IMG/VR virus record: IMGVR_UViG_3300029711_000004
Length of the DNA stretch: 64,000 nucleotides
Reading direction: 5' to 3' (one strand)
Source: a virus
Lineage: Duplodnaviria > Heunggongvirae > Uroviricota > Caudoviricetes
Shown: one piece after another, positions 1 through 64,000 of the stretch
How the letters are laid out: each line of letters begins with the position of its first letter
Numbering within the stretch: the first letter of the stretch is position 1
The notes under the pieces: model-generated
Told to the model about the DNA's origin: nothing
Databases searched by the model: none
Seen by the model: the letters and a program-made list of their open reading frames with translations, nothing else
Position numbers and translations under genes: made by a program

Positions 1-902
1 CGGGCCATATCTCGCGCGGCTCCGACACGGGCACTGTGTCCAGACCAGGCCAGGTATCTCTGCCCAGAGTCATCCTTAGCGCCGTAAATCAATCGATGAG
101 TTGCTTCAAAAATCCCTTCCAGAGCGCGAGTTGATAGCTGGCTGGTGGCAGATGGCGCGGCAACACCATTTTTTCTGACACGGCAAAACAGGTAGTTATT
201 CGGATCATCAGCCACACCAGAGACAGAAATCCATCGCTCGACCAGTTTAGTTACCCCCAGGCTAAGTGCCTTCTCTACACCTGCGGTGCTAACCAGTGTT
301 TTCGTTCTGCCAATATGGATTAACATTCTCCCACCGTCAGTACGTGAGATATCTTTAACCCTGATCCTGGCAATTTCGGCTATACGTAACAGGGTGTTAT
401 AAGCAATCCCCAGAAATGCCAGATTCCGTATATCCTGGCAGCGATCGCTATTTTCCATGAGTGAACGAACCTGGTCGAAATCAGTGCGTTCGAACGCCAA
501 TGCCTGTTTTGCACGTTCACCGGCATCAACGTTTTCTTTTCGAATCCGCCGCATGACCAGTGAAACAGCATTACTGTCACTTGGTCGTGACAGCCCGGAC
601 CGACGATGAAGCATGTTTAGCTGGCCCAAATGTTGCTGGATAGTTTTTACTGCCAGACCGCGCGCCTGAAGATATAGAAGATAATCGCGAACATCTTCAG
701 GTTCTGCGGGAAACCATTTCCGGTTATTCAACTTGCACCATGCCGCCCACGACCGGCAAACGGACAGAAGCATTTTCCAGGTATGCTCAGAAAACGCCTG
801 GCGATCCCTGAACATGTCCATCAGGTTCTTGCGAACCTCATCACTCGTTGCATCGACCGGTAATGCAGGCAAATTTTGGTGTACGGTCAGTAAATTGGAC
901 AT
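1..902 (-). CDS. cre: Cre tyrosine site-specific recombinase; C-terminal part lost at the window edge
   Basis: Minus-strand translation from ATG at 902 reads MSNLLTVHQNLPALPVDATSDEVRKNLMDMFRDRQAFSEHTWK...; loxP lies 419 bp upstream. Confidence 0.96.
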   Translation of the reverse strand, partial: MSNLLTVHQNLPALPVDATSDEVRKNLMDMFRDRQAFSEHTWKMLLSVCRSWAAWCKLNNRKWFPAEPEDVRDYLLYLQARGLAVKTIQQHLGQLNMLHRRSGLSRPSDSNAVSLVMRRIRKENVDAGERAKQALAFERTDFDQVRSLMENSDRCQDIRNLAFLGIAYNTLLRIAEIARIRVKDISRTDGGRMLIHIGRTKTLVSTAGVEKALSLGVTKLVERWISVSGVADDPNNYLFCRVRKNGVAAPSATSQLSTRALEGIFEATHRLIYGAKDDSGQRYLAWSGHSARVGAARDMA

Positions 903-909
903 TTAACAC

Positions 910-1131
910 TCAGATAATGGTTTTAAGTAAAGTGTACAGGATCGGCTCTGCCTTTACCTGTTTATGGTTCTCGTCATAGAAACGCCAGCGACCGCGCGTG
1001 CGTTCTATTTTCTCTTCACCGCGCGATAATGACAGTTGACAACTATCACGATCAAACCCTTTTGCCCGCCAGTAACCACGGTTTTTCTCAAGCTCAATAT
1101 GAGTGGACACTTTAGCAGCTGAATATCCCAT
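910..1131 (-). CDS. Small hypothetical protein (73 aa) directly upstream of cre; position of P1 cra
   Basis: ORF track; 8 bp from cre start, same strand; identity to cra recalled, not verified. Confidence 0.4.
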   Translation of the reverse strand: MGYSAAKVSTHIELEKNRGYWRAKGFDRDSCQLSLSRGEEKIERTRGRWRFYDENHKQVKAEPILYTLLKTII

Positions 1132-1228
1132 TTTTCACCTCTGATTGATTGGTGGTGCTAAGTGCGCTACGCGAAATCTGGAGCACTAACACTGCCAACA
1201 TTTCACAGATTTTACGTAGCGCAACCTT

Positions 1229-1248
1229 GATCAAATGATCAAGTGATC
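1229..1248. promoter_or_regulatory. Cluster of three GATC (Dam) sites in the cre upstream region
   Basis: ttGATCaaatGATCaagtGATCac; P1 cre has a Dam-sensitive promoter. Confidence 0.5.
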
Positions 1249-1320
1249 ACTATTTGACCTGATAAGGTATTGAACTGTATGGATTTACAGGTAAATTGAT
1301 CATGTTCAATAACCCTTAAG

Positions 1321-1354
1321 ATAACTTCGTATAATGTATGCTATACGAAGTTAT
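1321..1354. other. loxP: loxP recombination site
   Basis: Exact ATAACTTCGTATA-ATGTATGC-TATACGAAGTTAT 34-mer. Confidence 0.98.
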
Positions 1355-1397
1355 TAGGTCCGAAGAGGAGTTTACGTCCAGCTGCGCATAAAAATCA

Positions 1398-1414
1398 AGA
1401 ATTATTAGAGCAAT
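1398..1414 (-). promoter_or_regulatory. C1 operator (Op99-type), reverse orientation
   Basis: agaATTATTAGAGCAAT, 15/17 to AAATTTATTAGAGCAAT. Confidence 0.65.
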
Positions 1415-1480
1415 AAATTTTGAGAGAAAAATCCCACTCCACCAGCCAAAAACTGGATTGTTTTTCATTGTTGTTTGACA

Positions 1481-1497
1481 ATTGCTCTAATAAATTA
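1481..1497 (+). promoter_or_regulatory. C1 operator (Op99-type)
   Basis: ATTGCTCTAATAAATTa, 16/17 to consensus ATTGCTCTAATAAATTT. Confidence 0.75.
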
Positions 1498-1735
1498 TAG
1501 TTTTGCCGCCGTTTCGTAATACGACTTTGGATTCACTATTTAATGTGTCTTCAGCGTTGTAGAGCGGCTCAGAAGGAAATGAGCAAACAGGGAAACCTTA
1601 TACAACGGCATTACAGCTATGCATTGCTCATCTTACACACAGCGCAATGTTGTTAGATTACCCCAGCATGGATCATGGGTGAAACAGTAGGTCAGAGCTT
1701 CAGGCTCTGTGTTGTCAATACAGTGAGGCATAATT

Positions 1736-1945
1736 ATGGCTTTCATTCCACCAACCATCGACGACGTTAGACATTGCTCTAACGCTTTATCTGTAGACCC
1801 TGCCGAAACCGACGCTGCCCGCGCCATTGCTGAACACTACTCAAAGATATCCAATCAGGAGTACCGCATCACCCAAGACGACCTGGATGATCTCACTGAC
1901 ACAATCGAATATCTCATGGCCACTAACCAGCCAGACTCACAATAA
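1736..1945 (+). CDS. coi: Coi, C1 inactivator (69 aa)
   Basis: 69-aa ORF directly upstream of c1, downstream of the operator cluster; matches P1 coi size and position. Confidence 0.8.
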   Translation: MAFIPPTIDDVRHCSNALSVDPAETDAARAIAEHYSKISNQEYRITQDDLDDLTDTIEYLMATNQPDSQ

Positions 1946-2055
1946 ATGCACTAATAAATCTATTATTTTCGTTGGATCCTTCTATAATGGTGGCCAACAA
2001 CTCCCAGTGTAATCCGCTGTGAGTTGTTGGCCATGTCAATTCTGGAGGAGGATCA

Positions 2056-2907
2056 ATGATAAATTATGTCTACGGCGAACAACTGTACCAGGAGTTCGTC
2101 AGCTTCAGGGATCTCTTTCTAAAAAAAGCTGTTGCACGCGCCCAACACGTTGATGCCGCCAGCGACGGTCGTCCTGTACGCCCGGTTGTCGTTCTGCCGT
2201 TCAAAGAAACGGACAGCATTCAGGCTGAAATTGATAAATGGACTTTAATGGCGCGAGAACTGGAACAGTACCCAGACCTCAATATCCCAAAGACTATTTT
2301 ATATCCAGTGCCTAACATCCTTCGCGGTGTGCGTAAGGTTACAACTTATCAGACAGAAGCTGTGAACAGCGTCAACATGACCGCTGGCCGCATTATTCAT
2401 CTGATTGATAAGGACATTCGCATCCAGAAAAGCGCGGGGATCAATGAGCACAGTGCGAAATACATAGAGAACCTGGAAGCAACAAAAGAGCTAATGAAGC
2501 AGTACCCGGAGGATGAAAAATTCCGTATGCGTGTACACGGCTTTAGCGAAACAATGCTGCGCGTCCATTACATTTCCAGTAGCCCTAACTACAATGATGG
2601 TAAATCAGTTAGTTACCATGTGCCGCTGTGTGGTGTGTTTATCTGCGATGAAACTCTCCGTGATGGAATCATCATCAACGGTGAATTCGAGAAAGCAAAA
2701 TTTAGCCTTTATGACTCTATAGAACCGATCATCTGCGACCGCTGGCCGCAGGCAAAAATATATCGCCTGGCAGATATTGAAAATGTAAAAAAACAAATTG
2801 CCATCACTCGCGAAGAGAAAAAGGTCAAATCAGCCGCATCAGTTACGCGCAGCCGTAAAACTAAGAAGGGGCAGCCAGTAAACGACAACCCCGAAAGCGC
2901 GCAATAG
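2056..2907 (+). CDS. c1: C1 repressor of lytic functions (283 aa)
   Basis: 283-aa ORF starting MINYVYGEQLYQEF; immC position between coi and pacB; cognate operators across the window. Confidence 0.9.
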   Translation: MINYVYGEQLYQEFVSFRDLFLKKAVARAQHVDAASDGRPVRPVVVLPFKETDSIQAEIDKWTLMARELEQYPDLNIPKTILYPVPNILRGVRKVTTYQTEAVNSVNMTAGRIIHLIDKDIRIQKSAGINEHSAKYIENLEATKELMKQYPEDEKFRMRVHGFSETMLRVHYISSSPNYNDGKSVSYHVPLCGVFICDETLRDGIIINGEFEKAKFSLYDSIEPIICDRWPQAKIYRLADIENVKKQIAITREEKKVKSAASVTRSRKTKKGQPVNDNPESAQ

Positions 2908-2931
2908 TTTCTATCCGGCATGGTTAATGAG

Positions 2932-4416
2932 TTATTCATTAAGCCATGCCAGAGCTTCATCAACCTGCGCTTCGTCTTCGACGCTAAGCACTTCATCCTG
3001 GGGAACATAGTTCGCCAACATAGCGAAACAATATGTATCCCAATGGTCCGGTGAGTGCAGGTTGAGTTTTTTCTTCATATCTTCCTTTGACATCACCTTC
3101 CATTGACCTGCGGAATTTATCCCTACCGGTATCTTTGATGCTTCCTCTATAGTCGCAGCCCCCTTATCAAGCCTCATACGCCCTGATTTTACAGCTTCTG
3201 CCGCCTGAATATTCGCGAAAGCGCGCATATCGAAATAAAGGCTTTTATCTTCACGGCTGTGCATCTTTTTACCCCAGCGGATACGCTGGACGGTAATGCC
3301 ATAGCGTTCGTACATTAGATCAGCCGTCGATTTCCCCAAGCCATCGCCATCAATAGCTATGGTTATGTTCGGGAACCGTTCTGGGTTACATTCTGCGAAA
3401 ATCTTGGCGGCTAACTGCGTTTCTGTAACGTCTGTGTATTCCAGCATACGATAGTTGATTACACGGCGTTTATTTCGCTGGCCGGACACCATCATGATAT
3501 TAATAACGGACTTATCTCGTCCTGTGCCACCAGCAACGTCAACACATGCAACCCAGCCCCATCCTTTGGCAATCTTGACCTTTCGCCGCGTCGCCCGCTC
3601 AACCTCATCACGACCAAGAAGAAAGCCATCTTGAGATTTGGGAAATTCACCACGTACTTTGATCATGTACATGGGGTTATCACGACCGCCATACTCCGCA
3701 AGTTTTGCTCGTATAAATTTTGCATCTACAAGCGGAGATTCTTCACTATTCAGTATTATCGCAGTAAACAATCCATCAGGATTTCCCGGGCGAATAGCTA
3801 GTCTGTGGTGTGAATCGTAGAAATAGCCTGAAGGTCGCGTAGGCTGGGAAAGAAGCAGAATACGGTTATCCTTACCGGTCAGCGCACCTGTTATCACACT
3901 GAATGCTTTATCACTCACACCCGACGCTTCGTCGATGATATACAAGAGATGATCGGCGTGTTCACCAGCCAACGCCTCCTCATTCCCGGGGCGACAGGAC
4001 TTTATCAATATTGTCCAAACACCCTTGCCAGTCACCTCAAAAAAAGACGTTTCTGTAAGAATGAAATACTTCGACAACCACGGGAATCTGCTAACAGCAG
4101 TAGCCCAATTGCTCTTTATGTATTTGAAAATACCATCAAGGACTTGCTGTCTTTTGTTAGCGACCAGAATGACGCGAGCGCCGGGGAAAAACATGATGAA
4201 GAGTATTGCAATGATACTCGTCATATCCGATTTACCAGTACCATGGCCGGAGGTCACACTTGTCCAACTGCCGTCCTGCTGCGTGGACTCAATGATCTCA
4301 TCCTGCTGCCAGGTTGGTGTCTTCCCAAACAACACATCAGCGGCCGCAATCCAGTCATAACGATATAGCGCCACAAGCTCGCGCCAACGTGGGTCCGTTA
4401 CGCAACTTCTGGCCAT
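2932..4416 (-). CDS. pacB: PacB terminase large subunit (494 aa)
   Basis: Walker A GHGTGKS; overlaps pacA stop; P1 order pacA-pacB-c1. Confidence 0.85.
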
Positions 4417-5609
4417 TAATCATCATCCCCGTACAGTTTGCGGGTAACTTCTTCGTCTTCCTCCTCGTCTTCGTCCAGATCCTGTTCAAGCCATGCTTCG
4501 TTTGATATGCCTTCCGCATCGACATCACCATAACCACCTGTATCGACGATATCGGCAATTTCTTCTCTACGATGCTCAATCCACAATGCGGCATCAGCGC
4601 GGCGGCTGGCGGCCCGTTCTCGCGCGATTTTATCCAGATCTTCAAGTGATGGAGCGCCAGATGCTGTTTGGTTTTCCTCATCATCGGTATTGGTCTTAGG
4701 AGCACGCAGATCGGCTTTGATTTGCTCCAGCATCAGGGGAGGCACTTTTCCTCCATGCGCCTCGATGAATTCAGCCGCTTCCAGCACTGACCAGTTATTT
4801 TCACGCTTTCGTTCGTATGCCAGCTTAACAATGCCAGCTTGCCCCATAGATAAAGCGTGCTTTTCCGCCTCCCGGCTTTCTTTTCGATAGTTATTCCGGA
4901 TGCTGTAAATGGTGTTGATCAGGCTGCTTATCTGCGCGGAACAGCTGTTTAGCATGCTCGCGATACGGTATTCAGGCGGAGTACCTTCATCATCGTCTTT
5001 TTGCTGATCGCGCATTTCCTGCACCAGGCGAATACACGTATCCCTGGCGTTCTCCAGCATAAGGAGATGAGAAAGAGACTTTTCCAGAAGAGTGGTTTCC
5101 AGAACATCGGCCCCGGACCGACGCAACATAGCGCGCGCGGCCTTCCGCGCTTCAACGTTATCTATCAGGTAATCGCCAGCTTCGAATTCAAAGCGTTCAC
5201 CATCATCATCCAGGGTGTCGCGTTCCAGGCGATCACGTAAGGTACGGTGGGCGCGGGTGATCACGTCATGATCATCAGAACGATCATTTATGCGCTTATT
5301 TTGGCGCTTAGCGTTCTCGACTGCGGCACTGACAACAGCATTAACTCTTTGTTTTTCAGCCATTTCAGCCACAATGTGATCACCTGCACGTTGATCATTA
5401 GCGTGATCAATGATCATGCTTTTTAGAGGCTTCCTGACTGGCTTATTTGGCTTGCGGCTGTCCGCTGTCCTGGTGTCTTCTTTGAAGGCACGGAGATAAC
5501 GACGTGCGGTATTAGGGTTAAGATTAAACTCGGCGGCATACTGTGCGATGGTGTAACCACCATCTCGCGCCAGGCGAGCAAAATTCTTCTTGTGATCGTC
5601 CCAGGTCAC
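4416..5609 (-). CDS. pacA: PacA terminase small subunit / pac-recognition protein (397 aa)
   Basis: 397-aa ORF containing the pac hexamer clusters in its 5' part. Confidence 0.85.
5231..5417. other. pac: pac packaging site: two clusters of TGATCA/G hexamers
   Basis: Four GATC hexamers at 5231-5287 and four at 5377-5417 inside pacA. Confidence 0.8.
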
Positions 5610-5695
5610 TTATGCTTCCTTTCGTATAAAACTCTTTTTGACGCGAGGGTAACGAAAGTCACATGTCAAAAGGCCCGGAACGGGCAAGCAATCAA

Positions 5696-6148
5696 TCAGA
5701 TACGTGCGGATGTGGCATTACCGTAATGACGGTGCTGACGGACCACCTTATTGAAAAGTTGACGCGCCATCACCCAAGGCTGGTGCTCCCGGCGTTCCTT
5801 TTCGTCCTGCGTCATATAGAGTTCGTTCTGGAGTTTTTCATCAAACCGGCGCGGAGCGCGGCTGCGGCGAAAGAATTCAGGATTCAGAGAGTGGATCTGA
5901 AATCTACGTGGGCGTGTACTGTCATCAATCAAAACAGACGAATACTTAGACACAGCGATAGCCTTTAAGCGCAGATAAACATCGCGCTTATCGACATCCA
6001 GATGCGGGTATTCCTTTTCAAGAATTGCTGCGAGTTCTTTCGCTGATAGAAGAGATTTAGTGCGGATCATGTAATCCGCAATCTCGTACGATGTTATTCG
6101 TGAGTGATTTATTTCCATGAAGTGGCGTCCCTGCCAGTTAAGTAACAT
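5696..6148 (-). CDS. lpa: Late promoter activator Lpa (gene 10), 150 aa
   Basis: 150-aa ORF upstream of pacA with C1 operator-like site upstream. Confidence 0.6.
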   Translation of the reverse strand: MLLNWQGRHFMEINHSRITSYEIADYMIRTKSLLSAKELAAILEKEYPHLDVDKRDVYLRLKAIAVSKYSSVLIDDSTRPRRFQIHSLNPEFFRRSRAPRRFDEKLQNELYMTQDEKERREHQPWVMARQLFNKVVRQHRHYGNATSARI

Positions 6149-6218
6149 CCTGTCACCTACTGATTAGCCCATGTCAACTAATCAACGTCGAATATAATAC
6201 CCTCGATTAAAGAAATAG

Positions 6219-6235
6219 CAATACATTAGAGCAAT
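6219..6235 (-). promoter_or_regulatory. C1 operator-like site upstream of lpa
   Basis: cAATaCATTAGAGCAAT, 14/17. Confidence 0.5.
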
Positions 6236-6236
6236 T

Positions 6237-7280
6237 TTATCTAACGCTCGACGAATGACTTGTGATAGCGCCAACTCCAAGCGCGTAATCAAAGAACAAT
6301 CGTTGATGCATCGCCAGCCTACCGTGCGTCTTCTCCCAATTATCGCGGTCACGCTCAATATCACGCTGGCATGACTGGCACAGAGGAATAGCATAAATGT
6401 CATGCGCGCATAATCGACTATGACGAACGATATAAGGCGTAATGTGAGCGCCAGCTCCCGCAGCTCCACAGCCACAGCATGGACGGGAAGCCACAAAGTC
6501 CATGTACTCGGGCAATTTTAGCGATTGAAGTTTTGGTATCTTGAAATGCGCCATACCTGGGTCGGAGTCAACATCCACAGGGCATACTTTTGCACGCATC
6601 GGCGCGGCGCGTTCTTCCATCATATGAACATATGCTGTAGCGCGATCGTCATACGGGCGAATATCCGCCTCTTTCAGAGGTCCGCTATCCTGCGGAGTAG
6701 CCTTCATCTTATTTATTGATATGCGGCAGACTTCTTCCGGCATCAGGTGCATCATGTTGCGCATGAAAGCCCACCAGCACAGCTCCTGAATACTTAAATC
6801 ATGGCTATTTGAAAGGCCCATTTCCTGACGGGCGACATCCAGTATCCAGTTAACGCGATTATTGTGCAGCGTTTCTTTCAGCTCATTAAAACCACGCATC
6901 CGGTAATGGTTATCGTGATGCCAGCACAACAACACCGCGCTATTGTCTCGTTCAGCGTGGACAATATGGTTGTCACACCAACTACGATCTGCGGCCTGGC
7001 ATTGACCCTCTTTCCTACGCAACCACGCCACCAGCGCGTCAATTCCACCAATACGGCGAAACAGTTCATCGCTGTTAAAAAACGGCTGCAACGCCTCATT
7101 TGTTGCCATGGTTTGCTCGGTAACAACGAGGCCGTCTTCCATGTGCTCGATTAACTCACGCGGCACCGGCTCCATAATAAATTTACGGCCAGCCTCCACC
7201 AGCTTTCTGACCTCCTGATCCACTTTGAACGTGGCGAGGCCAAGCTCTTTCTGTACAAAGGGAGTAATTACGGCTTTCAC
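6237..7280 (-). CDS. Hypothetical protein (347 aa) with Cys/His-rich C-terminal cluster; pdcB position
   Basis: ORF track; CCGCGAAGAG...CAHD...CQSCQ motif; between doc and lpa. Confidence 0.55.
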
Positions 7281-7307
7281 ATCACACCTTTAATCACTGA
7301 TTGGGCT

Positions 7308-7487
7308 TTATCTGCTGCCCGGCATTCTCTGTTTAAGCACAACCATTTCCTGACGGCATAACACAGCAATAGCGGTCCTGACTCCAATTTGCTTACCAAC
7401 CAGGTATTGCTTTACCTTGCGGCGACTCACGCCATCAAGAAGCATCTTTAACGCTTCACGGGACAATTTGTTGTATTTGCGTGCCAT
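7308..7487 (-). CDS. Small basic protein downstream of doc (pdcA position); possible HTH
   Basis: ORF track; start moved to MARKYNKLS to clear doc stop. Confidence 0.45.
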   Translation of the reverse strand: MARKYNKLSREALKMLLDGVSRRKVKQYLVGKQIGVRTAIAVLCRQEMVVLKQRMPGSR

Positions 7488-7491
7488 TAAT

Positions 7492-7872
7492 CTACTCCGC
7501 AGAACCATACAATCTACGTAACGTGTCGGCGACAGAAGATACAGATATCTCGCCAGTCGCAGCGCCTACAGTAAGGTCTGCCAGTTCAGGTGAATCAAAT
7601 ACCTGCACCCCGTTACGGCGTAGAAATAGCAGCGCACTGTTTAGCGCGGTACGCTTATTGGCATCATTGAATATATGCCCTCTCGCTGTAGCCACCAGGT
7701 AGGTGGCGGAGACTTCGAAAAGGTCGGTGATCTCTTCGTAGGCAACTCTGGCCTGAACTCTCCCGATAATGGCCTCTGCCCTACCCGGATCAGACATTCC
7801 CGGCAGGCCGCCGTAGCGGCTTATATTCGCATCATGAAGCGCAATAAGTTCTTCCGGTGATATATGCCTCAT
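7492..7872 (-). CDS. doc: Doc toxin (126 aa), Fic-family translation inhibitor
   Basis: [22 protein letters not shown]...; phd stop overlaps doc start. Confidence 0.93.
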
Positions 7873-8093
7873 TATCGGTTAACCAGTTCCTTGTTGGTGG
7901 AGTCCAGTGTGTCAAACAGGGATGCAAATTCAGCATCCAGCGCCGCTTTTTTGTAGGCTTCGAAAGTAGCCTTGCTGACAATTACTGCTGGTTCACGGCC
8001 TCTGCGGGTGATTTCAACCTCTTCCCCGGCTTCAACATTGTTGAGCACTTCAGAAAGGTTGCCACGCGCGGTACGGAAGTTAATGGATTGCAT
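7872..8093 (-). CDS. phd: Phd antitoxin (73 aa)
   Basis: [49 protein letters not shown]... Confidence 0.93.
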
Positions 8094-8165
8094 AAACACC
8101 TCGTGTACTCGTTATGTGTACACAATTATAAACTTCACAGGCATAAAGCACCAGCACTTTGCAGC

Positions 8166-8555
8166 TTAAATAACCGGACAATCATCAAATTCCCCACTTC
8201 GGGCATCATTGATGACATGAGTGATCACACCAAAAACAGCATTACTGCCCGTGTATCCATCGTCATCTACTGGTAACGCCTCTTTCTTCCCGGTGCTTAA
8301 GTCCTCCAGGTGCTGGCGCGGATACTTCCTGTATCTCTTTATGCGATATTCACCCTCCATAGCGCACACAAGCAGAGAACCATCAACCGGAGTAAGCGAG
8401 GAATCAACCACCAGCAAAGCACCCTGCAATATTCCCTCACGGTGATGGCTATCAGCTGCCCGCATGAAGTAGGTCGCTGAAGGATGTCTAATTATCTGCT
8501 GATCAAGAGAAATTCGGCTTTCAACATAATCCGCCGCAGGAGAAGGGAAGCCCAT
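8166..8555 (-). CDS. humD: HumD, UmuD'-like S24 peptidase-domain protein (129 aa)
   Basis: LexA/UmuD C-terminal domain-like 129-aa ORF with LexA box upstream. Confidence 0.8.
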   Translation of the reverse strand: MGFPSPAADYVESRISLDQQIIRHPSATYFMRAADSHHREGILQGALLVVDSSLTPVDGSLLVCAMEGEYRIKRYRKYPRQHLEDLSTGKKEALPVDDDGYTGSNAVFGVITHVINDARSGEFDDCPVI

Positions 8556-8573
8556 AGCGTTTTACCTCAATGA

Positions 8574-8593
8574 TACTGTTTATTCATACAGTA
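8574..8593. promoter_or_regulatory. LexA (SOS) box upstream of humD
   Basis: TACTGTttattcatACAGTA, CTGT-N8-ACAG palindrome. Confidence 0.75.
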
Positions 8594-8678
8594 TACATTG
8601 AAAAGGCATAGTTTGTGAAAGCGGGGTTTGTAGGCGCGCCACGCTGGGGGCTAATCACATTTCTCCCCCATCTTGCCG

Positions 8679-8930
8679 TTATTTTTTTGGTGCATCCTCG
8701 TTCTGATACACCGGATCGCTCCCTTTTGGCAACTGGAGGCTTAACTGCCGGTAGTGCTGTAGCCGTTCCATGAAATAGGCGCGCAGGTTTTCCGGTTGCT
8801 CACGGGCCACCTGCTCTGCAATCACAGGTATATTCAGCCGTTCTTTGTAAGCAACGCCGCTGGCGGCAAGGTCTACGTTCACCTTGTCTCGCTCTTCCTG
8901 GCTTTTAGCTGCTATATTTCGATCTGACAC
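8679..8930 (-). CDS. hot: Hot, homolog of DNA polymerase III theta subunit (83 aa)
   Basis: [43 protein letters not shown] closely matches E. coli HolE. Confidence 0.85.
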
Positions 8931-8962
8931 AAGAAACCTCCAGGAGTTAGTGGATCAGGCAC

Positions 8963-9313
8963 ATGCACAATAACGTTCTCAATGTTAGCCGTTCAATTCA
9001 GACAATCAGGGACTGCACCAGTGTGGTGGCATCAATCCCATTGCGAAACAGCATAGACGAACTGCAAATTCGTGTATTGAATCCGAATCAGGCTAATAAG
9101 CAATTGCGCTTTATTTTGACGCTGAAAAGTGAAACAGAGGGGATAAAGCACAGCGTAAAAGTGTTTTCTGAGGCCATTCTGCTTAATGGGAAGCTCCGGC
9201 ATCTGGTAAGGCCAGAACGTCAATATCCTGACGTCCTGGCGCGTGAAAAAGACCTTCTTTCTGAAGTTCAGGATAGGGTGATCGATTTCGTCAAATGCTA
9301 TCCCCTGCATTGA
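8963..9313 (+). CDS. Hypothetical protein (116 aa), plus strand within a minus-strand block
   Basis: ORF track only; weak RBS; AT-rich gap. Confidence 0.3.
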   Translation: MHNNVLNVSRSIQTIRDCTSVVASIPLRNSIDELQIRVLNPNQANKQLRFILTLKSETEGIKHSVKVFSEAILLNGKLRHLVRPERQYPDVLAREKDLLSEVQDRVIDFVKCYPLH

Positions 9314-9582
9314 GGGCAGGTGTTCCCTTCCGCAAAGTAGGGAAAATTGCTATCAAGTTCATCACACCATCTGCGATGGTCGTAGCACCAAAACGCCTCC
9401 CACGGTGCACGGAAATACTTCATCCACCAGGACACTCGATCAGGTATATCTGCTGGTGGCAGTTCTTCTGGCAATAATTTGCCTGATAATTCCCTTTCCG
9501 CCCGCGACAGCATTTTTTTGAGGCTCGCGTTCTCTTTTTCAAGCTCATCTACGCGCACCTGTAATTCAGCTTTCGTTGGCAT
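9298..9582 (-). CDS. Hypothetical coiled-coil protein with C-terminal CPQC zinc-ribbon-like motif (94 aa)
   Basis: ORF track; start moved to MPTKAEL, 11 nt after upstream stop. Confidence 0.5.
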   Translation of the reverse strand: MPTKAELQVRVDELEKENASLKKMLSRAERELSGKLLPEELPPADIPDRVSWWMKYFRAPWEAFWCYDHRRWCDELDSNFPYFAEGNTCPQCRG

Positions 9583-10216
9583 GGTCCACCTCATGCTTTT
9601 CAGCCACCAGCGGCAATAAAGCCCTGGCCATCTTATGAACCAATAGTGCATCAATAATGCCAAGCGTATGCCCCGGCTTAATGTTTAATGCCGCCTCAAG
9701 GCGACACCTTTCCAGGCCACTTTTCTCGGCTTGTTTATGATGATCTGGTGTAATAACGTCGCCCAAAACACGGCTAATTCTTTCTCGTAATTGCTGGGTG
9801 CCAGCACACTTGATCGCTGTATCGTGGAGACGGTTAACCAGTTCGCGATAAACATGCGGCTTAATTCGGATACGTTCACCGGTGACGCCCTTTCCTGGTG
9901 CTGGCACCGAACTATCCGGAATATCCGGATAGTTGCCAGCCTCGTAAGCTACCCGCAGCCAGTGCATGAATGTTTCAGTGGACACACAACCACAGTCCAC
10001 ATCGATTTTCCCGCGTTGCTGTTCCAGCCAATGCTCAAAATTCAATCTACACGTATTACTTTCATGTTGCTCTTTTTGTCTCAAGGCCAGCATCTGCTGG
10101 GCTATTTCCAATACTTCATCTGCCGTATATCCAGCACCGTGACCATACATTTCGATACGGGAAATAATCTCTGATATGCGCTCTTCAGTGATTCTGGTCA
10201 TTTCTTTTTGCGCCAT
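9566..10216 (-). CDS. Hypothetical protein (216 aa)
   Basis: ORF track; same-strand operon context. Confidence 0.55.
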   Translation of the reverse strand: MAQKEMTRITEERISEIISRIEMYGHGAGYTADEVLEIAQQMLALRQKEQHESNTCRLNFEHWLEQQRGKIDVDCGCVSTETFMHWLRVAYEAGNYPDIPDSSVPAPGKGVTGERIRIKPHVYRELVNRLHDTAIKCAGTQQLRERISRVLGDVITPDHHKQAEKSGLERCRLEAALNIKPGHTLGIIDALLVHKMARALLPLVAEKHEVDHANES

Positions 10217-10572
10217 TTCTTTTCACATTCCTTAGTCCATTCTTCAATGTTCATTTTGGCAATATCAGTCATTCCATCACCTAAGAAATACTTTTTCCGG
10301 TATGTCTTGCACTTAACCCACACTACAACAGCCACCAGCCAGAAAATAAAAGGCCATATAGCAATACCAACGACAGCCGCGATAAAGCCCAATAGCCATA
10401 AATGAAGCTCTCCAACTTCTGTTTGCGGCAATATTCTTAAAGAATTAAACAGCAGACTGAAGGAATGGTCGTATGCATTGGCGGTATAAGACATGCAATC
10501 CATATAATTAAAGTCATAGCCTGCGGCTGCCGCCCATAATGGGCGGTCAAGAAAATGTTTTAGTGTCATCAT
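10198..10572 (-). CDS. Small membrane protein (124 aa) with central hydrophobic helices and K-rich tail
   Basis: LHLWLLGFIAAVVGIAIWPFIFWLVAVVVWV hydrophobic segment; AT-rich locus. Confidence 0.6.
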   Translation of the reverse strand: MMTLKHFLDRPLWAAAAGYDFNYMDCMSYTANAYDHSFSLLFNSLRILPQTEVGELHLWLLGFIAAVVGIAIWPFIFWLVAVVVWVKCKTYRKKYFLGDGMTDIAKMNIEEWTKECEKKWRKKK

Positions 10573-10578
10573 ATAAAT

Positions 10579-10872
10579 TTAAGGTTCAGACCAGTTATCT
10601 TCAATAGCAATGCTTAATCTTTGTAGCCATTCTGCTAATTTCAGCATTGCTTCTCTTTCGCTTAAACCACGAGGAAAATCATCAAGCGAAATTGTTGGCT
10701 TGAAGCCCCCGTAATTATCCATTTCAACAGTCAGATTTTGCTCCAGCACGGTATTCCTTACGCGGCTATTGTGCCGAAGCAAATATACTGAACGTGATTT
10801 ATTGGTTTTATGGTCAAACTGATATTCGGTAAGTATCATCTGGCTTTTGCCATGACTATTACCTCTCCACAT
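10579..10872 (-). CDS. Hypothetical soluble protein (97 aa)
   Basis: Start ATG at 10872 preceded by GAGGT that overlaps the stop of the upstream peptide ORF. Confidence 0.6.
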   Translation of the reverse strand: MWRGNSHGKSQMILTEYQFDHKTNKSRSVYLLRHNSRVRNTVLEQNLTVEMDNYGGFKPTISLDDFPRGLSEREAMLKLAEWLQRLSIAIEDNWSEP

Positions 10873-10879
10873 ACTTACC

Positions 10880-11002
10880 TCACTTAATAAAACAACTCCA
10901 TGCGTAGTTGATGATTTTTTCCCACGTAATATAAATCTGCACTCCGGCAGTAAAACCAAAGCCAACAATTGCTGAAAAAATCAAAACATTTACTTTTGAC
11001 AT
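10880..11002 (-). CDS. 40-aa hydrophobic peptide MSKVNVLIFSAIVGFGFTAGVQIYITWEKIINYAWSCFIK
   Basis: Hand translation; GAGAGA RBS-like upstream; stop coupled to next gene's RBS; absent from ORF track. Confidence 0.5.
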   Translation of the reverse strand: MSKVNVLIFSAIVGFGFTAGVQIYITWEKIINYAWSCFIK

Positions 11003-11050
11003 TATAAATTTTCTCTCGGTGTCGTAGGTGATAGCACCATAATTGATAAT

Positions 11051-11284
11051 TTAGTGAGTTAGCAGTTCCATTTTTTGGATGATTTCCGCATGAGCATCAT
11101 CGTTATCAACACTTAACTCGTTTAATGCCTCTCGCACTACATCAACTTCTTCTGGTTGGAAGAAGTCATCTCGGTAGTCACCAAATAGAACCGAAACAAG
11201 CCTGCCACCAGCAACATCAAGATTGGCGCTAACAGGTGGCTCTTTGCCATCCTCAAATTCGACTACAAAAGTTATTTTTCCCAT
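11051..11284 (-). CDS. Small strongly acidic protein (about 77 aa)
   Basis: ORF track; start moved to MGKITF ATG; D/E-rich. Confidence 0.5.
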   Translation of the reverse strand: MGKITFVVEFEDGKEPPVSANLDVAGGRLVSVLFGDYRDDFFQPEEVDVVREALNELSVDNDDAHAEIIQKMELLTH

Positions 11285-11366
11285 CGTTACCACCAGCGAC
11301 AAATTGAATACAAACCCAGTGCTGCCGCCATCACAATTCCTACCGTTGCGAATGCTTCAGGCCAGC

Positions 11367-12644
11367 TCATTGACCTGCCTCCTGGGGAGGTTCTGGTAGC
11401 AGCATCCAGAACAAGGCGTTCCCTAACCACGATAAAGTGCCGTCGCTCAACTCTACGTATTCCCCTTGCACCTGTCCTGCCATATACTCACCGTGCTTTG
11501 AATAAATTAAAATCCAATCATCTTGAGCGGGCATTCGCTCACTACAGCTTATCCAACCATCCGGAGTTACCGGAGAGTTGCCATTCACAAGGTCAGCTCG
11601 AACATATAGCGTGTCATCATGGTGCTGATTGTGGCTGCACCACGTTAATTCGCTTAACTCGCCATCTTCTGGCCATACTCCAGCCGTTTGCAGCCAGATA
11701 TGGGCTGGCGCATCTTGGCAAGGTGTATTAACTGGCAACTTGTAAGTTTGGCTTACAGGTTGGCTACCCTGAAGCATGGCAGCGTGGCAGGCATCCTCTA
11801 CGCCTTTAACTGCATCTGCGCAGTAGTTATAGCGATTGCATTCCACTAACTTCTGCTTGAGATTTTCAATTGCTTGCGCGACATCATCCTGTATTTCCGG
11901 AACTGGCGGAACGGCTGTCTGCTGCTCTCGAACGTTATTAGTCGCTATCGGTTCTGCTGCCAACTGACTGGCATATTTGTTAATGGTAACGATAAGCTCT
12001 TGCTCAGCCTCATCCAGACAATCACCGACACCTCGCCTGTCACCGTCAAAATCATCGAAATCGGCACGAACCCTGGCAACCTTCATAATTGCTGACAGCA
12101 CCTCACCTGGAATTACCGGAGAGTTGCCAGCCAGTCTACGCAAAACAGCCTTAACAGCCTCAATACGGTCATCATCAACTTTTTCTACAATATTGGAATT
12201 TAAATACTTCGAAGCCTTGCTATGCCAATCGCTGGTTTTAGGGTCTTGTCCATCCATCAAACGCCAAGCTTCAGCGATTAACTCATAGCCAGTAACAGTG
12301 GCTTCCTGCGCATCACCAATCAGTTGTGTGATCTCTCTTTCAAGCATGCTTAGAGCGTTAGGCATTGGTTTTTCTTCCGGTACTACTGGAACGGGTGGAG
12401 CGGCGTAGACCTCAATAATTCCATTATCAATAGGCCATTCTCCATCCTTGAGGTAGTCACTTGTGCCGTCAACTTGCTGTTCTGCAATGTGGAATGCACC
12501 TATTGGTTTTGCTTCCAGCGATGCCAGAGCAATCCGTGCCAGTTCTTCCGCTTCTTCTGCTGGCAGTACAACGTTGCTACCCGGTCCGTATGTTTCGCGC
12601 CACTGCTTGATTGTCAGCAGTCGCTCTTTGGTTATAGTAGTCAT
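11367..12644 (-). CDS. Hypothetical protein (425 aa) with C-terminal DUF551-like W/P-rich module
   Basis: ORF track; C-terminus ...WILIYSKHGEYMAGQ...WLGNALFWMLLPEPP. Confidence 0.6.
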   Translation of the reverse strand: MTTITKERLLTIKQWRETYGPGSNVVLPAEEAEELARIALASLEAKPIGAFHIAEQQVDGTSDYLKDGEWPIDNGIIEVYAAPPVPVVPEEKPMPNALSMLEREITQLIGDAQEATVTGYELIAEAWRLMDGQDPKTSDWHSKASKYLNSNIVEKVDDDRIEAVKAVLRRLAGNSPVIPGEVLSAIMKVARVRADFDDFDGDRRGVGDCLDEAEQELIVTINKYASQLAAEPIATNNVREQQTAVPPVPEIQDDVAQAIENLKQKLVECNRYNYCADAVKGVEDACHAAMLQGSQPVSQTYKLPVNTPCQDAPAHIWLQTAGVWPEDGELSELTWCSHNQHHDDTLYVRADLVNGNSPVTPDGWISCSERMPAQDDWILIYSKHGEYMAGQVQGEYVELSDGTLSWLGNALFWMLLPEPPQEAGQ

Positions 12645-12850
12645 TTGTTAATCCTCAAAACTTTATGCCCGGGCGCAAAAGCACGCGTTTTGTCTTTGCT
12701 TATTCGCCAGCCATCCTTGCGCGCCTCTTTTGCACAGCCAGCCCATGACGTACCTATATACTCACCGAAGTCTGGCGACTTATATTTGCCATCTGTACAT
12801 TGGAGGCAATCACAATAGAGATGCATGGTGTAACTTGCAGCGATAGCCAT
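12641..12850 (-). CDS. Small Cys-rich protein (about 69 aa)
   Basis: ORF track trimmed to MAIAASYT start, 1 nt after upstream stop; CDC..C motif. Confidence 0.5.
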   Translation of the reverse strand: MAIAASYTMHLYCDCLQCTDGKYKSPDFGEYIGTSWAGCAKEARKDGWRISKDKTRAFAPGHKVLRINK

Positions 12851-12851
12851 A

Positions 12852-13040
12852 TCACTCTCCTTTAGTGCGCAAGTGGTTTTTCCAGCGGTTTTGCGCCGCG
12901 CTGGGCTTTTTGCAAAAACCACAATCCATCATCCCGTAATATTTCATCAACCCCATCCGTCGGTTGCTGAGTCTCACCCACTGCCAGACGCCAGGAGCGT
13001 TTCTACGAACTAACAGAATCTTTGCTTTACGGTTTTTCAT
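12852..13040 (-). CDS. Small basic protein MKNRKAK... (62 aa), paralog of the upstream gene
   Basis: ORF track; ATGA overlap with upstream stop; shared N-terminus MKNRKAK. Confidence 0.5.
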   Translation of the reverse strand: MKNRKAKILLVRRNAPGVWQWVRLSNRRMGLMKYYGMMDCGFCKKPSAAQNRWKNHLRTKGE

Positions 13041-13213
13041 CTTACAGCGTACCCTTTCTTCCGCCTGTTCTGTGACGCAGTAGGCTTACGCTTTGCGGCA
13101 AAAGCCACCTGACCAAATGGATGGAGTACCGCTATCTTATGGTTGCTAATAACCAGCTCCACCACACGCACAGGTCGCTGTAAAAAAAGTCGTTTTGCCT
13201 TACGGTTTTTCAT
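13037..13213 (-). CDS. Small basic protein MKNRKAKRLFLQRPVRVVEL... (58 aa)
   Basis: Hand translation; start overlaps upstream stop (ATGA); absent from ORF track. Confidence 0.45.
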   Translation of the reverse strand: MKNRKAKRLFLQRPVRVVELVISNHKIAVLHPFGQVAFAAKRKPTASQNRRKKGYAVR

Positions 13214-13386
13214 CGCTTTGCTCTCCTGCGTCTCTTTGCTGCTCGTCGTGCCGCTGCAATACCGGTATGGCGGCGCTTTGGTGCCGGGATGATGTTGTCA
13301 GCCATCAGGACATACGGCTTTGCAATTAGCGCAGAAGCCCAAAAACGAGTCGGGTACGGTAACAAGCCGATACATGCCACACGCAT
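13210..13386 (-). CDS. Small protein with Arg/Lys-rich tail (58 aa)
   Basis: Hand translation MRVACIGLLPYPTRF...AKRRRRAKR; TAATG coupling to upstream 252-aa gene. Confidence 0.45.
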   Translation of the reverse strand: MRVACIGLLPYPTRFWASALIAKPYVLMADNIIPAPKRRHTGIAAARRAAKRRRRAKR

Positions 13387-14144
13387 TACTCACCTCCTTT
13401 GATGCGAATGCCTGCGGCGCGGATTGCATCGATGACTTCAGAAACTTTGTATGCCATTACCGTTTGGTAATCATCGTGAAAATCTGTTCGATGAAGCATG
13501 CTGCTACGTTCCGGGAGCGATATTTCCCGAGCATCCAGTTCCTTAACGCGTTCCTCCAGTTCGTAGACCCTGCATTGTTCTCTATCATCAATCAGATATA
13601 ACCCAAGACATTCGCTTTCTACCCAACCGCCAAAATCATGATCGTAACGCTCACATGAAAACTCACCGTCACCGTCCTTTGTTGGAATGGTGTAACTATC
13701 TAATGGGCCACCATATGTCGGCACATTTCCCAATGTTGGATGCTCAATCCACATGAAAAATGCACGTCCGGTTATTGGGCAAAGATCTGGCCGCCATTGG
13801 TTACGAACAGCCTTGGTTTCGGATAATTCTTCAGCGTGTTGTTTTACTTCCTCAAGCTCAACTCTCAGCTTCCCTACCGTTAGCGCAATATCCTCGTTCT
13901 CCTGGTCGCGGCGTTTTATGTATTGCTGGTTTCTTTCCCGTTCATCCAGTAGTGCCAGCACGGTTTCTGGTCCGGTCAGAAATTTGAAGGCGTTGAGCGC
14001 ATCAATATCCACACCGTAATCCTTAAGTTCCTGTTCAGTTAACAAATCATCATCAACTGGCAACATTAACAGGCGTTCCATTGCCGGAATTGCACGCTCT
14101 GCCGCCTCACGCAGTGCCTGATAGTCAATTGTCATTCTCGCCAT
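13386..14144 (-). CDS. Hypothetical phage protein (252 aa)
   Basis: ORF track; operon context. Confidence 0.6.
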   Translation of the reverse strand: MARMTIDYQALREAAERAIPAMERLLMLPVDDDLLTEQELKDYGVDIDALNAFKFLTGPETVLALLDERERNQQYIKRRDQENEDIALTVGKLRVELEEVKQHAEELSETKAVRNQWRPDLCPITGRAFFMWIEHPTLGNVPTYGGPLDSYTIPTKDGDGEFSCERYDHDFGGWVESECLGLYLIDDREQCRVYELEERVKELDAREISLPERSSMLHRTDFHDDYQTVMAYKVSEVIDAIRAAGIRIKGGE

Positions 14145-14776
14145 CCTTCACAGTTGTAATCACTACAGCCTTCAAAATCATATGGGCTGTACTGCCATGT
14201 TATTTTTCCGCAATGCGGACAATTCCAACGCACCTTCCCGCTTCGCGACTTCTTTCTTCTGTTCTGCTCTTTCAACCAGTCAGGCATGACCAAACCTGCG
14301 CCCTGAACCATTGTTCTGCGGTTAAAGTTATTGATATTGAACGTCCGACGCTTTGCTGCATCAGCAATGGAAAATGGCAACCAAACTATTCCTGGTTCGT
14401 TTTTGTTGGCGACGCTAAAGATGGTCGCTTTACTGAAGTCATCTGTTGGCAATCCACCGTGTTGAAGCCAGTAAACATCGTTGCCGTTCCAGCTACCTTT
14501 TTTGTAGGCCACATACGCAGTGCAATCTGACTCAATCAGGCTTTCTGTGGGGATGTACTGGCAATCAACGTGCCACACAGCCATTGCATCCACGCTATCA
14601 GCGCAAACAGGCTGATCGATATCTCGTCCACAATTCCAGGCTTTTTGGGCTTCTTCCAGCGTGTAAACATGAGCGCGATCGATATCAGAACTGTAACCAT
14701 TGCCGTTATGGCAATGGAATGAGGCGTTATTACCCACAGTTTCACGCAAGCACATCATGTAAAAGCGGTTATTCAC
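14132..14776 (-). CDS. Hypothetical Cys-rich protein (214 aa)
   Basis: ORF track; CPHCGK zinc-ribbon-like motif. Confidence 0.55.
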   Translation of the reverse strand: MNNRFYMMCLRETVGNNASFHCHNGNGYSSDIDRAHVYTLEEAQKAWNCGRDIDQPVCADSVDAMAVWHVDCQYIPTESLIESDCTAYVAYKKGSWNGNDVYWLQHGGLPTDDFSKATIFSVANKNEPGIVWLPFSIADAAKRRTFNINNFNRRTMVQGAGLVMPDWLKEQNRRKKSRSGKVRWNCPHCGKITWQYSPYDFEGCSDYNCEGWRE

Positions 14777-15053
14777 TGGTTGCCTCCGCTTCCCACGTTT
14801 TCAGACTTTCACCACAGAACGGGCAAAATGAAACTCGAATAGGCGATTTAGAAAATTCACCAGACCGCAGCATGATCAGGTCTTGTGAATGAATTAATTC
14901 ATGGTTATAGATTTTGTATTTCAGCAGACCTTTTCGCGTCGTGTATTCAGCGTCATGCTCCAGGGATTGTGCCAACGCCGCGCACGGTTCTATCTTGTTG
15001 CCATTAATTTGGCATTTTGACTCACTCACTGGTTGCCCCCTGAATACGCTCAA
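14769..15053 (-). CDS. Hypothetical protein (94 aa) with C-terminal CPFCG zinc-ribbon-like motif
   Basis: ORF track. Confidence 0.5.
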   Translation of the reverse strand: MSVFRGQPVSESKCQINGNKIEPCAALAQSLEHDAEYTTRKGLLKYKIYNHELIHSQDLIMLRSGEFSKSPIRVSFCPFCGESLKTWEAEATSE

Positions 15054-15603
15054 ACTCTATTACCCACACCCAAGGATTAGCGTTCCAACTATCTTCGCCA
15101 TAAATTGATTTCCATAGGCTACGGAAACCTGGGTAATGCTTATCGCCAATGAGGGTCGATTCTGTTGGTGCGCCCTCAGCCCTTGCATCGCATTCGCTGA
15201 TATCGTTCAACCGCTCAACGCGCACGTTGGTAATTTCCAGAAGAATGCGCGATGCCCAGCGCGGCATGTGAATTGATGGCGTCCACTTTTCTGATACTGG
15301 TTTATTACAAACCTCGACCGGAACCCGGTGCGTTTGTTCTGTCCAGGAGTTACGCACGCTTGCGCGATAAACCAGCGTTGCGACGTCCGTCGCTTTGCCA
15401 TGTACCCGGTAGGTTTCGCGAACCCAAATACGATCGCCCGGTTGACCATATGGACAATGCTTGGCAAGCAACTCTGCGGCCACTGCCCGTCCATAGAATT
15501 TTTCTTCAACAATCCTGCGAGTCTGTGTTTTATTCCCGCCAAGAATTGCCCGGACCATCTCATCGTTAAAAATCATGCCGCGCTCTTTCACTTCGCCTTT
15601 CAT
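15022..15603 (-). CDS. Hypothetical protein (193 aa), possible ASCH/PUA-like fold
   Basis: MIFNDEMVRAILGGNKTQTRR N-terminus; coupled to upstream leader peptide. Confidence 0.6.
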   Translation of the reverse strand: MKGEVKERGMIFNDEMVRAILGGNKTQTRRIVEEKFYGRAVAAELLAKHCPYGQPGDRIWVRETYRVHGKATDVATLVYRASVRNSWTEQTHRVPVEVCNKPVSEKWTPSIHMPRWASRILLEITNVRVERLNDISECDARAEGAPTESTLIGDKHYPGFRSLWKSIYGEDSWNANPWVWVIEFERIQGATSE

Positions 15604-15612
15604 GCATCCCCC

Positions 15613-15699
15613 TTACCCATGTGCGACGATGCCGCCAAAAGTGATAGAGAACAGCCAGAAATAGATCGCGGCCATAATGATTTTGAATGCCGTGTTCAT
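15613..15699 (-). CDS. 28-aa hydrophobic leader peptide MNTAFKIIMAAIYFWLFSITFGGIVAHG
   Basis: AGGAG 8 nt upstream of ATG; stop 9 nt from next start; absent from ORF track. Confidence 0.45.
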   Translation of the reverse strand: MNTAFKIIMAAIYFWLFSITFGGIVAHG

Positions 15700-15781
15700 A
15701 TTTTCAGCTCCTGTGATTGATTGGATACATGCCGCGCCTTGCGGCATGTTTTTATTTTCACTTCCTCTGTTTTAAAAATCA

Positions 15782-15798
15782 ATATTTATTAGAGCAAT
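15782..15798 (-). promoter_or_regulatory. C1 operator heading the leftward accessory operon
   Basis: AtATTTATTAGAGCAAT, 15/17. Confidence 0.65.
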
Positions 15799-16304
15799 TA
15801 TTGTTGATGGAGAAGCGCGTTTTCATACTCCCTGACCATTAACGTAAGCACGCCGTGCCTCCTGAAAACACGCGCCACTTCAATCTTATCTTCCAGCGCG
15901 AACGCGATTTTACTTAGACCAATTTTCTTAAGGAGATCAATCTTTGCTGGGCCGTCATTTCTGTCATCGGTGGCAGGACGCATAGATAGCAAAGGCTCAG
16001 CCCCGTTTGTTACGTACTTCCGCAGCCAGGCTCGTGTTTTATCCCTTGCGATCTCACAGCGCCCGGTTACAAACCAGACCGTGTAAACGTTAAATAACTG
16101 GCGCACAATATCAATAACTGGAGTTATGGGAGTATCAGTGTCACAGGCGAGATTAAACTCGTTCCAGTCCTTTGTTAATGCACCTTTACCTGGTGGCGGA
16201 AGCAAATGCAGTCTGTCTTCAGTTGCCTCTGATATTGTTCCATCAATATCAACTATGACGATATACGGACGTTCCTGGTGTGCGTGTTTATTGAAAATAC
16301 TCAA
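15798..16304 (-). CDS. HAD-superfamily phosphatase-like protein (168 aa)
   Basis: N-terminal IVIVDIDGT motif typical of HAD hydrolases. Confidence 0.65.
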   Translation of the reverse strand: MSIFNKHAHQERPYIVIVDIDGTISEATEDRLHLLPPPGKGALTKDWNEFNLACDTDTPITPVIDIVRQLFNVYTVWFVTGRCEIARDKTRAWLRKYVTNGAEPLLSMRPATDDRNDGPAKIDLLKKIGLSKIAFALEDKIEVARVFRRHGVLTLMVREYENALLHQQ

Positions 16305-16323
16305 ATTCCCTCCTCATTGGACG

Positions 16324-16357
16324 AAAAAAATGCTGGTGGGCGCACTCCACCAGCATT
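16324..16357 (-). terminator. Rho-independent terminator after the 420-aa gene
   Basis: gctggtgg-gcgcact-ccaccagc hairpin followed by T7 on the minus strand. Confidence 0.75.
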
Positions 16358-16376
16358 AAAAGTGACACTGTAACTG

Positions 16377-17639
16377 TCAGCGAACGTAAATAGTGCCGCC
16401 GTTCTCTTTTTCCCATGCATCGCTACGTGCATAGCAAACATCGAGAAGTCTTCTTGCCGCTGTTTCCTCTAAACCCAATTCGACAACCAACTGCTCATGA
16501 CGGCGGGTAACCACATCAAACAGGGTATGCAGCCCTTTAGCTGCCAGATCATCAATAAATTCCGGTTCGAACGGCAGCTCTGCCTCTGCCAACATAACCT
16601 CTTGCGCCCACTCAACTCGACGGACCAGTTCCGGGCGGCGGCTTTCCATCTCTTTACAGATCAATTCATGGAAGAACTCTACCCAACCTTCCGGCTGGAA
16701 CTCGCGGAAAATGGCCAACGGCTGGAAGTTTGGCATCAACCATTCGTTGATCCGGATATCAATGGCATAGCCCATGTCGCAGCAGAACTGATAAGCAAAG
16801 TCCAGCTTAGAAACGATATAAGGACGCTCGTTATTGAACTCTTTAGGCGATGAGATCCCATAAGCCAGGAGGCGCGGGAAGAAGGAGATTTGCCCTAACG
16901 TCGGATGAAGTTTGCTTGCAGGGAAACGGCGCTCGGTAATGCCATACATTTCCTTCTTGAGCGTCGCAAATTTGGCATTCTCATTAACCAGCGCGGTAAC
17001 CTCTGCTTTTTTATTAGCAAATGCCACGCGCGCCTCGCTTGCATCTTTAATAGTTTTTTTGAGCTGTTGGTTAAGGTCGGCGACCTGCTTACGCAGTTCC
17101 TGTCGCTCGCTTTTAGCTTTGTTATAGCGTTTCTCAAGGTTAAAAGGATCAAGTTTCATGATCTCTTTATATTGAGATTTTAGCGTTGAAATCTGTGAGT
17201 TCCGCAGTTCAACCATCGCGGTCATTTCATTGAGTTTTGTTTCCAGCTCAATGCTTATACGTTCGGCATTATCAGCACGCTGGTTGGCGTCATGCGTCGC
17301 ATCGTCGATCGCGTCCTGTTGCTGGCGTTTCAAATGTTCAATTTCCAGCTGAAGCTCTTCAATTTCTTTACCCTTCAGACCGAGATCCAACTGCATATTT
17401 TCAGCTGCATCTACCAGGGAGTTATGGCTATCAGCTTCTGCGTTATAAACATCAATAAGCTGTGCGTGAAGCATCTCCGCTGACTGAACCGCATTATCAA
17501 AAAAACGCGCTGTGAGGTCATCACAACTAACGCGGCGTTGCGCGGCCCGGATGTTCTGGATAATGGCCGGGATACCGGCATTCAGGACGTCAGGGATAGA
17601 TACATTTTCGATTGATTGGTTTTGTGCTGAAGTGATCAT
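16377..17639 (-). CDS. Hypothetical protein (420 aa): long coiled-coil region plus C-terminal globular domain
   Basis: ORF track; heptad-rich stretch with charged E/K/Q residues. Confidence 0.65.
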   Translation of the reverse strand: MITSAQNQSIENVSIPDVLNAGIPAIIQNIRAAQRRVSCDDLTARFFDNAVQSAEMLHAQLIDVYNAEADSHNSLVDAAENMQLDLGLKGKEIEELQLEIEHLKRQQQDAIDDATHDANQRADNAERISIELETKLNEMTAMVELRNSQISTLKSQYKEIMKLDPFNLEKRYNKAKSERQELRKQVADLNQQLKKTIKDASEARVAFANKKAEVTALVNENAKFATLKKEMYGITERRFPASKLHPTLGQISFFPRLLAYGISSPKEFNNERPYIVSKLDFAYQFCCDMGYAIDIRINEWLMPNFQPLAIFREFQPEGWVEFFHELICKEMESRRPELVRRVEWAQEVMLAEAELPFEPEFIDDLAAKGLHTLFDVVTRRHEQLVVELGLEETAARRLLDVCYARSDAWEKENGGTIYVR

Positions 17640-17640
17640 T

Positions 17641-17859
17641 TCAAAGTTCCGTATTAGCTTGTGCTTCGGTCATTTTTCCTAAGTATGAAGGAGGAAGGAC
17701 TACGCAATTTGTATCCAGTCCCTCACCTATGGCAGCCTGTAAAATTCTGGCTAAGGTGAGTCTCTTGTTGCGATACCTGGTGATGACATGCCTGATACCG
17801 CCGGTCGGCGTAACAAAGGCGATCAGCCAGTAGTGATATTTCCGTCGGAATGGCCACAT
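17641..17859 (-). CDS. Small basic protein (72 aa), first gene of a C1-controlled two-gene operon
   Basis: ORF track; operators just upstream; 1 nt before next gene. Confidence 0.55.
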   Translation of the reverse strand: MWPFRRKYHYWLIAFVTPTGGIRHVITRYRNKRLTLARILQAAIGEGLDTNCVVLPPSYLGKMTEAQANTEL

Positions 17860-17873
17860 AGTGCACCTTGTAA

Positions 17874-17890
17874 ATTGCTCTAATAAAAAA
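17874..17890 (+). promoter_or_regulatory. C1 operator-like site
   Basis: ATTGCTCTAATAAaaaa, 14/17. Confidence 0.5.
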
Positions 17891-17912
17891 CGTGATGAGT
17901 GTACATCACGTT
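17891..17912. terminator. Hairpin between operators, probable bidirectional terminator
   Basis: cgtgatg-agtgtac-atcacg flanked by A/T runs. Confidence 0.5.
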
Positions 17913-17922
17913 TTAAAAATAT

Positions 17923-17939
17923 GGAATTATTAGAGCAAT
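17923..17939 (-). promoter_or_regulatory. C1 operator-like site
   Basis: ggAaTTATTAGAGCAAT, 14/17. Confidence 0.5.
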
Positions 17940-17940
17940 A

Positions 17941-18642
17941 TTATTCTGATGTTTGCTCAGAAAACGAGCTGGTAAGGGGAAGCCAATCCTCTGACACTTC
18001 GCGAGGTCGCGGTTTGCCGTGGAAAAAGATTATTCGGCAGTCTTTTGGTAATGCCCCATTCCCCCTGGAGTAACGCGCGCTCGCATATTTCGAACCCGGT
18101 TCCACAACATCAGCCTTGTAACTTACAAACCATCCCGGATACAGATCCTGAAATGCTGGTGTATCATCACCCATAACCTTCCGCAAAAACCCCTGATCAC
18201 CCCAGCATTCAGTAGTAACACAACGAGCAATCCAACCTTCCGGATCTTGCCAGAATGCACTCCAGATATGCGCTTTTACACTATTTGGTATCCACAGGGC
18301 ACCGCTGCCACGATATTGTGGATGGTAAAAATCCCTAAGCATGGTGAAGCTGGTTGGTGGATTCTCTAGGATTGGGCGTATATCACCGGCAATAACCGTG
18401 TCCAAATCCAGATAGAACAGATCATCGGTTATATCCGGTCGGAACAACTCGATTTTCGCCCACCAGCCACGGCACTTTTGCCACTGGTTGATCAATGGGA
18501 TAACTTTGACGCCAGGTACATGTAAACACTTCAGGTCTGTCAGGCAAATAATTTCATAGTCTTTTGGCAGTTGATTAACCAGCCACTGCACATCGGAAGC
18601 GTTATAGTCACCACCAGAGCGAAGAACTAAAGCAATCTTCAT
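17941..18642 (-). CDS. Hypothetical protein (233 aa), possible nucleotide-sugar transferase
   Basis: ORF track; YLDLD DxD-like motif; ATGA overlap with ppp. Confidence 0.55.
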
Positions 18643-19331
18643 GCTGCACCATCACCTTTCACTTTCATCAATGTCAGGTTTCCGCAAAATACGGCACCTG
18701 TGTCGATATAATGCTGATTCCAGAATGTCTTCGGGCTTTTCACCGGAGTGTGACCAAAGATAAAACGATCTGCGCCCAAAATTTCGCCACCAATATCATC
18801 CATCGAATCACTGATACGCTCGCGCGCCCAGACAACGTTGAAAAGCGGCACCTCCTTACCGAATTGATATTCATTATCCGGATAGTCGGCATGGGCTATA
18901 ACGATAGTTTCTTGCCCGGTGTTCAACTCAATGATATAGGGCAGACGCTTTACCAGCTCCACCAGCGCCCTGGCTAATATTTCCTGATCAGTGTCCAGCA
19001 TGAAGAACCATTGTCCGCCATTCATTAGCCAGTTATTCACGTTGCCATCAGGACTTAACGCATTGAGCATCAACCGCTCATGGTTCCCCATCACTGCCCT
19101 GAACCAGGGCATCTGCAATAGTTCCAGACATTCGACATTTTCAGTACCGCGATCGATAAGGTCGCCGACCGATATCAGTAAATCCTGCGCCGGGTCAAAA
19201 TCCACACGATGGAGTTCGGACATCAGTCTGGTGTAGCAACCATGCAGATCACCAACAACCCAGACATTCCTGTATTTGGTACCGTCGATACGGTGATAAA
19301 TTGTGGGTGCCATCATGTATTCTTCAGCCAT
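18639..19331 (-). CDS. ppp: Ser/Thr protein phosphatase, PPP family (lambda PPase-like), 230 aa
   Basis: GDLHG, GDLIDRG, GNHE metallophosphatase motifs. Confidence 0.85.
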
Positions 19332-19939
19332 TCTTTAAGAGTCATCTGCGGAATACCTCCCATTTTCCCGCATGAAACAACGTCAATCTGTTCACGCGCA
19401 GACTGGAATAACAAAGGCAGGTGACTTAGATTTTTTGGCGTGCCGCCGGAGTGAACGCGTAGTTCTTGCGTAGCGTCAACGCCCACCAGAGCTACATGTT
19501 TGAATCCGATATGGAAAGCCAGGTTCAGAGCACCATATGCACTATTGCCGCTGGCAATTTCATTCTCATCTTCGCAAAGGCCGAAATGTGCGGACCAGCG
19601 CCACGCCCACCACTCGGGAGAATTCGTATTTTTTGGCTCTGTGCCGCGTTCAGCCACACGACGGAAGCACAGAATGCCGTCTCTGACTTCACGTTCTTTA
19701 ACATCGGGTAGTGCCATGCAATAACAAACACCACGGCGACGGCGGCCACGACCAACGCGCCGCATATTGTCTGGCGATGGATCAAGTGTGAAAAAATAAG
19801 AAGCGCGGTTAAGCCAGTCGATAGCCCCATTGACCGCTATAATCGGCACTCCGCGCGGCGCAACAAAGTTTGCGGCGCTTGGGCCACTGCCGACGATAAT
19901 AACGCGATCACTGCCTCTAAATTTATTCTTGGGAAACAT
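19313..19939 (-). CDS. Rossmann-like protein with GSGPS motif (208 aa), paralog of next gene
   Basis: [10 protein letters not shown]...IIAVNGA; similar layout to 19837..20499. Confidence 0.6.
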
Positions 19940-31501: not shown

Positions 31502-33756
31502 ATCGCCATAACGTCATGAGCAACACCACGAGTGTCTCCCTTACAAGACACAGAACGTCTGGCAAAGAGAGGTTCCACTCTGAAGCCACTGTCCTGATAA
31601 AGTTCTCTGACGTTTGGCGCGCCACTGTTAGTAATGAGTACCTTTGCACCTCGGCGATGAGCATCCGTCAACAGAGACACCAGGCGTTTTTGCTCTTCAA
31701 ACTTAAAGTCATGACCGGAATAGTTCGTGAACCCCTCTGTATTGGGGAGCGGTTCATACGGCGGATCGCAAAAGATGACATCTCCTTCTCCGGCAGCTTC
31801 AATCACTGCTGCAAAATCACCGCATACAAACTCAGACCGCCCTTCCGCACCGAGGAAGGCTTCCATCTCCTGTAATGGGAAATACGGAGTTTTATACTTC
31901 CCATAACCGACATTGAACTCACCGGCCTGGTTGTAACGCGTCAATCCGTTAAAACAATGTCGGTTCAGGAACAAAAACGCCGCTGCGCGATGTAAATCAT
32001 CATAGACTTGTTTGTTAAACGCATTCCGTACTGCCAGGTATCCTTCCTGTGTGTTGTAGTCCTGGAAGAAACGATGTGCCAGAGTGATAAGTGAATGCGC
32101 CTCGCGTTGCAGAGTCTTGTAAAAGTTAATCAGGTCAGCATTCACATCATTTAGCAGATTTTCCTGGTATCCGGCATTCATGAAGACAGCTCCGCCACCA
32201 ACGAAAGGTTCAATCAGGCGCTTCCCTTCTGGCAAATAGCGAAAGATTTGTTCCAGAACACCAAATTTTCCACCAGCCCATTTGAATATGGACCGTTCGA
32301 ATTCTGCCGCTGGTTTAACTTTTCGCTCTTTTGTTTCACTTCCTTCTTTCTGCCGACATACGGCCTTAGTAATCCGATCGCCAATCCAGCGCATTACTGG
32401 TATTGCCATACTATTGCCGATCGCTTTGTAACGCGGTCCGTCAGCTGCAAGCATCGCGGCCTCTTCTTCGCTTAAATCTGGATAGTGATTGCGAAGATAT
32501 GCCAGTTCATCTGAATTAACTTTTTTACGCTTTTCCGTCGGGATCAACGTATGCCCATCAGGAAAACCTTGCAGCCTTTCACATTCGACAGGGGTAAGAC
32601 GGCGGACAGCTACTTCTGCGTTTCTTACTTCATAGCAAACAGCTGTTGGATTTTTAGCCATTAGAGATGGTGAAGTATTCTTAGTTGCAGCATGTTGTGT
32701 ACCGCTCATACGCTCAGGAAAAGCCAATGTAACAAGATGCTCATGGCTTTCTTGCTCACGTGCCCGCAATGTACCATGCCCTTCTGACCAAAAACCTGCT
32801 CCTGTGCTGCTAAAAACGGCAAGGTCAGTGGCATCTTTAAAATCTCTTGCCTTTACTGTCGATGCGGTTTCATCGTCAATATATTCCCCAAATGCTGCCA
32901 TCCTGAAAGCGTTTACGGCTTTCGTCGATTTCATACCGGGTGGCATGTCAGCGTGTAGGCATGGATTTAGGCTTTCGCCACTGATTGCAGCGCCATTTGC
33001 AATAATGGCGGAAGCGATTTCCTTCTTTTTTCGGCTCGGCGCAATATCCCGGCGCACGCCTTCGAACTCAAAAAGTACCGTTGCGGGATCGAGGTCTGTT
33101 CGAGCACTTGCGACAACAAACACGCGTCGGCGTCGTTGTGCCACTCCGAAGTATTGGGCATCAAGGATTCTCCAGGCCACCTTTCGCTGCGGTCCATAAA
33201 TACAACCACACTGCGGCCACTTTGGAGCATGGCAACCGGTTTTGCCATCCCACCGCCAGAACGCGTTACTTTTTCCTGATTCAGGTCGATCACCTGGTTC
33301 AAATGGCGCATCTTCTCCAGCCAATCCGGCAAGGAAACATCCGAAGGCGTTATCTGCCGATGACAGGACTCCTGGGACATTTTCCCAGACGATAACTGTC
33401 GGTTTGAGAAATGACTCAGCCCGTTTGTCGTCAATTGCATTTGCAAGCTCCACATACTTTAAAGTTAGCGCGCCACGCTCATCATCAAGCCCACCACGTA
33501 ATCCAGCGATACTGAATGCCTGACAAGGTGTTCCCCCGACGAGCACATCAGGGGATTCGATTTCCCCAGCCAGGACTTTTTTGGCAAGTTTTGTCATGTC
33601 GCCAAGGTTGGCGACATGGGGCCAGCGGTGCGCAAGAACGGCAGATGGAAAAGGCTCGATTTCAGCAAACCACGCCGGACGCATACCCAACGGTTCCCAG
33701 GCAATACTCGCGGCTTCAATTCCACTGCAAACAGATCCATAGCACAGCTCTTTCAC
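31492..33756 (-). CDS. dmt: Dmt bifunctional DNA methyltransferase (754 aa): N-terminal C5-cytosine, C-terminal Dam-like N6-adenine
   Basis: [12 protein letters not shown] and ENV motifs, then FKWAGGK and DPPY motifs. Confidence 0.9.
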
Positions 33757-34658
33757 TGCTTAGCCTCTCCACCAAGGGCATTTACCAGAGCATCAACCAG
33801 GCACGAAATTTCACTGGTCAACAGGAAGAAATCTGCGTCCAGTCGCTGCGCTACATCTTCACTATCAATATCAGAGTTCTGATCAAGCAATTCATCCGCA
33901 AATTTGACGCTGGTAAGGCTGAAGTTATGGTCCAGTGTAAATTTAATGCGGTTCTGCCAGTCGAGTGCCAACTTAGTGACGCGCTTGCCAGCTTCCAGGT
34001 GTGTGGAAATTTCATCGCTTCCCAAATCCTGCTTTTTCACTCGGGCAATACCGCCATCCTCAAGCACTGCCTTAAGTTCTGCCGCATCCCCCATTTGAAA
34101 TCCATGTGGAGCACTACCATCACGTACCCAGTCGGTCAGCGTTAATTCAATGGGATTTTCAACACTTAGGGGAACAACAGGAAGAGAACCCAGAGATTTA
34201 CGCATAAGCGCGAGCATATCCTCTGCCTGCCGCGCGCTGGCATTGATATAGATACGTTTAGTTGAACCGTCGTAGATCGCCTGGATAACAGAAAACTTTG
34301 AAAAAGCCCGTGGCAGAAGAGAATGCAGAACTTCGTCTTTCAGGGAGTCCTTCTCTGTTTTCTTCAGTTTACGCGCTTGTTCTTGCTCAAGTTTTTCAAT
34401 TTTTTCTTGAATAGCTCGCTGGATAACCGGCGGGGGAAGAATTTTTGTTTCGCGCTTTGCTTCAACAAGGATAAAACCATTTCCATGCATAGCGATAACT
34501 TCGGAATTATCACCAAATGGCGATACAAAACCGAACTTGGCCATATCCTGACTACCGCATGGCGTGAAAAGGATCATTTTCTTTTTATCTTCTAAGTCGG
34601 TCAGATCCGCCTCACGAGAAAGTTTATAAATAGTAATGTTTTTCCAGTGCTTAAACAT
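33753..34658 (-). CDS. hrdC: RdgC homolog (recombination-associated), 302 aa
   Basis: [11 protein letters not shown]...[24 protein letters not shown]...GSLPVVPLS close match to E. coli RdgC; start set at MFKHWKN with AAGGG RBS. Confidence 0.9.
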
Positions 34659-35007
34659 GTTGTAACCCTTGAATATCAACCACAGAAAGCTCGTCTTTGT
34701 AAAAAAAGGCCAGGTTGTGGCACCCCCTCGTTTGAGCGTATGAGCTGGGACCAATTTCGTTCTTCCAGACAAATGGCTTCAAATCCGTACGGCGAAGCAT
34801 AAAAACGCGATTTGTTCCGCTCTGATTCCCAATGAGGCAAAAGCCTTCTTTCACCTTGATAGCCTGCAAGTTGTCGAGTTCACCGCTGGTTACACGGCTA
34901 TCGAACTCTTTGCGGCTTATTAGCTCCATCTGCATCTGACGACTCCAAACAAATGCCCATTGAAGGGCGATGGCTGAATGGTACCGAAAATACGACATAA
35001 AAAACAA
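34651..35007 (-). CDS. Hypothetical protein upstream of hrdC (uhr position), 118 aa
   Basis: ORF track; operator upstream. Confidence 0.5.
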
Positions 35008-35023
35008 TATTTATTAGAGCAAT
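35007..35023 (-). promoter_or_regulatory. C1 operator upstream of uhr-hrdC-dmt
   Basis: AtATTTATTAGAGCAAT, 15/17. Confidence 0.65.
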
Positions 35024-35104
35024 TTTACAATAGGTAAACGCCATGTAGACCACAAACAACCTGAGTTAAAATAACGAAAATCAGAGCAAATAATTGGTGA
35101 TGAC

Positions 35105-35389
35105 GTGGCAAGTATTGCAACAAAAGACAGCATTTGTTCGGGGCACGGAGGATTCCCATCCAGGCCTCCTGTAGAGAGTGAACCACTACTTAAAGTCAAC
35201 GGAGTCGAAGTGTTAGTTGATGGTAAGCAATATGCACAGCATACCGATGGAAACAGTACGCACGGTGGGCAAGCTATATCAACCAGGGCATGGTTTACCG
35301 TCAATGGTAAAGGGATCGTATGCGTTGGTGACCCTGTTTCATGCGGATCTACCGTAGCGTCCGGAGACGGCCTGGTTCAGGTAAGTTAG
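35105..35389 (+). CDS. Small Gly/Cys/His-rich protein, PAAR-like (94 aa, GTG start)
   Basis: CSGHGG...VNG...HGG...VNGKG...GDPVSCGS motifs. Confidence 0.5.
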   Translation: MASIATKDSICSGHGGFPSRPPVESEPLLKVNGVEVLVDGKQYAQHTDGNSTHGGQAISTRAWFTVNGKGIVCVGDPVSCGSTVASGDGLVQVS

Positions 35390-35397
35390 GAGATATC

Positions 35398-36186
35398 ATG
35401 CTGGAAAAAGACTACCAGTTATCCGCATATAAAAAATTGGCCGCCGCCGGTGGGATGAAAACACCTGGTGCCATAACATCGGCACGAAACAGTGCTAACA
35501 CAGCAAAACTGCTTGCAGAAGAATTGACCGGATTAATTCTGGATACAATTGTCTATCCCGACACTATTACCAGTTATGTTTCAACGATCAGAACAACTAC
35601 AACCGGCTTAACGAACATTGGAGAACTGGCAACTAAGCACGCGGACCTGTTGGCTGGTTATGCAGATCTGTCAATGCTGCTTCAACTCGATATTGGTTGG
35701 GATGTTTACTGCCGTGCTAATGAGCGAGAAGTTTCAGAACTGCCGATCTCTATTGCCATTGGTGATGTGAATATTACTAAATCGCTTGAGGACGCTGTTA
35801 ACGCGCTTAATACATCAAGTTTAGTCGCTGCTATGGGGGAGATTAACCAGACCCTTAACACTGGCTCAGTAAGCTCGTCAGGCTCTGGTTCAGGCGGCGG
35901 CACTGCCACTCCCCCACCAACACTGACAGAAGAGCAAATTGAATCTCTGAAAGTAGCAACTGAACAGTTTGGGGTTGTTTTCAACCAGACAACAGCGCCC
36001 ACAACTGCGTTACAACAGCAGTATGAACGAGCGAATGAAAGCGCCAACGTAGCCATAACTGCTTATAACCATGCTATCGGTACCGCGCTTGCGGAAGCAT
36101 CAGCAAATAAGGCCAGCACAGCCAGCGCAGTTGCCGCTTTGGTTCCTGATTCTGTTCTTGATGAATTAAACAAAGCGGCACAGTAA
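35398..36186 (+). CDS. Hypothetical protein (262 aa) with Ser/Gly/Thr-rich linker
   Basis: AGGAG RBS before ATG at 35398. Confidence 0.6.
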   Translation: MLEKDYQLSAYKKLAAAGGMKTPGAITSARNSANTAKLLAEELTGLILDTIVYPDTITSYVSTIRTTTTGLTNIGELATKHADLLAGYADLSMLLQLDIGWDVYCRANEREVSELPISIAIGDVNITKSLEDAVNALNTSSLVAAMGEINQTLNTGSVSSSGSGSGGGTATPPPTLTEEQIESLKVATEQFGVVFNQTTAPTTALQQQYERANESANVAITAYNHAIGTALAEASANKASTASAVAALVPDSVLDELNKAAQ

Positions 36187-36225
36187 CAAAGGACTTCATT
36201 GATAATTTTTCTTCAGGAGGAAGAC

Positions 36226-36648
36226 ATGTCATTCTTTTCTACGTTAAAAACAGCTTTGTCTTTGAAGGAGAAACTTGCTGCTACTGGTGTTCTTGTTCTG
36301 ATTTGCGCACTTGTTGGTGCTGGGTTTGCATGGGAACGTCATCAGCTAAAGCAAGCCATAGAGAAAATTGGCAGTCTTGATCAGGCTGTTAAGGAACGTG
36401 ATAAGTCAATAATGGATCTTAACCAGACCATTGAGACGATGAACAAAGCAGAGCAACATTTTCACAGCCAGGAAGTGAAAAATGAATCAGAACAAGCCAA
36501 GTATGCTGACAGGCAAATGGAACGAAAAGCTGAAGTTCAGAAACAACTGGTTGCGGCGGGTAATGTTCGCCAACGTATTCCTGCTGACACTCAGCGGTTG
36601 CTCCGGGAGTCGATCAGCGAATTTAACGCCGACGCCGACAAAGGTTAA
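36226..36648 (+). CDS. i-spanin-like protein (Rz-like): N-terminal TM helix plus periplasmic coiled coil
   Basis: MSFFSTLK...VLVLICALVGAGFAW; AGGAGGAAGAC RBS. Confidence 0.6.
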   Translation: MSFFSTLKTALSLKEKLAATGVLVLICALVGAGFAWERHQLKQAIEKIGSLDQAVKERDKSIMDLNQTIETMNKAEQHFHSQEVKNESEQAKYADRQMERKAEVQKQLVAAGNVRQRIPADTQRLLRESISEFNADADKG

Positions 36649-36814
36649 CCACCCTGCCCCCAAAAGTGCATTTATGTGCAGGATGCCAGAATTTAGCAGT
36701 GAATATTTTGATGATCTGCCAGCCTATATCCTTGATACAGAAACGATGCTGATGGGGATTAACAGGAAGAATCGCAATGTTAATGATTACAACCGAGCTA
36801 TTAGCGGTAACTAA
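36563..36814 (+). CDS. o-spanin-like outer-membrane lipoprotein (Rz1-like), overlapping end of previous gene in another frame
   Basis: Lipobox LLTLSGC in MFANVFLLTLSGCSGS. Confidence 0.55.
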   Translation: MFANVFLLTLSGCSGSRSANLTPTPTKVNHPAPKSAFMCRMPEFSSEYFDDLPAYILDTETMLMGINRKNRNVNDYNRAISGN

Positions 36815-36825
36815 AAGGGATTTTT

Positions 36826-37218
36826 ATGTCTGATAAAGTAACAGTAAAGCAAACTATCAACAAAGCGACTTCAATCTACAAAATTGAGCAAATCACTGTT
36901 GGCAAGCCAGGGTCAGAACAATACCGTCGTGCTTTCGAGCTTGCCGCTCAGCTTGGTTTAAAACACCCGGATTGCATTGAGCATGTATTTCCGACCTATG
37001 CTGATGAGCAATGTACTCATGTTCTTACCGAAGAGGATTTTTTCAGCACTGAAGAACGAGAAGGCGTTGATCGCTGCATTGGTGTGATTTGTTCTTCGGT
37101 AAGTGATGAGTTATTCCCTAATGTGCCTGAATATGGTGGTATTGGATACCAATTCCTGTACGAGGGCGATGAGCTTAAATGCTATGAACATGGTCTTCTC
37201 ATCGAAAGCGTAGAATAA
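36826..37218 (+). CDS. Hypothetical protein (130 aa) upstream of oriR (upfA position)
   Basis: ORF track. Confidence 0.55.
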   Translation: MSDKVTVKQTINKATSIYKIEQITVGKPGSEQYRRAFELAAQLGLKHPDCIEHVFPTYADEQCTHVLTEEDFFSTEEREGVDRCIGVICSSVSDELFPNVPEYGGIGYQFLYEGDELKCYEHGLLIESVE

Positions 37219-37259
37219 TACGACTCCCTTCCAACCGGCTACGTTGGCCGGTTTTTCAC

Positions 37260-37520
37260 TTATCCACATTATCCACTGGATAGATCCAATAATCAGGTCC
37301 ATACAGATCCCAATTAGATCCATATAGATCCCTGATCGTTGCAGGCCGCGCCACGTCTGGCTTAGAAGTGTATCGCGATGTGTGCTGGAGGGAAAACGAT
37401 GTGTGCTGGAGGGATAAAAATGTGTGCTGACGGGTTGCTAATGTGTGCTGGCGGGATATAGGATGTGTGCTGACGGGAAAGCCTGGGTAGTTATCACCAC
37501 TTATAAAAACTATCCACACA
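37260..37520. other. oriR: Plasmid origin oriR: DnaA boxes, five GATC sites, incC iterons
   Basis: TTATCCACA x2 at 37260-37277; GATC at 37283-37337; DnaA box near 37511. Confidence 0.85.
37377..37481 (+). repeat. incC: incC: five 19-bp RepA-binding iterons
   Basis: GATGTGTGCTGGAGGGAAA and variants, 21-bp spacing. Confidence 0.9.
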
Positions 37521-37536
37521 ATTCGGAAAAAGTAAT

Positions 37537-38397
37537 ATGAATCAATCATTTATCTCCGATATTCTTTACGCAGACATTGAAAGTAAGGCAAAAGAACTAA
37601 CAGTTAATTCAAACAACACTGTCCAGCCTGTAGCGTTGATGCGCTTGGGGGTATTCGTTCCGAAGCCATCAAAGAGCAAAGGAGAAAGTAAAGAGATTGA
37701 TGCCACCAAAGCGTTTTCCCAGCTGGAGATAGCTAAAGCCGAGGGTTACGATGATATTAAAATCACCGGTCCTCGACTCGATATGGATACTGATTTCAAA
37801 ACGTGGATCGGTGTCATCTACGCGTTCAGCAAATACGGCTTGTCCTCAAACACCATCCAGTTATCGTTTCAGGAATTCGCTAAAGCCTGTGGTTTCCCCT
37901 CAAAACGTCTGGATGCGAAACTGCGTTTAACCATTCATGAATCACTTGGACGCTTGCGTAACAAGGGTATCGCTTTTAAGCGCGGAAAAGATGCTAAAGG
38001 CGGCTATCAGACTGGTCTGCTGAAGGTCGGGCGTTTTGATGCTGACCTTGATCTGATAGAGCTGGAGGCTGATTCGAAGCTGTGGGAGTTGTTCCAGCTT
38101 GATTATCGCGTTCTGTTGCAACACCACGCCTTGCGTGCCCTTCCCAAGAAAGAAGCTGCACAAGCCATTTACACTTTCATCGAAAGCCTTCCGCAGAACC
38201 CGTTGCCGCTATCGTTCGCGCGAATCCGTGAGCGCCTGGCTTTGCAGTCAGCTGTTGGCGAGCAAAACCGTATCATTAAGAAAGCGATAGAACAGCTTAA
38301 AACAATCGGCTATCTCGACTGTTCAATTGAGAAGAAAGGCCGGGAAAGTTTTGTAATCGTCCATTCTCGCAATCCAAAGCTGAAACTCCCCGAATAA
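37537..38397 (+). CDS. repA: RepA plasmid replication initiator (286 aa)
   Basis: 286-aa ORF flanked by incC and incA iterons. Confidence 0.9.
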   Translation: MNQSFISDILYADIESKAKELTVNSNNTVQPVALMRLGVFVPKPSKSKGESKEIDATKAFSQLEIAKAEGYDDIKITGPRLDMDTDFKTWIGVIYAFSKYGLSSNTIQLSFQEFAKACGFPSKRLDAKLRLTIHESLGRLRNKGIAFKRGKDAKGGYQTGLLKVGRFDADLDLIELEADSKLWELFQLDYRVLLQHHALRALPKKEAAQAIYTFIESLPQNPLPLSFARIRERLALQSAVGEQNRIIKKAIEQLKTIGYLDCSIEKKGRESFVIVHSRNPKLKLPE

Positions 38398-38404
38398 GTG
38401 TGTG

Positions 38405-38682
38405 CTGGAGGGCAGCTGCATTCAAAAAATGTGTGCTGCCGGGAAGGCTTGTCCAGTTTCCCGTTTTTGATGTGCGCTGGAGGGGGACGCCCCGCAGTTT
38501 GCTCAGACTTTCCCTCCAGCACACATCTGTCCATCCGTTTTTCCCTCCAGTGCACATGTAATTCTCTGTCTTTCCCTCCAGTACACATATTTGATACCAG
38601 CGATCCCTCCACAGCACATAATTCAATGCGACTTCCCTCTATCGCACATCTTAGACTTTTATTCTCCCTCCAGCACACATCG
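38405..38682. repeat. incA: incA: nine iterons, three direct then six inverted
   Basis: GTGTGCTGGAGGG then CCCTCCAGCACACAT copies. Confidence 0.9.
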
Positions 38683-38954
38683 AAGCTGCCGGGCAAGCCG
38701 TTCTCACCAGTTGATAGAGAGTGAAGCCTGGCTGCCCGTTGAAGCAGGAAATCACCAAAATGATTCAGGCTACAACCTGAACATAGAAGAAATCCGCGTC
38801 CTTTATACGTGGAGGATGCCAAAGCATGTTGTGGCACACTTGGCAAAGGAGTAAACATGCAGAGAATGCTATGTACAAGCATCTACGCATACATTATTAT
38901 TTTATGCAGCATTTTTAATTAAATTCAAAAATACAGCATAAAGGATGACTTTCG

Positions 38955-40151
38955 ATGAGTGATTCCAGCCAGCTTCACAAGGTTGCTCAAAGAGCAAACA
39001 GAATGCTCAATGTTCTGACTGAACAAGTACAGTTGCAAAAGGATGAGCTACACGCCAACGAGTTTTACCAGGTCTATGCGAAAGCGGCACTGGCAAAATT
39101 GCCTCTACTGACTCGAGCGAACGTTGACTATGCCGTGAGTGAAATGGAAGAAAAGGGTTATGTTTTCGATAAACGCCCTGCTGGCTCTTCAATGAAATAT
39201 GCGATGTCAATTCAGAACATCATTGACATATATGAACATCGCGGAGTGCCAAAATACCGGGATCGCTACAGCGAAGCGTATGTGATTTTCATCTCCAATC
39301 TTAAAGGCGGTGTGTCAAAAACTGTATCGACGGTTTCTCTGGCGCATGCAATGCGTGCTCACCCTCATCTTCTGATGGAAGATTTAAGGATTCTGGTTAT
39401 TGACCTTGATCCGCAATCTTCAGCAACGATGTTTTTAAGCCATAAACACTCTATTGGTATCGTAAACGCAACATCTGCACAGGCTATGTTGCAGAATGTA
39501 AGCCGTGAAGAGCTGTTAGAGGAGTTTATTGTTCCTTCTGTTGTACCTGGGGTTGACGTTATGCCTGCGTCGATTGACGATGCCTTTATTGCATCCGATT
39601 GGAGAGAGCTGTGCAATGAGCATCTACCGGGTCAGAACATCCATGCTGTCCTGAAAGAAAATGTGATTGATAAGCTGAAGAGCGATTATGACTTTATCCT
39701 CGTTGATAGTGGTCCTCACCTTGACGCCTTCCTGAAAAATGCTTTGGCCTCGGCCAATATACTGTTTACACCTCTGCCGCCTGCAACGGTTGATTTCCAC
39801 TCATCGCTTAAATACGTTGCCCGCCTTCCTGAGTTGGTGAAACTCATTTCGGATGAAGGCTGCGAGTGCCAGCTTGCGACTAACATTGGTTTTATGTCCA
39901 AATTGAGTAACAAGGCAGACCATAAGTATTGCCATAGCCTGGCTAAAGAAGTGTTCGGTGGGGATATGCTCGATGTCGTCCTCCCTCGCCTTGACGGTTT
40001 TGAACGCTGTGGCGAGTCTTTTGACACTGTTATTTCAGCTAACCCGGCAACGTATGTTGGTAGTGCTGATGCATTGAAGAACGCGCGAATTGCCGCGGAA
40101 GATTTTGCTAAAGCAGTTTTTGACCGTATTGAATTTATCAGATCTAACTGA
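38955..40151 (+). CDS. parA: ParA partition ATPase (398 aa)
   Basis: Deviant Walker A KGGVSKT; upstream of parB and parS. Confidence 0.92.
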   Translation: MSDSSQLHKVAQRANRMLNVLTEQVQLQKDELHANEFYQVYAKAALAKLPLLTRANVDYAVSEMEEKGYVFDKRPAGSSMKYAMSIQNIIDIYEHRGVPKYRDRYSEAYVIFISNLKGGVSKTVSTVSLAHAMRAHPHLLMEDLRILVIDLDPQSSATMFLSHKHSIGIVNATSAQAMLQNVSREELLEEFIVPSVVPGVDVMPASIDDAFIASDWRELCNEHLPGQNIHAVLKENVIDKLKSDYDFILVDSGPHLDAFLKNALASANILFTPLPPATVDFHSSLKYVARLPELVKLISDEGCECQLATNIGFMSKLSNKADHKYCHSLAKEVFGGDMLDVVLPRLDGFERCGESFDTVISANPATYVGSADALKNARIAAEDFAKAVFDRIEFIRSN

Positions 40152-40167
40152 GGAGTAAGAAACCCCC

Positions 40168-41169
40168 ATGTCAAAGAAAAACAGACCAACAATTGGGCGA
40201 ACCCTTAATCCTTCAATATTAAGCGGATTTGATAGTTCTTCAGCCTCTGGCGATCGAGTCGAGCAGGTATTCAAGTTATCAACTGGTCGCCAGGCCACAT
40301 TTATTGAAGAGGTAATACCTCCGAACCAGGTAGAAAGCGATACCTTTGTTGATCAGCATAACAACGGGCGTGACCAGGCATCTCTTACGCCAAAATCATT
40401 AAAAAGTATCCGAAGCACTATTAAGCATCAGCAATTTTACCCTGCAATAGGTGTTAGACGGGCTACAGGGAAAATTGAAATTTTGGATGGTTCCCGGCGT
40501 CGAGCTTCTGCCATCTTAGAGAACGTAGGGTTGCGGGTTTTAGTCACGGACCAGGAGATCAGCGTTCAGGAAGCGCAAAATTTAGCGAAAGACGTTCAGA
40601 CAGCATTGCAGCACAGCATTCGAGAAATAGGTCTGCGTTTGATGCGAATGAAAAATGATGGGATGAGTCAGAAGGATATTGCAGCCAAAGAAGGGCTGTC
40701 TCAGGCGAAGGTCACGCGTGCTCTCCAGGCAGCGAGTGCTCCGGAAGAATTAGTCGCCCTTTTCCCTGTGCAGTCGGAATTAACCTTTTCGGACTACAAA
40801 ACGCTTTGTGCTGTTGGCGACGAAATGGGGAACAAGAATTTAGAGTTTGATCAGCTTATTCAAAACATATCCCCGGAAATAAACGACATCTTATCCATTG
40901 AAGAAATGGCCGAAGATGAAGTTAAAAATAAAATCCTGCGCTTGATAACAAAGGAAGCCTCACTACTCACGGATAAAGGTTCTAAAGATAAGTCCGTAGT
41001 TACTGAATTATGGAAATTTGAGGACAAGGATCGCTTTGCAAGGAAGCGCGTGAAAGGCCGTGCATTTTCTTATGAGTTTAATCGACTCTCAAAAGAGTTA
41101 CAGGAAGAACTCGACAGGATGATTGGGCATATCCTTAGAAAGAGCCTCGATAAAAAGCCGAAGCCTTAA
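40168..41169 (+). CDS. parB: ParB partition protein (333 aa)
   Basis: 333-aa ORF between parA and parS. Confidence 0.9.
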   Translation: MSKKNRPTIGRTLNPSILSGFDSSSASGDRVEQVFKLSTGRQATFIEEVIPPNQVESDTFVDQHNNGRDQASLTPKSLKSIRSTIKHQQFYPAIGVRRATGKIEILDGSRRRASAILENVGLRVLVTDQEISVQEAQNLAKDVQTALQHSIREIGLRLMRMKNDGMSQKDIAAKEGLSQAKVTRALQAASAPEELVALFPVQSELTFSDYKTLCAVGDEMGNKNLEFDQLIQNISPEINDILSIEEMAEDEVKNKILRLITKEASLLTDKGSKDKSVVTELWKFEDKDRFARKRVKGRAFSYEFNRLSKELQEELDRMIGHILRKSLDKKPKP

Positions 41170-41171
41170 AC

Positions 41172-41258
41172 TTTCGCCATTCAAATTTCACTATTAACTG
41201 ACTGTTTTTAAAGTAAATTACTCTAAAATTTCAAGGTGAAATCGCCACGATTTCACCT
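41172..41258. other. parS: parS centromere
   Basis: TCGCCATTCAAATTTCACTATTAACTGACTG...GGTGAAATCGCCACGATTTCACC (heptamer and hexamer boxes). Confidence 0.85.
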
Positions 41259-41373
41259 TGGATTTTACCTTCCTCCCCTCCTCCCGAAAAAAATAAAAAA
41301 TTTGCTTGTCACGAGAAAGTCAACAAGTGACTTTCAATAAAATCTCTTCCGAAAAGGGATTCACACAAGTGCC

Positions 41374-43101
41374 TTGTGTTTAAGGAAGAGTAAATTGAGT
41401 AACTTACGCGAATACCAGAATCGTATTGCAGATATCGCAAAACGCTCTAAAGCTGTGCTTGGCTGGGCAAGCACTGCGCAGTTCGGTACTGATAACCAAT
41501 TCATTAAAGATGATGCCGCGCGTGCCGCATCTATCCTTGAAGCTGCACGTAAAGACCCGGTTTTTGCGGGTATCTCTGATAATGCCACCGCTCAAATCGC
41601 TACAGCGTGGGCAAGTGCACTGGCTGACTACGCCGCAGCACATAAATCTATGCCGCGTCCGGAAATTCTGGCCTCCTGCCACCAGACGCTGGAAAACTGC
41701 CTGATAGAGTCCACCCGCAATAGCATGGATGCCACTAATAAAGCGATGCTGGAATCCGTCGCAGCAGAGATGATGAGCGTTTCTGACGGTGTTATGCGTC
41801 TGCCTTTATTCCTCGCGATGATCCTGCCTGTTCAGTTGGGGGCAGCTACCGCTGATGCGTGTACCTTCATTCCGGTTACGCGTGACCAGTCCGACATCTA
41901 TGAAGTCTTTAACGTGGCAGGTTCCTCTTTTGGTTCTTATGCTGCTGGTGATGTTCTGGACATGCAATCCGTCGGTGTGTACAGCCAGTTACGTCGCCGC
42001 TATGTGCTGGTGGCAAGCTCCGATGGCACTAGCAAAACCGCAACCTTCAAGATGGAAGACTTCGAAGGCCAGAATGTACCAATCCGAAAAGGTCGCACTA
42101 ACATCTACGTTAACCGTATTAAGTCTGTTGTTGATAACGGTTCCGGCAGCCTACTTCACTCGTTTACTAATGCTGCTGGTGAGCAAATCACTGTTACCTG
42201 CTCTCTGAACTACAACATTGGTCAGATTGCCCTGTCGTTCTCCAAAGCGCCGGATAAAGGCACTGAGATCGCAATTGAGACGGAAATCAATATTGAAGCC
42301 GCTCCTGAGCTGATCCCGCTGATCAACCACGAAATGAAGAAATACACCCTGTTCCCAAGTCAGTTCGTTATCGCGGCTGAGCACACGGTACAGGCGGCGT
42401 ATGAAGCACAGCGTGAATTTGGTCTGGACCTGGGTTCCCTACAGTTCCGCACCCTGAAGGAATACCTGTCTCATGAACAGGATATGCTGCGTCTTCGCAT
42501 CATGATCTGGCGTACTCTTGCGACCGACACCTTTGACATCGCTCTGCCGGTTAACCAGTCCTTTGATGTATGGGCAACCATCATTCGTGGCAAATTCCAG
42601 ACTGTATATCGCGACATTATTGAGCGCGTTAAATCTTCTGGTGCGATGGGGATGTTTGCTGGTGCTGATGCAGCATCTTTCTTCAAACAGTTGCCGAAGG
42701 ATTTCTTCCAGCCAGCCGAAGACTATATCCAGACTCCGTATGTTCACTACATCGGTACCCTGTTCGGTAACGTGAAAGTGTACGAAGTACCTGCTGGTAT
42801 TTGTAAGAACTTAACGACAGAGAACATTCAGTTCAGCTCGATGGATGTGCTGTGCTACGTCCGTGATGAAAATCCGGGTAAAGCAGGCTTCGTGACTGGT
42901 GATGCTGTCCCGGCTATCCCGTTCCAGCATCCGACCACTCCGGCGCTGGTCAACCGTACCACACTGTGGGGTTCGGCTATCAACGATATGCACCCACGCA
43001 ACGGCGCTGATTACTTCACTCGTGTAACGCTGACAATGGCCAAAAAAGGCGGGCTTAACTTCATTAGCGGCGACACGATTGATGCCGGTGACTCTGAGTA
43101 A
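41374..43101 (+). CDS. Virion structural protein, probable head protein (gene 23 position), 575 aa
   Basis: ORF track; AAGGAAG RBS region; first gene after parS. Confidence 0.6.
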   Translation: MCLRKSKLSNLREYQNRIADIAKRSKAVLGWASTAQFGTDNQFIKDDAARAASILEAARKDPVFAGISDNATAQIATAWASALADYAAAHKSMPRPEILASCHQTLENCLIESTRNSMDATNKAMLESVAAEMMSVSDGVMRLPLFLAMILPVQLGAATADACTFIPVTRDQSDIYEVFNVAGSSFGSYAAGDVLDMQSVGVYSQLRRRYVLVASSDGTSKTATFKMEDFEGQNVPIRKGRTNIYVNRIKSVVDNGSGSLLHSFTNAAGEQITVTCSLNYNIGQIALSFSKAPDKGTEIAIETEINIEAAPELIPLINHEMKKYTLFPSQFVIAAEHTVQAAYEAQREFGLDLGSLQFRTLKEYLSHEQDMLRLRIMIWRTLATDTFDIALPVNQSFDVWATIIRGKFQTVYRDIIERVKSSGAMGMFAGADAASFFKQLPKDFFQPAEDYIQTPYVHYIGTLFGNVKVYEVPAGICKNLTTENIQFSSMDVLCYVRDENPGKAGFVTGDAVPAIPFQHPTTPALVNRTTLWGSAINDMHPRNGADYFTRVTLTMAKKGGLNFISGDTIDAGDSE

Positions 43102-43161
43102 TCAGGGGAAGTTCTCCGTTTAACATAGCGCCCCCGTGCGGGGCGCATAACAGGGAAAGTT

Positions 43162-44751
43162 ATGTCTCAATATTCAATTCAACAGTCATTAGGTAATGCA
43201 TCCGGCGTCGCGGTTAGCCCGATCAATGCCGATGCGACGTTATCTACCGGTGTTGCATTAAATAGCAGCTTGTGGGCTGGTATTGGCGTATTTGCGCGTG
43301 GCAAGCCGTTTACTGTTCTTGCGGTTACTGAGTCCAATTACGAAGATGTTCTCGGCGAACCGCTGAAGCCGTCTTCCGGCTCACAGTTCGAACCAATTCG
43401 CCATGTATACGAAGCTATTCAGCAAACGTCTGGTTATGTTGTTCGCGCTGTTCCGGATGATGCGAAGTTCCCGATTATTATGTTCGATGAATCAGGCGAA
43501 CCGGCTTACAGTGCGTTGCCATACGGTTCTGAAATTGAACTTGATAGTGGCGAAGCCTTTGCTATCTACGTTGATGATGGTGATCCGTGTATTTCACCTA
43601 CCCGTGAGTTAACCATCGAAACGGCAACAGCGGACAGCGCGGGTAATGAACGCTTCCTCTTAAAACTGACCCAGACGACTTCGCTCGGCGTGGTAACGAC
43701 CCTGGAGACACACACTGTGTCTTTGGCGGAAGAAGCGAAAGATGACATGGGCCGCTTGTGTTATCTGCCTACGGCTCTGGAAGCCCGTTCTAAATATCTG
43801 CGCGCGGTTGTTAATGAAGAGCTGATTTCGACAGCGAAAGTAACAAACAAAAAATCGTTGGCGTTCACTGGCGGTACCAACGGCGATCAGTCGAAAATCT
43901 CAACCGCTGCGTACCTGCGTGCGGTGAAAGTGCTGAACAATGCGCCGTACATGTACACCGCTGTTCTCGGCCTGGGGTGCTATGACAATGCGGCGATCAC
44001 TGCGTTAGGTAATATCTGTTCTGATCGCCTGATTGATGGCTTCTTTGATGTCAAACCGACATTGACGTACACGGAAGCGATCTCTGCTGTTGAAGATACC
44101 GGTTTACTTGGTACCGATTATGTAAGCTGTGCTGTCTATCATTTCCCGTTCTCCTGCAAAGACAAATGGACCCAATCCCGCGTGGTCTTCGGTCTGTCTG
44201 GCGCGGCGTATGCGGCGAAAGCTCGTGGCGTCAAGAAAAACTCCGATGTCGGCGGTTGGCATTACTCACCGGCTGGTGAAGAACGTGCCGTCATAGCTCG
44301 TGCATCACTTCAGCCGCTGTATCCTGAAGACACCCCGGACGAAGAAGCTATGGTCAAGGGCCGACTCAATAAAGTATCTGTAGGTACTTCGGGCCAGATG
44401 ATCATCGATGATGCTTTAACTTGCTGCACGCAGGACAACTATCTGCATTTCCAGCACGTCCCATCCCTGATGAACGCAATCAGCCGTTTCTTTGTCCAGT
44501 TAGCCCGACAGATGAAGCATAACCCGGACGGCATTACTGAGTCTGGCCTGACTAAAGGGATGACCAAACTTTTGGATCGCTTTGTCGCCTCCGGCGCTCT
44601 GGTGGCTCCTCGTGATCCTGATGCTGACGGTACAGAACCGTATGTGCTGAAAGTTACGCAGGCGGAATTCGATAAATGGGAAGTAGTCTGGGCCTGCTGC
44701 CCGACTGGCGTAGCCCGTCGTATCCAGGGCGTACCGCTGCTTATTAAGTAA
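43162..44751 (+). CDS. Probable tail sheath protein (gene 22 position), 529 aa
   Basis: ORF track; size and synteny. Confidence 0.55.
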   Translation: MSQYSIQQSLGNASGVAVSPINADATLSTGVALNSSLWAGIGVFARGKPFTVLAVTESNYEDVLGEPLKPSSGSQFEPIRHVYEAIQQTSGYVVRAVPDDAKFPIIMFDESGEPAYSALPYGSEIELDSGEAFAIYVDDGDPCISPTRELTIETATADSAGNERFLLKLTQTTSLGVVTTLETHTVSLAEEAKDDMGRLCYLPTALEARSKYLRAVVNEELISTAKVTNKKSLAFTGGTNGDQSKISTAAYLRAVKVLNNAPYMYTAVLGLGCYDNAAITALGNICSDRLIDGFFDVKPTLTYTEAISAVEDTGLLGTDYVSCAVYHFPFSCKDKWTQSRVVFGLSGAAYAAKARGVKKNSDVGGWHYSPAGEERAVIARASLQPLYPEDTPDEEAMVKGRLNKVSVGTSGQMIIDDALTCCTQDNYLHFQHVPSLMNAISRFFVQLARQMKHNPDGITESGLTKGMTKLLDRFVASGALVAPRDPDADGTEPYVLKVTQAEFDKWEVVWACCPTGVARRIQGVPLLIK

Positions 44752-44760
44752 GGAAATACA

Positions 44761-45576
44761 ATGAGCAAAAACTTTTTTCAATCCGGGGCATTTTTGGGGA
44801 ATGGACTGTCTCGTTTCGCTTTGAACTCTGATCCTGTGCAGTTGATGGAGTCTGCCCGAGCAAGCGCCGAACCGACAACAGATCCGGTTATTAATAATAA
44901 TCCGGAACCGGCGGCACAGACTAACGATAACGTTCCATCTGCCACGGCTCCTGAGCAAATCCTGGAAGGGAAAGACGGTAAAGAATGGACCGTCGAACAG
45001 GCGCACCAGATGATTCTGGAAGCTGCAAATCGAAGTGCTATGCAGAATGCGTTGAGTGATGCGGCCGACGCCGTTTTCGCCTGGGCTGATAGCGGTGATC
45101 TGACTTTCGACTCCCTTGATGGTTTCGTTCAGGCTATCGCTGGTATCTCTGATGACGACGACTCCGAAGTTACAGAAGAACAGGACGATGCCTATAACGA
45201 AGCATGGGCAAATGTTGCTGACTTCCTCGCAGCATGCGGTGTAGATGATGACCTGATCGAAGCACTGGCTGACGATGAAGACGACGACGCAGCTGCTGAT
45301 GTTGGTGCCTCTATCGCTGGTTTAGATAGCGACGACCGTGACGAACTGGAAGCGGCGTTTGTTGTTGCTGGCACTTCTGATGAAATGCTGACTGAAGCAT
45401 TTAAGAAGGTTGTTCGTAACGGTGAGATCAAACTCATCCGTAAACGCCTGCGTAAAAAACGTCTGACTGCGGCTCAAAAATCGGCGCTGAAAAAAGCGCG
45501 TCGTAAAGCCCAGACCGGCGCGGCAAAACTGGCCCGCAAAAAGTCAATGAAACTGCGCCGTAAGCGCCTCGGCTAA
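44761..45576 (+). CDS. Acidic structural/assembly protein (271 aa) with basic C-terminal tail
   Basis: ORF track; D/E-rich centre, K/R-rich end. Confidence 0.55.
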   Translation: MSKNFFQSGAFLGNGLSRFALNSDPVQLMESARASAEPTTDPVINNNPEPAAQTNDNVPSATAPEQILEGKDGKEWTVEQAHQMILEAANRSAMQNALSDAADAVFAWADSGDLTFDSLDGFVQAIAGISDDDDSEVTEEQDDAYNEAWANVADFLAACGVDDDLIEALADDEDDDAAADVGASIAGLDSDDRDELEAAFVVAGTSDEMLTEAFKKVVRNGEIKLIRKRLRKKRLTAAQKSALKKARRKAQTGAAKLARKKSMKLRRKRLG

Positions 45577-45611
45577 AGGAGGAGGCCGGAGAACTCCGGC
45601 CTTTAACTTGA

Positions 45612-46193
45612 ATGGCACCTATACCTTATGGGGTTTACAGCCAGGCTGACGGTGTATCGCCATATCTGAAAGTTACTTTAACGAACTCTCAGTACCAGGT
45701 TACCGGATATATCAGCCAGGGAGCGGCAATGAACATGGCCCAGAATTGGGAAGCGCCGTTTACCGGTATGTCCATGGGATCTGTTGCTGGTGCCTTCAGT
45801 GGTTTTGCGCAGGTTGGTACTGAAACAACGTCGGTTGCCCGTTGGAACAGCTTAATGGTTTGGGAAGGGGGAACACCGCCGACTTTCACGCTGCCAGTAA
45901 CTTTCATCGCTTTGTTTGACCCATTCACGGAGGTTTCAGGAGCTATCGCCGCATTGTCAGCGATGATTAGCCCGGAACTTAAAGATGCCAGTATTGGTGG
46001 TCGAATCCCGGAGCGTGTGACGCTAAACATTGGTCGCCGGATCAACATCATTGATGTCGCTATCCAGGACATAAGTTTCGATCTCGATGCGCCCAGGGAC
46101 AGCAATGGGCATTTCCTGAAAAACACCGTCAACCTCCAGTTGACCGGTTCTTCGATATATAACAGCTCCGATATTGTTCGGGCGTTCCAGTAA
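45612..46193 (+). CDS. Hypothetical virion protein (193 aa)
   Basis: ORF track. Confidence 0.55.
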   Translation: MAPIPYGVYSQADGVSPYLKVTLTNSQYQVTGYISQGAAMNMAQNWEAPFTGMSMGSVAGAFSGFAQVGTETTSVARWNSLMVWEGGTPPTFTLPVTFIALFDPFTEVSGAIAALSAMISPELKDASIGGRIPERVTLNIGRRINIIDVAIQDISFDLDAPRDSNGHFLKNTVNLQLTGSSIYNSSDIVRAFQ

Positions 46194-46204
46194 AAGGATT
46201 TTAT

Positions 46205-46714
46205 ATGGGGCACAATAATACTAAGGGAAACCGTAAATTTATTAAGGGCCGCTATACTGCCAACGCGGCCAAAGGCGAACGACTGGTATCTTCTGAATTC
46301 CAGCTCACTTTTGCAGGCCATGAAGATATCAGCGTACTGGTTCGCACGTCGCAAATTCCTGAAATGACCCGCGAGGATGTGGAGGACTATGGTCCGAATG
46401 GTGTGAAGTTCAACCAGCACGGTCCAATTCGAAACTCTGGGGAAATCCAGGTCCAGTGCGTGGAGACTATCGAAGGCGATATTCTTCAGTTCATTAAAGA
46501 TCGCATTGCGGCGAAGGACTATGTTGATATCACGATGGCTGCGACCCCTGAATCCAAATCTTCCGGGGTTAACGCTGTGACAAAAGCTGCTACAACAATT
46601 GAAATGTTGGACTGCAAAATCTACAGTGATGCAATCGACTTTAGTACCGAAGATGTGACTGCCGCTGTGCGCCCGTCACTTCGTATCGTCTACAACTGGA
46701 TTGATTGGGATTAA
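46205..46714 (+). CDS. Hypothetical virion protein (169 aa)
   Basis: ORF track; followed by strong terminator. Confidence 0.55.
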   Translation: MGHNNTKGNRKFIKGRYTANAAKGERLVSSEFQLTFAGHEDISVLVRTSQIPEMTREDVEDYGPNGVKFNQHGPIRNSGEIQVQCVETIEGDILQFIKDRIAAKDYVDITMAATPESKSSGVNAVTKAATTIEMLDCKIYSDAIDFSTEDVTAAVRPSLRIVYNWIDWD

Positions 46715-46733
46715 GAGTCATCCCTTGTATTTT

Positions 46734-46757
46734 AAAGCTCCTTCGGGAGCTTTTTTA
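46734..46757 (+). terminator. Rho-independent terminator
   Basis: AAAGCTCC-TTCG-GGAGCTTTTTTATTT. Confidence 0.85.
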
Positions 46758-46830
46758 TTTGGAGAGGAAAGGGTGCATTGAGGATACCTGACACACGAAG
46801 AGTGGCGGGGATCTCTCCCCGCCAGGTCTC

Positions 46831-46986
46831 TTACCTTTCAGATTCGTAGGCTGTGAAGACAGTGACCTCCGTCTGGCCGGTTCGGATTCGTACCTCGCAG
46901 AGGTCTTTCCTCGTTACCAGTGCCGTCACAATGACGGTTAAACAGATGACGATCAGAGCGATTAACATCGCTTTTTGCTGCTTCAT
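46831..46986 (-). CDS. Hok/Gef-family type I toxin (51 aa)
   Basis: MKQQKAMLIALIVICLTVIVTALVTRKDLCEVRIRTGQTEVTVFTAYESER, near-identical pattern to Gef/Hok; absent from ORF track. Confidence 0.85.
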   Translation of the reverse strand: MKQQKAMLIALIVICLTVIVTALVTRKDLCEVRIRTGQTEVTVFTAYESER

Positions 46987-47044
46987 AGCCTGCTTCTCCT
47001 TGACCTTTTGGTCGGTAAGAGGCTAATCTACGTATGCTAAGCAT
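46838..47044 (-). CDS. mok-like overlapping reading frame
   Basis: ORF-track 68-aa frame spans the hok-like gene in another frame and starts upstream. Confidence 0.35.
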   Translation of the reverse strand: MLSIRRLASYRPKGQGEAGYEAAKSDVNRSDRHLFNRHCDGTGNEERPLRGTNPNRPDGGHCLHSLRI

Positions 47045-47167
47045 AGATATGGCCTCAGATTAATGTTAAGCGTCTTGCAGGACGCGTAATGTTATCTGGG
47101 GCTTTCTTCTATCTGCTTTTCTGGTAATGCCTGAAGCAGATAGCTTCAAGCACCCGCAACGATTGTA

Positions 47168-47413
47168 TCAATGTCTGGCTTTTTTTCTATAGAAATCACC
47201 TGGAAGGGTGAATATCCACATCAGAAGAAATGTTGCAGCAAACATGATCCCTAATGGCCAGATTGCGCCAAAGAAAATCCATACTAAGATCTCCTCTGCT
47301 CGTTCTTTGCGGTCGATATCGACAAGCATTTTTCGGCTGATTATGTATACACAGAAGCCAATACAAACATATCCTGCAAAAGCGAACGCTAACTGTAAAA
47401 AATCAGATTGCAT
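47168..47413 (-). CDS. Small membrane protein (81 aa, two predicted TM helices)
   Basis: Start at MQSDFLQ with GAGGT RBS; operator-like ATTAGAGCAAT core 40 bp upstream. Confidence 0.5.
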   Translation of the reverse strand: MQSDFLQLAFAFAGYVCIGFCVYIISRKMLVDIDRKERAEEILVWIFFGAIWPLGIMFAATFLLMWIFTLPGDFYRKKARH

Positions 47414-47463
47414 CTCCGACCTCAAACTGAAAACACCAGGTGACTCCAGATTAGAGCAATCTA

Positions 47464-48309
47464 TCACCCTCTGAATCCTGCCGGTATACCCCATTGTTCG
47501 TTATCTTTATTTTTGGCTAAAACCGCATTAAGAGCTTCGTTTACCGTCATGCAATGCGGCAGATTATCGAAGTTTGATACCCCGCCAATATCAGGAGAAC
47601 GCTTGTTCTTCAGGTAAGCATATTTCCGCGCTGCCGCCTCTACTTTCTGCTTGAACTCATGTTTTTGAGCGCGTTTTTTGGATAACCGCAGATTGTCAGC
47701 CTTTGCTTTTGCCTCAGCGATCCATGAAGTCAATTTTTTGAGTCTGGTCGTTCCGGCACCGCCGGAAACTGATCTTTTTGTTTTTTTAACTTGTGACTTC
47801 TTATTCTTTATTGCCACGTCATCCTGACAGGGGGAGGGGGTATCATTTTGACATGGGGGTGTGGATAAAAAATTAAATAAAGCCAATGTCTTAGCGAGAA
47901 CAGCTTTAACCTTGGTTGCCGCTGAAGAGATCTTTAATTTGCTTTCAATCAGCGCATTTTTGGCTTGTTGTGCGAAGGCCAAAAAGGATGGTGTAAACCG
48001 GTACAGGTTAGCGCGACGTTCACGGTGATCGCCGATAACAATCTCTACAGACAGAATTCCTTTGTTTACAGCTTCACGGAATGCACGAACGACGGTTGAT
48101 TGGCTATAACCAGTTTCTGCCGCGATCAGGCGGTGAGGCTTGTGAATGAAGTATTCACTGGTTGTTGCCGCGAGATTTGCACATTGCGACAGGATATGCC
48201 CGGCGCTACGGGATAGACCGGAGTGTGTTACAAAGCAGGCCAATTCATAGCCAGAAAAAGTAAAATCGCTCATCGTTATACAGCTCAGGAAAGTGACTTT
48301 AGCCAGCAT
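47464..48309 (-). CDS. repL: RepL lytic replication initiator (281 aa)
   Basis: 281-aa ORF downstream of kilA. Confidence 0.8.
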   Translation of the reverse strand: MLAKVTFLSCITMSDFTFSGYELACFVTHSGLSRSAGHILSQCANLAATTSEYFIHKPHRLIAAETGYSQSTVVRAFREAVNKGILSVEIVIGDHRERRANLYRFTPSFLAFAQQAKNALIESKLKISSAATKVKAVLAKTLALFNFLSTPPCQNDTPSPCQDDVAIKNKKSQVKKTKRSVSGGAGTTRLKKLTSWIAEAKAKADNLRLSKKRAQKHEFKQKVEAAARKYAYLKNKRSPDIGGVSNFDNLPHCMTVNEALNAVLAKNKDNEQWGIPAGFRG

Positions 48310-48338
48310 TACAATGCTGGTGGTTCTTACTACGTCTG

Positions 48339-49139
48339 TTAGCGCGTTGCCGCGACAGGTACCAGCACACCAGCATCAAGCAATCGCTTCATCAGCCACT
48401 GCTGACCTTTGCCGGTTATACGAGTCGTGAAAGAAATCCTGCTTCCATTGCTTGTATCGATCACGGTTTCTTTAAGGGTGAAATACCCACGGGATATGTA
48501 TTCTTGTTTGGGGACGTTTCTGCGTTCACCGGTTGCGATCAGAATTCCGTTATCACGCAACCAGGTGAAGAGATAGTTTTGGCCCAGGCCGAGCACTTTG
48601 GCATAGTTGCCGATTAGAACCCCGCTGGCGGTAGCAACGCGTTCGGCGAATTCGACTTTAGGTGCATCCATCAGCATTTTTTGCTCCAGCCGTTGCTTTT
48701 GCTCTGCCAGGTCAGCAGCCAAACGGAGAGCTTCTGGGAGGCTCTTCGGAATAGCAGGTTGTAATCTTCCAGCTCGATAGTCGATAAATGTCTGGTTTAC
48801 CTTCAGCCGAAACGCGGGAGAAATCCAACCAGCGTACTCCACTGCGAGCAATTCATGGGCAAAAGTGCCGCCGCCACGGCCTTCGAACGAAACTATGCAA
48901 TTCTGCATAGTTTCTTTTTCAAGCTCTTCGATGAGCTGTTTGGCTGACAGCGTTCTTAGCCATTGAGCTGGCGCTTTATGGGCACCGAGTCCGCTCGCTC
49001 TGTGTAGAGCATTAAGGTTATAACGGCCAGCGCGGTCGGTCGTAATTTCAACACCACAAATAACAGGCAGGGTGGTTGAAGGATCGACATTTTGATGAAG
49101 GTTTGATATATTCATATCCGCATTGAATGTTTGTTGCAT
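48339..49139 (-). CDS. kilA: KilA (266 aa): KilA-N domain plus antirepressor-type C-terminal domain
   Basis: C-terminal region paralogous to Ant C-terminus; operator upstream. Confidence 0.8.
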   Translation of the reverse strand: MQQTFNADMNISNLHQNVDPSTTLPVICGVEITTDRAGRYNLNALHRASGLGAHKAPAQWLRTLSAKQLIEELEKETMQNCIVSFEGRGGGTFAHELLAVEYAGWISPAFRLKVNQTFIDYRAGRLQPAIPKSLPEALRLAADLAEQKQRLEQKMLMDAPKVEFAERVATASGVLIGNYAKVLGLGQNYLFTWLRDNGILIATGERRNVPKQEYISRGYFTLKETVIDTSNGSRISFTTRITGKGQQWLMKRLLDAGVLVPVAATR

Positions 49140-49208
49140 TTTTTCTCCAAATTTGCATCAACCTTCAATCACCAGCTCGAAATGGTGATTCTTTGCACTT
49201 AGAAAACG

Positions 49209-49225
49209 AAATTTATTAGAGCAAA
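49209..49225 (-). promoter_or_regulatory. C1 operator (Op53-type) controlling kilA-repL
   Basis: AAATTTATTAGAGCAAa, 16/17. Confidence 0.75.
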
Positions 49226-49259
49226 TTTTTCTAACTCGATCCAGATCGGGTTGGTCGAT

Positions 49260-49975
49260 CTGCTCAGAAACCTGCCAGTTTGCTGGCAGGTTTTTTTGTG
49301 CACAGAAAACCCCCAGCTAGGCTGGGGGTTCCGGAAAGCTTTCAGCTTTAAGCCAGTTATTAAAACCCCTTTTGATTTGTTAAAACACCTTGCGGTCTGG
49401 CAACTGCAAGTGTCAAACAAGAAATCAAAAGGGGGTCCCAATGGGGAACGAAAAGAGCTTAGCGCACACCCGATGGAACTGTAAATATCACATAGTATTT
49501 GCGCCAAAATACCGAAGACAGGTGTTCTACAGAGAGAAGCGTAGAGCAATAGGCAGTATTTTGAGAAAGCTGTGTGAGTGGAAAAGTGTACGGATTCTGG
49601 AAGCTGAATGCTGTGCAGATCATATCCATATGCTTGTGGAGATCCCGCCCAAAATGAGCGTATCCGGCTTTATGGGATATCTGAAAGGGAAAAGCAGTCT
49701 GATGCTTTACGAGCAGTTTGGTGATTTGAAATTCAAATACAGGAACAGGGAGTTCTGGTGCAGAGGGTACTACGTCGATACGGTGGGTAAGAACACGGCG
49801 AAGATACAGGATTACATAAAGCACCAGCTTGAAGAGGATAAAATGGGAGAGCAGTTATCGATTCCCTATCCGGGCAGCCCGTTTACGGGCCGTAAGTAAC
49901 GAAGTTGGATGCAAATGTCAGATCGTGTGCGCCTGTTAGGGCGCGGCTGGTAAGAGAGCCTTATAGGCGCATTTG
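49260..49975 (+). mobile_element. IS200 insertion sequence (IS200/IS605 family); ends approximate within about 30 bp
   Basis: IS200-type TnpA ORF preceded by terminator hairpin and a second hairpin; subterminal hairpins at right end. Confidence 0.8.
49441..49899 (+). CDS. tnpA: IS200 transposase TnpA (HUH Y1), 152 aa
   Basis: MGNEKSLAHTRWNCKYHIVFAPKYRRQVFY...HIHMLVEIPPKMS... Confidence 0.92.
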   Translation: MGNEKSLAHTRWNCKYHIVFAPKYRRQVFYREKRRAIGSILRKLCEWKSVRILEAECCADHIHMLVEIPPKMSVSGFMGYLKGKSSLMLYEQFGDLKFKYRNREFWCRGYYVDTVGKNTAKIQDYIKHQLEEDKMGEQLSIPYPGSPFTGRK

Positions 49976-49999
49976 AAAAACCTCCGGCTATGCCGGAGG
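49975..49999 (-). terminator. Rho-independent terminator after ant
   Basis: cctccggc-atag-ccggagg hairpin then TTTTTC on minus strand; could instead belong to IS200 right end. Confidence 0.55.
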
Positions 50000-50015
50000 A
50001 TATTTATTTCTTTTG

Positions 50016-51059
50016 TTAACCTATTGCTACTGGTTTTAACAAACCAGCATCAAGTAGCTTGCGAGTTAACCACTGCTGGCCTTTACCCGTTAATTGGGGC
50101 GTCAGCCGTATCTGGTAGCCATTTTCATCATCCAGCACCACTTCTTTCACCGTGAAATACCCGGCGTTAATGTACTGCTGGCGCGGTACGTTTTTGCGCG
50201 CACCAAAAGCCATGAGAATGCCGTTCTGGCGCAACCATGAGAAAAGGGCGTTTTGCTTAAGTCCAACGACCTTTGCAAAGTTCCCGATCAGGATTCCATT
50301 GGCCACTGATACCCGGTCGGCAAAATCGACTTTAGGGGCTGCGGCCACCAGCTGTTGTTCCAGCTGCATTTTCTGTTCTGCCAACTCGGCAGCCAGGCGT
50401 AGAGCTTCTGGTAATGTTTGGGGGATCGATGGGGCAGGGGAGTTTGCCTGCTGCAATTCTTCCAGTTTGTCGATCAGCGAACGGCGGACGGCTTTTGATT
50501 CGCGTGCGGCGACTCGCAGGGCTTGTTTGTAGGTCATGGTTATGACAACCATAGGCGTACCGCCACCTGGCGGCACGGTTGCACTTTTTGTGTAACCGTC
50601 CTCACCTTCTAATTCGTCGAGTATTTTTTCGATGAATTTGTTGTTCCGAACCTCTGGTTCCCCACATAACTTACGCGCTTCATTGACCATCTTTAACAGT
50701 GTCAGGCTGTCGATTGTGTCTCCGGTGTTGGGGATGATATTCACGGCTGGTGCTGGCGTAGCTGACGTAACAGGTGCTGTTTTTTCAACATTCAAATTAT
50801 TACCGGTCATTCTATGTGCCTCCTTTCTCATTTCTGCTGCCACTGTTGCGTAACGTAGACGTCCTTGTTCAATCAAATAATCCCTGATCTCGGCTATCAG
50901 TAGCTTGTTGATCACAGCCTTATCTGTTCGGGTATAAAAACGTCTGGTTATCATGAAATAGTTGGCAATTGCGCCGGGGATCTCCCGTGTCGGCATACAG
51001 GCAGTGTGCAGGGCGATCGCTTCGGCTATGTCATTACGGGTGACGAGAGGTTTTTTCAT
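50016..51059 (-). CDS. ant1: Antirepressor Ant (immI), 347 aa
   Basis: C-terminal domain paralogous to KilA C-terminus; coupled to icd. Confidence 0.8.
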   Translation of the reverse strand: MKKPLVTRNDIAEAIALHTACMPTREIPGAIANYFMITRRFYTRTDKAVINKLLIAEIRDYLIEQGRLRYATVAAEMRKEAHRMTGNNLNVEKTAPVTSATPAPAVNIIPNTGDTIDSLTLLKMVNEARKLCGEPEVRNNKFIEKILDELEGEDGYTKSATVPPGGGTPMVVITMTYKQALRVAARESKAVRRSLIDKLEELQQANSPAPSIPQTLPEALRLAAELAEQKMQLEQQLVAAAPKVDFADRVSVANGILIGNFAKVVGLKQNALFSWLRQNGILMAFGARKNVPRQQYINAGYFTVKEVVLDDENGYQIRLTPQLTGKGQQWLTRKLLDAGLLKPVAIG

Positions 51060-51277
51060 AAACCCCCCTGAACGTCGGCAGAGAAGGGGAGGCTCCAGTA
51101 ACTAAGTGAATTGCGCGAGTTAGTTGAAAAACGGGCAGTAAAAATGCAGGGGCCGTCAGGCAATTGAGAGCGTGCTTCGTCTTCTGTTGCTGCGATAACG
51201 AAGTGATAGTGGTGTTTTTTACAGGAATAGAAACGCCAGATGAATTCTTGGCGTGCGCAAGGATTGGCATTAACCAT
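51056..51277 (-). CDS. icd: Icd, cell-division inhibitor (73 aa), overlapping ant start
   Basis: 73-aa frame ending in ATGA overlap with ant ATG. Confidence 0.6.
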   Translation of the reverse strand: MVNANPCARQEFIWRFYSCKKHHYHFVIAATEDEARSQLPDGPCIFTARFSTNSRNSLSYWSLPFSADVQGGL

Positions 51278-51299
51278 AGTTACGGCCTCACAATCAGGT

Positions 51300-51570
51300 T
51301 TAACAACCTGCTACCCGCTGTCAAACAGGTGGCAGGACGTGACAGGGTTGACAGACTGGCGATTGTGAAACCAGCAGGCCGAAGCCTCCCCATCACGCCC
51401 CACCATAATTTGGGCGTAACGCGGTTTAACGGACACAAAAATACCGCAATATCGGAAATCTGCGGTTGTCCGCACAATCATTCAGGCTGTCAAACCTGGT
51501 CGCAGAATTTGCTACGACGGCGGAACTATAAGCCTGAACGATTAAAAGGTCAATATGATGCGAAAAGATA
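51300..51570 (-). ncRNA. c4: Region expected to encode the c4 antisense RNA; boundaries not determined
   Basis: Position between Op51 and icd; non-coding structured sequence. Confidence 0.35.
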
Positions 51571-51591
51571 GCATTCGTGACTTAAAAATAC

Positions 51592-51608
51592 AAATTTATT
51601 AGAGCATT
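51592..51608 (-). promoter_or_regulatory. C1 operator (Op51-type) at immI
   Basis: AAATTTATTAGAGCAtT, 16/17. Confidence 0.75.
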
Positions 51609-51704
51609 GTTTGTTTAATAAATGCACAATTGGATCTAATAACCTCTTTTTTTTAAAGGCGAAAATATGTACCCTAAATGAGTTATAAGGCAGGTGAGGT
51701 TATA

Positions 51705-52196
51705 ATGAGAAAACTATTACTACCGTTATTATTTATGGCTGGGACTGTTAATGCAGCATCAAGCGTAAAGGAGATTTGTACCGATTATACGAAATACCTT
51801 GGGCACGTTTACGGATTTGCTGTCAGTGAAGACGAATCCATGCGCAAGAAGTTACTGTCAGATATGAAGCGCCTTAAACTTTCTGAAGCGATGGTGCAGC
51901 AGGAACTGTATAAAGTCTCAACCAACGCAAATGCTAAATACCAATATTCTCGCCTATTAAACCCCGATGCAAATGAGATCAATCGAAGCACTTTCGATTA
52001 TATGGTAAAGGCATGCGAAACCGCTCCTGATTTTGCTATCCCTAGCTGGGGTGTGCTGGTGGCGAGCAATGCCGTTAATAAAGAAGATGTTGGAAGAAAT
52101 GGCATTGACTCAATCAGAAATGCCCCAGGAATGCGCCATCAAAACGTGCAGGGTACGCTTGAAGAACGAGCCAGGGGGCCGGGTGTAGCTCCATAA
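51705..52196 (+). CDS. Secreted protein (163 aa) whose C-terminal 30 aa match a Sit motif
   Basis: MRKLLLPLLFMAGTVNAASS signal peptide; GGTGAGG RBS; C-terminus GMRHQNVQGTLEERARGPG. Confidence 0.7.
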   Translation: MRKLLLPLLFMAGTVNAASSVKEICTDYTKYLGHVYGFAVSEDESMRKKLLSDMKRLKLSEAMVQQELYKVSTNANAKYQYSRLLNPDANEINRSTFDYMVKACETAPDFAIPSWGVLVASNAVNKEDVGRNGIDSIRNAPGMRHQNVQGTLEERARGPGVAP

Positions 52197-52284
52197 TTTA
52201 ATGAATAATATTAAATTCTCTGGGCATAGTGGATCTAACAATATGGACTATGCCTATAATATCTAAAACAAAAAGGATAAAAAT

Positions 52285-52791
52285 ATGAAATTATATAAGT
52301 CATTGTATAGCTTTTTATTAATGTCCTCTTTTCTGCCATTATCAGCAATGGCAGGTTCTACCGTTTGGACGGTAGGAGGTGAGCAAGGGTGGAGAGAAAT
52401 CTCTGCAACCAATGACGATGGTTATACAATTAACTTTTCTTGTGATGCTGGAGCAAGGGAAGGTTCAGAAGATCATATCGCTGGAAGAAATTTGTATGTA
52501 AGCGGAGGAAAAGAGAATGCCGATTTTTCTACACGCGACACAATATCACGTAAAGCAGATGTAATTACTTTAATTGTTGGCCCGGATAGTTTTAATATTG
52601 GCACGCAAAACACTGCTCCTAATCGTAGGGAATGGTATTCATTTTGGAAGGCAGTGTCATCTACAAATGAAAAAAACATAGATGTATATATCGGTTCGAG
52701 TCGAATCACATCATTCACTCTGGATGGTATTTCCAGTATTTATACAGAAGCTAAAAATGACGGGTGTTTAAAACAAGATGACGGTGAATAA
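52285..52791 (+). CDS. Secreted protein (168 aa)
   Basis: MKLYKSLYSFLLMSSFLPLSAMAGS signal peptide; AAGGA RBS; TATAAT upstream. Confidence 0.7.
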   Translation: MKLYKSLYSFLLMSSFLPLSAMAGSTVWTVGGEQGWREISATNDDGYTINFSCDAGAREGSEDHIAGRNLYVSGGKENADFSTRDTISRKADVITLIVGPDSFNIGTQNTAPNRREWYSFWKAVSSTNEKNIDVYIGSSRITSFTLDGISSIYTEAKNDGCLKQDDGE

Positions 52792-53851
52792 AGTGAAGGA
52801 TATTAAACACATTTCGCTTAACTCTAATAATAAAGCTGAAGGCACTGTCTTTTATGATTATTTAAATGAAATTAAAGGAGTGAGGCATAAAAAGATAAGT
52901 GGTTTATTAAATTCAGAATATATTTACAAGAGTTTAGTTAAACAGTTTGGAACAGTTAAAAAACAAGAATTAATTAATGATTGTTTTCGAAAAGAACTTG
53001 AGTCTTTACCAAAAGTTACGAGAATTGCACACCAGTTTCGTGAACAAATGGTATTTTTACAGAAACAGTATCAGGCGGCTTTTCCCAGTGATGCAAATGA
53101 GCATATTCAAATAATTAAAAATCAAGCTGAAATGGCTATGCCGTTACGAAAAAACTCAGAAGCCATTAATAAGATAGCTGGCTTAAATAATATGGAGGAG
53201 GTATTTAAAGAATTACACTCTAATATAAATTACAAAATTAAGATAAGCAAAGATATTAAAGAAATAATAAAGCAGTATAATAAAACAAGAAGTGTATTAT
53301 TAGAGCAAGTAGTAGAGCTTGGGCTTGTTACTATCGCGCAGGCTTATGCTAATGATTCTATAAAATCAGCGCATACCGAAAGTGAGCATCAAAACAAAGG
53401 ATTTAATAAATCTAGTTCGACGTTTTTTGATTCATTTAAGGCGCTTCCTTCTCCTATTCAGATCTTCCTTCTGTGGATTTTTTATCAAGTGGTGCTTGGC
53501 GCTATAACTGATTATGCAAAAGAAAAGACATTATCGCAAATTTACAAGATGGAATCATATCTTCTATCTCTAAATGAGGATAAGCCAATATCTAAGCAAA
53601 AGCTAACACAAGAAAATAAAGATATTCAGTGGGAGGATCTTAATAATTTTAGAGCTATAACAGGTGATAACGTAAGGTTGCATGTCGGCCCTTCTTTAAA
53701 TAGTGAAGTGATTGAATGCATTGGCAAAAACACAATTGTTGCTATTTTAGATAAGAAAGATCGTCAATGGCTTTACGTGCAGGTTAAATCAGGGGATGAG
53801 TTTATTACTGGTTGGATTACACGAACATACACAAAGCCTCTTAAGGCTTGA
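52778..53851 (+). CDS. Membrane-anchored protein (357 aa) with C-terminal SH3b-like domain
   Basis: K/N-rich; hydrophobic helix IQIFLLWIFYQVVLGAI; C-terminus NVRLHVGPSLNSEVIECIGKNTIVAILDKKDRQWLYVQVKSGDEFITGWI. Confidence 0.7.
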   Translation: MTVNKVKDIKHISLNSNNKAEGTVFYDYLNEIKGVRHKKISGLLNSEYIYKSLVKQFGTVKKQELINDCFRKELESLPKVTRIAHQFREQMVFLQKQYQAAFPSDANEHIQIIKNQAEMAMPLRKNSEAINKIAGLNNMEEVFKELHSNINYKIKISKDIKEIIKQYNKTRSVLLEQVVELGLVTIAQAYANDSIKSAHTESEHQNKGFNKSSSTFFDSFKALPSPIQIFLLWIFYQVVLGAITDYAKEKTLSQIYKMESYLLSLNEDKPISKQKLTQENKDIQWEDLNNFRAITGDNVRLHVGPSLNSEVIECIGKNTIVAILDKKDRQWLYVQVKSGDEFITGWITRTYTKPLKA

Positions 53852-53965
53852 ATTTTATCTCCGCATCTTCGGATTGGGTGTTGATGACGATGTGCTACTT
53901 GAAGCACTTGAGTTGTTTTAACGTAGTATCTGAAATGTGTAGACTGACCGGTAACAAATGACAAC

Positions 53966-54572
<607 letters not shown>

Positions 54573-54582
54573 GGGGGCTGAT

Positions 54583-55194
54583 ATGGGGCTTAATGTTGCT
54601 TCAGTAAAGTCTTATGTATCTTCGGCATTAACGACGACATTATTTGGCTCCGGCGTTGGTGAGCGGGAAGTTGGTAAGCTGACGTCAATCATCATGAACA
54701 AAATGCTGTTCGCGCAAGGATGGCAGTTCTCTGTCGAAGTTGATGGACTGGAGGGGGCAGATTTCTTTGCCAAAGATATTACCTACCACGATTACAGCAT
54801 CGAATATGAAACGATTAAAATCGGCGGAGGGAATATCCTTCAGCCAACGGAGCGTTCGCCTGGGCAGATAACGATGATGGTCAGGGATACCGTTGATGGC
54901 CTCGTTTTGGACTGGTTTAAGACGGCAAAAAGTCGGGTGATCAATCCGGACGGTACCGGGAATATACCGTCTAAATATTTGCTCAATGTGCGTATTTATC
55001 GGTTGCTGTCCTCCGGTTTAACCAAACTGGAAAATGAGATGACGGTATTCCCGGTCACTACCGGCGATGTCACCTATGCGCGAGATCAGGTTACTGAATT
55101 TAAGTCATTCCCAATGACCTTCGCATTGCACAGCACGTTTAACCAATCCTCAAGTTCTTTGGCTTCCCTTCTGGGCTTTAGCTTTTCTCTTTGA
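54583..55194 (+). CDS. Probable tail tube protein (203 aa)
   Basis: ORF track; position before the Sit tape-measure gene. Confidence 0.5.
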   Translation: MGLNVASVKSYVSSALTTTLFGSGVGEREVGKLTSIIMNKMLFAQGWQFSVEVDGLEGADFFAKDITYHDYSIEYETIKIGGGNILQPTERSPGQITMMVRDTVDGLVLDWFKTAKSRVINPDGTGNIPSKYLLNVRIYRLLSSGLTKLENEMTVFPVTTGDVTYARDQVTEFKSFPMTFALHSTFNQSSSSLASLLGFSFSL

Positions 55195-55208
55195 ATTAAG
55201 GAGCAAGG

Positions 55209-56090
55209 ATGCTTTTACCTCTTTTCCCGCTACCATCGCGGCCAACTGAATTGATCCAGTTCCGTCAGCCAAATATTGCTGATGCGATGCGTTTCAACTC
55301 GATAACACCGGAGGAACAAGAACAACAGACAACGGCGTATTTAAAAGCCTTGCTGGCTGAACCCGCGAAACATGATCCCCTGACATGGACGGCGCAGGAC
55401 CGGATTACCGCGTTATGGTGGATATTTACCGGCTCCCGTGAAACACCGGTCGAGACATTCACCTACACCTGTAAACATTGCGGTAAAGAGCATTATTACG
55501 ATTGCGATATGAATGCTCTGGCTGAAGATATCCAGGTCCTGGAAGTGGAACCGTTCATTGACGATATTGAGGTGTCTGTAGAGGGAGTGCCTTATCAATG
55601 GCGTATCGTGCCGCTTGATGGTTGGGCAATGGAAATGCTGGAGATGCGCCGTGCAGCATTGCCACCTGAAGACGACGCGGAATTCAAAGAAGCGATCGTT
55701 GATTTGCGTTTTTGGGAATTCGCTTATCAGTGTGAGCTTTATAACGATGTTAGTGGTACTCGTGAAGATCAGGCTGAGCGTCGTTATGAAACGATTAAAC
55801 GGATGGCCATTGATACTGAATTTATGAAGCTGGCGGCACACATCCGACTGGCTCATGAAAAGCTCGAACATGGTTTACCGTGCTACATCGATAAAGGTGA
55901 AATGCGTCTTCGTCTCCCGCCGCACAAATGCCCAAACCAGGATAAAAAGGAGTCCACAGAGGGTGCGTTTACCCGTCTGTGGGTGCCCTTTCGGGCTACC
56001 GACTTCATTCCACAGGTGGGGATTGAAAAGCTATCAGACCTTAGTATCCAACCTGGTTTTGTATGGGGGTATACCGATTCAGGACGCTGA
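55209..56090 (+). CDS. Tail assembly protein (293 aa)
   Basis: ORF track. Confidence 0.6.
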   Translation: MLLPLFPLPSRPTELIQFRQPNIADAMRFNSITPEEQEQQTTAYLKALLAEPAKHDPLTWTAQDRITALWWIFTGSRETPVETFTYTCKHCGKEHYYDCDMNALAEDIQVLEVEPFIDDIEVSVEGVPYQWRIVPLDGWAMEMLEMRRAALPPEDDAEFKEAIVDLRFWEFAYQCELYNDVSGTREDQAERRYETIKRMAIDTEFMKLAAHIRLAHEKLEHGLPCYIDKGEMRLRLPPHKCPNQDKKESTEGAFTRLWVPFRATDFIPQVGIEKLSDLSIQPGFVWGYTDSGR

Positions 56091-56171
56091 AAGGCTTACT
56101 GAATCCTATGCGTTTTTCCTGTTGGAGAAACTGGAAGAAAAACTTAAACCGAAACGGTAGGCGATAAGATC

Positions 56172-59100
56172 ATGGAAAGAAAAAACGCCAATATTGACGA
56201 TGTTATAAGGACAGTTGAAACCGCCAGCGCAAAAGAGCTGGAAGAGCTTGCAGGTATCCGGGAAGCTGTTGAAGATTTGAAAGGGGGACGCGTTGCAACT
56301 GTTGATCCTGTCTCTCACAGTGTGTCGGCATTAAATCGCACAATCGAAAATTCCAGGCCAGACTTTGTGGCCAATGCGCCATCAGTGGCCCCTATTGTTG
56401 AGGCAATGAAACGGCTTAATTTAGGGGACGTTTCTCGTGTAGTTCAGGAGGATGTTGCTCTACAGGAACCGCAGGCCAAATCAACTACGCGAAAGGGTAA
56501 AAAACGACGCAAGAAGGCTATAACAGAAGATGTAAAGGCGCAACGGACCGAAGCAGCCGAACACGCTCGCGAAATGTTCGGTCAAAAAGGCGGTGCGCAA
56601 AAAAGCCAAAACCAACGCGATGCGCGTGGTCGTTTTATTGGAAAGCCAGGGAGTAAGGCCGCAGCGGAAGATGCCCGTGCTGAACGTGCTGAAAAGGCCA
56701 GGCGCAAAGAGGATGATGAGCGTCTAAATGCTGAATCAGGTTTATTAAAAAAACTGTCAAAAGTAGCTGAAGGCATAGGTAACCCTTCAGAGACTCGCGC
56801 CGTCGATGCGTTAGGTTATGCCGTTGCTGGTCCATTGTGGGCCGCAGGGAAGGAGCTTGGCGGGATATCAAAAGAAGTTGGTGGATCGCTTAATGGTGCC
56901 AGAAAGTCTATTGCCGATGTGATTCGTGGCAATGACGATAACAGCCGTAGAAAAGGTTTTTTTAGGCGTAAATCGCAAAATAGTGCCGATGTCGTTCAGG
57001 TTAACACCCAAAAACGGACGGTTCAGGAACTTCAGGATCAGACCAGCGAAATTAAAGAGGGCAATGACAAGATTCTCAGCGCCCTTGATCAGATAGCCAA
57101 AAACACCGGGAAAAAGAAGGGCGGCTTGCTGTCCAAATTATTTAGCCTGTTAGGGAAGGGGGCCGGTGGCGTCGCGTCGTTGTTAATGGGGCGTGGCATG
57201 CTGAAAAAAGCTGGAGCACTCGCTTTTGGCGCTCTGGGGGCAAAGAAACTTGTAGGAATGCTACGCGGTGGTGGCAAGAAGACTCTCGCCCATGAAGGCG
57301 GAGATTTGGCTGCCCGGGCAGCAGGTAAACTTGGATTAAAGGCAGTTGGTAAAGGGGCGTTACGCGCAATTCCCCTAGTCGGCACAGTGGCTGGAGGTAT
57401 TTATGATGCGGTAACCGGTTGGAATGATACAGAAGCGCAACGTCGAGCGTTTGGGCTTAAATCAGGACAAGATCCATCATTCCAGCAAAAAGCCGCTTAT
57501 ACGTTAGCCAATGTTCTTGATTTGGGGGGACTGGTATCTGGTATTAGCAGTGCTATTGGTGATGTTCTCAAATCACTTGGATTTGAGGATATCGGCAATA
57601 TGTTGCAATCATTTTCGACGGAAAGTATTGCCCAGGCCATTGATAGTGGGATTACCAACTTAGAAACATATATTTCTAACCTTGGCGACACCATTTCTAC
57701 CAAGTTCGATGATTACACAGCAAAGATTGGTGATGCTGTTTCAGCATGGTTTAGCGATACATCTAATAAGCTGCTTGAAAAGCTGGATGCCATCAAAGAC
57801 TTCTTTACTGTCGATAACCTGAAACAGGTTTTCAGTGATGCAATTGATAGTGCAATTGATTTCATTAAGAACCCAGGGAAACACATTAAAGAGGCAGCTA
57901 GTAATATTTGGGATGGGGTTAAAAATTTACCAGGTAAAGCATTAGATGCAGCGGTTGATGCCGTTAAAAATACCCCTGCGGCAATGATTGTATCAAAAAC
58001 ACCCAATCCGATCGGCGAGGCTAATGCGAAAGAAATCACTCCAGAGTTAAAAGCTCCGGTTAATAGCCAGCAGGGGACATCTGATTCTAAAGCTGAATCC
58101 GATGCCAAACAGACTAATATTGCTGCCCGCGTGATAAATGCGGCCCTGGATATGGCGAAAGATAGCAATAAAACAGTTAAAGAAACTGCTAATCAGATTA
58201 TCAATGCAAATGCCGTAGAAACAGGAAATAAAGCAGCACAAACAATTGATGCTGCCTTGGGCCAGTCTGCTACAGGTAAGGAGGAAGCATTAAGTGCATA
58301 TGAGATAGATAAACGTCGATTTAACAATGGCAAGGATGTTTCTTTGCCAAAATTAAATGCTGCCGGATACCAATGGATTTCTGACAATGCCGATTATTTT
58401 GATGAGCTTGAACGTAAGTATGGGCTTGAAAAAGGGATTCTGTCAGCAGTTGCATCCGCAGAGTCTAGTGCAGGCCAGAGAACTGGAAATCCAGTAGACA
58501 AAAACGGGAACAAACTTTCATCTGCCCTTGGGGCTTTTCAGATCACTAAAGGTACAAGGGAGGATCTTGGACTCAGCGATGCTGATGCCATGGATACACG
58601 AAAAGCAGCTGATGGTGCCGCCAGATACCTAAGTATGCTGATGAACCGTTATAACGGTGATCAGGGTCGTGCAATAGCTGCCTATCATGCTGGTATGGGG
58701 CATGTTGATAAGGGGAGAGTAGTCGCCGGTACCGGCGAATATGTTACTCGTGTCAGAGGTTATCAGCGGATGCTCAATAATGGTGCCGTTTATGGCTCTA
58801 AGGTAGATCATAGCGCACCAGCAATTCACGAAAAGATACCTGATAACGCTGTTATCGATCAGTCTACTGGCCTGGCGTTTACCCCTGGTGATAGCCCGTT
58901 TGAGAAAGGCGGTCTGGTAGACAAAATTGGCAATGCTGTTGGTGTTAACGATCTGGTCAACAAATTCATGAATGGCCGGGGTATGCGTCGGGAAGTCGTT
59001 CAGGGAACGCTCGAAGAACGTGCACGAGGGAAGGGGACCGCAACAGCAGCTGGCAATGTGTATGTTGATACTCCGATGCCAGTTGAAGAGGCGCGTCCGG

Positions 59101-59546
59101 TGGCCAGCAACTCAAGTTACTTTGACCAACTCGGCGCACAAATGGGGATTGATGGACTATTCGATAAACTCCGCAACTCGCCGGGGATGCGGAAAAATAA
59201 TGCGCCTGAACCAGCCTCCACGTCCCTGGTGACGACTGCCGCCAACGATTTGCAGCAACCAACCGGTCGTATGCAGATAGACGGACAGGTTATTAGTGAC
59301 CTTGGCGGCTCCGGTGCCAAGCCGACAATGCAGTTGGCTGATAATACCGTTTCACTTGATGGTGAAACGAAGCGGCTGTTTGCGCAGATGACCTCATTGC
59401 TTGCCAGGATTGAAGAGCACACCAAAGACTCGGCGAAAGGCCAGGGAACTGTCGTAAAGGTCAGCACGCCTCAGCCGGGCGTTATGCGCACGGTACCACT
59501 GTCAATTGATGATCCGTTGATGAATGACTACGCGAGAGTTGATTGA
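56172..59546 (+). CDS. sit: Sit: tape-measure-like structural injection protein with lytic transglycosylase domain (1124 aa)
   Basis: SLT-domain motifs AESSAG...GAFQITKGT...AYHAGMG; Gly/Lys-rich repeats; largest ORF in tail operon. Confidence 0.85.
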   Translation: MERKNANIDDVIRTVETASAKELEELAGIREAVEDLKGGRVATVDPVSHSVSALNRTIENSRPDFVANAPSVAPIVEAMKRLNLGDVSRVVQEDVALQEPQAKSTTRKGKKRRKKAITEDVKAQRTEAAEHAREMFGQKGGAQKSQNQRDARGRFIGKPGSKAAAEDARAERAEKARRKEDDERLNAESGLLKKLSKVAEGIGNPSETRAVDALGYAVAGPLWAAGKELGGISKEVGGSLNGARKSIADVIRGNDDNSRRKGFFRRKSQNSADVVQVNTQKRTVQELQDQTSEIKEGNDKILSALDQIAKNTGKKKGGLLSKLFSLLGKGAGGVASLLMGRGMLKKAGALAFGALGAKKLVGMLRGGGKKTLAHEGGDLAARAAGKLGLKAVGKGALRAIPLVGTVAGGIYDAVTGWNDTEAQRRAFGLKSGQDPSFQQKAAYTLANVLDLGGLVSGISSAIGDVLKSLGFEDIGNMLQSFSTESIAQAIDSGITNLETYISNLGDTISTKFDDYTAKIGDAVSAWFSDTSNKLLEKLDAIKDFFTVDNLKQVFSDAIDSAIDFIKNPGKHIKEAASNIWDGVKNLPGKALDAAVDAVKNTPAAMIVSKTPNPIGEANAKEITPELKAPVNSQQGTSDSKAESDAKQTNIAARVINAALDMAKDSNKTVKETANQIINANAVETGNKAAQTIDAALGQSATGKEEALSAYEIDKRRFNNGKDVSLPKLNAAGYQWISDNADYFDELERKYGLEKGILSAVASAESSAGQRTGNPVDKNGNKLSSALGAFQITKGTREDLGLSDADAMDTRKAADGAARYLSMLMNRYNGDQGRAIAAYHAGMGHVDKGRVVAGTGEYVTRVRGYQRMLNNGAVYGSKVDHSAPAIHEKIPDNAVIDQSTGLAFTPGDSPFEKGGLVDKIGNAVGVNDLVNKFMNGRGMRREVVQGTLEERARGKGTATAAGNVYVDTPMPVEEARPVASNSSYFDQLGAQMGIDGLFDKLRNSPGMRKNNAPEPASTSLVTTAANDLQQPTGRMQIDGQVISDLGGSGAKPTMQLADNTVSLDGETKRLFAQMTSLLARIEEHTKDSAKGQGTVVKVSTPQPGVMRTVPLSIDDPLMNDYARVD

Positions 59547-59902
59547 TGGCCAACAATAACGAAATTGATCCTTTGCTGACGCTGGAGTTATCCGGCGTAA
59601 AAACGTATGAGTCCCAGGAGGAGGCCTGGGGCGCTCGTTTATATGAGTGGCTAAACACTTATCAGGGTGAGGTATACGGAGATCCGTCATGGGGCAATGT
59701 TTTACCGCTGTTTAAACACGAACCGACCAACTTGTCGCATGTTCAAATTGCGGTTGAGGCAATGCTGTTGCAAAAACTGACGGTAGATTTACCTGACATA
59801 CCGATTTCTGGCTTGTCAGTAGCCGAGGGAGATGCTTTTGATAAGTTGAAAATATCCATTCGTATCAGGGATATAACTATCACACAGGACGTGGTGCTAT
59901 GA
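59543..59902 (+). CDS. Baseplate wedge protein, gpW/gp25-like (119 aa)
   Basis: ORF track; size and position after tape measure. Confidence 0.55.
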   Translation: MMANNNEIDPLLTLELSGVKTYESQEEAWGARLYEWLNTYQGEVYGDPSWGNVLPLFKHEPTNLSHVQIAVEAMLLQKLTVDLPDIPISGLSVAEGDAFDKLKISIRIRDITITQDVVL

Positions 59903-61332
59903 GTAAAACAACACCGACTAAAGACAGTATTCGTGCAGAGTTTGAAGAGCTTGTCGAGAAAGATTCATTCTGGTCGAAGTTTGTCGGCTCTCAATTTGTC
60001 TCGATGCTGACATTGTTTATTACCCAGATTGTCTACAGGTGCTTTCAGTATGCCGATGCGGCGCTGGCTGAAGGCTTTATATCGACCGCGACGCGGCGTT
60101 CCTCTATCCTGGCAGCGGCAGAAACGAATAGTTACGTTGGTACCAAGCCAACACCGTCATCGGGGATGATTGAGATCACCGCCACAAGTGAAGATGCCCC
60201 AGCGGTAATCCCCAAAAATATGCCTTTAATATCTGACGACCAGTACCCTTACATGACTATGGATGTATGCAGGTTGGTTGACGGCACCGGTACGGTAGAA
60301 GTGGCACAGTTGGAAATCCAGGAGGTGACATATACCGTTACGGCAGCCAAAGAATTTCTGGAAGTCGTGTTATCAAAGGCTCTCACTGCTGTCTGCTATA
60401 AGCTGGAAGTATTCGTGACGACCGATGGTAAGACCACGCAGTGGTCTTCCAGCACTATGTTCCGGTTAGCCGGTAGTAAAAGCCAGGTCTACGTTGAGTT
60501 TTATAAGCCATCCGAGCAGTTGGGGGTTCGATTCGGTGATGGGCTAATTGGGCAAATACCGCCAGAAGGCTCGACCATTACACTTAAGGTATGGTGCACC
60601 AACGGAGATATAACCCTGGTTGCTGGCCAAAACCTGACGCCTGTCGATTCTGCGGCTAATTTAGCTAATTTGATTTCAGTTAAGACAACGACACCCATAA
60701 CCGCAGGTACCGATGCCGAAACAACGGAGATCACACGTAATCGTGCACAATATTACCTTGCCTATGATGATCAGGTCGTATGGGGCGGGGACTATACGTA
60801 TTTTTTGGTGCGTAACATCCCGGGACTGTCCTGGGTAAAGGCATGGGGCGAAGGCCAGCAAGAGAAATTAGATGGTGCTTATAATGTTCGGAATATCAAT
60901 AAGATATTTATTTCAGGATGGCATCCAAACAAAAGCCAGTCAGAGCTTGAAGAAGTGATCCTGGCTGCCTTTAAGAAGGTGCCGAATGAGTTGAACAAGA
61001 AATTCTCGTATAAAGAGGTCAGAAAACTCCCCTTTAAGATCACTATCACTGGGCGGATATCGGCAAGCCTGACCATTGAGAACGTGACTGATGAGCTGAA
61101 GTCGGCACTGGAAACAAAATTTGGGCGTGACTCAACTTTCTTTGATCCGAACCGTGTCGGCAAGTACATCCTAATCAAGAAAAAAGACGTTTGGGCATTT
61201 ATCGAAACGCTGGGTTATTTCCGCGACTTTTATCTGGAATTTGTCGAGTGGAATGAGTCCAACGGCTTTTACGATTTCGTTTATCTGGATACAGAAAACT
61301 CCACCTTTAATATTTCGTATGAGGAGGAGTGA
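59899..61332 (+). CDS. Baseplate protein, J/gp6-like (477 aa)
   Basis: ORF track; synteny. Confidence 0.55.
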   Translation: MSKTTPTKDSIRAEFEELVEKDSFWSKFVGSQFVSMLTLFITQIVYRCFQYADAALAEGFISTATRRSSILAAAETNSYVGTKPTPSSGMIEITATSEDAPAVIPKNMPLISDDQYPYMTMDVCRLVDGTGTVEVAQLEIQEVTYTVTAAKEFLEVVLSKALTAVCYKLEVFVTTDGKTTQWSSSTMFRLAGSKSQVYVEFYKPSEQLGVRFGDGLIGQIPPEGSTITLKVWCTNGDITLVAGQNLTPVDSAANLANLISVKTTTPITAGTDAETTEITRNRAQYYLAYDDQVVWGGDYTYFLVRNIPGLSWVKAWGEGQQEKLDGAYNVRNINKIFISGWHPNKSQSELEEVILAAFKKVPNELNKKFSYKEVRKLPFKITITGRISASLTIENVTDELKSALETKFGRDSTFFDPNRVGKYILIKKKDVWAFIETLGYFRDFYLEFVEWNESNGFYDFVYLDTENSTFNISYEEE

Positions 61333-62168
61333 TGCAGCGTTCCTGGTTTAATAACCGGCTTACATCAGCTAAGCAAAAGTCATTACTTTATAAATCATTG
61401 GCTGATTTGGTTCAGTCAATGATGGACACCTTTGTTGACCCATGGTTGGAGCGAATTACCAACCGGAAGTCTATTTTCTCCATGAGCAAGGAGGATCTGG
61501 AGACTAGAACAAATGAACTTGGCCAGTTTTTTACTATCAGAACGTCGAATTCATCTTCCGTTCCGATGTTGTTACAACAGCGGTTTGATGAGATCCATTT
61601 TAAGGGTACTGAACGCCCTATAAACCAGACAATTTATCGCGAATTTAACGGTATATCGGTTTTATGGGATCCAATATATGCTCCGGTGGACTTTGAACGT
61701 CATCCCTATGGCACGGTCCTGATTCCAGAAAGCACACTGGAAACCACCGGCGGCACATTCGGCGAGATGTTTCTGACTTCCAGAGGAATGATCAGTATTC
61801 CCATAAACGACCTGGCCCGGACAATGGGTATTACTGGAACGATAGATCAGTCCGCAATTACAGAAGAAATTCTCAGAAAGTTTAATCAGTTCGTAAAGCC
61901 TCTACTGCCACTGCATATAGTGTTTGATGGGCTTACGCTCTATTTGTCGGTTGTTGTAAATGAACAGGCCGACATGATCACTTTGAATGAGATTTCTGAT
62001 ACCGAAAAAGCATTCTGCTGGTTTGAAACTTCGGATACAACTTCGCTTACTGAAGTTACGTCGATTAACGCCCCGATCACTGCAACGCCGGGCGGCACTA
62101 TTGTGAAAGCAACGCCTACGTTTGATCGCACCCGCGCAGATGATTTGCTGTTGGATAGCGATGCGTGA
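61329..62168 (+). CDS. Baseplate/tail protein (279 aa)
   Basis: ORF track. Confidence 0.55.
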   Translation: MMQRSWFNNRLTSAKQKSLLYKSLADLVQSMMDTFVDPWLERITNRKSIFSMSKEDLETRTNELGQFFTIRTSNSSSVPMLLQQRFDEIHFKGTERPINQTIYREFNGISVLWDPIYAPVDFERHPYGTVLIPESTLETTGGTFGEMFLTSRGMISIPINDLARTMGITGTIDQSAITEEILRKFNQFVKPLLPLHIVFDGLTLYLSVVVNEQADMITLNEISDTEKAFCWFETSDTTSLTEVTSINAPITATPGGTIVKATPTFDRTRADDLLLDSDA

Positions 62169-62246
62169 CAATCACCCCGTCCGCAGGGCGGGGTGACAAG
62201 TTACTTATCTTACAATGAGGCTTCACAACATTGATTAGGGAAAATC

Positions 62247-62681
62247 ATGTCTGACGTCTCAACAAACCTCTATAAGAGTCAGTTGTTGGACTATTACTAT
62301 CAGCGGCGCGCTGAATCGTCCATTAACAAAGGCTCTCGATTTTTAATCAGCAAGGCCGTTTTCGGTACCAGTTCACTGGTTACTAAGAAAGGAGATGGCA
62401 CTTATGAGATTGGAGAACTGCCAAAGGCTTTCGATCTGGCAGAACTGACCAGTCAATTTTGCACCATCAACCTCGTCCCAACCTACTCAGGCGGGATAAT
62501 TACTGTCCGAATGGACCTTGATCAAAGTCAGTTGCAGGAAGGGAAAAACTACCCATTCAACACTCTGGTTGTTCTGGATAACGAGAATAAGCCAATCGCC
62601 ATTATTTGTGTCCAGGAAGACTCGCTGTATGTGGGCAAAACATATACCGCAGTTATGGCCATAAACTCGACTACAGCATAA
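62247..62681 (+). CDS. Tail-fibre-associated protein (144 aa, R position)
   Basis: ORF track; directly upstream of tail-fibre gene. Confidence 0.5.
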   Translation: MSDVSTNLYKSQLLDYYYQRRAESSINKGSRFLISKAVFGTSSLVTKKGDGTYEIGELPKAFDLAELTSQFCTINLVPTYSGGIITVRMDLDQSQLQEGKNYPFNTLVVLDNENKPIAIICVQEDSLYVGKTYTAVMAINSTTA

Positions 62682-62692
62682 GGATATGCTTG

Positions 62693-64000
62693 ATGAATGA
62701 CGTTACAGTTGTTACATCGGTTACTTACCCATCACCCGAGTCGTTGGCTCTGGTGGCTGATGTGCAATACCACGAACCATATCTGTCAGCCGCTCTAAAC
62801 CGAAAATTCAGGGGAATTGTTGACCCGGGATTTTATGCTGGTTTCTTGCCTAAGCCTGGCGGTGGGATGAACCTGTTAATCACCTCAGTGGATGGAGATA
62901 AAACCGCTGGCGCGGCGTCAGTGGATATTGGTGAATTCTACCAGGTAACTATTCAGCATCGTAAGGATATCTCTCTTGCACTTAACGCAGGCAAGAAATA
63001 TGCAATTGTGCTGAAGGGAAGATACCTTCTTGGAGAAGATACCTATCAGGTGAATACCGCGTCACATATTCATGCAGCTGAATTTGTTGCCAGAACCTAT
63101 ACCGATTCATATCAGTTAGGTGATGGGGAACTGCTGGTTTGTACGGTGAATATCCCTGCTGGCGTATCTACCATTACTCAAGAGATGATTGATACATCCG
63201 AGCGTATCAACCGCACGATCGGCATTGATATTTCAGACTCTGTAACCAGTACCAGAAGTGATGTTGCTGCGAGTTCGCTGGCAGTTAAAAAAGCCTACGA
63301 TCTGGCGAAAAGCAAGTATACGGCGCAGGATGCAAGCACAACGCAAAAGGGATTAGTTCAGCTCAGTAGTGCCACTAACAGTACGTCCGAAGTGCTGGCC
63401 GCCACACCGAAAGCTGTCAAGGCTGCATATGACCTGGCTAACGGGAAGTATACAGCCCAGGATGCAACCACGACACAAAAAGGGATAGTTCAGCTCAGTA
63501 GCGACACCAACAGCACTTCTGAAACATTAGCTGCAACGCCAAAAGCGGTTAAAGCTGCATACGATCTAGCAGCCGGAAAGGCACCATCCAGTCATACACA
63601 TCCCTGGAATCAGATCACTGGTGTGCCAACAGCTTCATTGACAGCGAAAGGCATCACTCAGCTCAGTAGTGCCACTAACAGCACGTCTGAAGTGCTGGCC
63701 GCTACACCGAAAGCTGTCAAGGCTGCATATGATTTGGCTAATGGAAAGCAAGCGGCAGACGCTACGCTCACTGCTCTAGCGGCACTAGCTACCGCAGCAG
63801 ATAAACTCCCTTATTTCACAGGGGTTGATCGTGCCGCGTTAACTGCACTGACAAGTGTTGGACGTGCAATTCTTAGTAAGCCCAGTATTCAGAGCGTTCT
63901 TAATTACCTTGGTTTGGGGGAAGGCTCTGCACTGCCTGTTGGTGTGCCCGTTCCGTGGCCCTTAGAAACACCACCAACGGGGTGGCTGAAATGTAACGGA
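62693..64000 (+). CDS. S: Tail fibre protein S, constant N-terminal part; runs off the right edge
   Basis: ATG at 62693 with AAGGA RBS; open to window end; three TQKG(L/I)VQLSS.TNSTSE.LAATPKAVKAAYDLA repeats. Confidence 0.75.
   Translation, partial: MNDVTVVTSVTYPSPESLALVADVQYHEPYLSAALNRKFRGIVDPGFYAGFLPKPGGGMNLLITSVDGDKTAGAASVDIGEFYQVTIQHRKDISLALNAGKKYAIVLKGRYLLGEDTYQVNTASHIHAAEFVARTYTDSYQLGDGELLVCTVNIPAGVSTITQEMIDTSERINRTIGIDISDSVTSTRSDVAASSLAVKKAYDLAKSKYTAQDASTTQKGLVQLSSATNSTSEVLAATPKAVKAAYDLANGKYTAQDATTTQKGIVQLSSDTNSTSETLAATPKAVKAAYDLAAGKAPSSHTHPWNQITGVPTASLTAKGITQLSSATNSTSEVLAATPKAVKAAYDLANGKQAADATLTALAALATAADKLPYFTGVDRAALTALTSVGRAILSKPSIQSVLNYLGLGEGSALPVGVPVPWPLETPPTGWLKCNG
63318..63745 (+). 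repeat. Intragenic tandem repeats in tail fibre gene
   Basis: Three nucleotide copies coding the LSS.TNSTSE.LAATPKAVKAAYDLA repeat. Confidence 0.8.

Follow-up and report, generated by a model that had tools for sequence, protein, structure and literature searches.

The 64,000-nt stretch of DNA analysed here (the window) is a P1-like (Punavirus) phage-plasmid. With a probability of roughly 0.9, its variable slot between bplB and repL holds, as cargo, an intact type I toxin-antitoxin module of the hok/mok/sok kind. The resemblance is far above what chance would give. The locus extends over about 46771-47189, somewhat beyond the coordinates given in a preliminary description of this DNA, and its features are collected in Table 1. 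The cassette is real but already known, as set out below.

Table 1. Features of the hok/mok/sok locus and of the neighbouring small ORF, in window coordinates
Feature	Position	Strand	Details and basis
Small ORF between repL and hok	47168-47413 (81 aa from internal ATG); longer frame to 47494 (108 aa)	-	PHROG 3772
Candidate hok promoter	47162..47189	-	-35 TAGAAA (47189-47184), 16-nt spacer, TG-extended -10 TACAAT (47167-47162); consensus scan
Predicted full-length hok mRNA, ~385 nt, tac to fbi	46771..47155	-	Homology, folding
tac, translational activator element, GGGUGCUUGA	47146..47155	-	mRNA 5' end; folds
5' stem-loop of hok mRNA	47109..47143	-	Between tac and ucb; mRNA pairs 13-47, MFE folds
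ucb, upstream complementary box (anti-SD), AAGCCCC	47098..47104	-	mRNA nt 52-58
mok Shine-Dalgarno (SD), GAGG	47053..47056	-	8 nt 5' of mok ATG; from sequence, aligns with R1
mok frame, 68 codons	46838..47044	-	Out-of-frame overlap with hok; ORF list
dcb, downstream complementary box, core GCCUC	47019..47023	-	Complementary to mok SD GAGGC; from sequence
hok SD, GGAG	46999-46996	-	Sequence
hok, 51-aa membrane toxin peptide	46831..46986 (stop codon included)	-	Pfam HOK_GEF, PHROG 251
GC-rich 3' hairpin, GGCGGGGAGAGAUCCCCGCC	46803..46824	-	Folds; aligns with R1 hairpin GGCGGGC..GCCCGCC
fbi, fold-back inhibitory element, UCAAUGCACCC	46771..46781	-	Pairs with tac in full-length MFE
Candidate Sok promoter	47000..47029	+	-35 TTGACC (47000-05), 18-nt spacer, -10 TAATCT (47024-29); from sequence
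Candidate Sok RNA, ~75 nt	47036..47110	+	Fold and mapped sokW annotation

Judged by its sequence, the product of the 51-aa minus-strand ORF is a member of the Hok/Gef family, as the preliminary description had recognized, and the translation given there was exact. The peptide matches Pfam HOK_GEF (PF01848) over profile positions 1-42 of 42 with 78.7 bits (E value 2.4e-22, cut-off 22) and PHROG 251, 'MokW-like host killing', with 110.7 bits. NCBIfam Hok models gave matches below their strict cut-offs only. The peptide is 92% identical both to HokW and to the Hok of Rac-type prophages, and 43% identical to R1 Hok. Both Cys residues and the TRK..LCE..R..G motif found in these relatives are kept.

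A frame that starts upstream of hok and overlaps it had been taken to match the mok arrangement, and this holds. Relative to the hok ATG, that of mok (47044) is 58 nt upstream with a frame offset of 1, out of frame as in R1, where mok has 70 codons and the same start geometry. The R1 mok SD corresponding to that in Table 1 is G105-G108 (PMC9841398). A mok-equivalent frame was found in most of the 47 hok loci aligned below, and the window mok ends 7 nt short of the end of hok, as it does in the Rac-type locus. Two mok arrangements, which differ by a one-nucleotide indel, occur in these loci. In the 933W-type loci (L009-L020) mok starts 57 nt upstream of hok and in frame with it, giving an N-terminally extended Hok, whereas in the window, the Kluyvera and the R1-type loci mok begins 58 nt before hok in a different frame (alignment A3).

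The candidate hok promoter predicts a transcription start at ~47155, which is both position 1 of the Rfam model match (see below) and the point at which the alignment with R1 mRNA starts, and its hexamers line up with their counterparts at the Rac and 933W hok loci (TAGAAT -10). The predicted mRNA aligns end to end with R1 hok mRNA. Its minimum free energy (MFE) is -151.4 kcal/mol for a 387-nt version (z = -8.6 relative to shuffled sequences) and -150.2 kcal/mol for the 385-nt version, and the 5' and 3' ends pair together in the full-length MFE fold. The element definitions used for tac, ucb, dcb and fbi are those of PMC9841398. Alignment with hok/sok of R1 and a search for a Sok promoter and fold-back elements had both been suggested in the preliminary description. 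The alignment shows that tac, ucb, the mok SD and ATG, dcb, the hok SD and the 3' hairpin are conserved, and the search yielded the candidate Sok promoter and a tac/fbi helix of 10 bp with one bulge (MFE of the 385-nt RNA).

In the predicted folds, the partner of tac changes with the length of the RNA. Within the first 40 nt, tac forms a metastable hairpin with the sequence just downstream of it, within the first 60-80 nt it forms a stem with ucb around the 5' stem-loop, and in the full-length RNA it pairs with fbi, while ucb pairs with the mok SD region. R1 hok mRNA, folded by the same procedure, gave the same series of structures, and the window series is compatible with the published R1 model of metastable, closed and open conformations (PMC9841398). 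The MFE structure of a 3'-truncated mRNA (46800-47155) keeps the mok SD paired and shows no 'open' conformation, and the same is true of R1 with the same program. The GC-rich 3' hairpin is the equivalent of the terminal stem-loop of the processed (truncated) R1 hok mRNA, with which it aligns. The dcb core lies within a nearly invariant block, TAGCCTCTTAC (alignments A2 and A3), and its complementarity suggests that it would pair with the mok SD. Next to it in the DNA is the Sok -10 box, and in R1 a Sok-promoter mutation falls in dcb (PMC9841398).

A hairpin at 47108-47145 had been proposed to belong either to the mRNA fold-back or to the Sok region. The hairpin is real and is the 5' stem-loop of the hok mRNA (read from 47143 to 47109), but it is not Sok, which extends to its 3' edge and overlaps it by only ~2-3 nt. 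The window also matches the Rfam family RF01794 ('sok') at 46981-47155 with 109 bits (gathering score 59). As this match is to the hok-sense strand, with its end at the hok AUG, it marks the mRNA leader and Sok target rather than the Sok strand. Despite its name, this Rfam family in practice models the hok mRNA leader and not the antisense RNA. A weak plus-strand match to RF01794 (18 bits) was set aside, as were sub-threshold matches to CRISPR-DR46, ceN48 and sbrA.

Two nucleotides in the 5' part of the hok mRNA are private to the window. One is a G to A change at 47145 (hok mRNA position 11) that is absent from four P1-like copies (MH422554 and L006-L008). The A forms an A-U pair in the 5' metastable hairpin and a mismatch with fbi, and tac/fbi has 10 pairs rather than the 12 of those copies. 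The second private change is in the loop of the 5' stem-loop. At the other end of the locus, 12 nt past fbi and on the other strand, is the terminator hairpin of bplB (AAAGCTCCTTCGGGAGCTTT plus a T-run, 46734-46759). It may double as the hok terminator, though the minus-strand T-run is short.

The regulatory helices were examined across the hok family using 79 hok loci from GTDB genomes, and 47 distinct mRNA units, R1 included, were aligned. When the window helices were imposed on the 47 loci, 85.5% of cells were paired, compared with 38-48% when the partners were slid by 1-3 columns. As the imposed structure came from one of these very sequences, the percentage paired is inflated, but the compensatory changes are not affected. 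Changes on both sides were found for 19 of the 53 pairs. At the pair between tac position 4 and fbi, 28 loci have UA, 16 have CG, three have UG and none is unpaired. The pair closing the ucb/SD helix also covaries (AU 23, GC 18). The 5' stem-loop (helix 2) has 13 pairs, six of them changed on both sides, with 86.5% of cells paired, and in helices 6 and 7 of the 3' hairpin five pairs are changed on both sides. A direct duplex search of about 70 hok loci recovered a tac/fbi helix in nearly every one, with GGGUGC/GCACCC in some covarying with GGGCGC/GCGCCC in others.

Some of the loci collected are hok genes of the Escherichia/plasmid type on short or MAG contigs (L009, L019, L034, L073, L074 and L075). 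These contigs are labelled Veillonella parvula, Acinetobacter idrijaensis, Xanthomonas pisi, Ferruginibacter, Streptomyces morookaense and Oscillibacter, and the Hok peptides of L019 and L034 are 100% identical to that of the window. They are probably assembly contamination.

The candidate Sok promoter was placed by alignment with R1 and 933W. It had been missed by the automatic scan because its -10 box matches the consensus at only three of six positions. Its hexamers share their alignment columns with TTGCGC and TATCCT of R1, which we take to be the R1 Sok promoter. The candidate Sok RNA folds into a single-stranded 5' tail, a long hairpin (47053-47101) and a U-rich tail (-30.4 kcal/mol, z = -4.6). 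It is complementary to nt 46-120 of the hok mRNA, a segment that covers ucb, the mok SD and the mok AUG. The annotated sokW of phage 933W, mapped onto the window, falls at about 47037-47105. At the level of the sequence, then, the locus has a putative cis-encoded Sok that covers the mok initiation region and has a promoter and a terminator of its own.

The genes on either side of the cassette are those of P1. The flanks at 45100-46756 (pmgG, bplB) and 47450-49297 (repL, kilA) are 96-98% identical to P1 (NC_005856). Between them, 693 bp of the window (46757-47449), made up of a small ORF and the hok/sok unit, replace the 1826-bp pmgF-rlfB-rlfA segment of P1. The preliminary description knew of no hok locus in P1, and reference P1 indeed has none at this place. 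On the left, the junction directly follows the bplB terminator's T-run. On the right, it is inside the C1 operator Orlf (47444-47460, minus strand), where ATTGCTCTAAT is followed by TATAAC in P1 and by CTGGAG in the window; the operator remnant consists of its first 11 of 17 bp (ATTGCTCTAAT), and unrelated sequence follows. This slot has been described as variable region 5 (rlfA-rlfB-pmgF) of the eight recognised in P1-like plasmids (PMC9603915). It is occupied by pmgF-rlfB-rlfA in P1 and P7 and by other ORFs or an IS in SJ46, RCS47 and 673R5.

The small ORF stops directly against the hok -10 box, and its longer, 108-aa frame shares sequence with the end of repL. Neither Pfam nor NCBIfam gave a match. 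Its PHROG 3772 homologues are confined to P1-like elements (SJ46 gp017 is 44% identical), and two hydrophobic stretches, seen by eye, suggest a small membrane protein. The 108-aa ORF was considered as a possible part of the hok/sok system but is treated as separate cargo; SJ46 has a version of it, and the bplB-repL slot of SJ46 contains no annotated hok feature.

Matches of 95-99% identity to the complete arrangement, from junction through cassette to junction (46650-47560), came from 262 PLSDB plasmids and from 235 of the 5,426 complete E. coli genomes. An ORF interrupted in related genomes would have counted against the preliminary description; in these plasmids and genomes the cassette is conserved at ~99% identity and the hok CDS is intact. 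The same stretch also occurs in six phage records, in one of which it is annotated 'MokW', and the PGAP name for the cassette ORF is hokD. The novelty implied in the preliminary description is thus not borne out, as the same cassette is annotated as hokD or MokW in hundreds of P1-like plasmids, and Venturini et al. (2019) recorded '2 orfs including antibacterial toxin' in place of rlfA-rlfB-pmgF (PMC6906374). Our literature search for a paper devoted to hok/sok in P1-like phage-plasmids returned only mentions at the level of table entries, together with database annotation.

It is very unlikely that the cassette is a decaying or silenced remnant, carried along without the ability to kill in the manner of the hok loci on the E. 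coli K-12 chromosome. Inactivation is reported for many chromosomal hok loci, which was counted in favour of this reading. The private change at 47145, which weakens tac/fbi, points the same way, as does pSvP1, which has a copy of IS186B between bplB and repL with the target duplication GGATCTCTCC (PMC6906374). However, the window cassette contains no IS, its hok CDS is unbroken and carries an annotation in hundreds of near-identical copies, and its fold follows the covariation pattern of the family. The predicted promoters, tac, ucb, mok, dcb, hok, the 3' hairpin, fbi and Sok are all intact, and because of this the decayed-locus reading was rejected for the window.

The decamer GGATCTCTCC, which is the 10-bp IS186B duplication of pSvP1, corresponds to 46809-46818 (plus strand) in the window, inside the hok 3' hairpin. 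The IS186B of pSvP1 has probably split the hok 3' UTR, which is reminiscent of the IS elements inserted next to hok loci on the K-12 chromosome.

An intact module would be expected to work as follows. By homology with R1, a stable hok mRNA of ~385 nt would be made from the promoter at 47162-47189. In the nascent transcript the 5' tac would be held in the metastable hairpin. In the full-length mRNA tac would pair with the 3' fbi and ucb would hide the mok ribosome site, so that neither ribosomes nor Sok would be able to act on it. Slow trimming of the 3' end back to the GC-rich hairpin (46803-46824) would free tac to pair with ucb, exposing the mok SD and the Sok target. As long as the element is present, the short-lived Sok (47036-47110, plus strand) would bind the exposed target and the duplex would be destroyed. 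If the element is lost, Sok would decay first, mok would be translated and hok with it by coupling, and the 51-aa Hok peptide would collapse the inner membrane. We infer the transcription, processing, toxicity and biological role of the window hok/sok by analogy, as Hok killing, Sok neutralisation, and 3' processing and RNase III cleavage have been described for its relatives R1 (PMC9841398) and hokW-sokW (PMC8621323).

With post-segregational killing as its most likely role, the module would act together with phd-doc to stabilise the low-copy plasmid prophage. The phd and doc genes are present in the window at 7495-8093 (minus strand) and are 99-100% identical to those of P1. This makes hok/sok a second addiction-type module, and the earlier suggestion of a second addiction or abortive-infection module is a fair reading. 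Several points were counted against the explanation of the locus as such a module. A P1-like plasmid has phd-doc and partition functions in any case. The nearest relative to have been tested, hokW-sokW, aids phage release and not maintenance. Finally, the Sok -10 box agrees with only 3/6 consensus positions and the private change at 47145 shortens tac/fbi.

The second of these points is the basis of another reading of the same module, namely that it helps lysis and release at prophage induction, as hokW-sokW does in Sp5. Loss of Sok or over-transcription of hok would let Hok damage the inner membrane, leading to earlier lysis and phage release. We regard this as somewhat unlikely. The relative concerned is close (87.6% nucleotide and 92% peptide identity) and raises Sp5 release about two-fold after mitomycin C (PMC8621323), and the window cassette lies directly downstream of the C1-controlled lytic operon kilA-repL and in the same orientation. 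However, the Sp5 effect is modest, P1 has a holin/endolysin system of its own, and in a read-through transcript with a 5' extension tac would no longer lie at the 5' end.

With the cassette co-oriented downstream of the C1-repressed kilA-repL operon and Orlf cut to 11 of 17 bp, its position may not be neutral. A more specific proposal is that Hok output is wired to the lytic switch, making the module a timed lysis aid instead of, or besides, an addiction module. On induction, read-through transcripts with a 5' extension could carry hok and escape the tac/fbi lock or, alternatively, transcription across the Sok promoter could silence Sok. We consider this decidedly unlikely.

A further reading of the same module is a main role in abortive infection or exclusion of other phages, in which an incoming lytic phage would stop host transcription, Sok would be depleted and Hok released. 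Prophages and phage-plasmids often hold defence cargo in variable slots, of which this is one of eight (PMC9603915), and high-copy R1 hok/sok, according to the figures cited in PMC8621323, lowered the plating efficiency of T4 by 42% and its plaque size by ~85%. That effect is weak and was obtained at high copy number, whereas the window element is low-copy, and a census of Hok (bioRxiv 10.1101/2025.08.07.668861) reported no enrichment of hok beside defence systems, though it did find enrichment in prophages and large plasmids. We judge this role unlikely, and post-segregational killing remains our preferred role for the module.

With hok/sok and phd-doc, one P1-like element has two unrelated stabilising or killing modules, one of type I and one of type II, which is useful to know for anyone who wants to cure such plasmids or employ them as vectors. 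Cargo in the bplB-repL slot is exchanged, and here the slot holds a module shared with lambdoid prophages. The locus bears on the question of whether hok/sok in phages serves maintenance, defence or lysis help. It is not a new kind of system, and the main value of the analysis is correct annotation.

Among known systems, the best match outside P1-like elements is the hok of Rac-type prophages (the hokD/relF lineage, e.g. MN652886), at 91.6% nucleotide identity over window positions 46771-47158; hok/sok of 933W (annotated mokW/hokW/sokW) is 87.6% identical over these positions. The Rac-type locus has other flanking genes, and its homology to the window ends at the edges of the promoter-to-fbi unit. 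To our knowledge, hokD of K-12 lacks the upstream regulatory part. The hokW-sokW locus of the lambdoid Stx2 phage Sp5/933W of E. coli O157:H7, which has been found experimentally to be a functional type I toxin-antitoxin system (PMC8621323), shares the leader, Sok region, 3' hairpin and fbi with the window, and both are phage-borne. They differ in the start and frame of mok described above (57 nt upstream and in frame for 933W, 58 nt and out of frame for the window) and in the host element, which is an integrated lambdoid prophage for hokW-sokW and a plasmid prophage for the window. Hok/sok of R1 (parB) and the window have the same order of elements with similar spacing, namely tac, the 5' stem-loop, ucb, the Sok target hairpin, the mok SD and ATG, dcb adjoining the Sok -10 box, the hok SD, the 3' hairpin and fbi. 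The R1 5' stem-loop is ~20 nt longer than that of the window and the R1 Sok target hairpin is shorter, and R1 is a conjugative plasmid and not a phage. The phd-doc system of P1 presumably serves the same purpose as hok/sok, the killing or arrest of cells that lose the plasmid prophage. However, it lies in a different part of the genome and its mechanism is unrelated, phd-doc being a type II system with a protein antitoxin and a Fic-family kinase toxin, whereas hok/sok consists of an antisense RNA and a membrane peptide.

Follow-up and report, generated by a model that had tools for sequence, protein, structure and literature searches.

The window, by which we mean the whole stretch of 64,000 nt that was analyzed, contains the immI and lytic-replicon region of a P1-like prophage plasmid, which is read on the minus strand. 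The gene order is that of the P1 type (Punavirus), namely c4 RNA, icd, ant1/2, Op53/P53, kilA, and repL, and the locus is 96–99% identical to P1 records. Rfam searches placed the C4 antisense RNA at 51325–51410, together with its a1/b1 targets (c4-a1b1). The antirepressor gene ant1/ant2 occupies 50016–51059 on the minus strand and is intact, encoding a protein of 347 aa with a Pfam ANT/KilAC domain; kilA, also on the minus strand (48339–49139) and intact in the window, encodes 266 aa with a KilA-N plus an ANT domain, and in P1 the next gene is repL. When the P1 annotation was transferred by alignment, the C1 operator Op53/OrepL fell at 49209–49225 and the promoter PkilA/P53 at 49215–49243, both on the minus strand; the operator and both promoter hexamers were identical to those of P1.

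Across most of the 64 kb the window is collinear with the P1-like genome MH422554, a close relative, with several unmatched segments intervening. No megablast match to that record was obtained for 8604–15547 (patchy), 29168–30341, 32605–33033, 37354–38852, 58231–58838, and 63382–64000; in these stretches the P1-like backbone appears to be mosaic or variable, and one of them lies near the plasmid replication/partition region. The segment next to immI, 51607–53953, also had no match to MH422554. It contains three plus-strand ORFs of 172, 168, and 357 aa, for which Pfam gave weak matches only (PTPlike_phytase, below the cut-off, and SH3_3), and it resembles a variable cargo region.

The only hairpin found between ant and kilA on the minus strand of P1 corresponds to positions 49268–49297 of the window. 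Written on the plus strand, it reads AAACCTGCCAG-TTTG-CTGGCAGGTTT followed by seven T residues, and it is the target of the IS200C element described below. Its GC-rich stem of 8 bp, which can be extended to 11 bp and is followed by the T7 run, folds with −22.7 kcal/mol on the plus strand (z = −4.6) and −18.8 kcal/mol on the minus strand, and the hairpin was present in all of the empty sites examined (P1, MH422554, and the mip270_04 plasmid). Our consensus terminator scan did not list this hairpin, probably because extension of the stem by G-T and A-T pairs uses up the T run, and we folded it directly instead. The start of PaskilA/P53as annotated in P1 corresponds to window position 49120, about 175 nt upstream of the native T run, and the scan placed the P53as promoter at 49084–49112. 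Heinrich et al. (1995) reportedly put the P53as RNA at about 180 nt, a length that the native hairpin, at about 175 nt from the start, would fit; a literature search on P53as found no paper with that term. From its predicted folding on both strands, the native hairpin is likely to be a bidirectional terminator, ending the PaskilA/P53as transcript on the plus strand and serving as the ant terminator on the minus strand, the direction in which its U tail is weak.

Between ant and kilA there is one plus-strand ORF, at 49441–49899, which encodes a protein of 152 aa. This protein, TnpA, matched the Pfam family Y1_Tnp (3.8e-38) and the NCBIfam equivalog transpos_IS200 (1.9e-43; 147.7 bits against a cut-off of 55), and it has the motifs of a Y1 HUH transposase, with the HUH motif at H61-I-H63 and the tyrosine at position 125; Y125F is the catalytically dead mutant of IS200 TnpA (PMC4513863). 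Its sequence relatives with solved structures were 2ec2 and the IS608 TnpA, 2a6m (3.9e-19). TnpA has 100% identity to WP_000526135.1, a protein listed in RefSeq as "IS200/IS605-like element IS200C family transposase", and the name IS200C is used here on the basis of identity to copies with this RefSeq-named TnpA. Among the protein families tested, tnpA gave the sole match in the insert and no tnpB was found; a second copy of IS200 was not found within the 64-kb window. An earlier sequence-only reading of this DNA had recognized here a complete IS200-type element with an HUH transposase, and these matches bear that out.

The ends of the element were fixed by alignment to empty sites. At this place P1 (NC_005856) and MH422554 read CTGCCAGTTTGCTGGCAGGTTTTTTT followed directly by CTTTTGTTAACC; the window agrees with them fully on either side, and its extra DNA, positions 49298–50009, lies between these two sequences. 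Relative to this empty site with its seven T residues, the insert is 712 bp long. When window positions 48900–49297 were joined to 50010–50400, the resulting 789 nt matched the E. coli mip270_04 plasmid in one piece and with 100% identity; that is, the empty site is regained by plain removal of the insert, and there is no target duplication. IS200C begins with GTGCACAG and ends with ATATTTATT, without terminal inverted repeats. A right-end consensus from about 40 copies plus two tandem pairs stopped at GGAGGATATTTATT, which is window position 50008, and the next base varied. The T at 50009 therefore cannot be assigned to element or flank, and we give the element as 49298–50008 on the plus strand, 711 bp, with the T at 50009 ambiguous. 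An IS of 711 bp would imply a parental run of eight T residues, whereas the sequenced empty sites carry seven, and T runs make the junction ambiguous by 1–3 nt. An independent copy in the lambdoid phage PhiR63_2, which differs at 6 of 712 positions, shares the sequence from GTGCACAG through GGAGGATATTTATT(T) and nothing beyond it.

These boundaries differ from the interval 49260–49975 given in the sequence-only reading, which lay about 35 bp too far to the left of the 49298–50008/50009 obtained from the empty-site alignments. The first 38 nt of that interval are native P1 sequence, hairpin 49268–49297 included, and the last 33–34 nt of the true element, including hairpin 49981–49999, are outside it. 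We considered hairpin 49268–49297 as a possible part of the IS and rejected it, since P1, which lacks the IS, has it too, and the sequences of the upstream hairpins differ at every insertion site. The "ant terminator" that had been placed to the right of the element was presumably hairpin 49981–49999, which is the only hairpin to the right of 49975; it is in fact the right end of the IS. The element does lie between ant and the kilA/repL control region, as had been stated, but its neighbors are the ant stop codon and the native terminator rather than a terminator and the operator. The right end of the IS is 6 nt away from the stop codon of ant (50016–50018), and its left end is 54 nt away from the −35 box of P53 (49238–49243). 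The ends and the empty site, whose recovery had been proposed as a check, were thus both recovered, with TnpA assigned to IS200 and not to a different IS200/IS605 member. We concluded that 49298–50008/9 is, by its sequence, a single intact IS200C, which is the IS200 isoform of E. coli; its intact ORF, its intact ends, and its identity to other copies suggest that it may be able to transpose.

The internal structures of the element agreed with those published for IS200. At the left end, the perfect palindrome AACCCCCAGC-TAG-GCTGGGGGTT (49308–49330, plus strand) folds with −19 kcal/mol on the plus strand and −22 kcal/mol on the minus strand. Taking 49298 as nt 1, it corresponds to nts 12–34 of IS200, which are published as a bidirectional terminator (PMC4513863) that reportedly stops approximately 85% of upstream transcripts (PMC5435999). 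The same hairpin is presumed to be the one bound by TnpA, and a conserved GAAAA lies directly 5′ of it. Farther in, the stem-loop that sequesters the SD (49366–49435, plus strand) folds with −37.2 kcal/mol (z = −5.2) and corresponds to nts 69–138 of IS200 (PMC4513863). Because the published landmarks, nts 12–34 and 69–138, coincide exactly with the predicted structures, they support the placement of nt 1 at 49298. Rfam STnc490 (RF01405) matched 49308–49431 with 146 bits (gathering score 56) and covers the SD-sequestering stem-loop. A terminator hairpin at the left end and a stem-loop occluding the RBS had both been predicted from the letters of the sequence, and both predictions held. The RF01405 match reached 146 bits on the tnpA-sense strand of 49308–49431 and only 23 bits on the antisense strand; as STnc490/art200 is described in the literature as antisense to the tnpA 5′ UTR, the strand of the Rfam hit is no guide to which RNA is made.

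At the right end, the hairpin CCTCCGGC-TAT-GCCGGAGG (49981–49999, plus strand) is followed by the tail ATATTTATT, which runs to the end of the IS; it folds with about −16 kcal/mol and was kept in all copies examined. The terminator scan listed it on both strands, and read on the minus strand it is a hairpin followed by TTTTT and the first terminator-like site after ant. The stems at the two ends are alike (CCCCCAGC/GCTGGGGG at the left against CCTCCGGC/GCCGGAGG at the right); GAAAAA lies directly 5′ of the right-end hairpin, and the right end finishes in TTATT.

Of 5426 complete E. coli genomes, 3099 gave matches to IS200C, the median among these being two places per genome, and E. coli chromosomes contain 712-bp copies that are 100% identical to the one in the window. 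A copy from Salmonella houtenae was 91.3% identical, copies with the left end GTCTATGG were 90–93.5% identical, and those of Yersinia pestis, whose left end is GTGCCCAG, were about 87% identical. The suggestion that the element hints at a host lineage therefore survives as a weak marker only, and it is one for Escherichia, not Salmonella: the IS200C isoform points weakly to passage through Escherichia, since near-identical P1-like backbones also occur in Salmonella.

At the locus itself the insertion was rare. None of the P1-like phage records searched had the insert, two plasmids in PLSDB had it, and only 2 of the approximately 504 E. coli genomes with the locus have IS200C at the native terminator. 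Six E. coli genomes gave a match in three pieces, and in both of those inspected the IS was inside kilA. The best IS-bearing E. coli plasmid was 99.1% identical to the window over 1.5 kb. In the complete plasmid pMB18359_2 of E. coli 405, the junctions were as in the window, TnpA was identical, and the IS differed by 1 SNP; the backbone differed from that of the window by 16 mismatches across the 900 nt left of the IS and 68 across the 900 nt right of it, so that the two are different plasmids. The identical junction and the single SNP make it probable that this insertion and that in the window are the same event. In Escherichia albertii p2RM9973, the IS lies 3–4 nt farther to the right in the same T tract, with GGTTTTTTCTT before the IS and TGTTAACC after it, and has 7 SNPs; the shifted junction and the SNPs together indicate an independent event. 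A plasmid of ETEC1701 has nine T residues at the junction, compared with seven in the window and the empty sites, and 5 SNPs in the IS; the nine-T junction could stem from homopolymer variation, slippage, or a sequencing error. We concluded from comparison of these junctions that the native ant/kilA terminator has been hit at least twice independently in P1-like plasmids. The element is a known one, and RefSeq already contains an insertion that is essentially identical; a literature search found no paper linking IS200 with P1-like plasmids.

Other P1-like plasmids (loci L007, L008, and L063 of our collection) carry IS200C between the positions that correspond to 48919 and 48920 of the window; this is inside kilA, and the gene is split. 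The target in this case is the hairpin GAAACTATGCA-ATTC-TGCATAGTTTC followed by TTTTT (48889–48919), which was identified by the terminator scan and by folding. It lies on the plus strand, antisense to kilA, and is unoccupied in the window. Strand and orientation of the insertion are the same as at the native terminator, and the copy in the lambdoid phage PhiR63_2 likewise lies directly after a hairpin and a T-run.

This arrangement proved to be almost universal among IS200-group elements. Left ends were collected from IMG/VR contigs and GTDB genomes with the left-end hairpin sequence alone as the search pattern, which gave 156 distinct left flanks, distinct by 40-nt identity only, so that certain orthologous sites enter the count repeatedly. 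A strict criterion, requiring a perfectly paired stem of 5 bp or more and a T-rich tail ending exactly at the IS, was satisfied by 106 of the 156 left flanks, compared with 0.68% of positions taken at random and 6.9% of those chosen to match in having a T-run; a relaxed thermodynamic criterion was satisfied by 145 of 156 (93%), compared with 1.9% of random positions. No inward-pointing terminator was found in the right flanks by the strict criterion (0/38). The 40 nt upstream of the IS had a median fold energy of −18.1 kcal/mol; random 40-mers from the same loci had −6.4 kcal/mol. The last five nucleotides of the flank were TTTTT, TTATT, TTGTT, or TTCTT at 110 of the 156 sites, and the tail from stem to junction was 2–10 nt long, most commonly 6. 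Left-end variants differed at nts 3–8, and GAAAA 5′ of the hairpin was kept in nearly all of them, the hairpin itself being fixed by the search pattern. At two loci (L052 and L175) there were head-to-tail tandem copies in which the right end, ATATTTATT, was joined directly to the GT of the next copy; at L052 the two left-end matches were 710 nt apart. The right end closely resembles the targets; BLAST ran the P1 alignment about 30 nt into it, and the tandem copies are consistent with the right end as a mimic of the target.

For IS608 it is known that guides located 5′ of the hairpins recognize, by base pairing, both the tetranucleotide target and the cleavage site at the right end, that a change of guide retargets the element, and that members of the family choose tetra- or pentanucleotide targets by base pairing (PMC5934647, PMC5027513). 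By analogy, the GAAAA 5′ of both end hairpins of IS200C would act as a guide that pairs with a T-rich single-stranded target. On balance, and with a confidence only a little above an even chance, we propose that IS200-group TnpA actively selects terminator-like targets consisting of a hairpin, a spacing of about 2–10 nt, and TT-N-TT on single-stranded DNA, with GAAAA as guide, and that the right end mimics such a target, giving rise to tandem copies. In the IS608 model both of the hairpin-binding sites of TnpA are taken by the transposon ends, and a role for a target hairpin is not accounted for by that model. The plus-strand target in the window would be the lagging-strand template for rightward forks from oriR/oriL, which would be consistent with the known bias of the family. 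A literature search, with older IS200 papers outside its scope, found no mechanistic account of a terminator preference of IS200.

The enrichment of hairpins and T-runs could also have arisen purely from selection after random insertion by a TnpA with no target preference. A 2026 survey found an excess of terminator-like sequences directly upstream of ISs, with the strongest effect in IS200/IS605, and read this enrichment as a way of limiting transposase expression (PMC13548323), a reading that, like the intergenic and harmless nature of post-terminator sites, favors such selection. We nevertheless consider this explanation unlikely. The T-run stops exactly at the first nucleotide of the IS and always on the left-end side, with none in the 38 right flanks; one of the target hairpins is antisense within the kilA coding sequence, where insertion disrupts the gene; tandem copies use the right end, a hairpin with a T-rich tail, as their target; and base pairing is the means by which other members of the family pick their targets of four or five nucleotides. 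The precision of the junction to a single nucleotide, its strict orientation, and the hits in kilA, which disrupt the gene, argue for target choice rather than selection alone. Selection after insertion for harmless, transcriptionally quiet sites could still add to the enrichment.

With regard to the window, we hold it to be very probable that the IS200C copy was inserted after the native terminator by its own target preference, and that it is most likely a neutral passenger. Elements of the IS200 group would insert in one orientation, directly 3′ of a hairpin with a T-rich tail ending in TT-N-TT, and IS200C would accordingly have landed directly after the native T-run, 6 nt downstream of the ant stop codon and on the ant side of the native terminator, its position being the outcome of the element's own target choice. 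The right-end hairpin would then be a new terminator-like site for ant, replacing the displaced native one; transcripts of ant would meet the right-end hairpin with its UUUUU about 20 nt past the stop codon, then the left-end terminator, and then the native hairpin. P53as RNA would still end at its own terminator, and three structures would shield tnpA, namely the native terminator, the terminator in the element's own left end, and the stem-loop that sequesters the SD. As no coding sequence, promoter, or operator is disrupted, we infer that the element is a neutral passenger; the intact sequences on either side suggest neither activation nor disruption of ant, kilA, or repL.

An adaptive role for the insertion would be that the IS terminators insulate kilA-repL from ant read-through, or alter the 3′ end of the ant mRNA, and thereby stabilize the lysogen. 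There are now three terminator-like hairpins for minus-strand ant transcripts (the right end, 49999–49981, followed by T5; the left end, followed by T4; and the native hairpin), the native hairpin has a weak U tail toward kilA-repL, and at least two independent lineages carry the IS at this intergenic site. However, the native hairpin is unchanged and occurs in all empty sites examined; since it is still intact, insulation of kilA-repL, which had been suggested from the sequence and remains plausible as such, would be redundant, and no sign of a regulatory gain was seen. That the insertion is rare, with 2 cases among about 504 E. coli loci, argues against a selected function, its recurrence is expected from a target rule that is true at 93% of unrelated sites, and in other plasmids insertions disrupt kilA. 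An adaptive origin is therefore, in our judgement, quite improbable. It is extremely doubtful that the element arose as an artefact of assembly, or that it is defective or some other member of IS200/IS605; although IS copies often break or confuse assemblies, and many of the contigs collected here ended inside the IS, its junctions recur in pMB18359_2 of E. coli 405, an independent and complete plasmid, the ORF is intact, both ends are complete, and the DNA is 100% identical to that of chromosomal IS200C copies.

A neutral insertion guided by target preference has little consequence for the window itself, as it involves a known IS in a harmless intergenic position. The corrected boundary is useful for annotation, because the hairpin adjacent to ant belongs to the IS, and the insertion has moved the native terminator 712 bp away from ant. 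If the target preference is real, it would explain the intergenic, low-damage distribution of IS200, and the terminators of phages and plasmids, for example the ant/P53as terminator and the hairpin within kilA, would be predictable safe-harbor hot spots.

The likeness of this element to the Salmonella enterica IS200 (707 bp; Lam and Roth; Beuzon and Casadesus; Ellis and Haniford) is one of architecture: both have the terminator at nts 12–34, the stem-loop at nts 69–138, art200/STnc490, and a 152-aa TnpA with Y125. They differ in the first 8 nt of the left end, which are GTCTATGG in the S. enterica type and GTGCACAG in the window. The IS200-type copies of Yersinia pestis have the same end hairpins, the same GAAAA, and the same hairpin-plus-T-run flanks as the copy in the window; we take these copies to be IS1541. 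IS608 of Helicobacter pylori is alike in its Y1 HUH TnpA, its subterminal hairpins, the lack of a duplication, and insertion 3′ of a short target; unlike IS200C, it carries tnpB, has imperfect palindromes, and uses the target TTAC, and no requirement for a hairpin in its target has been described. Group IIC introns are also mobile and home to sites just downstream of intrinsic terminator hairpins; they are retroelements that read the stem-loop via RNA, and in mechanism and sequence they are unrelated to IS200.

What the first reader, a model, noticed from the sequence alone, without database searches (positions are those of the whole stretch)
51705..53851. AT-rich three-gene envelope cassette at the sim-locus position
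Between the immI operator (51592-51608) and the tail operon lies a cassette far more AT-rich than its flanks. It encodes two signal-peptide proteins (163 and 168 aa) and a 357-aa K/N-rich protein with one hydrophobic helix and a C-terminal SH3b-like domain. In P1 this position holds the sim superinfection-exclusion genes, which I recall as different in size; the composition suggests a foreign cassette swapped into that slot. All three products are predicted to act at the envelope, where entry exclusion works.
Basis: partly seen in the sequence, partly recalled or inferred. Interest (0 to 1): 0.8.

Follow-up and report, generated by a model that had tools for sequence, protein, structure and literature searches.

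The report
Alternative envelope cassette in P1 sim slot
In a P1-like phage-plasmid, the place where phage P1 keeps its sim superinfection-exclusion genes holds three other envelope-protein genes; they are kept by selection and common in sequenced plasmids, but their function is untested.

Summary
Three + strand genes (51705-52196, 52285-52791, 52778-53851) lie between the C1 operator Oc4 (51592-51608) and the late promoter before pmgC. This is the lowest-GC 2.1 kb of the window (36.2% against 47.4%).

The cassette is not wholly foreign. Gene 1 is the long form of simA: P1's 52-aa SimA matches its first 51 residues at 92%. The swapped-in unit is genes 2 and 3 (34% GC).
- Gene 2 is a periplasmic YfjT/YkfB-family protein.
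- Gene 3 is a single-pass inner-membrane protein with a variable N-terminal region and a near-invariant C-terminal SH3_3 domain, inferred to be periplasmic.

None of the three is related to SimB or SimC, and none matches a known defence model. All three are under purifying selection.

The slot is a published hypervariable region. I found at least five alternative cargos, and all 12 of their proteins are envelope-targeted. Relatives of gene 3 sit next to immI in D6-like elements, beside Dsr1 or SIR2 defence genes, and at the end of a P2-like prophage.

Envelope-level exclusion or defence is the best reading, but it rests on position and context only. This is a sequence-unrelated variant of a known kind, of moderate interest.

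The parts
51592..51608 (-). C1 repressor operator Oc4 (Op51) of the immI operon. It is the left edge of the variable slot: P7-type elements diverge at 51606/51607.
   Evidence: One mismatch to ATTGCTCTAATAAATTT. Aligns with P1's annotated Oc4. P7 homology ends at 51606.
51614..51640 (+). Promoter-like site equivalent to P1's predicted PsimA (-35 TTTAAT 51614-51619, -10 TCTAAT 51635-51640). It points into g1 and starts 6 nt beyond Oc4.
   Evidence: Position transferred from the P1 annotation through alignment A8. The hexamers are identical in P1 and the window. It is a prediction only; my consensus scan did not list it.
51705..52196 (+). g1: a 163-aa exported all-alpha protein of the 'simA domain protein' family (phrog_3933). 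It is the long form of P1 simA and lacks the roughly 50-aa C-terminal tail of the 205-246-aa relatives.
51705..51755 (+). g1 Sec signal peptide (MRKLLLPLLFMAGTVNA, cleavage after VNA).
   Evidence: Read from the sequence. No lipobox cysteine.
51844..51845 (.). Breakpoint where P1 diverges, inside g1 at codon 47. Beyond it P1 carries the end of the simA remnant, then simB and simC.
   Evidence: blastn: P1 homology covers 51001-51844 and 53953-54600.
52184..52185 (.). Breakpoint where Ro157c2YLVW-type elements diverge, at g1 codon 161. It is the left end of the AT-rich g2-g3 unit.
   Evidence: blastn: Ro157 homology covers 51004-52184 and 53945-54600.
52223..52259 (+). 8-bp inverted repeat GGCATAGT/ACTATGCC (52223-52253) followed by TATAAT (52254-52259), in the 25%-GC spacer before g2. 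It may be a terminator or an internal promoter.
   Evidence: Sequence. Inverted repeat I3. Function not shown.
52285..52791 (+). g2: a 168-aa exported protein rich in beta strands, YfjT/YkfB family (PF27224; phrog_3429). The signal peptide is 52285-52353.
   Evidence: BLASTP against K-12 YfjT gives E 7e-6. It is 29% identical to Ro157 gp34. The 95%-identical cluster P0043 carries PF27224. RefSeq names the homolog 'YfjT/YkfB family phage-associated protein'. AF2 pLDDT is 69. dN/dS is 0.08.
52778..53851 (+). g3: a 357-aa single-pass membrane protein (phrog_7086). It overlaps the end of g2 by 14 nt. An alternative GTG start at 52793 follows a GGTGA motif.
   Evidence: dN/dS is 0.2-0.34.
53447..53515 (+). 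g3 transmembrane helix (residues about 224-246). In 29 of the 38 relatives checked it lies exactly 113 residues from the C-terminus (range 103-114).
   Evidence: Hydropathy of 38 family members.
53666..53830 (+). g3 SH3_3 (bacterial SH3) domain, residues 297-351, inferred to be periplasmic. It is the best-conserved part of the family (…GWITRTYTKPLKA).
   Evidence: Pfam 27.8 bits against a cut-off of 27. 19 of 19 members match. Invariant columns in A1. It also matches the C-terminal part of the phage amidase family phrog_1794, E 6e-5.
53834..53849 (+). Hairpin AAGCCTCTTAAGGCTT at the g3 stop codon. It is terminator-like, with a weak T tract.
53956..53974 (+). Late promoter LPsit of the pmgC-tub-pmgB-sit operon. 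It is the right edge of the slot: all five cargo types converge 3-12 nt upstream of it.
   Evidence: P1 annotation transferred through and alignment A9.

Best explanation
What it is (shown). The window is a P1-like phage-plasmid. The interval between the C1 operator of immI and the late promoter of the tail-tube operon is a cargo slot that different P1 relatives fill differently. This copy holds g1, g2 and g3.
- g1 is the long form of simA: an exported, disulfide-containing all-alpha protein.
- g2 and g3 form a 1.76-kb AT-rich pair whose reading frames overlap.
- g2 is an exported YfjT/YkfB-family protein.
- g3 is a single-pass inner-membrane protein.

How it most likely works (inferred).
- The genes are transcribed away from immI and lie outside the late operon, so like sim they would be made in the lysogen.
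- g1 and g2 are released into the periplasm by the Sec pathway.
- g3 inserts with its long, lineage-variable N-terminal region in the cytoplasm. Its conserved linker and SH3 domain sit in the periplasm, where SH3 domains of this type bind peptidoglycan.
- Together or separately they alter the envelope so that an incoming phage genome is stopped after adsorption. This would be superinfection exclusion or defence by a route unrelated in sequence to SimC.

Confidence. About 0.9 that this is a selected, envelope-targeted cargo of the sim slot. About 0.45 that its role is anti-phage. Low for any specific molecular target.
For: Slot and edges:
- Position matches P1 simABC, and the edges fall at regulatory elements.
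- The slot is a published hypervariable, low-GC region (PMC9603915).
- It has at least five cargo types.
- All 12 proteins of those five types carry a signal peptide, a lipobox or transmembrane helices (sequences).

Link to exclusion:
- The only cargo with an annotated role is simC, labelled 'superimmunity' in the P1 record. That Sim blocks infection after adsorption is from my own knowledge of Kliem & Dreiseikelmann 1989 and Maillou & Dreiseikelmann 1990.
- The P7 cargo lipoprotein gives a sub-threshold match to TraT (23 bits, cut-off 31).

The genes are functional and widespread:
- dN/dS is 0.06-0.08 for g1, 0.08 for g2 and 0.2-0.34 for g3.
- Most of the cassette is present in 34 PLSDB plasmids and 31 complete E. 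coli genomes.
- The g2 cluster is indexed in 1802 blocks of the assembly collection.

g2 and g3 look like a pair: the combination recurs in a diverged form (29% and 62% identity) behind an unrelated first gene.

Context of g3 relatives outside the slot:
- a lone opposite-strand gene among KilA-N, HTH and HNH genes in D6-like elements;
- next to Dsr1 (PADLOC E 1.3e-65) and a YagK/YfjJ gene in Kluyvera;
- next to an 864-aa SIR2 protein in the yciI-tonB region;
- at the end of a P2-like prophage, after ogr;
- between YfjJ-like genes, alpA and a likely integrase.

Topology: there is no N-terminal signal peptide, the N-terminal region is 185-360 hydrophilic residues, there is one transmembrane helix, and the C-terminal part has a constant length.
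Against: - No experiment bears on function.
- None of the three proteins matches a PADLOC defence model, SimB or SimC, or any solved structure by sequence.
- In g3 the part inferred to be periplasmic is nearly invariant, while the cytoplasmic part varies. An exclusion protein that recognises phage proteins in the periplasm should show the opposite pattern.
- g3 occurs without g2. g1 and a YfjT-like gene occur without g3. So a three-part system is not required.
- Promoters and the terminator are consensus-level predictions.
- Flanking charges do not decide g3 topology: K+R is 1.8 on the N-terminal side and 2.3 on the C-terminal side.
- The defence-gene neighbourhoods are a few hand-picked cases, not a statistic.
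Confidence: 0.45

Rival explanations
1. Lysogenic conversion for host fitness rather than anti-phage action. The exported proteins would change surface or envelope properties of the lysogen, such as serum or stress resistance, adhesion, or envelope integrity in the gut. This would resemble lambda Bor and Lom, or TraT acting as a complement-resistance factor.
Against: The fold matches are weak and the names are only annotations. The one annotated function in the slot is superimmunity. g3 relatives neighbour Dsr1 and SIR2 defence genes and prophage immunity regions. No virulence-type domain was found.
Confidence: 0.2
2. Not one system but separate single-gene cargos that happen to share a hotspot. 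g1, g2 and g3 would then have unrelated roles, and 'cassette' would be only a positional term.
For: The breakpoints are nested and mosaic (51606, 51844, 52184). g1 pairs with a different YfjT-like gene and no g3 in Ro157-type elements. g3 stands alone in D6-like elements and in chromosomal islands, and its downstream genes are unrelated from case to case. A hairpin plus TATAAT separates g1 from g2.
Against: g2 and g3 overlap by 14 nt. A diverged YfjT-like plus SH3 pair recurs in the same slot. A YfjT gene lies within 1.5 kb of a distant g3 relative in L014 and L015.
Confidence: 0.3
3. A helper for lysis or for cell-wall handling in the phage's own cycle. The membrane-tethered SH3 domain would bind peptidoglycan to assist or time lysis, or to prepare the wall for the Sit transglycosylase encoded by the neighbouring operon.
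For: The SH3 region matches the C-terminal wall-binding part of a phage amidase family (phrog_1794, E 6e-5). A 2026 paper proposes standalone SH3 proteins as lysis-module helpers in T1-like phages (PMC13164509). [quoted passage not shown] The next operon encodes Sit with an SLT domain.
Against: There is no catalytic domain. The genes lie upstream of the late promoter and away from the P1 lysis genes. The locus is dispensable and interchangeable among otherwise near-identical phages, and simABC are non-essential by CRISPRi (PMC10695390). g3 relatives also occur in non-phage islands.
Confidence: 0.1
4. Decaying or non-functional leftovers of past recombination.
For: g1 here lacks the C-terminal tail of its longer relatives, and in P1 it is cut down to 52 aa.
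Against: All three reading frames are intact and under purifying selection (dN/dS 0.06-0.34). They are conserved across dozens of plasmids from several species.
Confidence: 0.03

Closest known systems
Phage P1 simABC (superimmunity / superinfection exclusion locus)
   Same: Same interval, same strand and the same flanking regulatory elements (Oc4 on the left, LPsit on the right). The P1 genes are also low in GC (31-38%). SimB and SimC also have signal peptides. simA is homologous to the 5' end of g1.
   Different: SimB and SimC share no detectable sequence or profile similarity with g1, g2 or g3. Sizes differ (52/111/264 aa against 163/168/357 aa). Sim has no membrane-anchored SH3 protein. A function is annotated only for Sim.
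E. coli K-12 YfjT (CP4-57) and YkfB (CP4-6), Pfam PF27224
   Same: g2 is a distant homolog: E 7e-6, about 26% identity, similar length, a signal peptide and shared conserved W/G/C/F/D-Y positions.
   Different: The K-12 genes follow an inner-membrane lipoprotein gene (yfjS, yafY) in integrative cryptic prophages, not an SH3 gene in a phage-plasmid. The family has no known function.
Phage P7 upf50.5 and upf50.0, and Ro157c2YLVW gp35 and gp34 (other cargos of the same slot)
   Same: Same slot, all envelope-targeted. Ro157 gp35 is the 215-aa form of g1, and gp34 is a YfjT-family protein.
   Different: P7 carries a lipoprotein with a sub-threshold TraT match plus a DUF5384 protein, both unrelated to g1-g3. 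Ro157-type elements lack the SH3 gene.
Envelope-level exclusion proteins of other phages (T4 Imm and Sp, P22 SieA, HK97 gp15, T5 Llp and T1 Cor)
   Same: They are small phage-encoded inner-membrane, periplasmic or lipoprotein factors that act on the envelope to stop incoming phages (PMC11436027, PMC10883804). The predicted locations of g1-g3 are the same.
   Different: No homology was tested or found beyond the absence of PADLOC, Pfam and NCBIfam hits. None of those proteins is described there with an SH3 domain. There is no lipobox here, so a receptor-masking lipoprotein mechanism like Llp or Cor is not indicated.
Single-pass peptidoglycan-binding proteins such as FtsN and DamX (SPOR domain), and the standalone SH3 (DUF7244) of T1-like lysis modules
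   Same: The architecture is analogous: cytoplasmic N-terminus, one transmembrane helix, a periplasmic linker, then a C-terminal wall-binding-type domain (FtsN and DamX from my own knowledge). T1-like phages carry a separate SH3 protein of proposed wall-binding function (PMC13164509).
   Different: The binding domain differs from SPOR (it is SH3_3). The Pfam family and gene position differ from the T1 protein. g3 adds a long repetitive N-terminal region.

Membership tests
P1 Sim superinfection-exclusion locus (SimC as the active protein) | Sequence homology to SimC or SimB | tested here: not met
   BLASTP finds nothing with E below 0.4. hhalign of the g1, g2 and g3 family profiles against SimC, and of the g2 family profile against SimB, gives probabilities of at most about 1%. 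The BFVD fold search with g2 returned no Sim protein.
P1 Sim superinfection-exclusion locus (SimC as the active protein) | Position between Oc4/c4 and pmgC, transcribed away from immI | tested here: met
P1 Sim superinfection-exclusion locus (SimC as the active protein) | Blocks infection after adsorption when expressed alone | not testable with these tools
   Needs plating, adsorption and DNA-entry assays.
SimA / 'simA domain protein' family (phrog_3933) | Homology to P1 SimA and to the long family members | tested here: met
   g1 against SimA: 92% over 51 aa. g1 against Ro157 gp35: 96% over 161 aa. phrog_3933 E 2e-113. 23 homologs aligned.
YfjT/YkfB family (PF27224) | Significant similarity over the full length to YfjT or YkfB, with an N-terminal signal peptide | tested here: met
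   g2 against K-12 YfjT: E 7e-6 over 152 columns. The 95%-identical cluster P0043 carries PF27224. The local Pfam copy lacks this model, so I did not run a direct HMM score.
Bacterial SH3 domain, SH3_3 (PF08239) | Score at or above the Pfam gathering cut-off | tested here: met
   27.8 bits against 27, which is marginal for g3 alone. However, 19 of 19 family members match, best E 1.9e-11.
Moron (independent accessory transcription unit in a phage genome) | Inserted between genes that are adjacent in relatives, with deviant composition | tested here: met
   The flanks are collinear in P1, P7, Ro157 and L008 types with different inserts. GC is 34% against 47%.
Moron (independent accessory transcription unit in a phage genome) | Own promoter and terminator | tested here: inconclusive
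   Only consensus-level sites were found: the PsimA-equivalent hexamers, TATAAT at 52254 and a hairpin at 53834-53849. Promoter-like sites are no more frequent than in shuffled sequence (6 against 8.7).
PTP-like phytase (PF14566), for g1 | Score above the cut-off, and the catalytic Cys-X5-Arg loop (the motif is from my own knowledge) | tested here: not met
   25.2 bits against a cut-off of 27, covering only profile positions 47-132. Neither cysteine of g1 is followed by Arg at +6 (sequence).
Known anti-phage defence systems (PADLOC-DB 2.0) | Match to any system component | tested here: not met
   No hit for g1, g2 or g3 at E up to 1, nor for two distant g3 relatives.
Receptor-masking exclusion lipoproteins (Llp, Cor, TraT type) | Lipobox with a cysteine at +1 of the mature protein | tested here: not met
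   The signal peptides end VNA|A and AMA|G. Neither has a cysteine.

The most novel reading that the evidence does not exclude
g3 would found an uncharacterised family of mobile-element-borne anti-phage proteins: about 386 clusters at 50% identity with E up to 1e-3. Each member is a single-pass inner-membrane protein. A near-invariant periplasmic SH3 domain would bind or monitor peptidoglycan. A fast-evolving cytoplasmic region built of tandem 13-17-residue repeats would be the output or specificity part. The protein might, for example, sense wall breaching by an incoming tail and then block or abort the infection. The P1 sim slot would then be a dedicated hotspot for envelope-level exclusion genes, comparable to the defence hotspots of P2 and P4.
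Probability: 0.25. Interest if true: 0.7.

Novelty: new variant of a known kind. Interest (0 to 1): 0.45.

Why it matters
P1-like phage-plasmids are common in Escherichia and Salmonella and carry resistance genes, so what controls superinfection among them affects how they spread. The sim slot has been treated as 'variable, function unknown'. This analysis adds four points:
- Every cargo type examined encodes only envelope proteins.
- P1's simA is a remnant of a longer gene.
- One frequent cargo pairs a YfjT-family protein with a membrane-anchored SH3 protein.
- Relatives of that SH3 protein sit beside Dsr1 and SIR2 defence genes and at prophage ends.

This yields a short list of three small genes that simple plating assays could test. 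It could also give a first function to the YfjT/YkfB family of E. coli K-12.

Tried and rejected
- PADLOC, NCBIfam and Pfam on g1-g3: only SH3_3 passed a cut-off.
- PTP-like phytase for g1: rejected. The score is below the cut-off, the match is partial, and there is no Cys-X5-Arg loop.
- Sequence search of the PDB with the three family profiles: nothing credible.
- Foldseek of g2 against BFVD: one significant hit, no Sim protein.
- hhalign of the g1, g2 and g3 family profiles against SimC, and of the g2 profile against SimB: no relation.
- tblastn of g3 against 50,697 deposited phage genomes: no match. The cassette is seen only in plasmid, assembly and IMG/VR records.
- The search for related loci with the widest g3 alignment failed for lack of a conserved stretch. 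A narrower alignment gave 4 genome loci and 25 viral loci.
- The positive-inside rule for g3 topology was uninformative. The topology rests on the absence of a signal peptide and the size of the N-terminal region.
- A conserved partner gene downstream of distant g3 relatives: none found.
- Flanking direct or inverted repeats that would indicate site-specific insertion: only short matches of chance size.
- Lobocka 2004 and Gilcrease & Casjens 2018 are not held in the library. Statements about Sim's mechanism come from my own knowledge.
Full report
**Setting.** The window is a P1-like phage-plasmid. On the - strand lie ant1 (50016-51059) and icd (51056-51277), and the c4 RNA region follows from alignment to P1. 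On the + strand downstream lie pmgC (54006-54572), tub (54583-55194) and pmgB (55209-56090). The sequence AATGCTCTAATAAATTT at 51592-51608 (- strand) is one mismatch from the C1 operator consensus. The window holds 14 such sites against 0.42 expected by chance. This one aligns with P1's annotated Oc4.

**The observation.**
- The three ORFs are at the stated coordinates.
- The interval 51705-53851 is 36.2% GC. The mean over all windows of that length is 47.4% (sd 2.6). Only 0.47% of positions are as low, all overlapping this region.
- The drop is graded: g1 44.7%, the g1-g2 spacer 25%, g2 38.1%, g3 32.4%.
- g1 and g2 begin with canonical Sec signal peptides ending VNA|A and AMA|G, without a lipobox.
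- g3 is rich in K and N and has one hydrophobic helix. It has a C-terminal SH3_3 domain at 27.8 bits against a cut-off of 27. That marginal score is backed by 19 of 19 relatives matching SH3_3, best E 1.9e-11.

**Comparison with relatives.** blastn against P1, P7 and phage vB_EcoM-Ro157c2YLVW gives nested left breakpoints and one common right edge.

| Relative | Left homology ends at | Where that is |
|---|---|---|
| P7 | 51606 | the end of Oc4 |
| P1 | 51844 | inside g1, codon 47 |
| Ro157c2YLVW | 52184 | g1 codon 161 |

- All resume at 53945-53953, a few bases before the late promoter LPsit.
- P1's 52-aa SimA is 92% identical to the first 51 residues of the g1 reading frame. Ro157 gp35 (215 aa) is 96% identical over 161 residues and then continues.
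- So g1 is the long form of simA, and P1's simA is a 5' remnant.
- The unit that differs from every compared relative is 52185-53944 (g2 and g3; 34.1% GC).
- P1's own simB and simC are just as AT-rich (31.5% and 33.6%). Low GC is therefore a property of the slot's cargo in general.
- This matches the published description of simABC as one of eight low-GC hypervariable regions of P1-like phage-plasmids (PMC9603915).

**Slot census.** An evenly spaced sample of the 621 PLSDB plasmids that match the flanks shows five cargo types:
- this cassette, at 80% coverage or more in 34 records, with 357-aa and 389/394-aa forms of g3;
- a Ro157-type pair (long g1 plus a YfjT-like gene);
- a type with a 116-aa multi-pass membrane protein, a YfjT-like gene and a 344-aa SH3 protein;
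- P1 simABC;
- the P7 type (a lipoprotein plus a DUF5384 protein).

By inspection of the sequences, all 12 proteins of these five types carry a signal peptide, a lipobox or transmembrane helices. Among 5,426 complete E. coli genomes, 31 hold most of this cassette, almost always on plasmids. The g2 protein cluster is indexed in 1802 blocks of the assembly collection, and every context read was this same slot. tblastn of g3 found no match in any deposited phage record.

**The proteins.**
- g3 (phrog_7086) has 42 close clusters, all in Enterobacteriaceae. A profile search of 1.84 billion representatives found 386 relatives at E up to 1e-3.
- Across these relatives the N-terminal region (185-360 residues) varies in length and sequence. 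It is often built of tandem 13-17-residue repeats that differ between lineages.
- The single transmembrane helix lies 103-114 residues from the C-terminus, exactly 113 in 29 of the 38 relatives checked. The linker and SH3 domain are close to invariant among the near relatives.
- With no signal peptide and a long hydrophilic N-terminal region, the N-terminus should be cytoplasmic and the SH3 domain periplasmic. This is an inference: the flanking charges do not decide it.

**Are the genes functional, and do they form a unit?**
- Pairwise dN/dS is 0.06-0.08 for g1, 0.08 for g2 and 0.2-0.34 for g3. All three are under purifying selection.
- g2 and g3 overlap by 14 nt. A diverged YfjT-like plus SH3 pair (29% and 62% identity) recurs in the same slot behind an unrelated first gene. 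That argues for a g2-g3 pair.
- Against an obligate system, D6-like elements of Salmonella and Citrobacter carry the SH3 gene alone. There it is a lone + strand gene between - strand operons, among KilA-N, HTH and HNH genes. Ro157-type elements carry g1 and a YfjT-like gene without it.
- Distant g3 relatives have unrelated downstream genes.

**Context bearing on function.** Outside the P1 and D6 groups, g3 relatives were found in these places:
- next to Dsr1 (PADLOC E 1.3e-65) and a YagK/YfjJ gene in a Kluyvera chromosome;
- next to an 864-aa SIR2 protein in the yciI-tonB region of another genome;
- at that same chromosomal locus, at the end of a P2-like prophage just after ogr;
- between YfjJ-like genes, alpA and a likely integrase.

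These are accessory or defence-type neighbourhoods, but they are a handful of cases, not a statistic. None of the three proteins matches a PADLOC model, SimB or SimC.

**Expression signals.**
- The hexamers that P1's annotation calls PsimA (TTTAAT and TCTAAT) are conserved at 51614-51619 and 51635-51640, starting 6 nt beyond Oc4.
- An 8-bp inverted repeat followed by TATAAT precedes g2.
- A hairpin sits on the g3 stop codon.
- All are predictions. The layout places the genes outside the late operon and divergent from immI, as for sim.

**Interpretation.**
- The most economical reading is a selected, prophage-expressed set of envelope proteins in a slot whose one annotated cargo is superimmunity.
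- That Sim blocks P1 after adsorption, and that SimC is a processed exported protein, I take from my own knowledge of Kliem & Dreiseikelmann 1989 and Maillou & Dreiseikelmann 1990.
- I put about 0.45 on an anti-phage or exclusion role.
- One feature sits badly with simple recognition of incoming phage parts in the periplasm: in g3 the periplasmic part is conserved and the cytoplasmic part varies.
- That pattern fits better a conserved host ligand outside, such as peptidoglycan, and a variable function inside.
- The rivals are host-fitness conversion, independent cargos, and a lysis or wall-handling helper. A standalone SH3 protein has been proposed for the last role in T1-like phages (PMC13164509).
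- Decay is disfavoured by the selection data.

**Verdict.** The cargo is a sequence-unrelated variant in a known hypervariable locus. It is already present, unannotated, in many database records. Its function is open and can be tested directly.

Noticed in passing
window 51678-51836, compared with P1 simA (L001 2778-2936): P1's annotated 52-aa SimA is the 5' remnant of a 163-246-aa exported protein family that is intact in other P1-like elements. P1 diverges inside the gene at codon 47.
   Followed up: yes
whole window; for example 1398-1497, 15782-15798, 17874-17939, 31474-31501, 35007-35023, 49209-49225, 51592-51608: There are 14 matches to the C1 operator consensus (up to 3 mismatches) against 0.42 expected. 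They include an overlapping inverted pair at 31474-31501 and a site at 49209-49225, upstream of the ant1 gene.
   Followed up: partly
window about 9998-11342: This is the only other low-GC island in the window (minimum 38.7% in 1-kb windows). It holds small genes shared with other P1-like phages and with Stx-converting lambdoid phages (Eaa, DUF551 and ASCH-domain annotations). It is probably another variable cargo region.
   Followed up: partly
L019 5245-10356; L025 2005-8170; L026 7001-8798; L023 4420-9400: Distant relatives of g3 lie beside Dsr1, beside an 864-aa SIR2 protein, at the end of a P2-like prophage after ogr, and within an AlpA/YfjJ-type island.
   Followed up: partly
proteins P0164, P0168, P0184, P0189, P0196, P0201 and the Citrobacter/Salmonella members of alignment A1: The N-terminal regions of g3 relatives are tandem arrays of degenerate 13-17-residue repeats. 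The repeat sequence differs completely between lineages, for example FGGxLEGIxKQAx, SIGSLHKQLSQMN and ESEAMRSIRELxESS.
   Followed up: no
L003 2991-3512 (P7 upf50.5): The P7 lipoprotein in this slot gives a sub-threshold match to TraT, the surface-exclusion and complement-resistance lipoprotein (E 7e-5, 23 bits against a cut-off of 31). RefSeq names it 'DNA methyltransferase', which its signal peptide and lipobox make unlikely.
   Followed up: no
alignment A4 (P0051, P0052, P0055, P0056, P0064): Several database 'homologs' of g1 switch into an unrelated C-terminal sequence at different points. This looks like frameshifts in short-read assemblies rather than real variants.
   Followed up: no
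L008 6303-6549 compared with window 51001-51247: In the elements with the 116-aa / YfjT-like / 344-aa cargo, homology to the window stops inside icd. Their c4-operator region differs too, so slot cargo and immI type may be exchanged together.
   Followed up: no

What the first reader, a model, noticed from the sequence alone, without database searches (positions are those of the whole stretch)
52100..52196. Secreted ORF ends with a copy of a motif from the Sit C-terminal region
The last 30 aa of the first cassette ORF (IRNAPGMRHQNVQGTLEERARGPGVAP) match a segment of Sit at nt 58965-59040 (NGRGMRREVVQGTLEERARGKG, 15 of 19 identical), and Sit repeats LRNSPGMRK at about 59170-59200. The nucleotide sequences differ, so this is not a recent duplication. 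A periplasmic protein carrying a piece of the injection protein could act as a decoy or competitor during DNA entry.
Basis: seen in the sequence. Interest (0 to 1): 0.75.

Follow-up and report, generated by a model that had tools for sequence, protein, structure and literature searches.

The report
Periplasmic SimA carries a tape-measure motif
A small secreted protein of a P1-like phage ends in a flexible tail that copies a conserved short motif of the phage's own DNA-injection (tape measure) protein Sit, which suggests, without proving, that the prophage blocks related incoming phages by molecular mimicry.

Summary
ORF1 (51678/51705-52196) is a full-length member of the SimA family; P1's annotated 52-aa SimA is only its N-terminal remnant. 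Its C-terminal 30 aa (nt 52095-52184) match Sit aa 926-955 (nt 58947-59036). A half-copy lies at Sit aa 992-1010.

- **Significance:** Smith-Waterman score is 91, against 38±5 for shuffles (P~1e-6). Profile-profile E is 1.5e-5, and the PHROG hits are reciprocal.
- **Specificity:** a motif profile searched against 1.84 billion proteins finds only Sit-like and SimA-like proteins.
- **Persistence:** the pair occurs in Escherichia, Salmonella, Klebsiella and Cronobacter elements, and in a lineage whose Sit is 41% identical. Codons differ, so this is not recent DNA copying.
- **Selection:** the N-x-x-G-M-R-x-Q core is the most constrained part of SimA (pN/pS 0.13).
- **Structure:** in SimA the motif sits on a low-confidence tail behind a signal peptide and a confident helical domain. 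In Sit it lies just after the SLT domain.

The most likely reading is a periplasmic mimic that interferes with incoming Sit at DNA entry. No functional test exists, the binding partner is unknown, and cognate co-variation is not significant. I rate it a new variant of superinfection exclusion, of moderate to high interest.

The parts
51678..52196 (+). simA (ORF1): full-length SimA-family protein, 172 aa from the first ATG. The probable true start is the ATG at 51705 (163 aa), behind a GGTGAGG Shine-Dalgarno sequence.
   Evidence: It matches phrog_3933 at E 2.4e-113. It is 92% identical to P1 SimA over aa 1-51, after which P1 is truncated. There are 26 homologs of 163-246 aa. Of 267 PLSDB plasmids with a match, 126 hold at least 80% of it.
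51705..51755 (+). Sec-type signal peptide MRKLLLPLLFMAGTVNA, with predicted cleavage before ASS.
   Evidence: This is read from the sequence. It is conserved in all homologs, and AlphaFold pLDDT is below 50 for residues 1-24. No dedicated predictor was run.
51756..52082 (+). Helical N-domain of mature SimA (about aa 27-135), with invariant C34 and C113 (probable periplasmic disulfide).
52095..52184 (+). Sit-like motif on the flexible C-terminal tail of SimA: RNGIDSIRNAPGMRHQNVQGTLEERARGPG. The core NAPGMRHQ is at 52122-52145.
   Evidence: pLDDT is about 55-60. The core has pN/pS 0.135 against 0.28 for the N-domain. Homology with the Ro157-type simA allele ends exactly at 52184.
56172..59546 (+). 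sit: tape measure and structural injection transglycosylase, 1124 aa. The SLT domain spans aa 742-847.
   Evidence: It is 84% identical to P1 Sit. Pfam SLT matches at E 1.6e-14. PMC10695390 shows sit is essential and calls it the tape measure protein. PMC12810830 places Sit in the central baseplate region but could not resolve it.
58947..59036 (+). Sit motif copy 1 (aa 926-955): NDLVNKFMNGRGMRREVVQGTLEERARGKG. It lies about 80 aa downstream of the SLT domain.
   Evidence: It is present in every Sit examined, including Cronobacter JK004 and a Sit only 41% identical. The 30-aa window has mean pairwise identity 0.71 against 0.54 for the whole protein, and ranks 8th among non-overlapping windows.
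59145..59201 (+). Sit half-motif copy 2 (aa 992-1010): GIDGLFDKLRNSPGMRKNN. It keeps only the GMR half and lies inside a 68-aa insertion.
   Evidence: The insertion occurs only in the Escherichia P1 group and is absent from the Salmonella, Klebsiella and Cronobacter Sits.
52285..52791 (+). ORF2: a secreted YfjT-like protein (168 aa), the conserved downstream neighbour of simA. Whether it belongs to the same function is unknown.
   Evidence: It matches phrog_3429 at E 1.6e-71. A PF27224/YfjT-like gene follows simA in every lineage examined where simA lies beside the tail genes. It is related to E. coli K-12 YfjT at E 1.6e-5.

Best explanation
SimA is a prophage-encoded periplasmic protein that interferes with DNA entry of superinfecting P1-like phages by mimicking a short linear motif of their tape measure protein Sit.

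Proposed steps:
1. SimA is exported by its Sec signal peptide and folds into a compact, probably disulfide-bonded, helical domain. This step is inferred from the sequence and the model.
2. Its flexible C-terminal tail displays the core [F/I]-x-N-x-x-G-M-R-x-Q, followed in many alleles by V-x-G-T-L-x-x-R-A-x-G-x-G. This is the same motif that every Sit carries about 80 residues after its SLT domain. This step is shown.
3. When a related phage contracts its tail, the C-terminal part of Sit is the first part of the tape measure to enter the periplasm. This follows from general knowledge of tape-measure orientation in long-tailed phages. There the motif must engage a partner: a host envelope component, another ejected phage protein, or Sit itself.
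4. Resident SimA either pre-occupies that partner or co-assembles with Sit through the shared motif. No conduit forms and infection stops after adsorption, which is the phenotype classically mapped to the P1 sim locus. This step is inferred.
For: - The similarity is significant and limited to the motif. No other sim-cassette protein resembles anything else in the 64-kb window.
- The motif is exclusive to the Sit and SimA families among 1.84e9 representative proteins.
- Both copies persist in Escherichia, Salmonella, Klebsiella aerogenes and Cronobacter elements, and in a distant lineage whose Sit is 41% identical and whose simA is not adjacent to the tail genes.
- In four lineages only 6-7 of the 16-18 identical residues share a codon, so selection acts on the protein.
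- The GMR core has the lowest pN/pS in SimA (0.135, with pS 0.86).
- One Sit (L088) has the motif with no simA between the tail-tube and adaptor genes on that 15-kb contig, which suggests the motif's primary role is in Sit.
- The motif lies in low-confidence, probably flexible, regions in both proteins, as expected of a linear motif.
- The gene sits in the sim locus beside c4/icd/ant, 96% identical to P1 up to the point where P1 simA is truncated.
- Sim causes post-adsorption exclusion (PMC8546580, refs 56-57).
- There is precedent for an exclusion protein that binds a myophage tape measure: T4 Imm (bioRxiv 10.64898/2026.03.06.709160).
Against: - There is no functional data for full-length SimA. 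In P1 the sim phenotype is attributed to simC and simA is truncated.
- Cognate SimA-Sit pairs are not significantly more similar than non-cognate pairs (P 0.18, 0.33 and 0.12). Within E. coli, SimA alleles do not clearly track Sit copy-2 alleles.
- The second half of the motif is lost in many SimA alleles and is only moderately constrained (pN/pS 0.50).
- AlphaFold gives no confident fold or docking for the motif in Sit, so the partner is unknown.
- SimA matches no known defence family.
Confidence: 0.45

Rival explanations
1. The motif is a shared targeting or anchoring module. It would bind a generic envelope structure, such as peptidoglycan, a membrane surface or a periplasmic chaperone, and each protein would need that binding independently. 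SimA's real activity would reside in its helical domain. That domain could be, for example, a Spackle- or Ivy-like inhibitor of the Sit SLT domain, or something unrelated to Sit. There would be no competition between the two proteins.
For: - The motif follows the SLT domain directly in Sit.
- SimA's helical domain is well folded, conserved and under purifying selection in its own right (pN/pS 0.28).
- Lack of cognate co-variation fits a generic, invariant ligand.
Against: - A generic envelope-binding module should occur in other protein families, but the motif is found only in Sit and SimA among 1.84e9 proteins.
- There is no match to any Pfam, NCBIfam or PADLOC binding domain.
Confidence: 0.22
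2. SimA serves the phage's own cycle rather than exclusion. It could protect the lysogen or infected cell from lysis-from-without by Sit's transglycosylase at high multiplicity, or it could modulate envelope remodelling at lysis. In either case the motif would be used to recognise Sit.
For: - The periplasmic location and Sit-specific motif are equally compatible with this.
- T4 Spackle combines exclusion with protection from lysis-from-without (my own knowledge).
- simA is compositionally backbone-like, not a recent cargo gene.
Against: - simA is dispensable. It is truncated in P1 and in about half of the PLSDB plasmids with a match, and CRISPRi knock-down has no effect on plating (PMC10695390).
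- The locus context is immunity, not lysis.
Confidence: 0.13
3. The resemblance is a functionless relic of an old recombination that fused a sit fragment to simA, or it is a chance resemblance.
For: - The cassette junction lies exactly at the end of the motif, so this is a recombination-prone spot.
- The second half of the motif is often lost.
Against: - Chance is excluded (P about 1e-6).
- A neutral relic would not keep N-x-x-GMR-x-Q through saturated synonymous divergence (pN/pS 0.135).
- Nor would it persist in a lineage whose Sit is 41% identical.
- At 62% DNA identity the two copies are too diverged for homologous recombination.
Confidence: 0.05

Closest known systems
P1 sim (superimmunity) locus: simA-simB-simC, with SimC the processed periplasmic Sim protein
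   Same: The genomic position is the same, between c4/icd/ant and pmgC. The upstream DNA and the first 50 or so codons of simA are the same (96% identity up to 51844). All products carry signal peptides. The known phenotype is a block after adsorption (PMC8546580, refs 56-57).
   Different: The window has no simB or simC; ORF2 and ORF3 replace them. P1's SimA is a 52-aa stump without the motif. SimC has no similarity to Sit or to SimA. No function has been shown for full-length SimA.
T4 Imm, an exclusion protein that binds the tape measure protein gp29 (bioRxiv 10.64898/2026.03.06.709160)
   Same: It is a phage-encoded envelope protein of a contractile-tailed phage. It stops genome translocation by acting on the tape measure protein after tail contraction.
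   Different: Imm is an integral inner-membrane protein that binds a helical-bundle domain of the tape measure. It shares no motif with its target. SimA is soluble and periplasmic, shares no sequence with Imm, and carries a copy of its presumed target's motif.
T4 Spackle (Sp), a periplasmic inhibitor of the tail lysozyme gp5 (my own knowledge: Kanamaru 2020; Shi 2020)
   Same: It is a small, secreted, all-helical phage protein in the periplasm directed against the muralytic, tail-borne component of an incoming phage.
   Different: Spackle binds the lysozyme domain directly and does not mimic it. No structural match to SimA was found in the PDB search. Whether SimA touches the SLT domain is unknown.
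HK97 gp15 and TP-J34 Ltp, exclusion proteins whose specificity maps to the tape measure protein (my own knowledge: Cumby 2012 and 2015; Bebeacua 2013. Ltp is described in PMC3952083.)
   Same: They are prophage-expressed envelope proteins that block DNA entry, with escape mutations or specificity mapping to the tape measure protein.
   Different: gp15 is an inner-membrane protein and Ltp a lipoprotein, both from siphophages. Neither shares a motif with its target tape measure. There is no sequence relation to SimA.

Membership tests
SimA family (phrog_3933; named 'simA domain protein' by NCBI) | Sequence membership: N-terminal signal peptide followed by the conserved helical domain (CTDY.[KR]YLGH ... 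SEAMV ... IPSW). | tested here: met
   phrog_3933 matches at E 2.4e-113 over aa 10-171. There are 26 homologs with 44 invariant columns. Identity to P1 SimA is 92% over its 51 aa.
SimA family (phrog_3933; named 'simA domain protein' by NCBI) | Position at the ImmI/sim locus, downstream of c4-icd-ant and upstream of pmgC-tub-pmgB-sit. | tested here: met
   One distant lineage (L089) has simA elsewhere in the genome.
Superinfection-exclusion proteins acting at DNA entry (P1 SimC, T4 Imm and Sp, HK97 gp15, Ltp) | Envelope (periplasm or membrane) location. | tested here: inconclusive
   A Sec-type signal peptide and an invariant Cys pair are seen in the sequence. No predictor or experiment was available.
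Superinfection-exclusion proteins acting at DNA entry (P1 SimC, T4 Imm and Sp, HK97 gp15, Ltp) | Homology to a characterised exclusion protein or defence family. | tested here: not met
   There is no similarity to P1 SimB or SimC, no PADLOC hit, no curated Pfam or NCBIfam family, and no structural match.
Superinfection-exclusion proteins acting at DNA entry (P1 SimC, T4 Imm and Sp, HK97 gp15, Ltp) | Expression from the prophage blocks infection after normal adsorption, with transfection unaffected. | not testable with these tools
   This needs plating, adsorption and DNA-entry assays.
Short-linear-motif mimicry of a viral or host protein | Similarity is confined to a short stretch in a flexible region, with the rest of the two proteins unrelated. 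| tested here: met
   About 30 aa are shared. hhalign aligns 29 columns. The N-domain and other tails do not resemble Sit (P 0.1-0.4). pLDDT is about 55 in SimA and 30-57 in Sit.
Short-linear-motif mimicry of a viral or host protein | The motif is kept by selection in both proteins, not by recent DNA transfer. | tested here: met
   Codons differ in four lineages. Core pN/pS is 0.135. Sit motif window identity is 0.71 against 0.54 overall.
Short-linear-motif mimicry of a viral or host protein | Mimic and model bind the same partner, or each other. | not testable with these tools
   The partner is unknown. No multimer prediction or binding assay was available.
Short-linear-motif mimicry of a viral or host protein | The mimic tracks its cognate model (co-variation). 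| tested here: inconclusive
   Permutation P is 0.18 and 0.33 over 9 lineages and 0.12 over 5. The GTL-to-GSM change is shared by SimA and Sit in one distant lineage, but that is a single event.
Tape measure / Sit family (phrog_2533) | A long protein with hydrophobic segments and an SLT domain, encoded among the tail genes. | tested here: not met
   SimA matches phrog_2533 only over 36 residues (E 1.8e-5) and has no SLT domain. It shares a motif with Sit but is not a member of that family.

The most novel reading that the evidence does not exclude
SimA would be the first exclusion protein that works by displaying a copy of the invader's own tape-measure motif in the periplasm. The shared N-x-x-GMR-x-Q / VQGTLxxRAxG element would then mark the docking site through which P1-type tape measures engage a still unknown envelope or phage partner to open the DNA conduit. 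SimA's tail could be used as bait to identify that partner.
Probability: 0.35. Interest if true: 0.78.

Novelty: new variant of a known kind. Interest (0 to 1): 0.62.

Why it matters
How contractile-tailed phages such as P1 move DNA across the periplasm and inner membrane is poorly understood. So is what the C-terminal part of the tape measure does there; Sit could not be resolved in the latest P1 virion structures (PMC12810830).

A short motif that is conserved in every Sit and copied onto a secreted prophage protein points to a specific functional site. It also gives a simple experimental handle: tail peptides, GMR mutants and escape mutants.

If the mimicry works as proposed, it adds a new mechanism to superinfection exclusion, namely competition by motif mimicry rather than binding by an unrelated inhibitor. 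It would also explain why the sim locus of P1-like phage-plasmids is a hotspot where different periplasmic proteins are swapped. These elements are widespread carriers of resistance genes in Enterobacteriaceae.

Finally, it corrects the reference annotation: P1 'SimA' is a truncated remnant of a larger family.

Tried and rejected
- **Chance or low complexity.** Rejected by the shuffle tests, the profile-profile comparison and the database-wide profile search.
- **Recent duplication or gene conversion.** Rejected. DNA identity is 62%, most identical residues use different codons, and GC3 of the motif equals that of the rest of simA.
- **Motif DNA as a recombination anchor between simA and sit.** Rejected. 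The two copies are too diverged, and recombination between them would delete essential tail genes.
- **'The motif lies in the most invariant block of Sit'.** I first inferred this from alignment A2 and then withdrew it. Partial sequences restrict the columns that can be invariant. The unbiased analysis of 10 full-length Sits ranks the motif window 8th, which is still above the SLT domain.
- **Intramolecular docking of the motif on the SLT domain.** AlphaFold2 of Sit aa 700-1124 gave only a confident SLT domain; the rest had pLDDT 30-57. Uninformative.
- **PTP-like phytase.** The Pfam PF14566 hit on SimA aa 34-118 is below the gathering score and no CX5R catalytic motif is present. I treated it as spurious.
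- **Co-variation of cognate pairs.** Not significant.
- **Other mimicry in the cassette.** ORF2, ORF3, P1 SimB and SimC, and the other SimA tails show no significant similarity to Sit or to anything else in the window.
- **K-12 YfjS as a SimA analogue next to YfjT.** No similarity.
- **Word-indexed search with a 141-aa Sit fragment.** It returned only fragments.
- **Lobocka 2004.** The paper is not held in the library.
- **Literature.** Searches found no description of a SimA-Sit shared motif.

Full report
**What the window is.** The region is a P1-like phage-plasmid (Punavirus). On the + strand the gene order is:
- ant/icd/c4, on the other strand, up to about 51600
- ORF1, 51678-52196
- ORF2, 52285-52791
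- ORF3, 52778-53851
- pmgC, tub and pmgB
- sit, 56172-59546
- pmgA, bplA, gene 16 and R

This order follows. Against phage P1, DNA identity is 96% up to 51844 and resumes at 53953. Against phage vB_EcoM-Ro157c2YLVW, it runs to 52184 and resumes at 53945. This is therefore the P1 sim (superimmunity) locus with a different cargo. The literature already describes it as a low-G+C variable hotspot (PMC6906374, PMC9603915).

**Checking the observation.** ORF1 ends ...GRNGIDSIRNAPGMRHQNVQGTLEERARGPGVAP. Sit contains ...GVNDLVNKFMNGRGMRREVVQGTLEERARGKG... at aa 926-955 (nt 58947-59036). It also contains a half-copy, GIDGLFDKLRNSPGMRKNN, at aa 992-1010 (nt 59145-59201).
- BLASTP gives 21/41 identities, pairwise E 8e-8.
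- The Smith-Waterman score is 91, against 38±5 (maximum 63-65) in 3000 shuffles of either protein. Gumbel P is 1-2e-6, and 2e-8 when only the 45-aa tail is shuffled.
- Profile evidence is independent of the pairwise result. ORF1 hits the Sit PHROG (phrog_2533) at E 1.8e-5, and Sit hits the ORF1 PHROG (phrog_3933) at E 6.7e-6.
- hhalign of the two family alignments aligns 29 columns at E 1.5e-5.
- These are the only three occurrences in the six-frame translation of the window.
- At the DNA level the copies are 56/90 identical, and only 7 of the 16 identical residues share a codon.

**What ORF1 is.** ORF1 is a full-length member of the SimA family.
- P1's annotated SimA (52 aa, 'putative superimmunity accessory function') is identical in its signal peptide and first 30 or so mature residues, and then stops. 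The reference gene is a remnant.
- Homologs of 163-246 aa occur in Escherichia, Salmonella, Klebsiella and Cronobacter P1-like elements.
- In PLSDB, 267 plasmids match; 126 of them hold at least 80% of the protein, and the rest only the stump.
- The likely start is the ATG at 51705, behind GGTGAGG. The N-terminus MRKLLLPLLFMAGTVNA|ASS has the features of a Sec signal peptide, and two Cys are invariant.
- AlphaFold2 with 22 sequences gives a confident all-helical domain (aa 30-135, pLDDT above 90). The tail is low-confidence (aa 140-172, pLDDT about 55) with two short helices flanking the GMR loop.
- simA is compositionally backbone-like (GC3 0.44, against 0.41 for sit), whereas ORF2 and ORF3 are foreign (GC3 0.27).
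- ORF1 is therefore not cassette cargo. It is the conserved left-hand gene, and the cassette junction lies exactly at the end of its motif (52184).

**How the motif is distributed.** All full-length SimA proteins keep [F/I]-x-N-[AS]-[PR]-G-M-R-[HQ]-Q. One allele has GVR instead of GMR.
- The second half, V-x-G-[TS]-L-x-x-R-A-x-G-x-G, is kept in the E. coli alleles and in some Salmonella and K. aerogenes alleles.
- In other alleles it is replaced by Cys-loop modules.
- Every Sit examined has the full motif once. The Escherichia P1 group has an extra half-motif inside a 68-aa insertion.
- A 46-position profile of the motif, searched with HMMER against 1.84 billion representative proteins, returned ten hits at E up to 1e-3. 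These were Sit-like tape measures, SimA-like proteins, fragments of both, and one spurious repetitive protein. The motif is therefore specific to these two families.

That search also uncovered a distant lineage, IMG/VR UViG_2871745582_000001.
- Its Sit is only 41% identical to the window's Sit.
- Its simA is about 15 kb from sit and not beside the tail genes.
- It still has the pair: SimA ENAPGMRHQAVKGSMAERARGDG against Sit RNAPGMRHQVATGSMADRAYGMG. That is 18/38 identical, with only 7 shared codons.

A near-identical Sit (98%) on a 15-kb contig from another sample (L088) has no simA between bplB and pmgC, the position simA usually occupies. Since the related lineage above keeps simA about 15 kb away, simA may simply lie outside that contig. 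The motif is still found in every Sit examined, while simA is truncated or absent in many elements, so it is probably primarily a Sit feature that SimA copies.

**Selection.** In a codon alignment of 10 diverged simA genes, the eight-codon core has pN/pS 0.135 with synonymous sites near saturation (pS 0.86).
- That is the lowest value in the gene: the N-domain gives 0.28, the linker 0.48 and the signal peptide 0.43.
- The second half gives 0.50 among the five alleles that keep it.
- Among 10 full-length Sits, the motif window has mean pairwise identity 0.71, against 0.54 for the whole protein and 0.54 for the SLT domain.
- It ranks 8th among non-overlapping 30-aa windows.
- An earlier impression from alignment A2, that it is the single most invariant block, was an artefact of partial sequences. 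I withdraw it.

**Tests that did not discriminate.**
- Cognate SimA-Sit pairs are not significantly more alike than non-cognate pairs. Permutation P is 0.18 (31 aa) and 0.33 (core) for nine lineages, and 0.12 for the five full-motif lineages.
- Some details are suggestive. The GTL-to-GSM change occurs in both proteins of the distant lineage. EERARG is shared only by E. coli SimA and E. coli Sit. NAPGMRHQ is identical in both proteins of the K. aerogenes element. Each of these is a single event.
- Within E. coli, SimA RN[AS]PGMR usually goes with Sit copy-2 RNSPGMR (27 unique haplotypes against 3), but linkage and clonality make this uninterpretable.
- AlphaFold2 of Sit aa 700-1124 models only the SLT domain confidently. 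The motif region has pLDDT 30-57, so no intramolecular docking site is revealed.
- No other part of SimA, and no other sim-cassette protein (ORF2, ORF3, P1 SimB or SimC), resembles Sit or anything else in the window.

**Mechanism.** Several points are established.
- sit is essential and is the tape measure protein, with a lytic transglycosylase domain (PMC10695390).
- In the latest P1 virion structures Sit is placed in the central baseplate region but could not be resolved (PMC12810830).
- The P1 sim locus blocks infection after adsorption (Devlin 1982 and Kliem & Dreiseikelmann 1989, as cited in PMC8546580).
- From general knowledge of long-tailed phages, the C-terminus of the tape measure sits at the distal tail tip and leaves first.

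Putting these together, the SLT domain and the motif just behind it would be among the first parts of an incoming virion to reach the periplasm, which is where SimA would already be. The best-supported reading is that SimA's tail mimics the Sit motif and interferes with the step that the motif mediates. It could do so by occupying the motif's partner or by co-assembling with Sit. I put this at about 0.45.

T4 Imm, recently shown to bind the T4 tape measure (bioRxiv 10.64898/2026.03.06.709160), is a precedent for exclusion through the tape measure of a myophage, although not through mimicry.

The rivals are:
- a shared generic envelope-anchoring module, with the real activity in the helical domain (0.22);
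- a role in the phage's own cycle, such as protection from lysis-from-without (0.13);
- a functionless relic or chance resemblance (0.05, contradicted by the selection data).

**Comparison with known systems, and novelty.**
- SimA is a member of the SimA/phrog_3933 family, which has no known function.
- It is not homologous to SimC, Imm, Spackle, HK97 gp15 or Ltp.
- It is not a tape measure protein. It shares only a linear motif with one.
- The searchable literature does not mention a SimA-Sit relationship.
- If the proposed mechanism holds, this is a new variant of superinfection exclusion, based on motif mimicry. It is not a categorically new kind of system.
- The observation itself is solid and cheap to test experimentally.

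Noticed in passing
window 51678-51844; L001 (P1) 7278-7436: The reference P1 'SimA' (52 aa) is an N-terminal remnant of a 163-246 aa family. P1-type elements lost the rest when simB and simC were inserted. About half of the P1-like plasmids in PLSDB carry the full-length gene (126 of 267).
   Followed up: yes
window 52285-52791 (ORF2): This secreted 168-aa protein is YfjT-like (phrog_3429). A PF27224/YfjT-like gene immediately follows simA in the Escherichia, Salmonella, Klebsiella and Cronobacter P1-like elements examined, and it is related to YfjT of the E. coli K-12 CP4-57 prophage (E 1.6e-5 to 1.5e-12). K-12 YfjS, next to YfjT, is not SimA-like. Its function is unknown and it may work with SimA.
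   Followed up: partly
window 52778-53851 (ORF3): This 357-aa protein (phrog_7086) has one hydrophobic segment (about aa 215-240) and a C-terminal bacterial SH3_3 domain (E 3e-6). It has very low GC (0.32; GC3 0.27) and overlaps the end of ORF2 by 14 nt. It replaces simC and looks like recently acquired envelope-associated cargo.
   Followed up: no
window 58269-58850 (Sit aa 700-893); alignment A2: The SLT domain of Sit is mosaic among E. coli P1-like elements. There are two clearly different types (...AVASAESSAGQRTGNPVDK... against ...AIAATESGGDPNAKS...). The flanking N-terminal and post-SLT regions stay nearly identical, which implies recombination inside sit.
   Followed up: partly
window 59040-59245 (Sit aa 957-1024): The second half-motif of Sit lies in a 68-aa insertion found only in the Escherichia P1 group. 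It occurs in two alleles, RNSPGMRKNN and INARGMRSNN.
   Followed up: partly
P0040 and other Sit homologs (alignment A2 columns 200-260); loci L039, L051, L060: Sit length varies from 1068 to about 1270 aa. This is partly through tandem copies of a unit of about 17 aa, EANAKEITPELKAPVNS, upstream of the SLT domain. For a tape measure protein this could change tail length or just a linker.
   Followed up: no
SimA homologs in L005, L007, L053, L008-L010, JK004: After the GMR core, many SimA alleles carry one or two copies of a Cys-x(about 35)-Cys module (K.C...KKDSP.VP...L.ATA.SLC.DG). The 215-aa E. coli allele has a charged helical tail instead. The SimA C-terminus is modular, and the GMR core is its only constant element.
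   Followed up: partly
window 52211-52266: A 20-nt imperfect inverted repeat (75% complementary, 16-nt spacer) lies in the ORF1-ORF2 intergenic region, just past the cassette junction. It may be a transcript hairpin or a recombination scar.
   Followed up: no
window 51777-52031 (SimA aa 34-118): There is a sub-threshold Pfam hit to PF14566, PTP-like phytase (25.2 bits against a cut-off of 27). The same hit is precomputed for many homologs. No CX5R catalytic motif is present, so it is probably a spurious helical resemblance.
   Followed up: partly
L089 (IMGVR_UViG_2871745582_000001, contig 15068-35595): In this distant P1-like element, simA is followed by small secreted or membrane ORFs, a large methyltransferase-like ORF and a DnaB-like helicase rather than tail genes. 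The sim locus is therefore not always linked to sit. The host of this element was not identified, and it has no match in PLSDB.
   Followed up: partly
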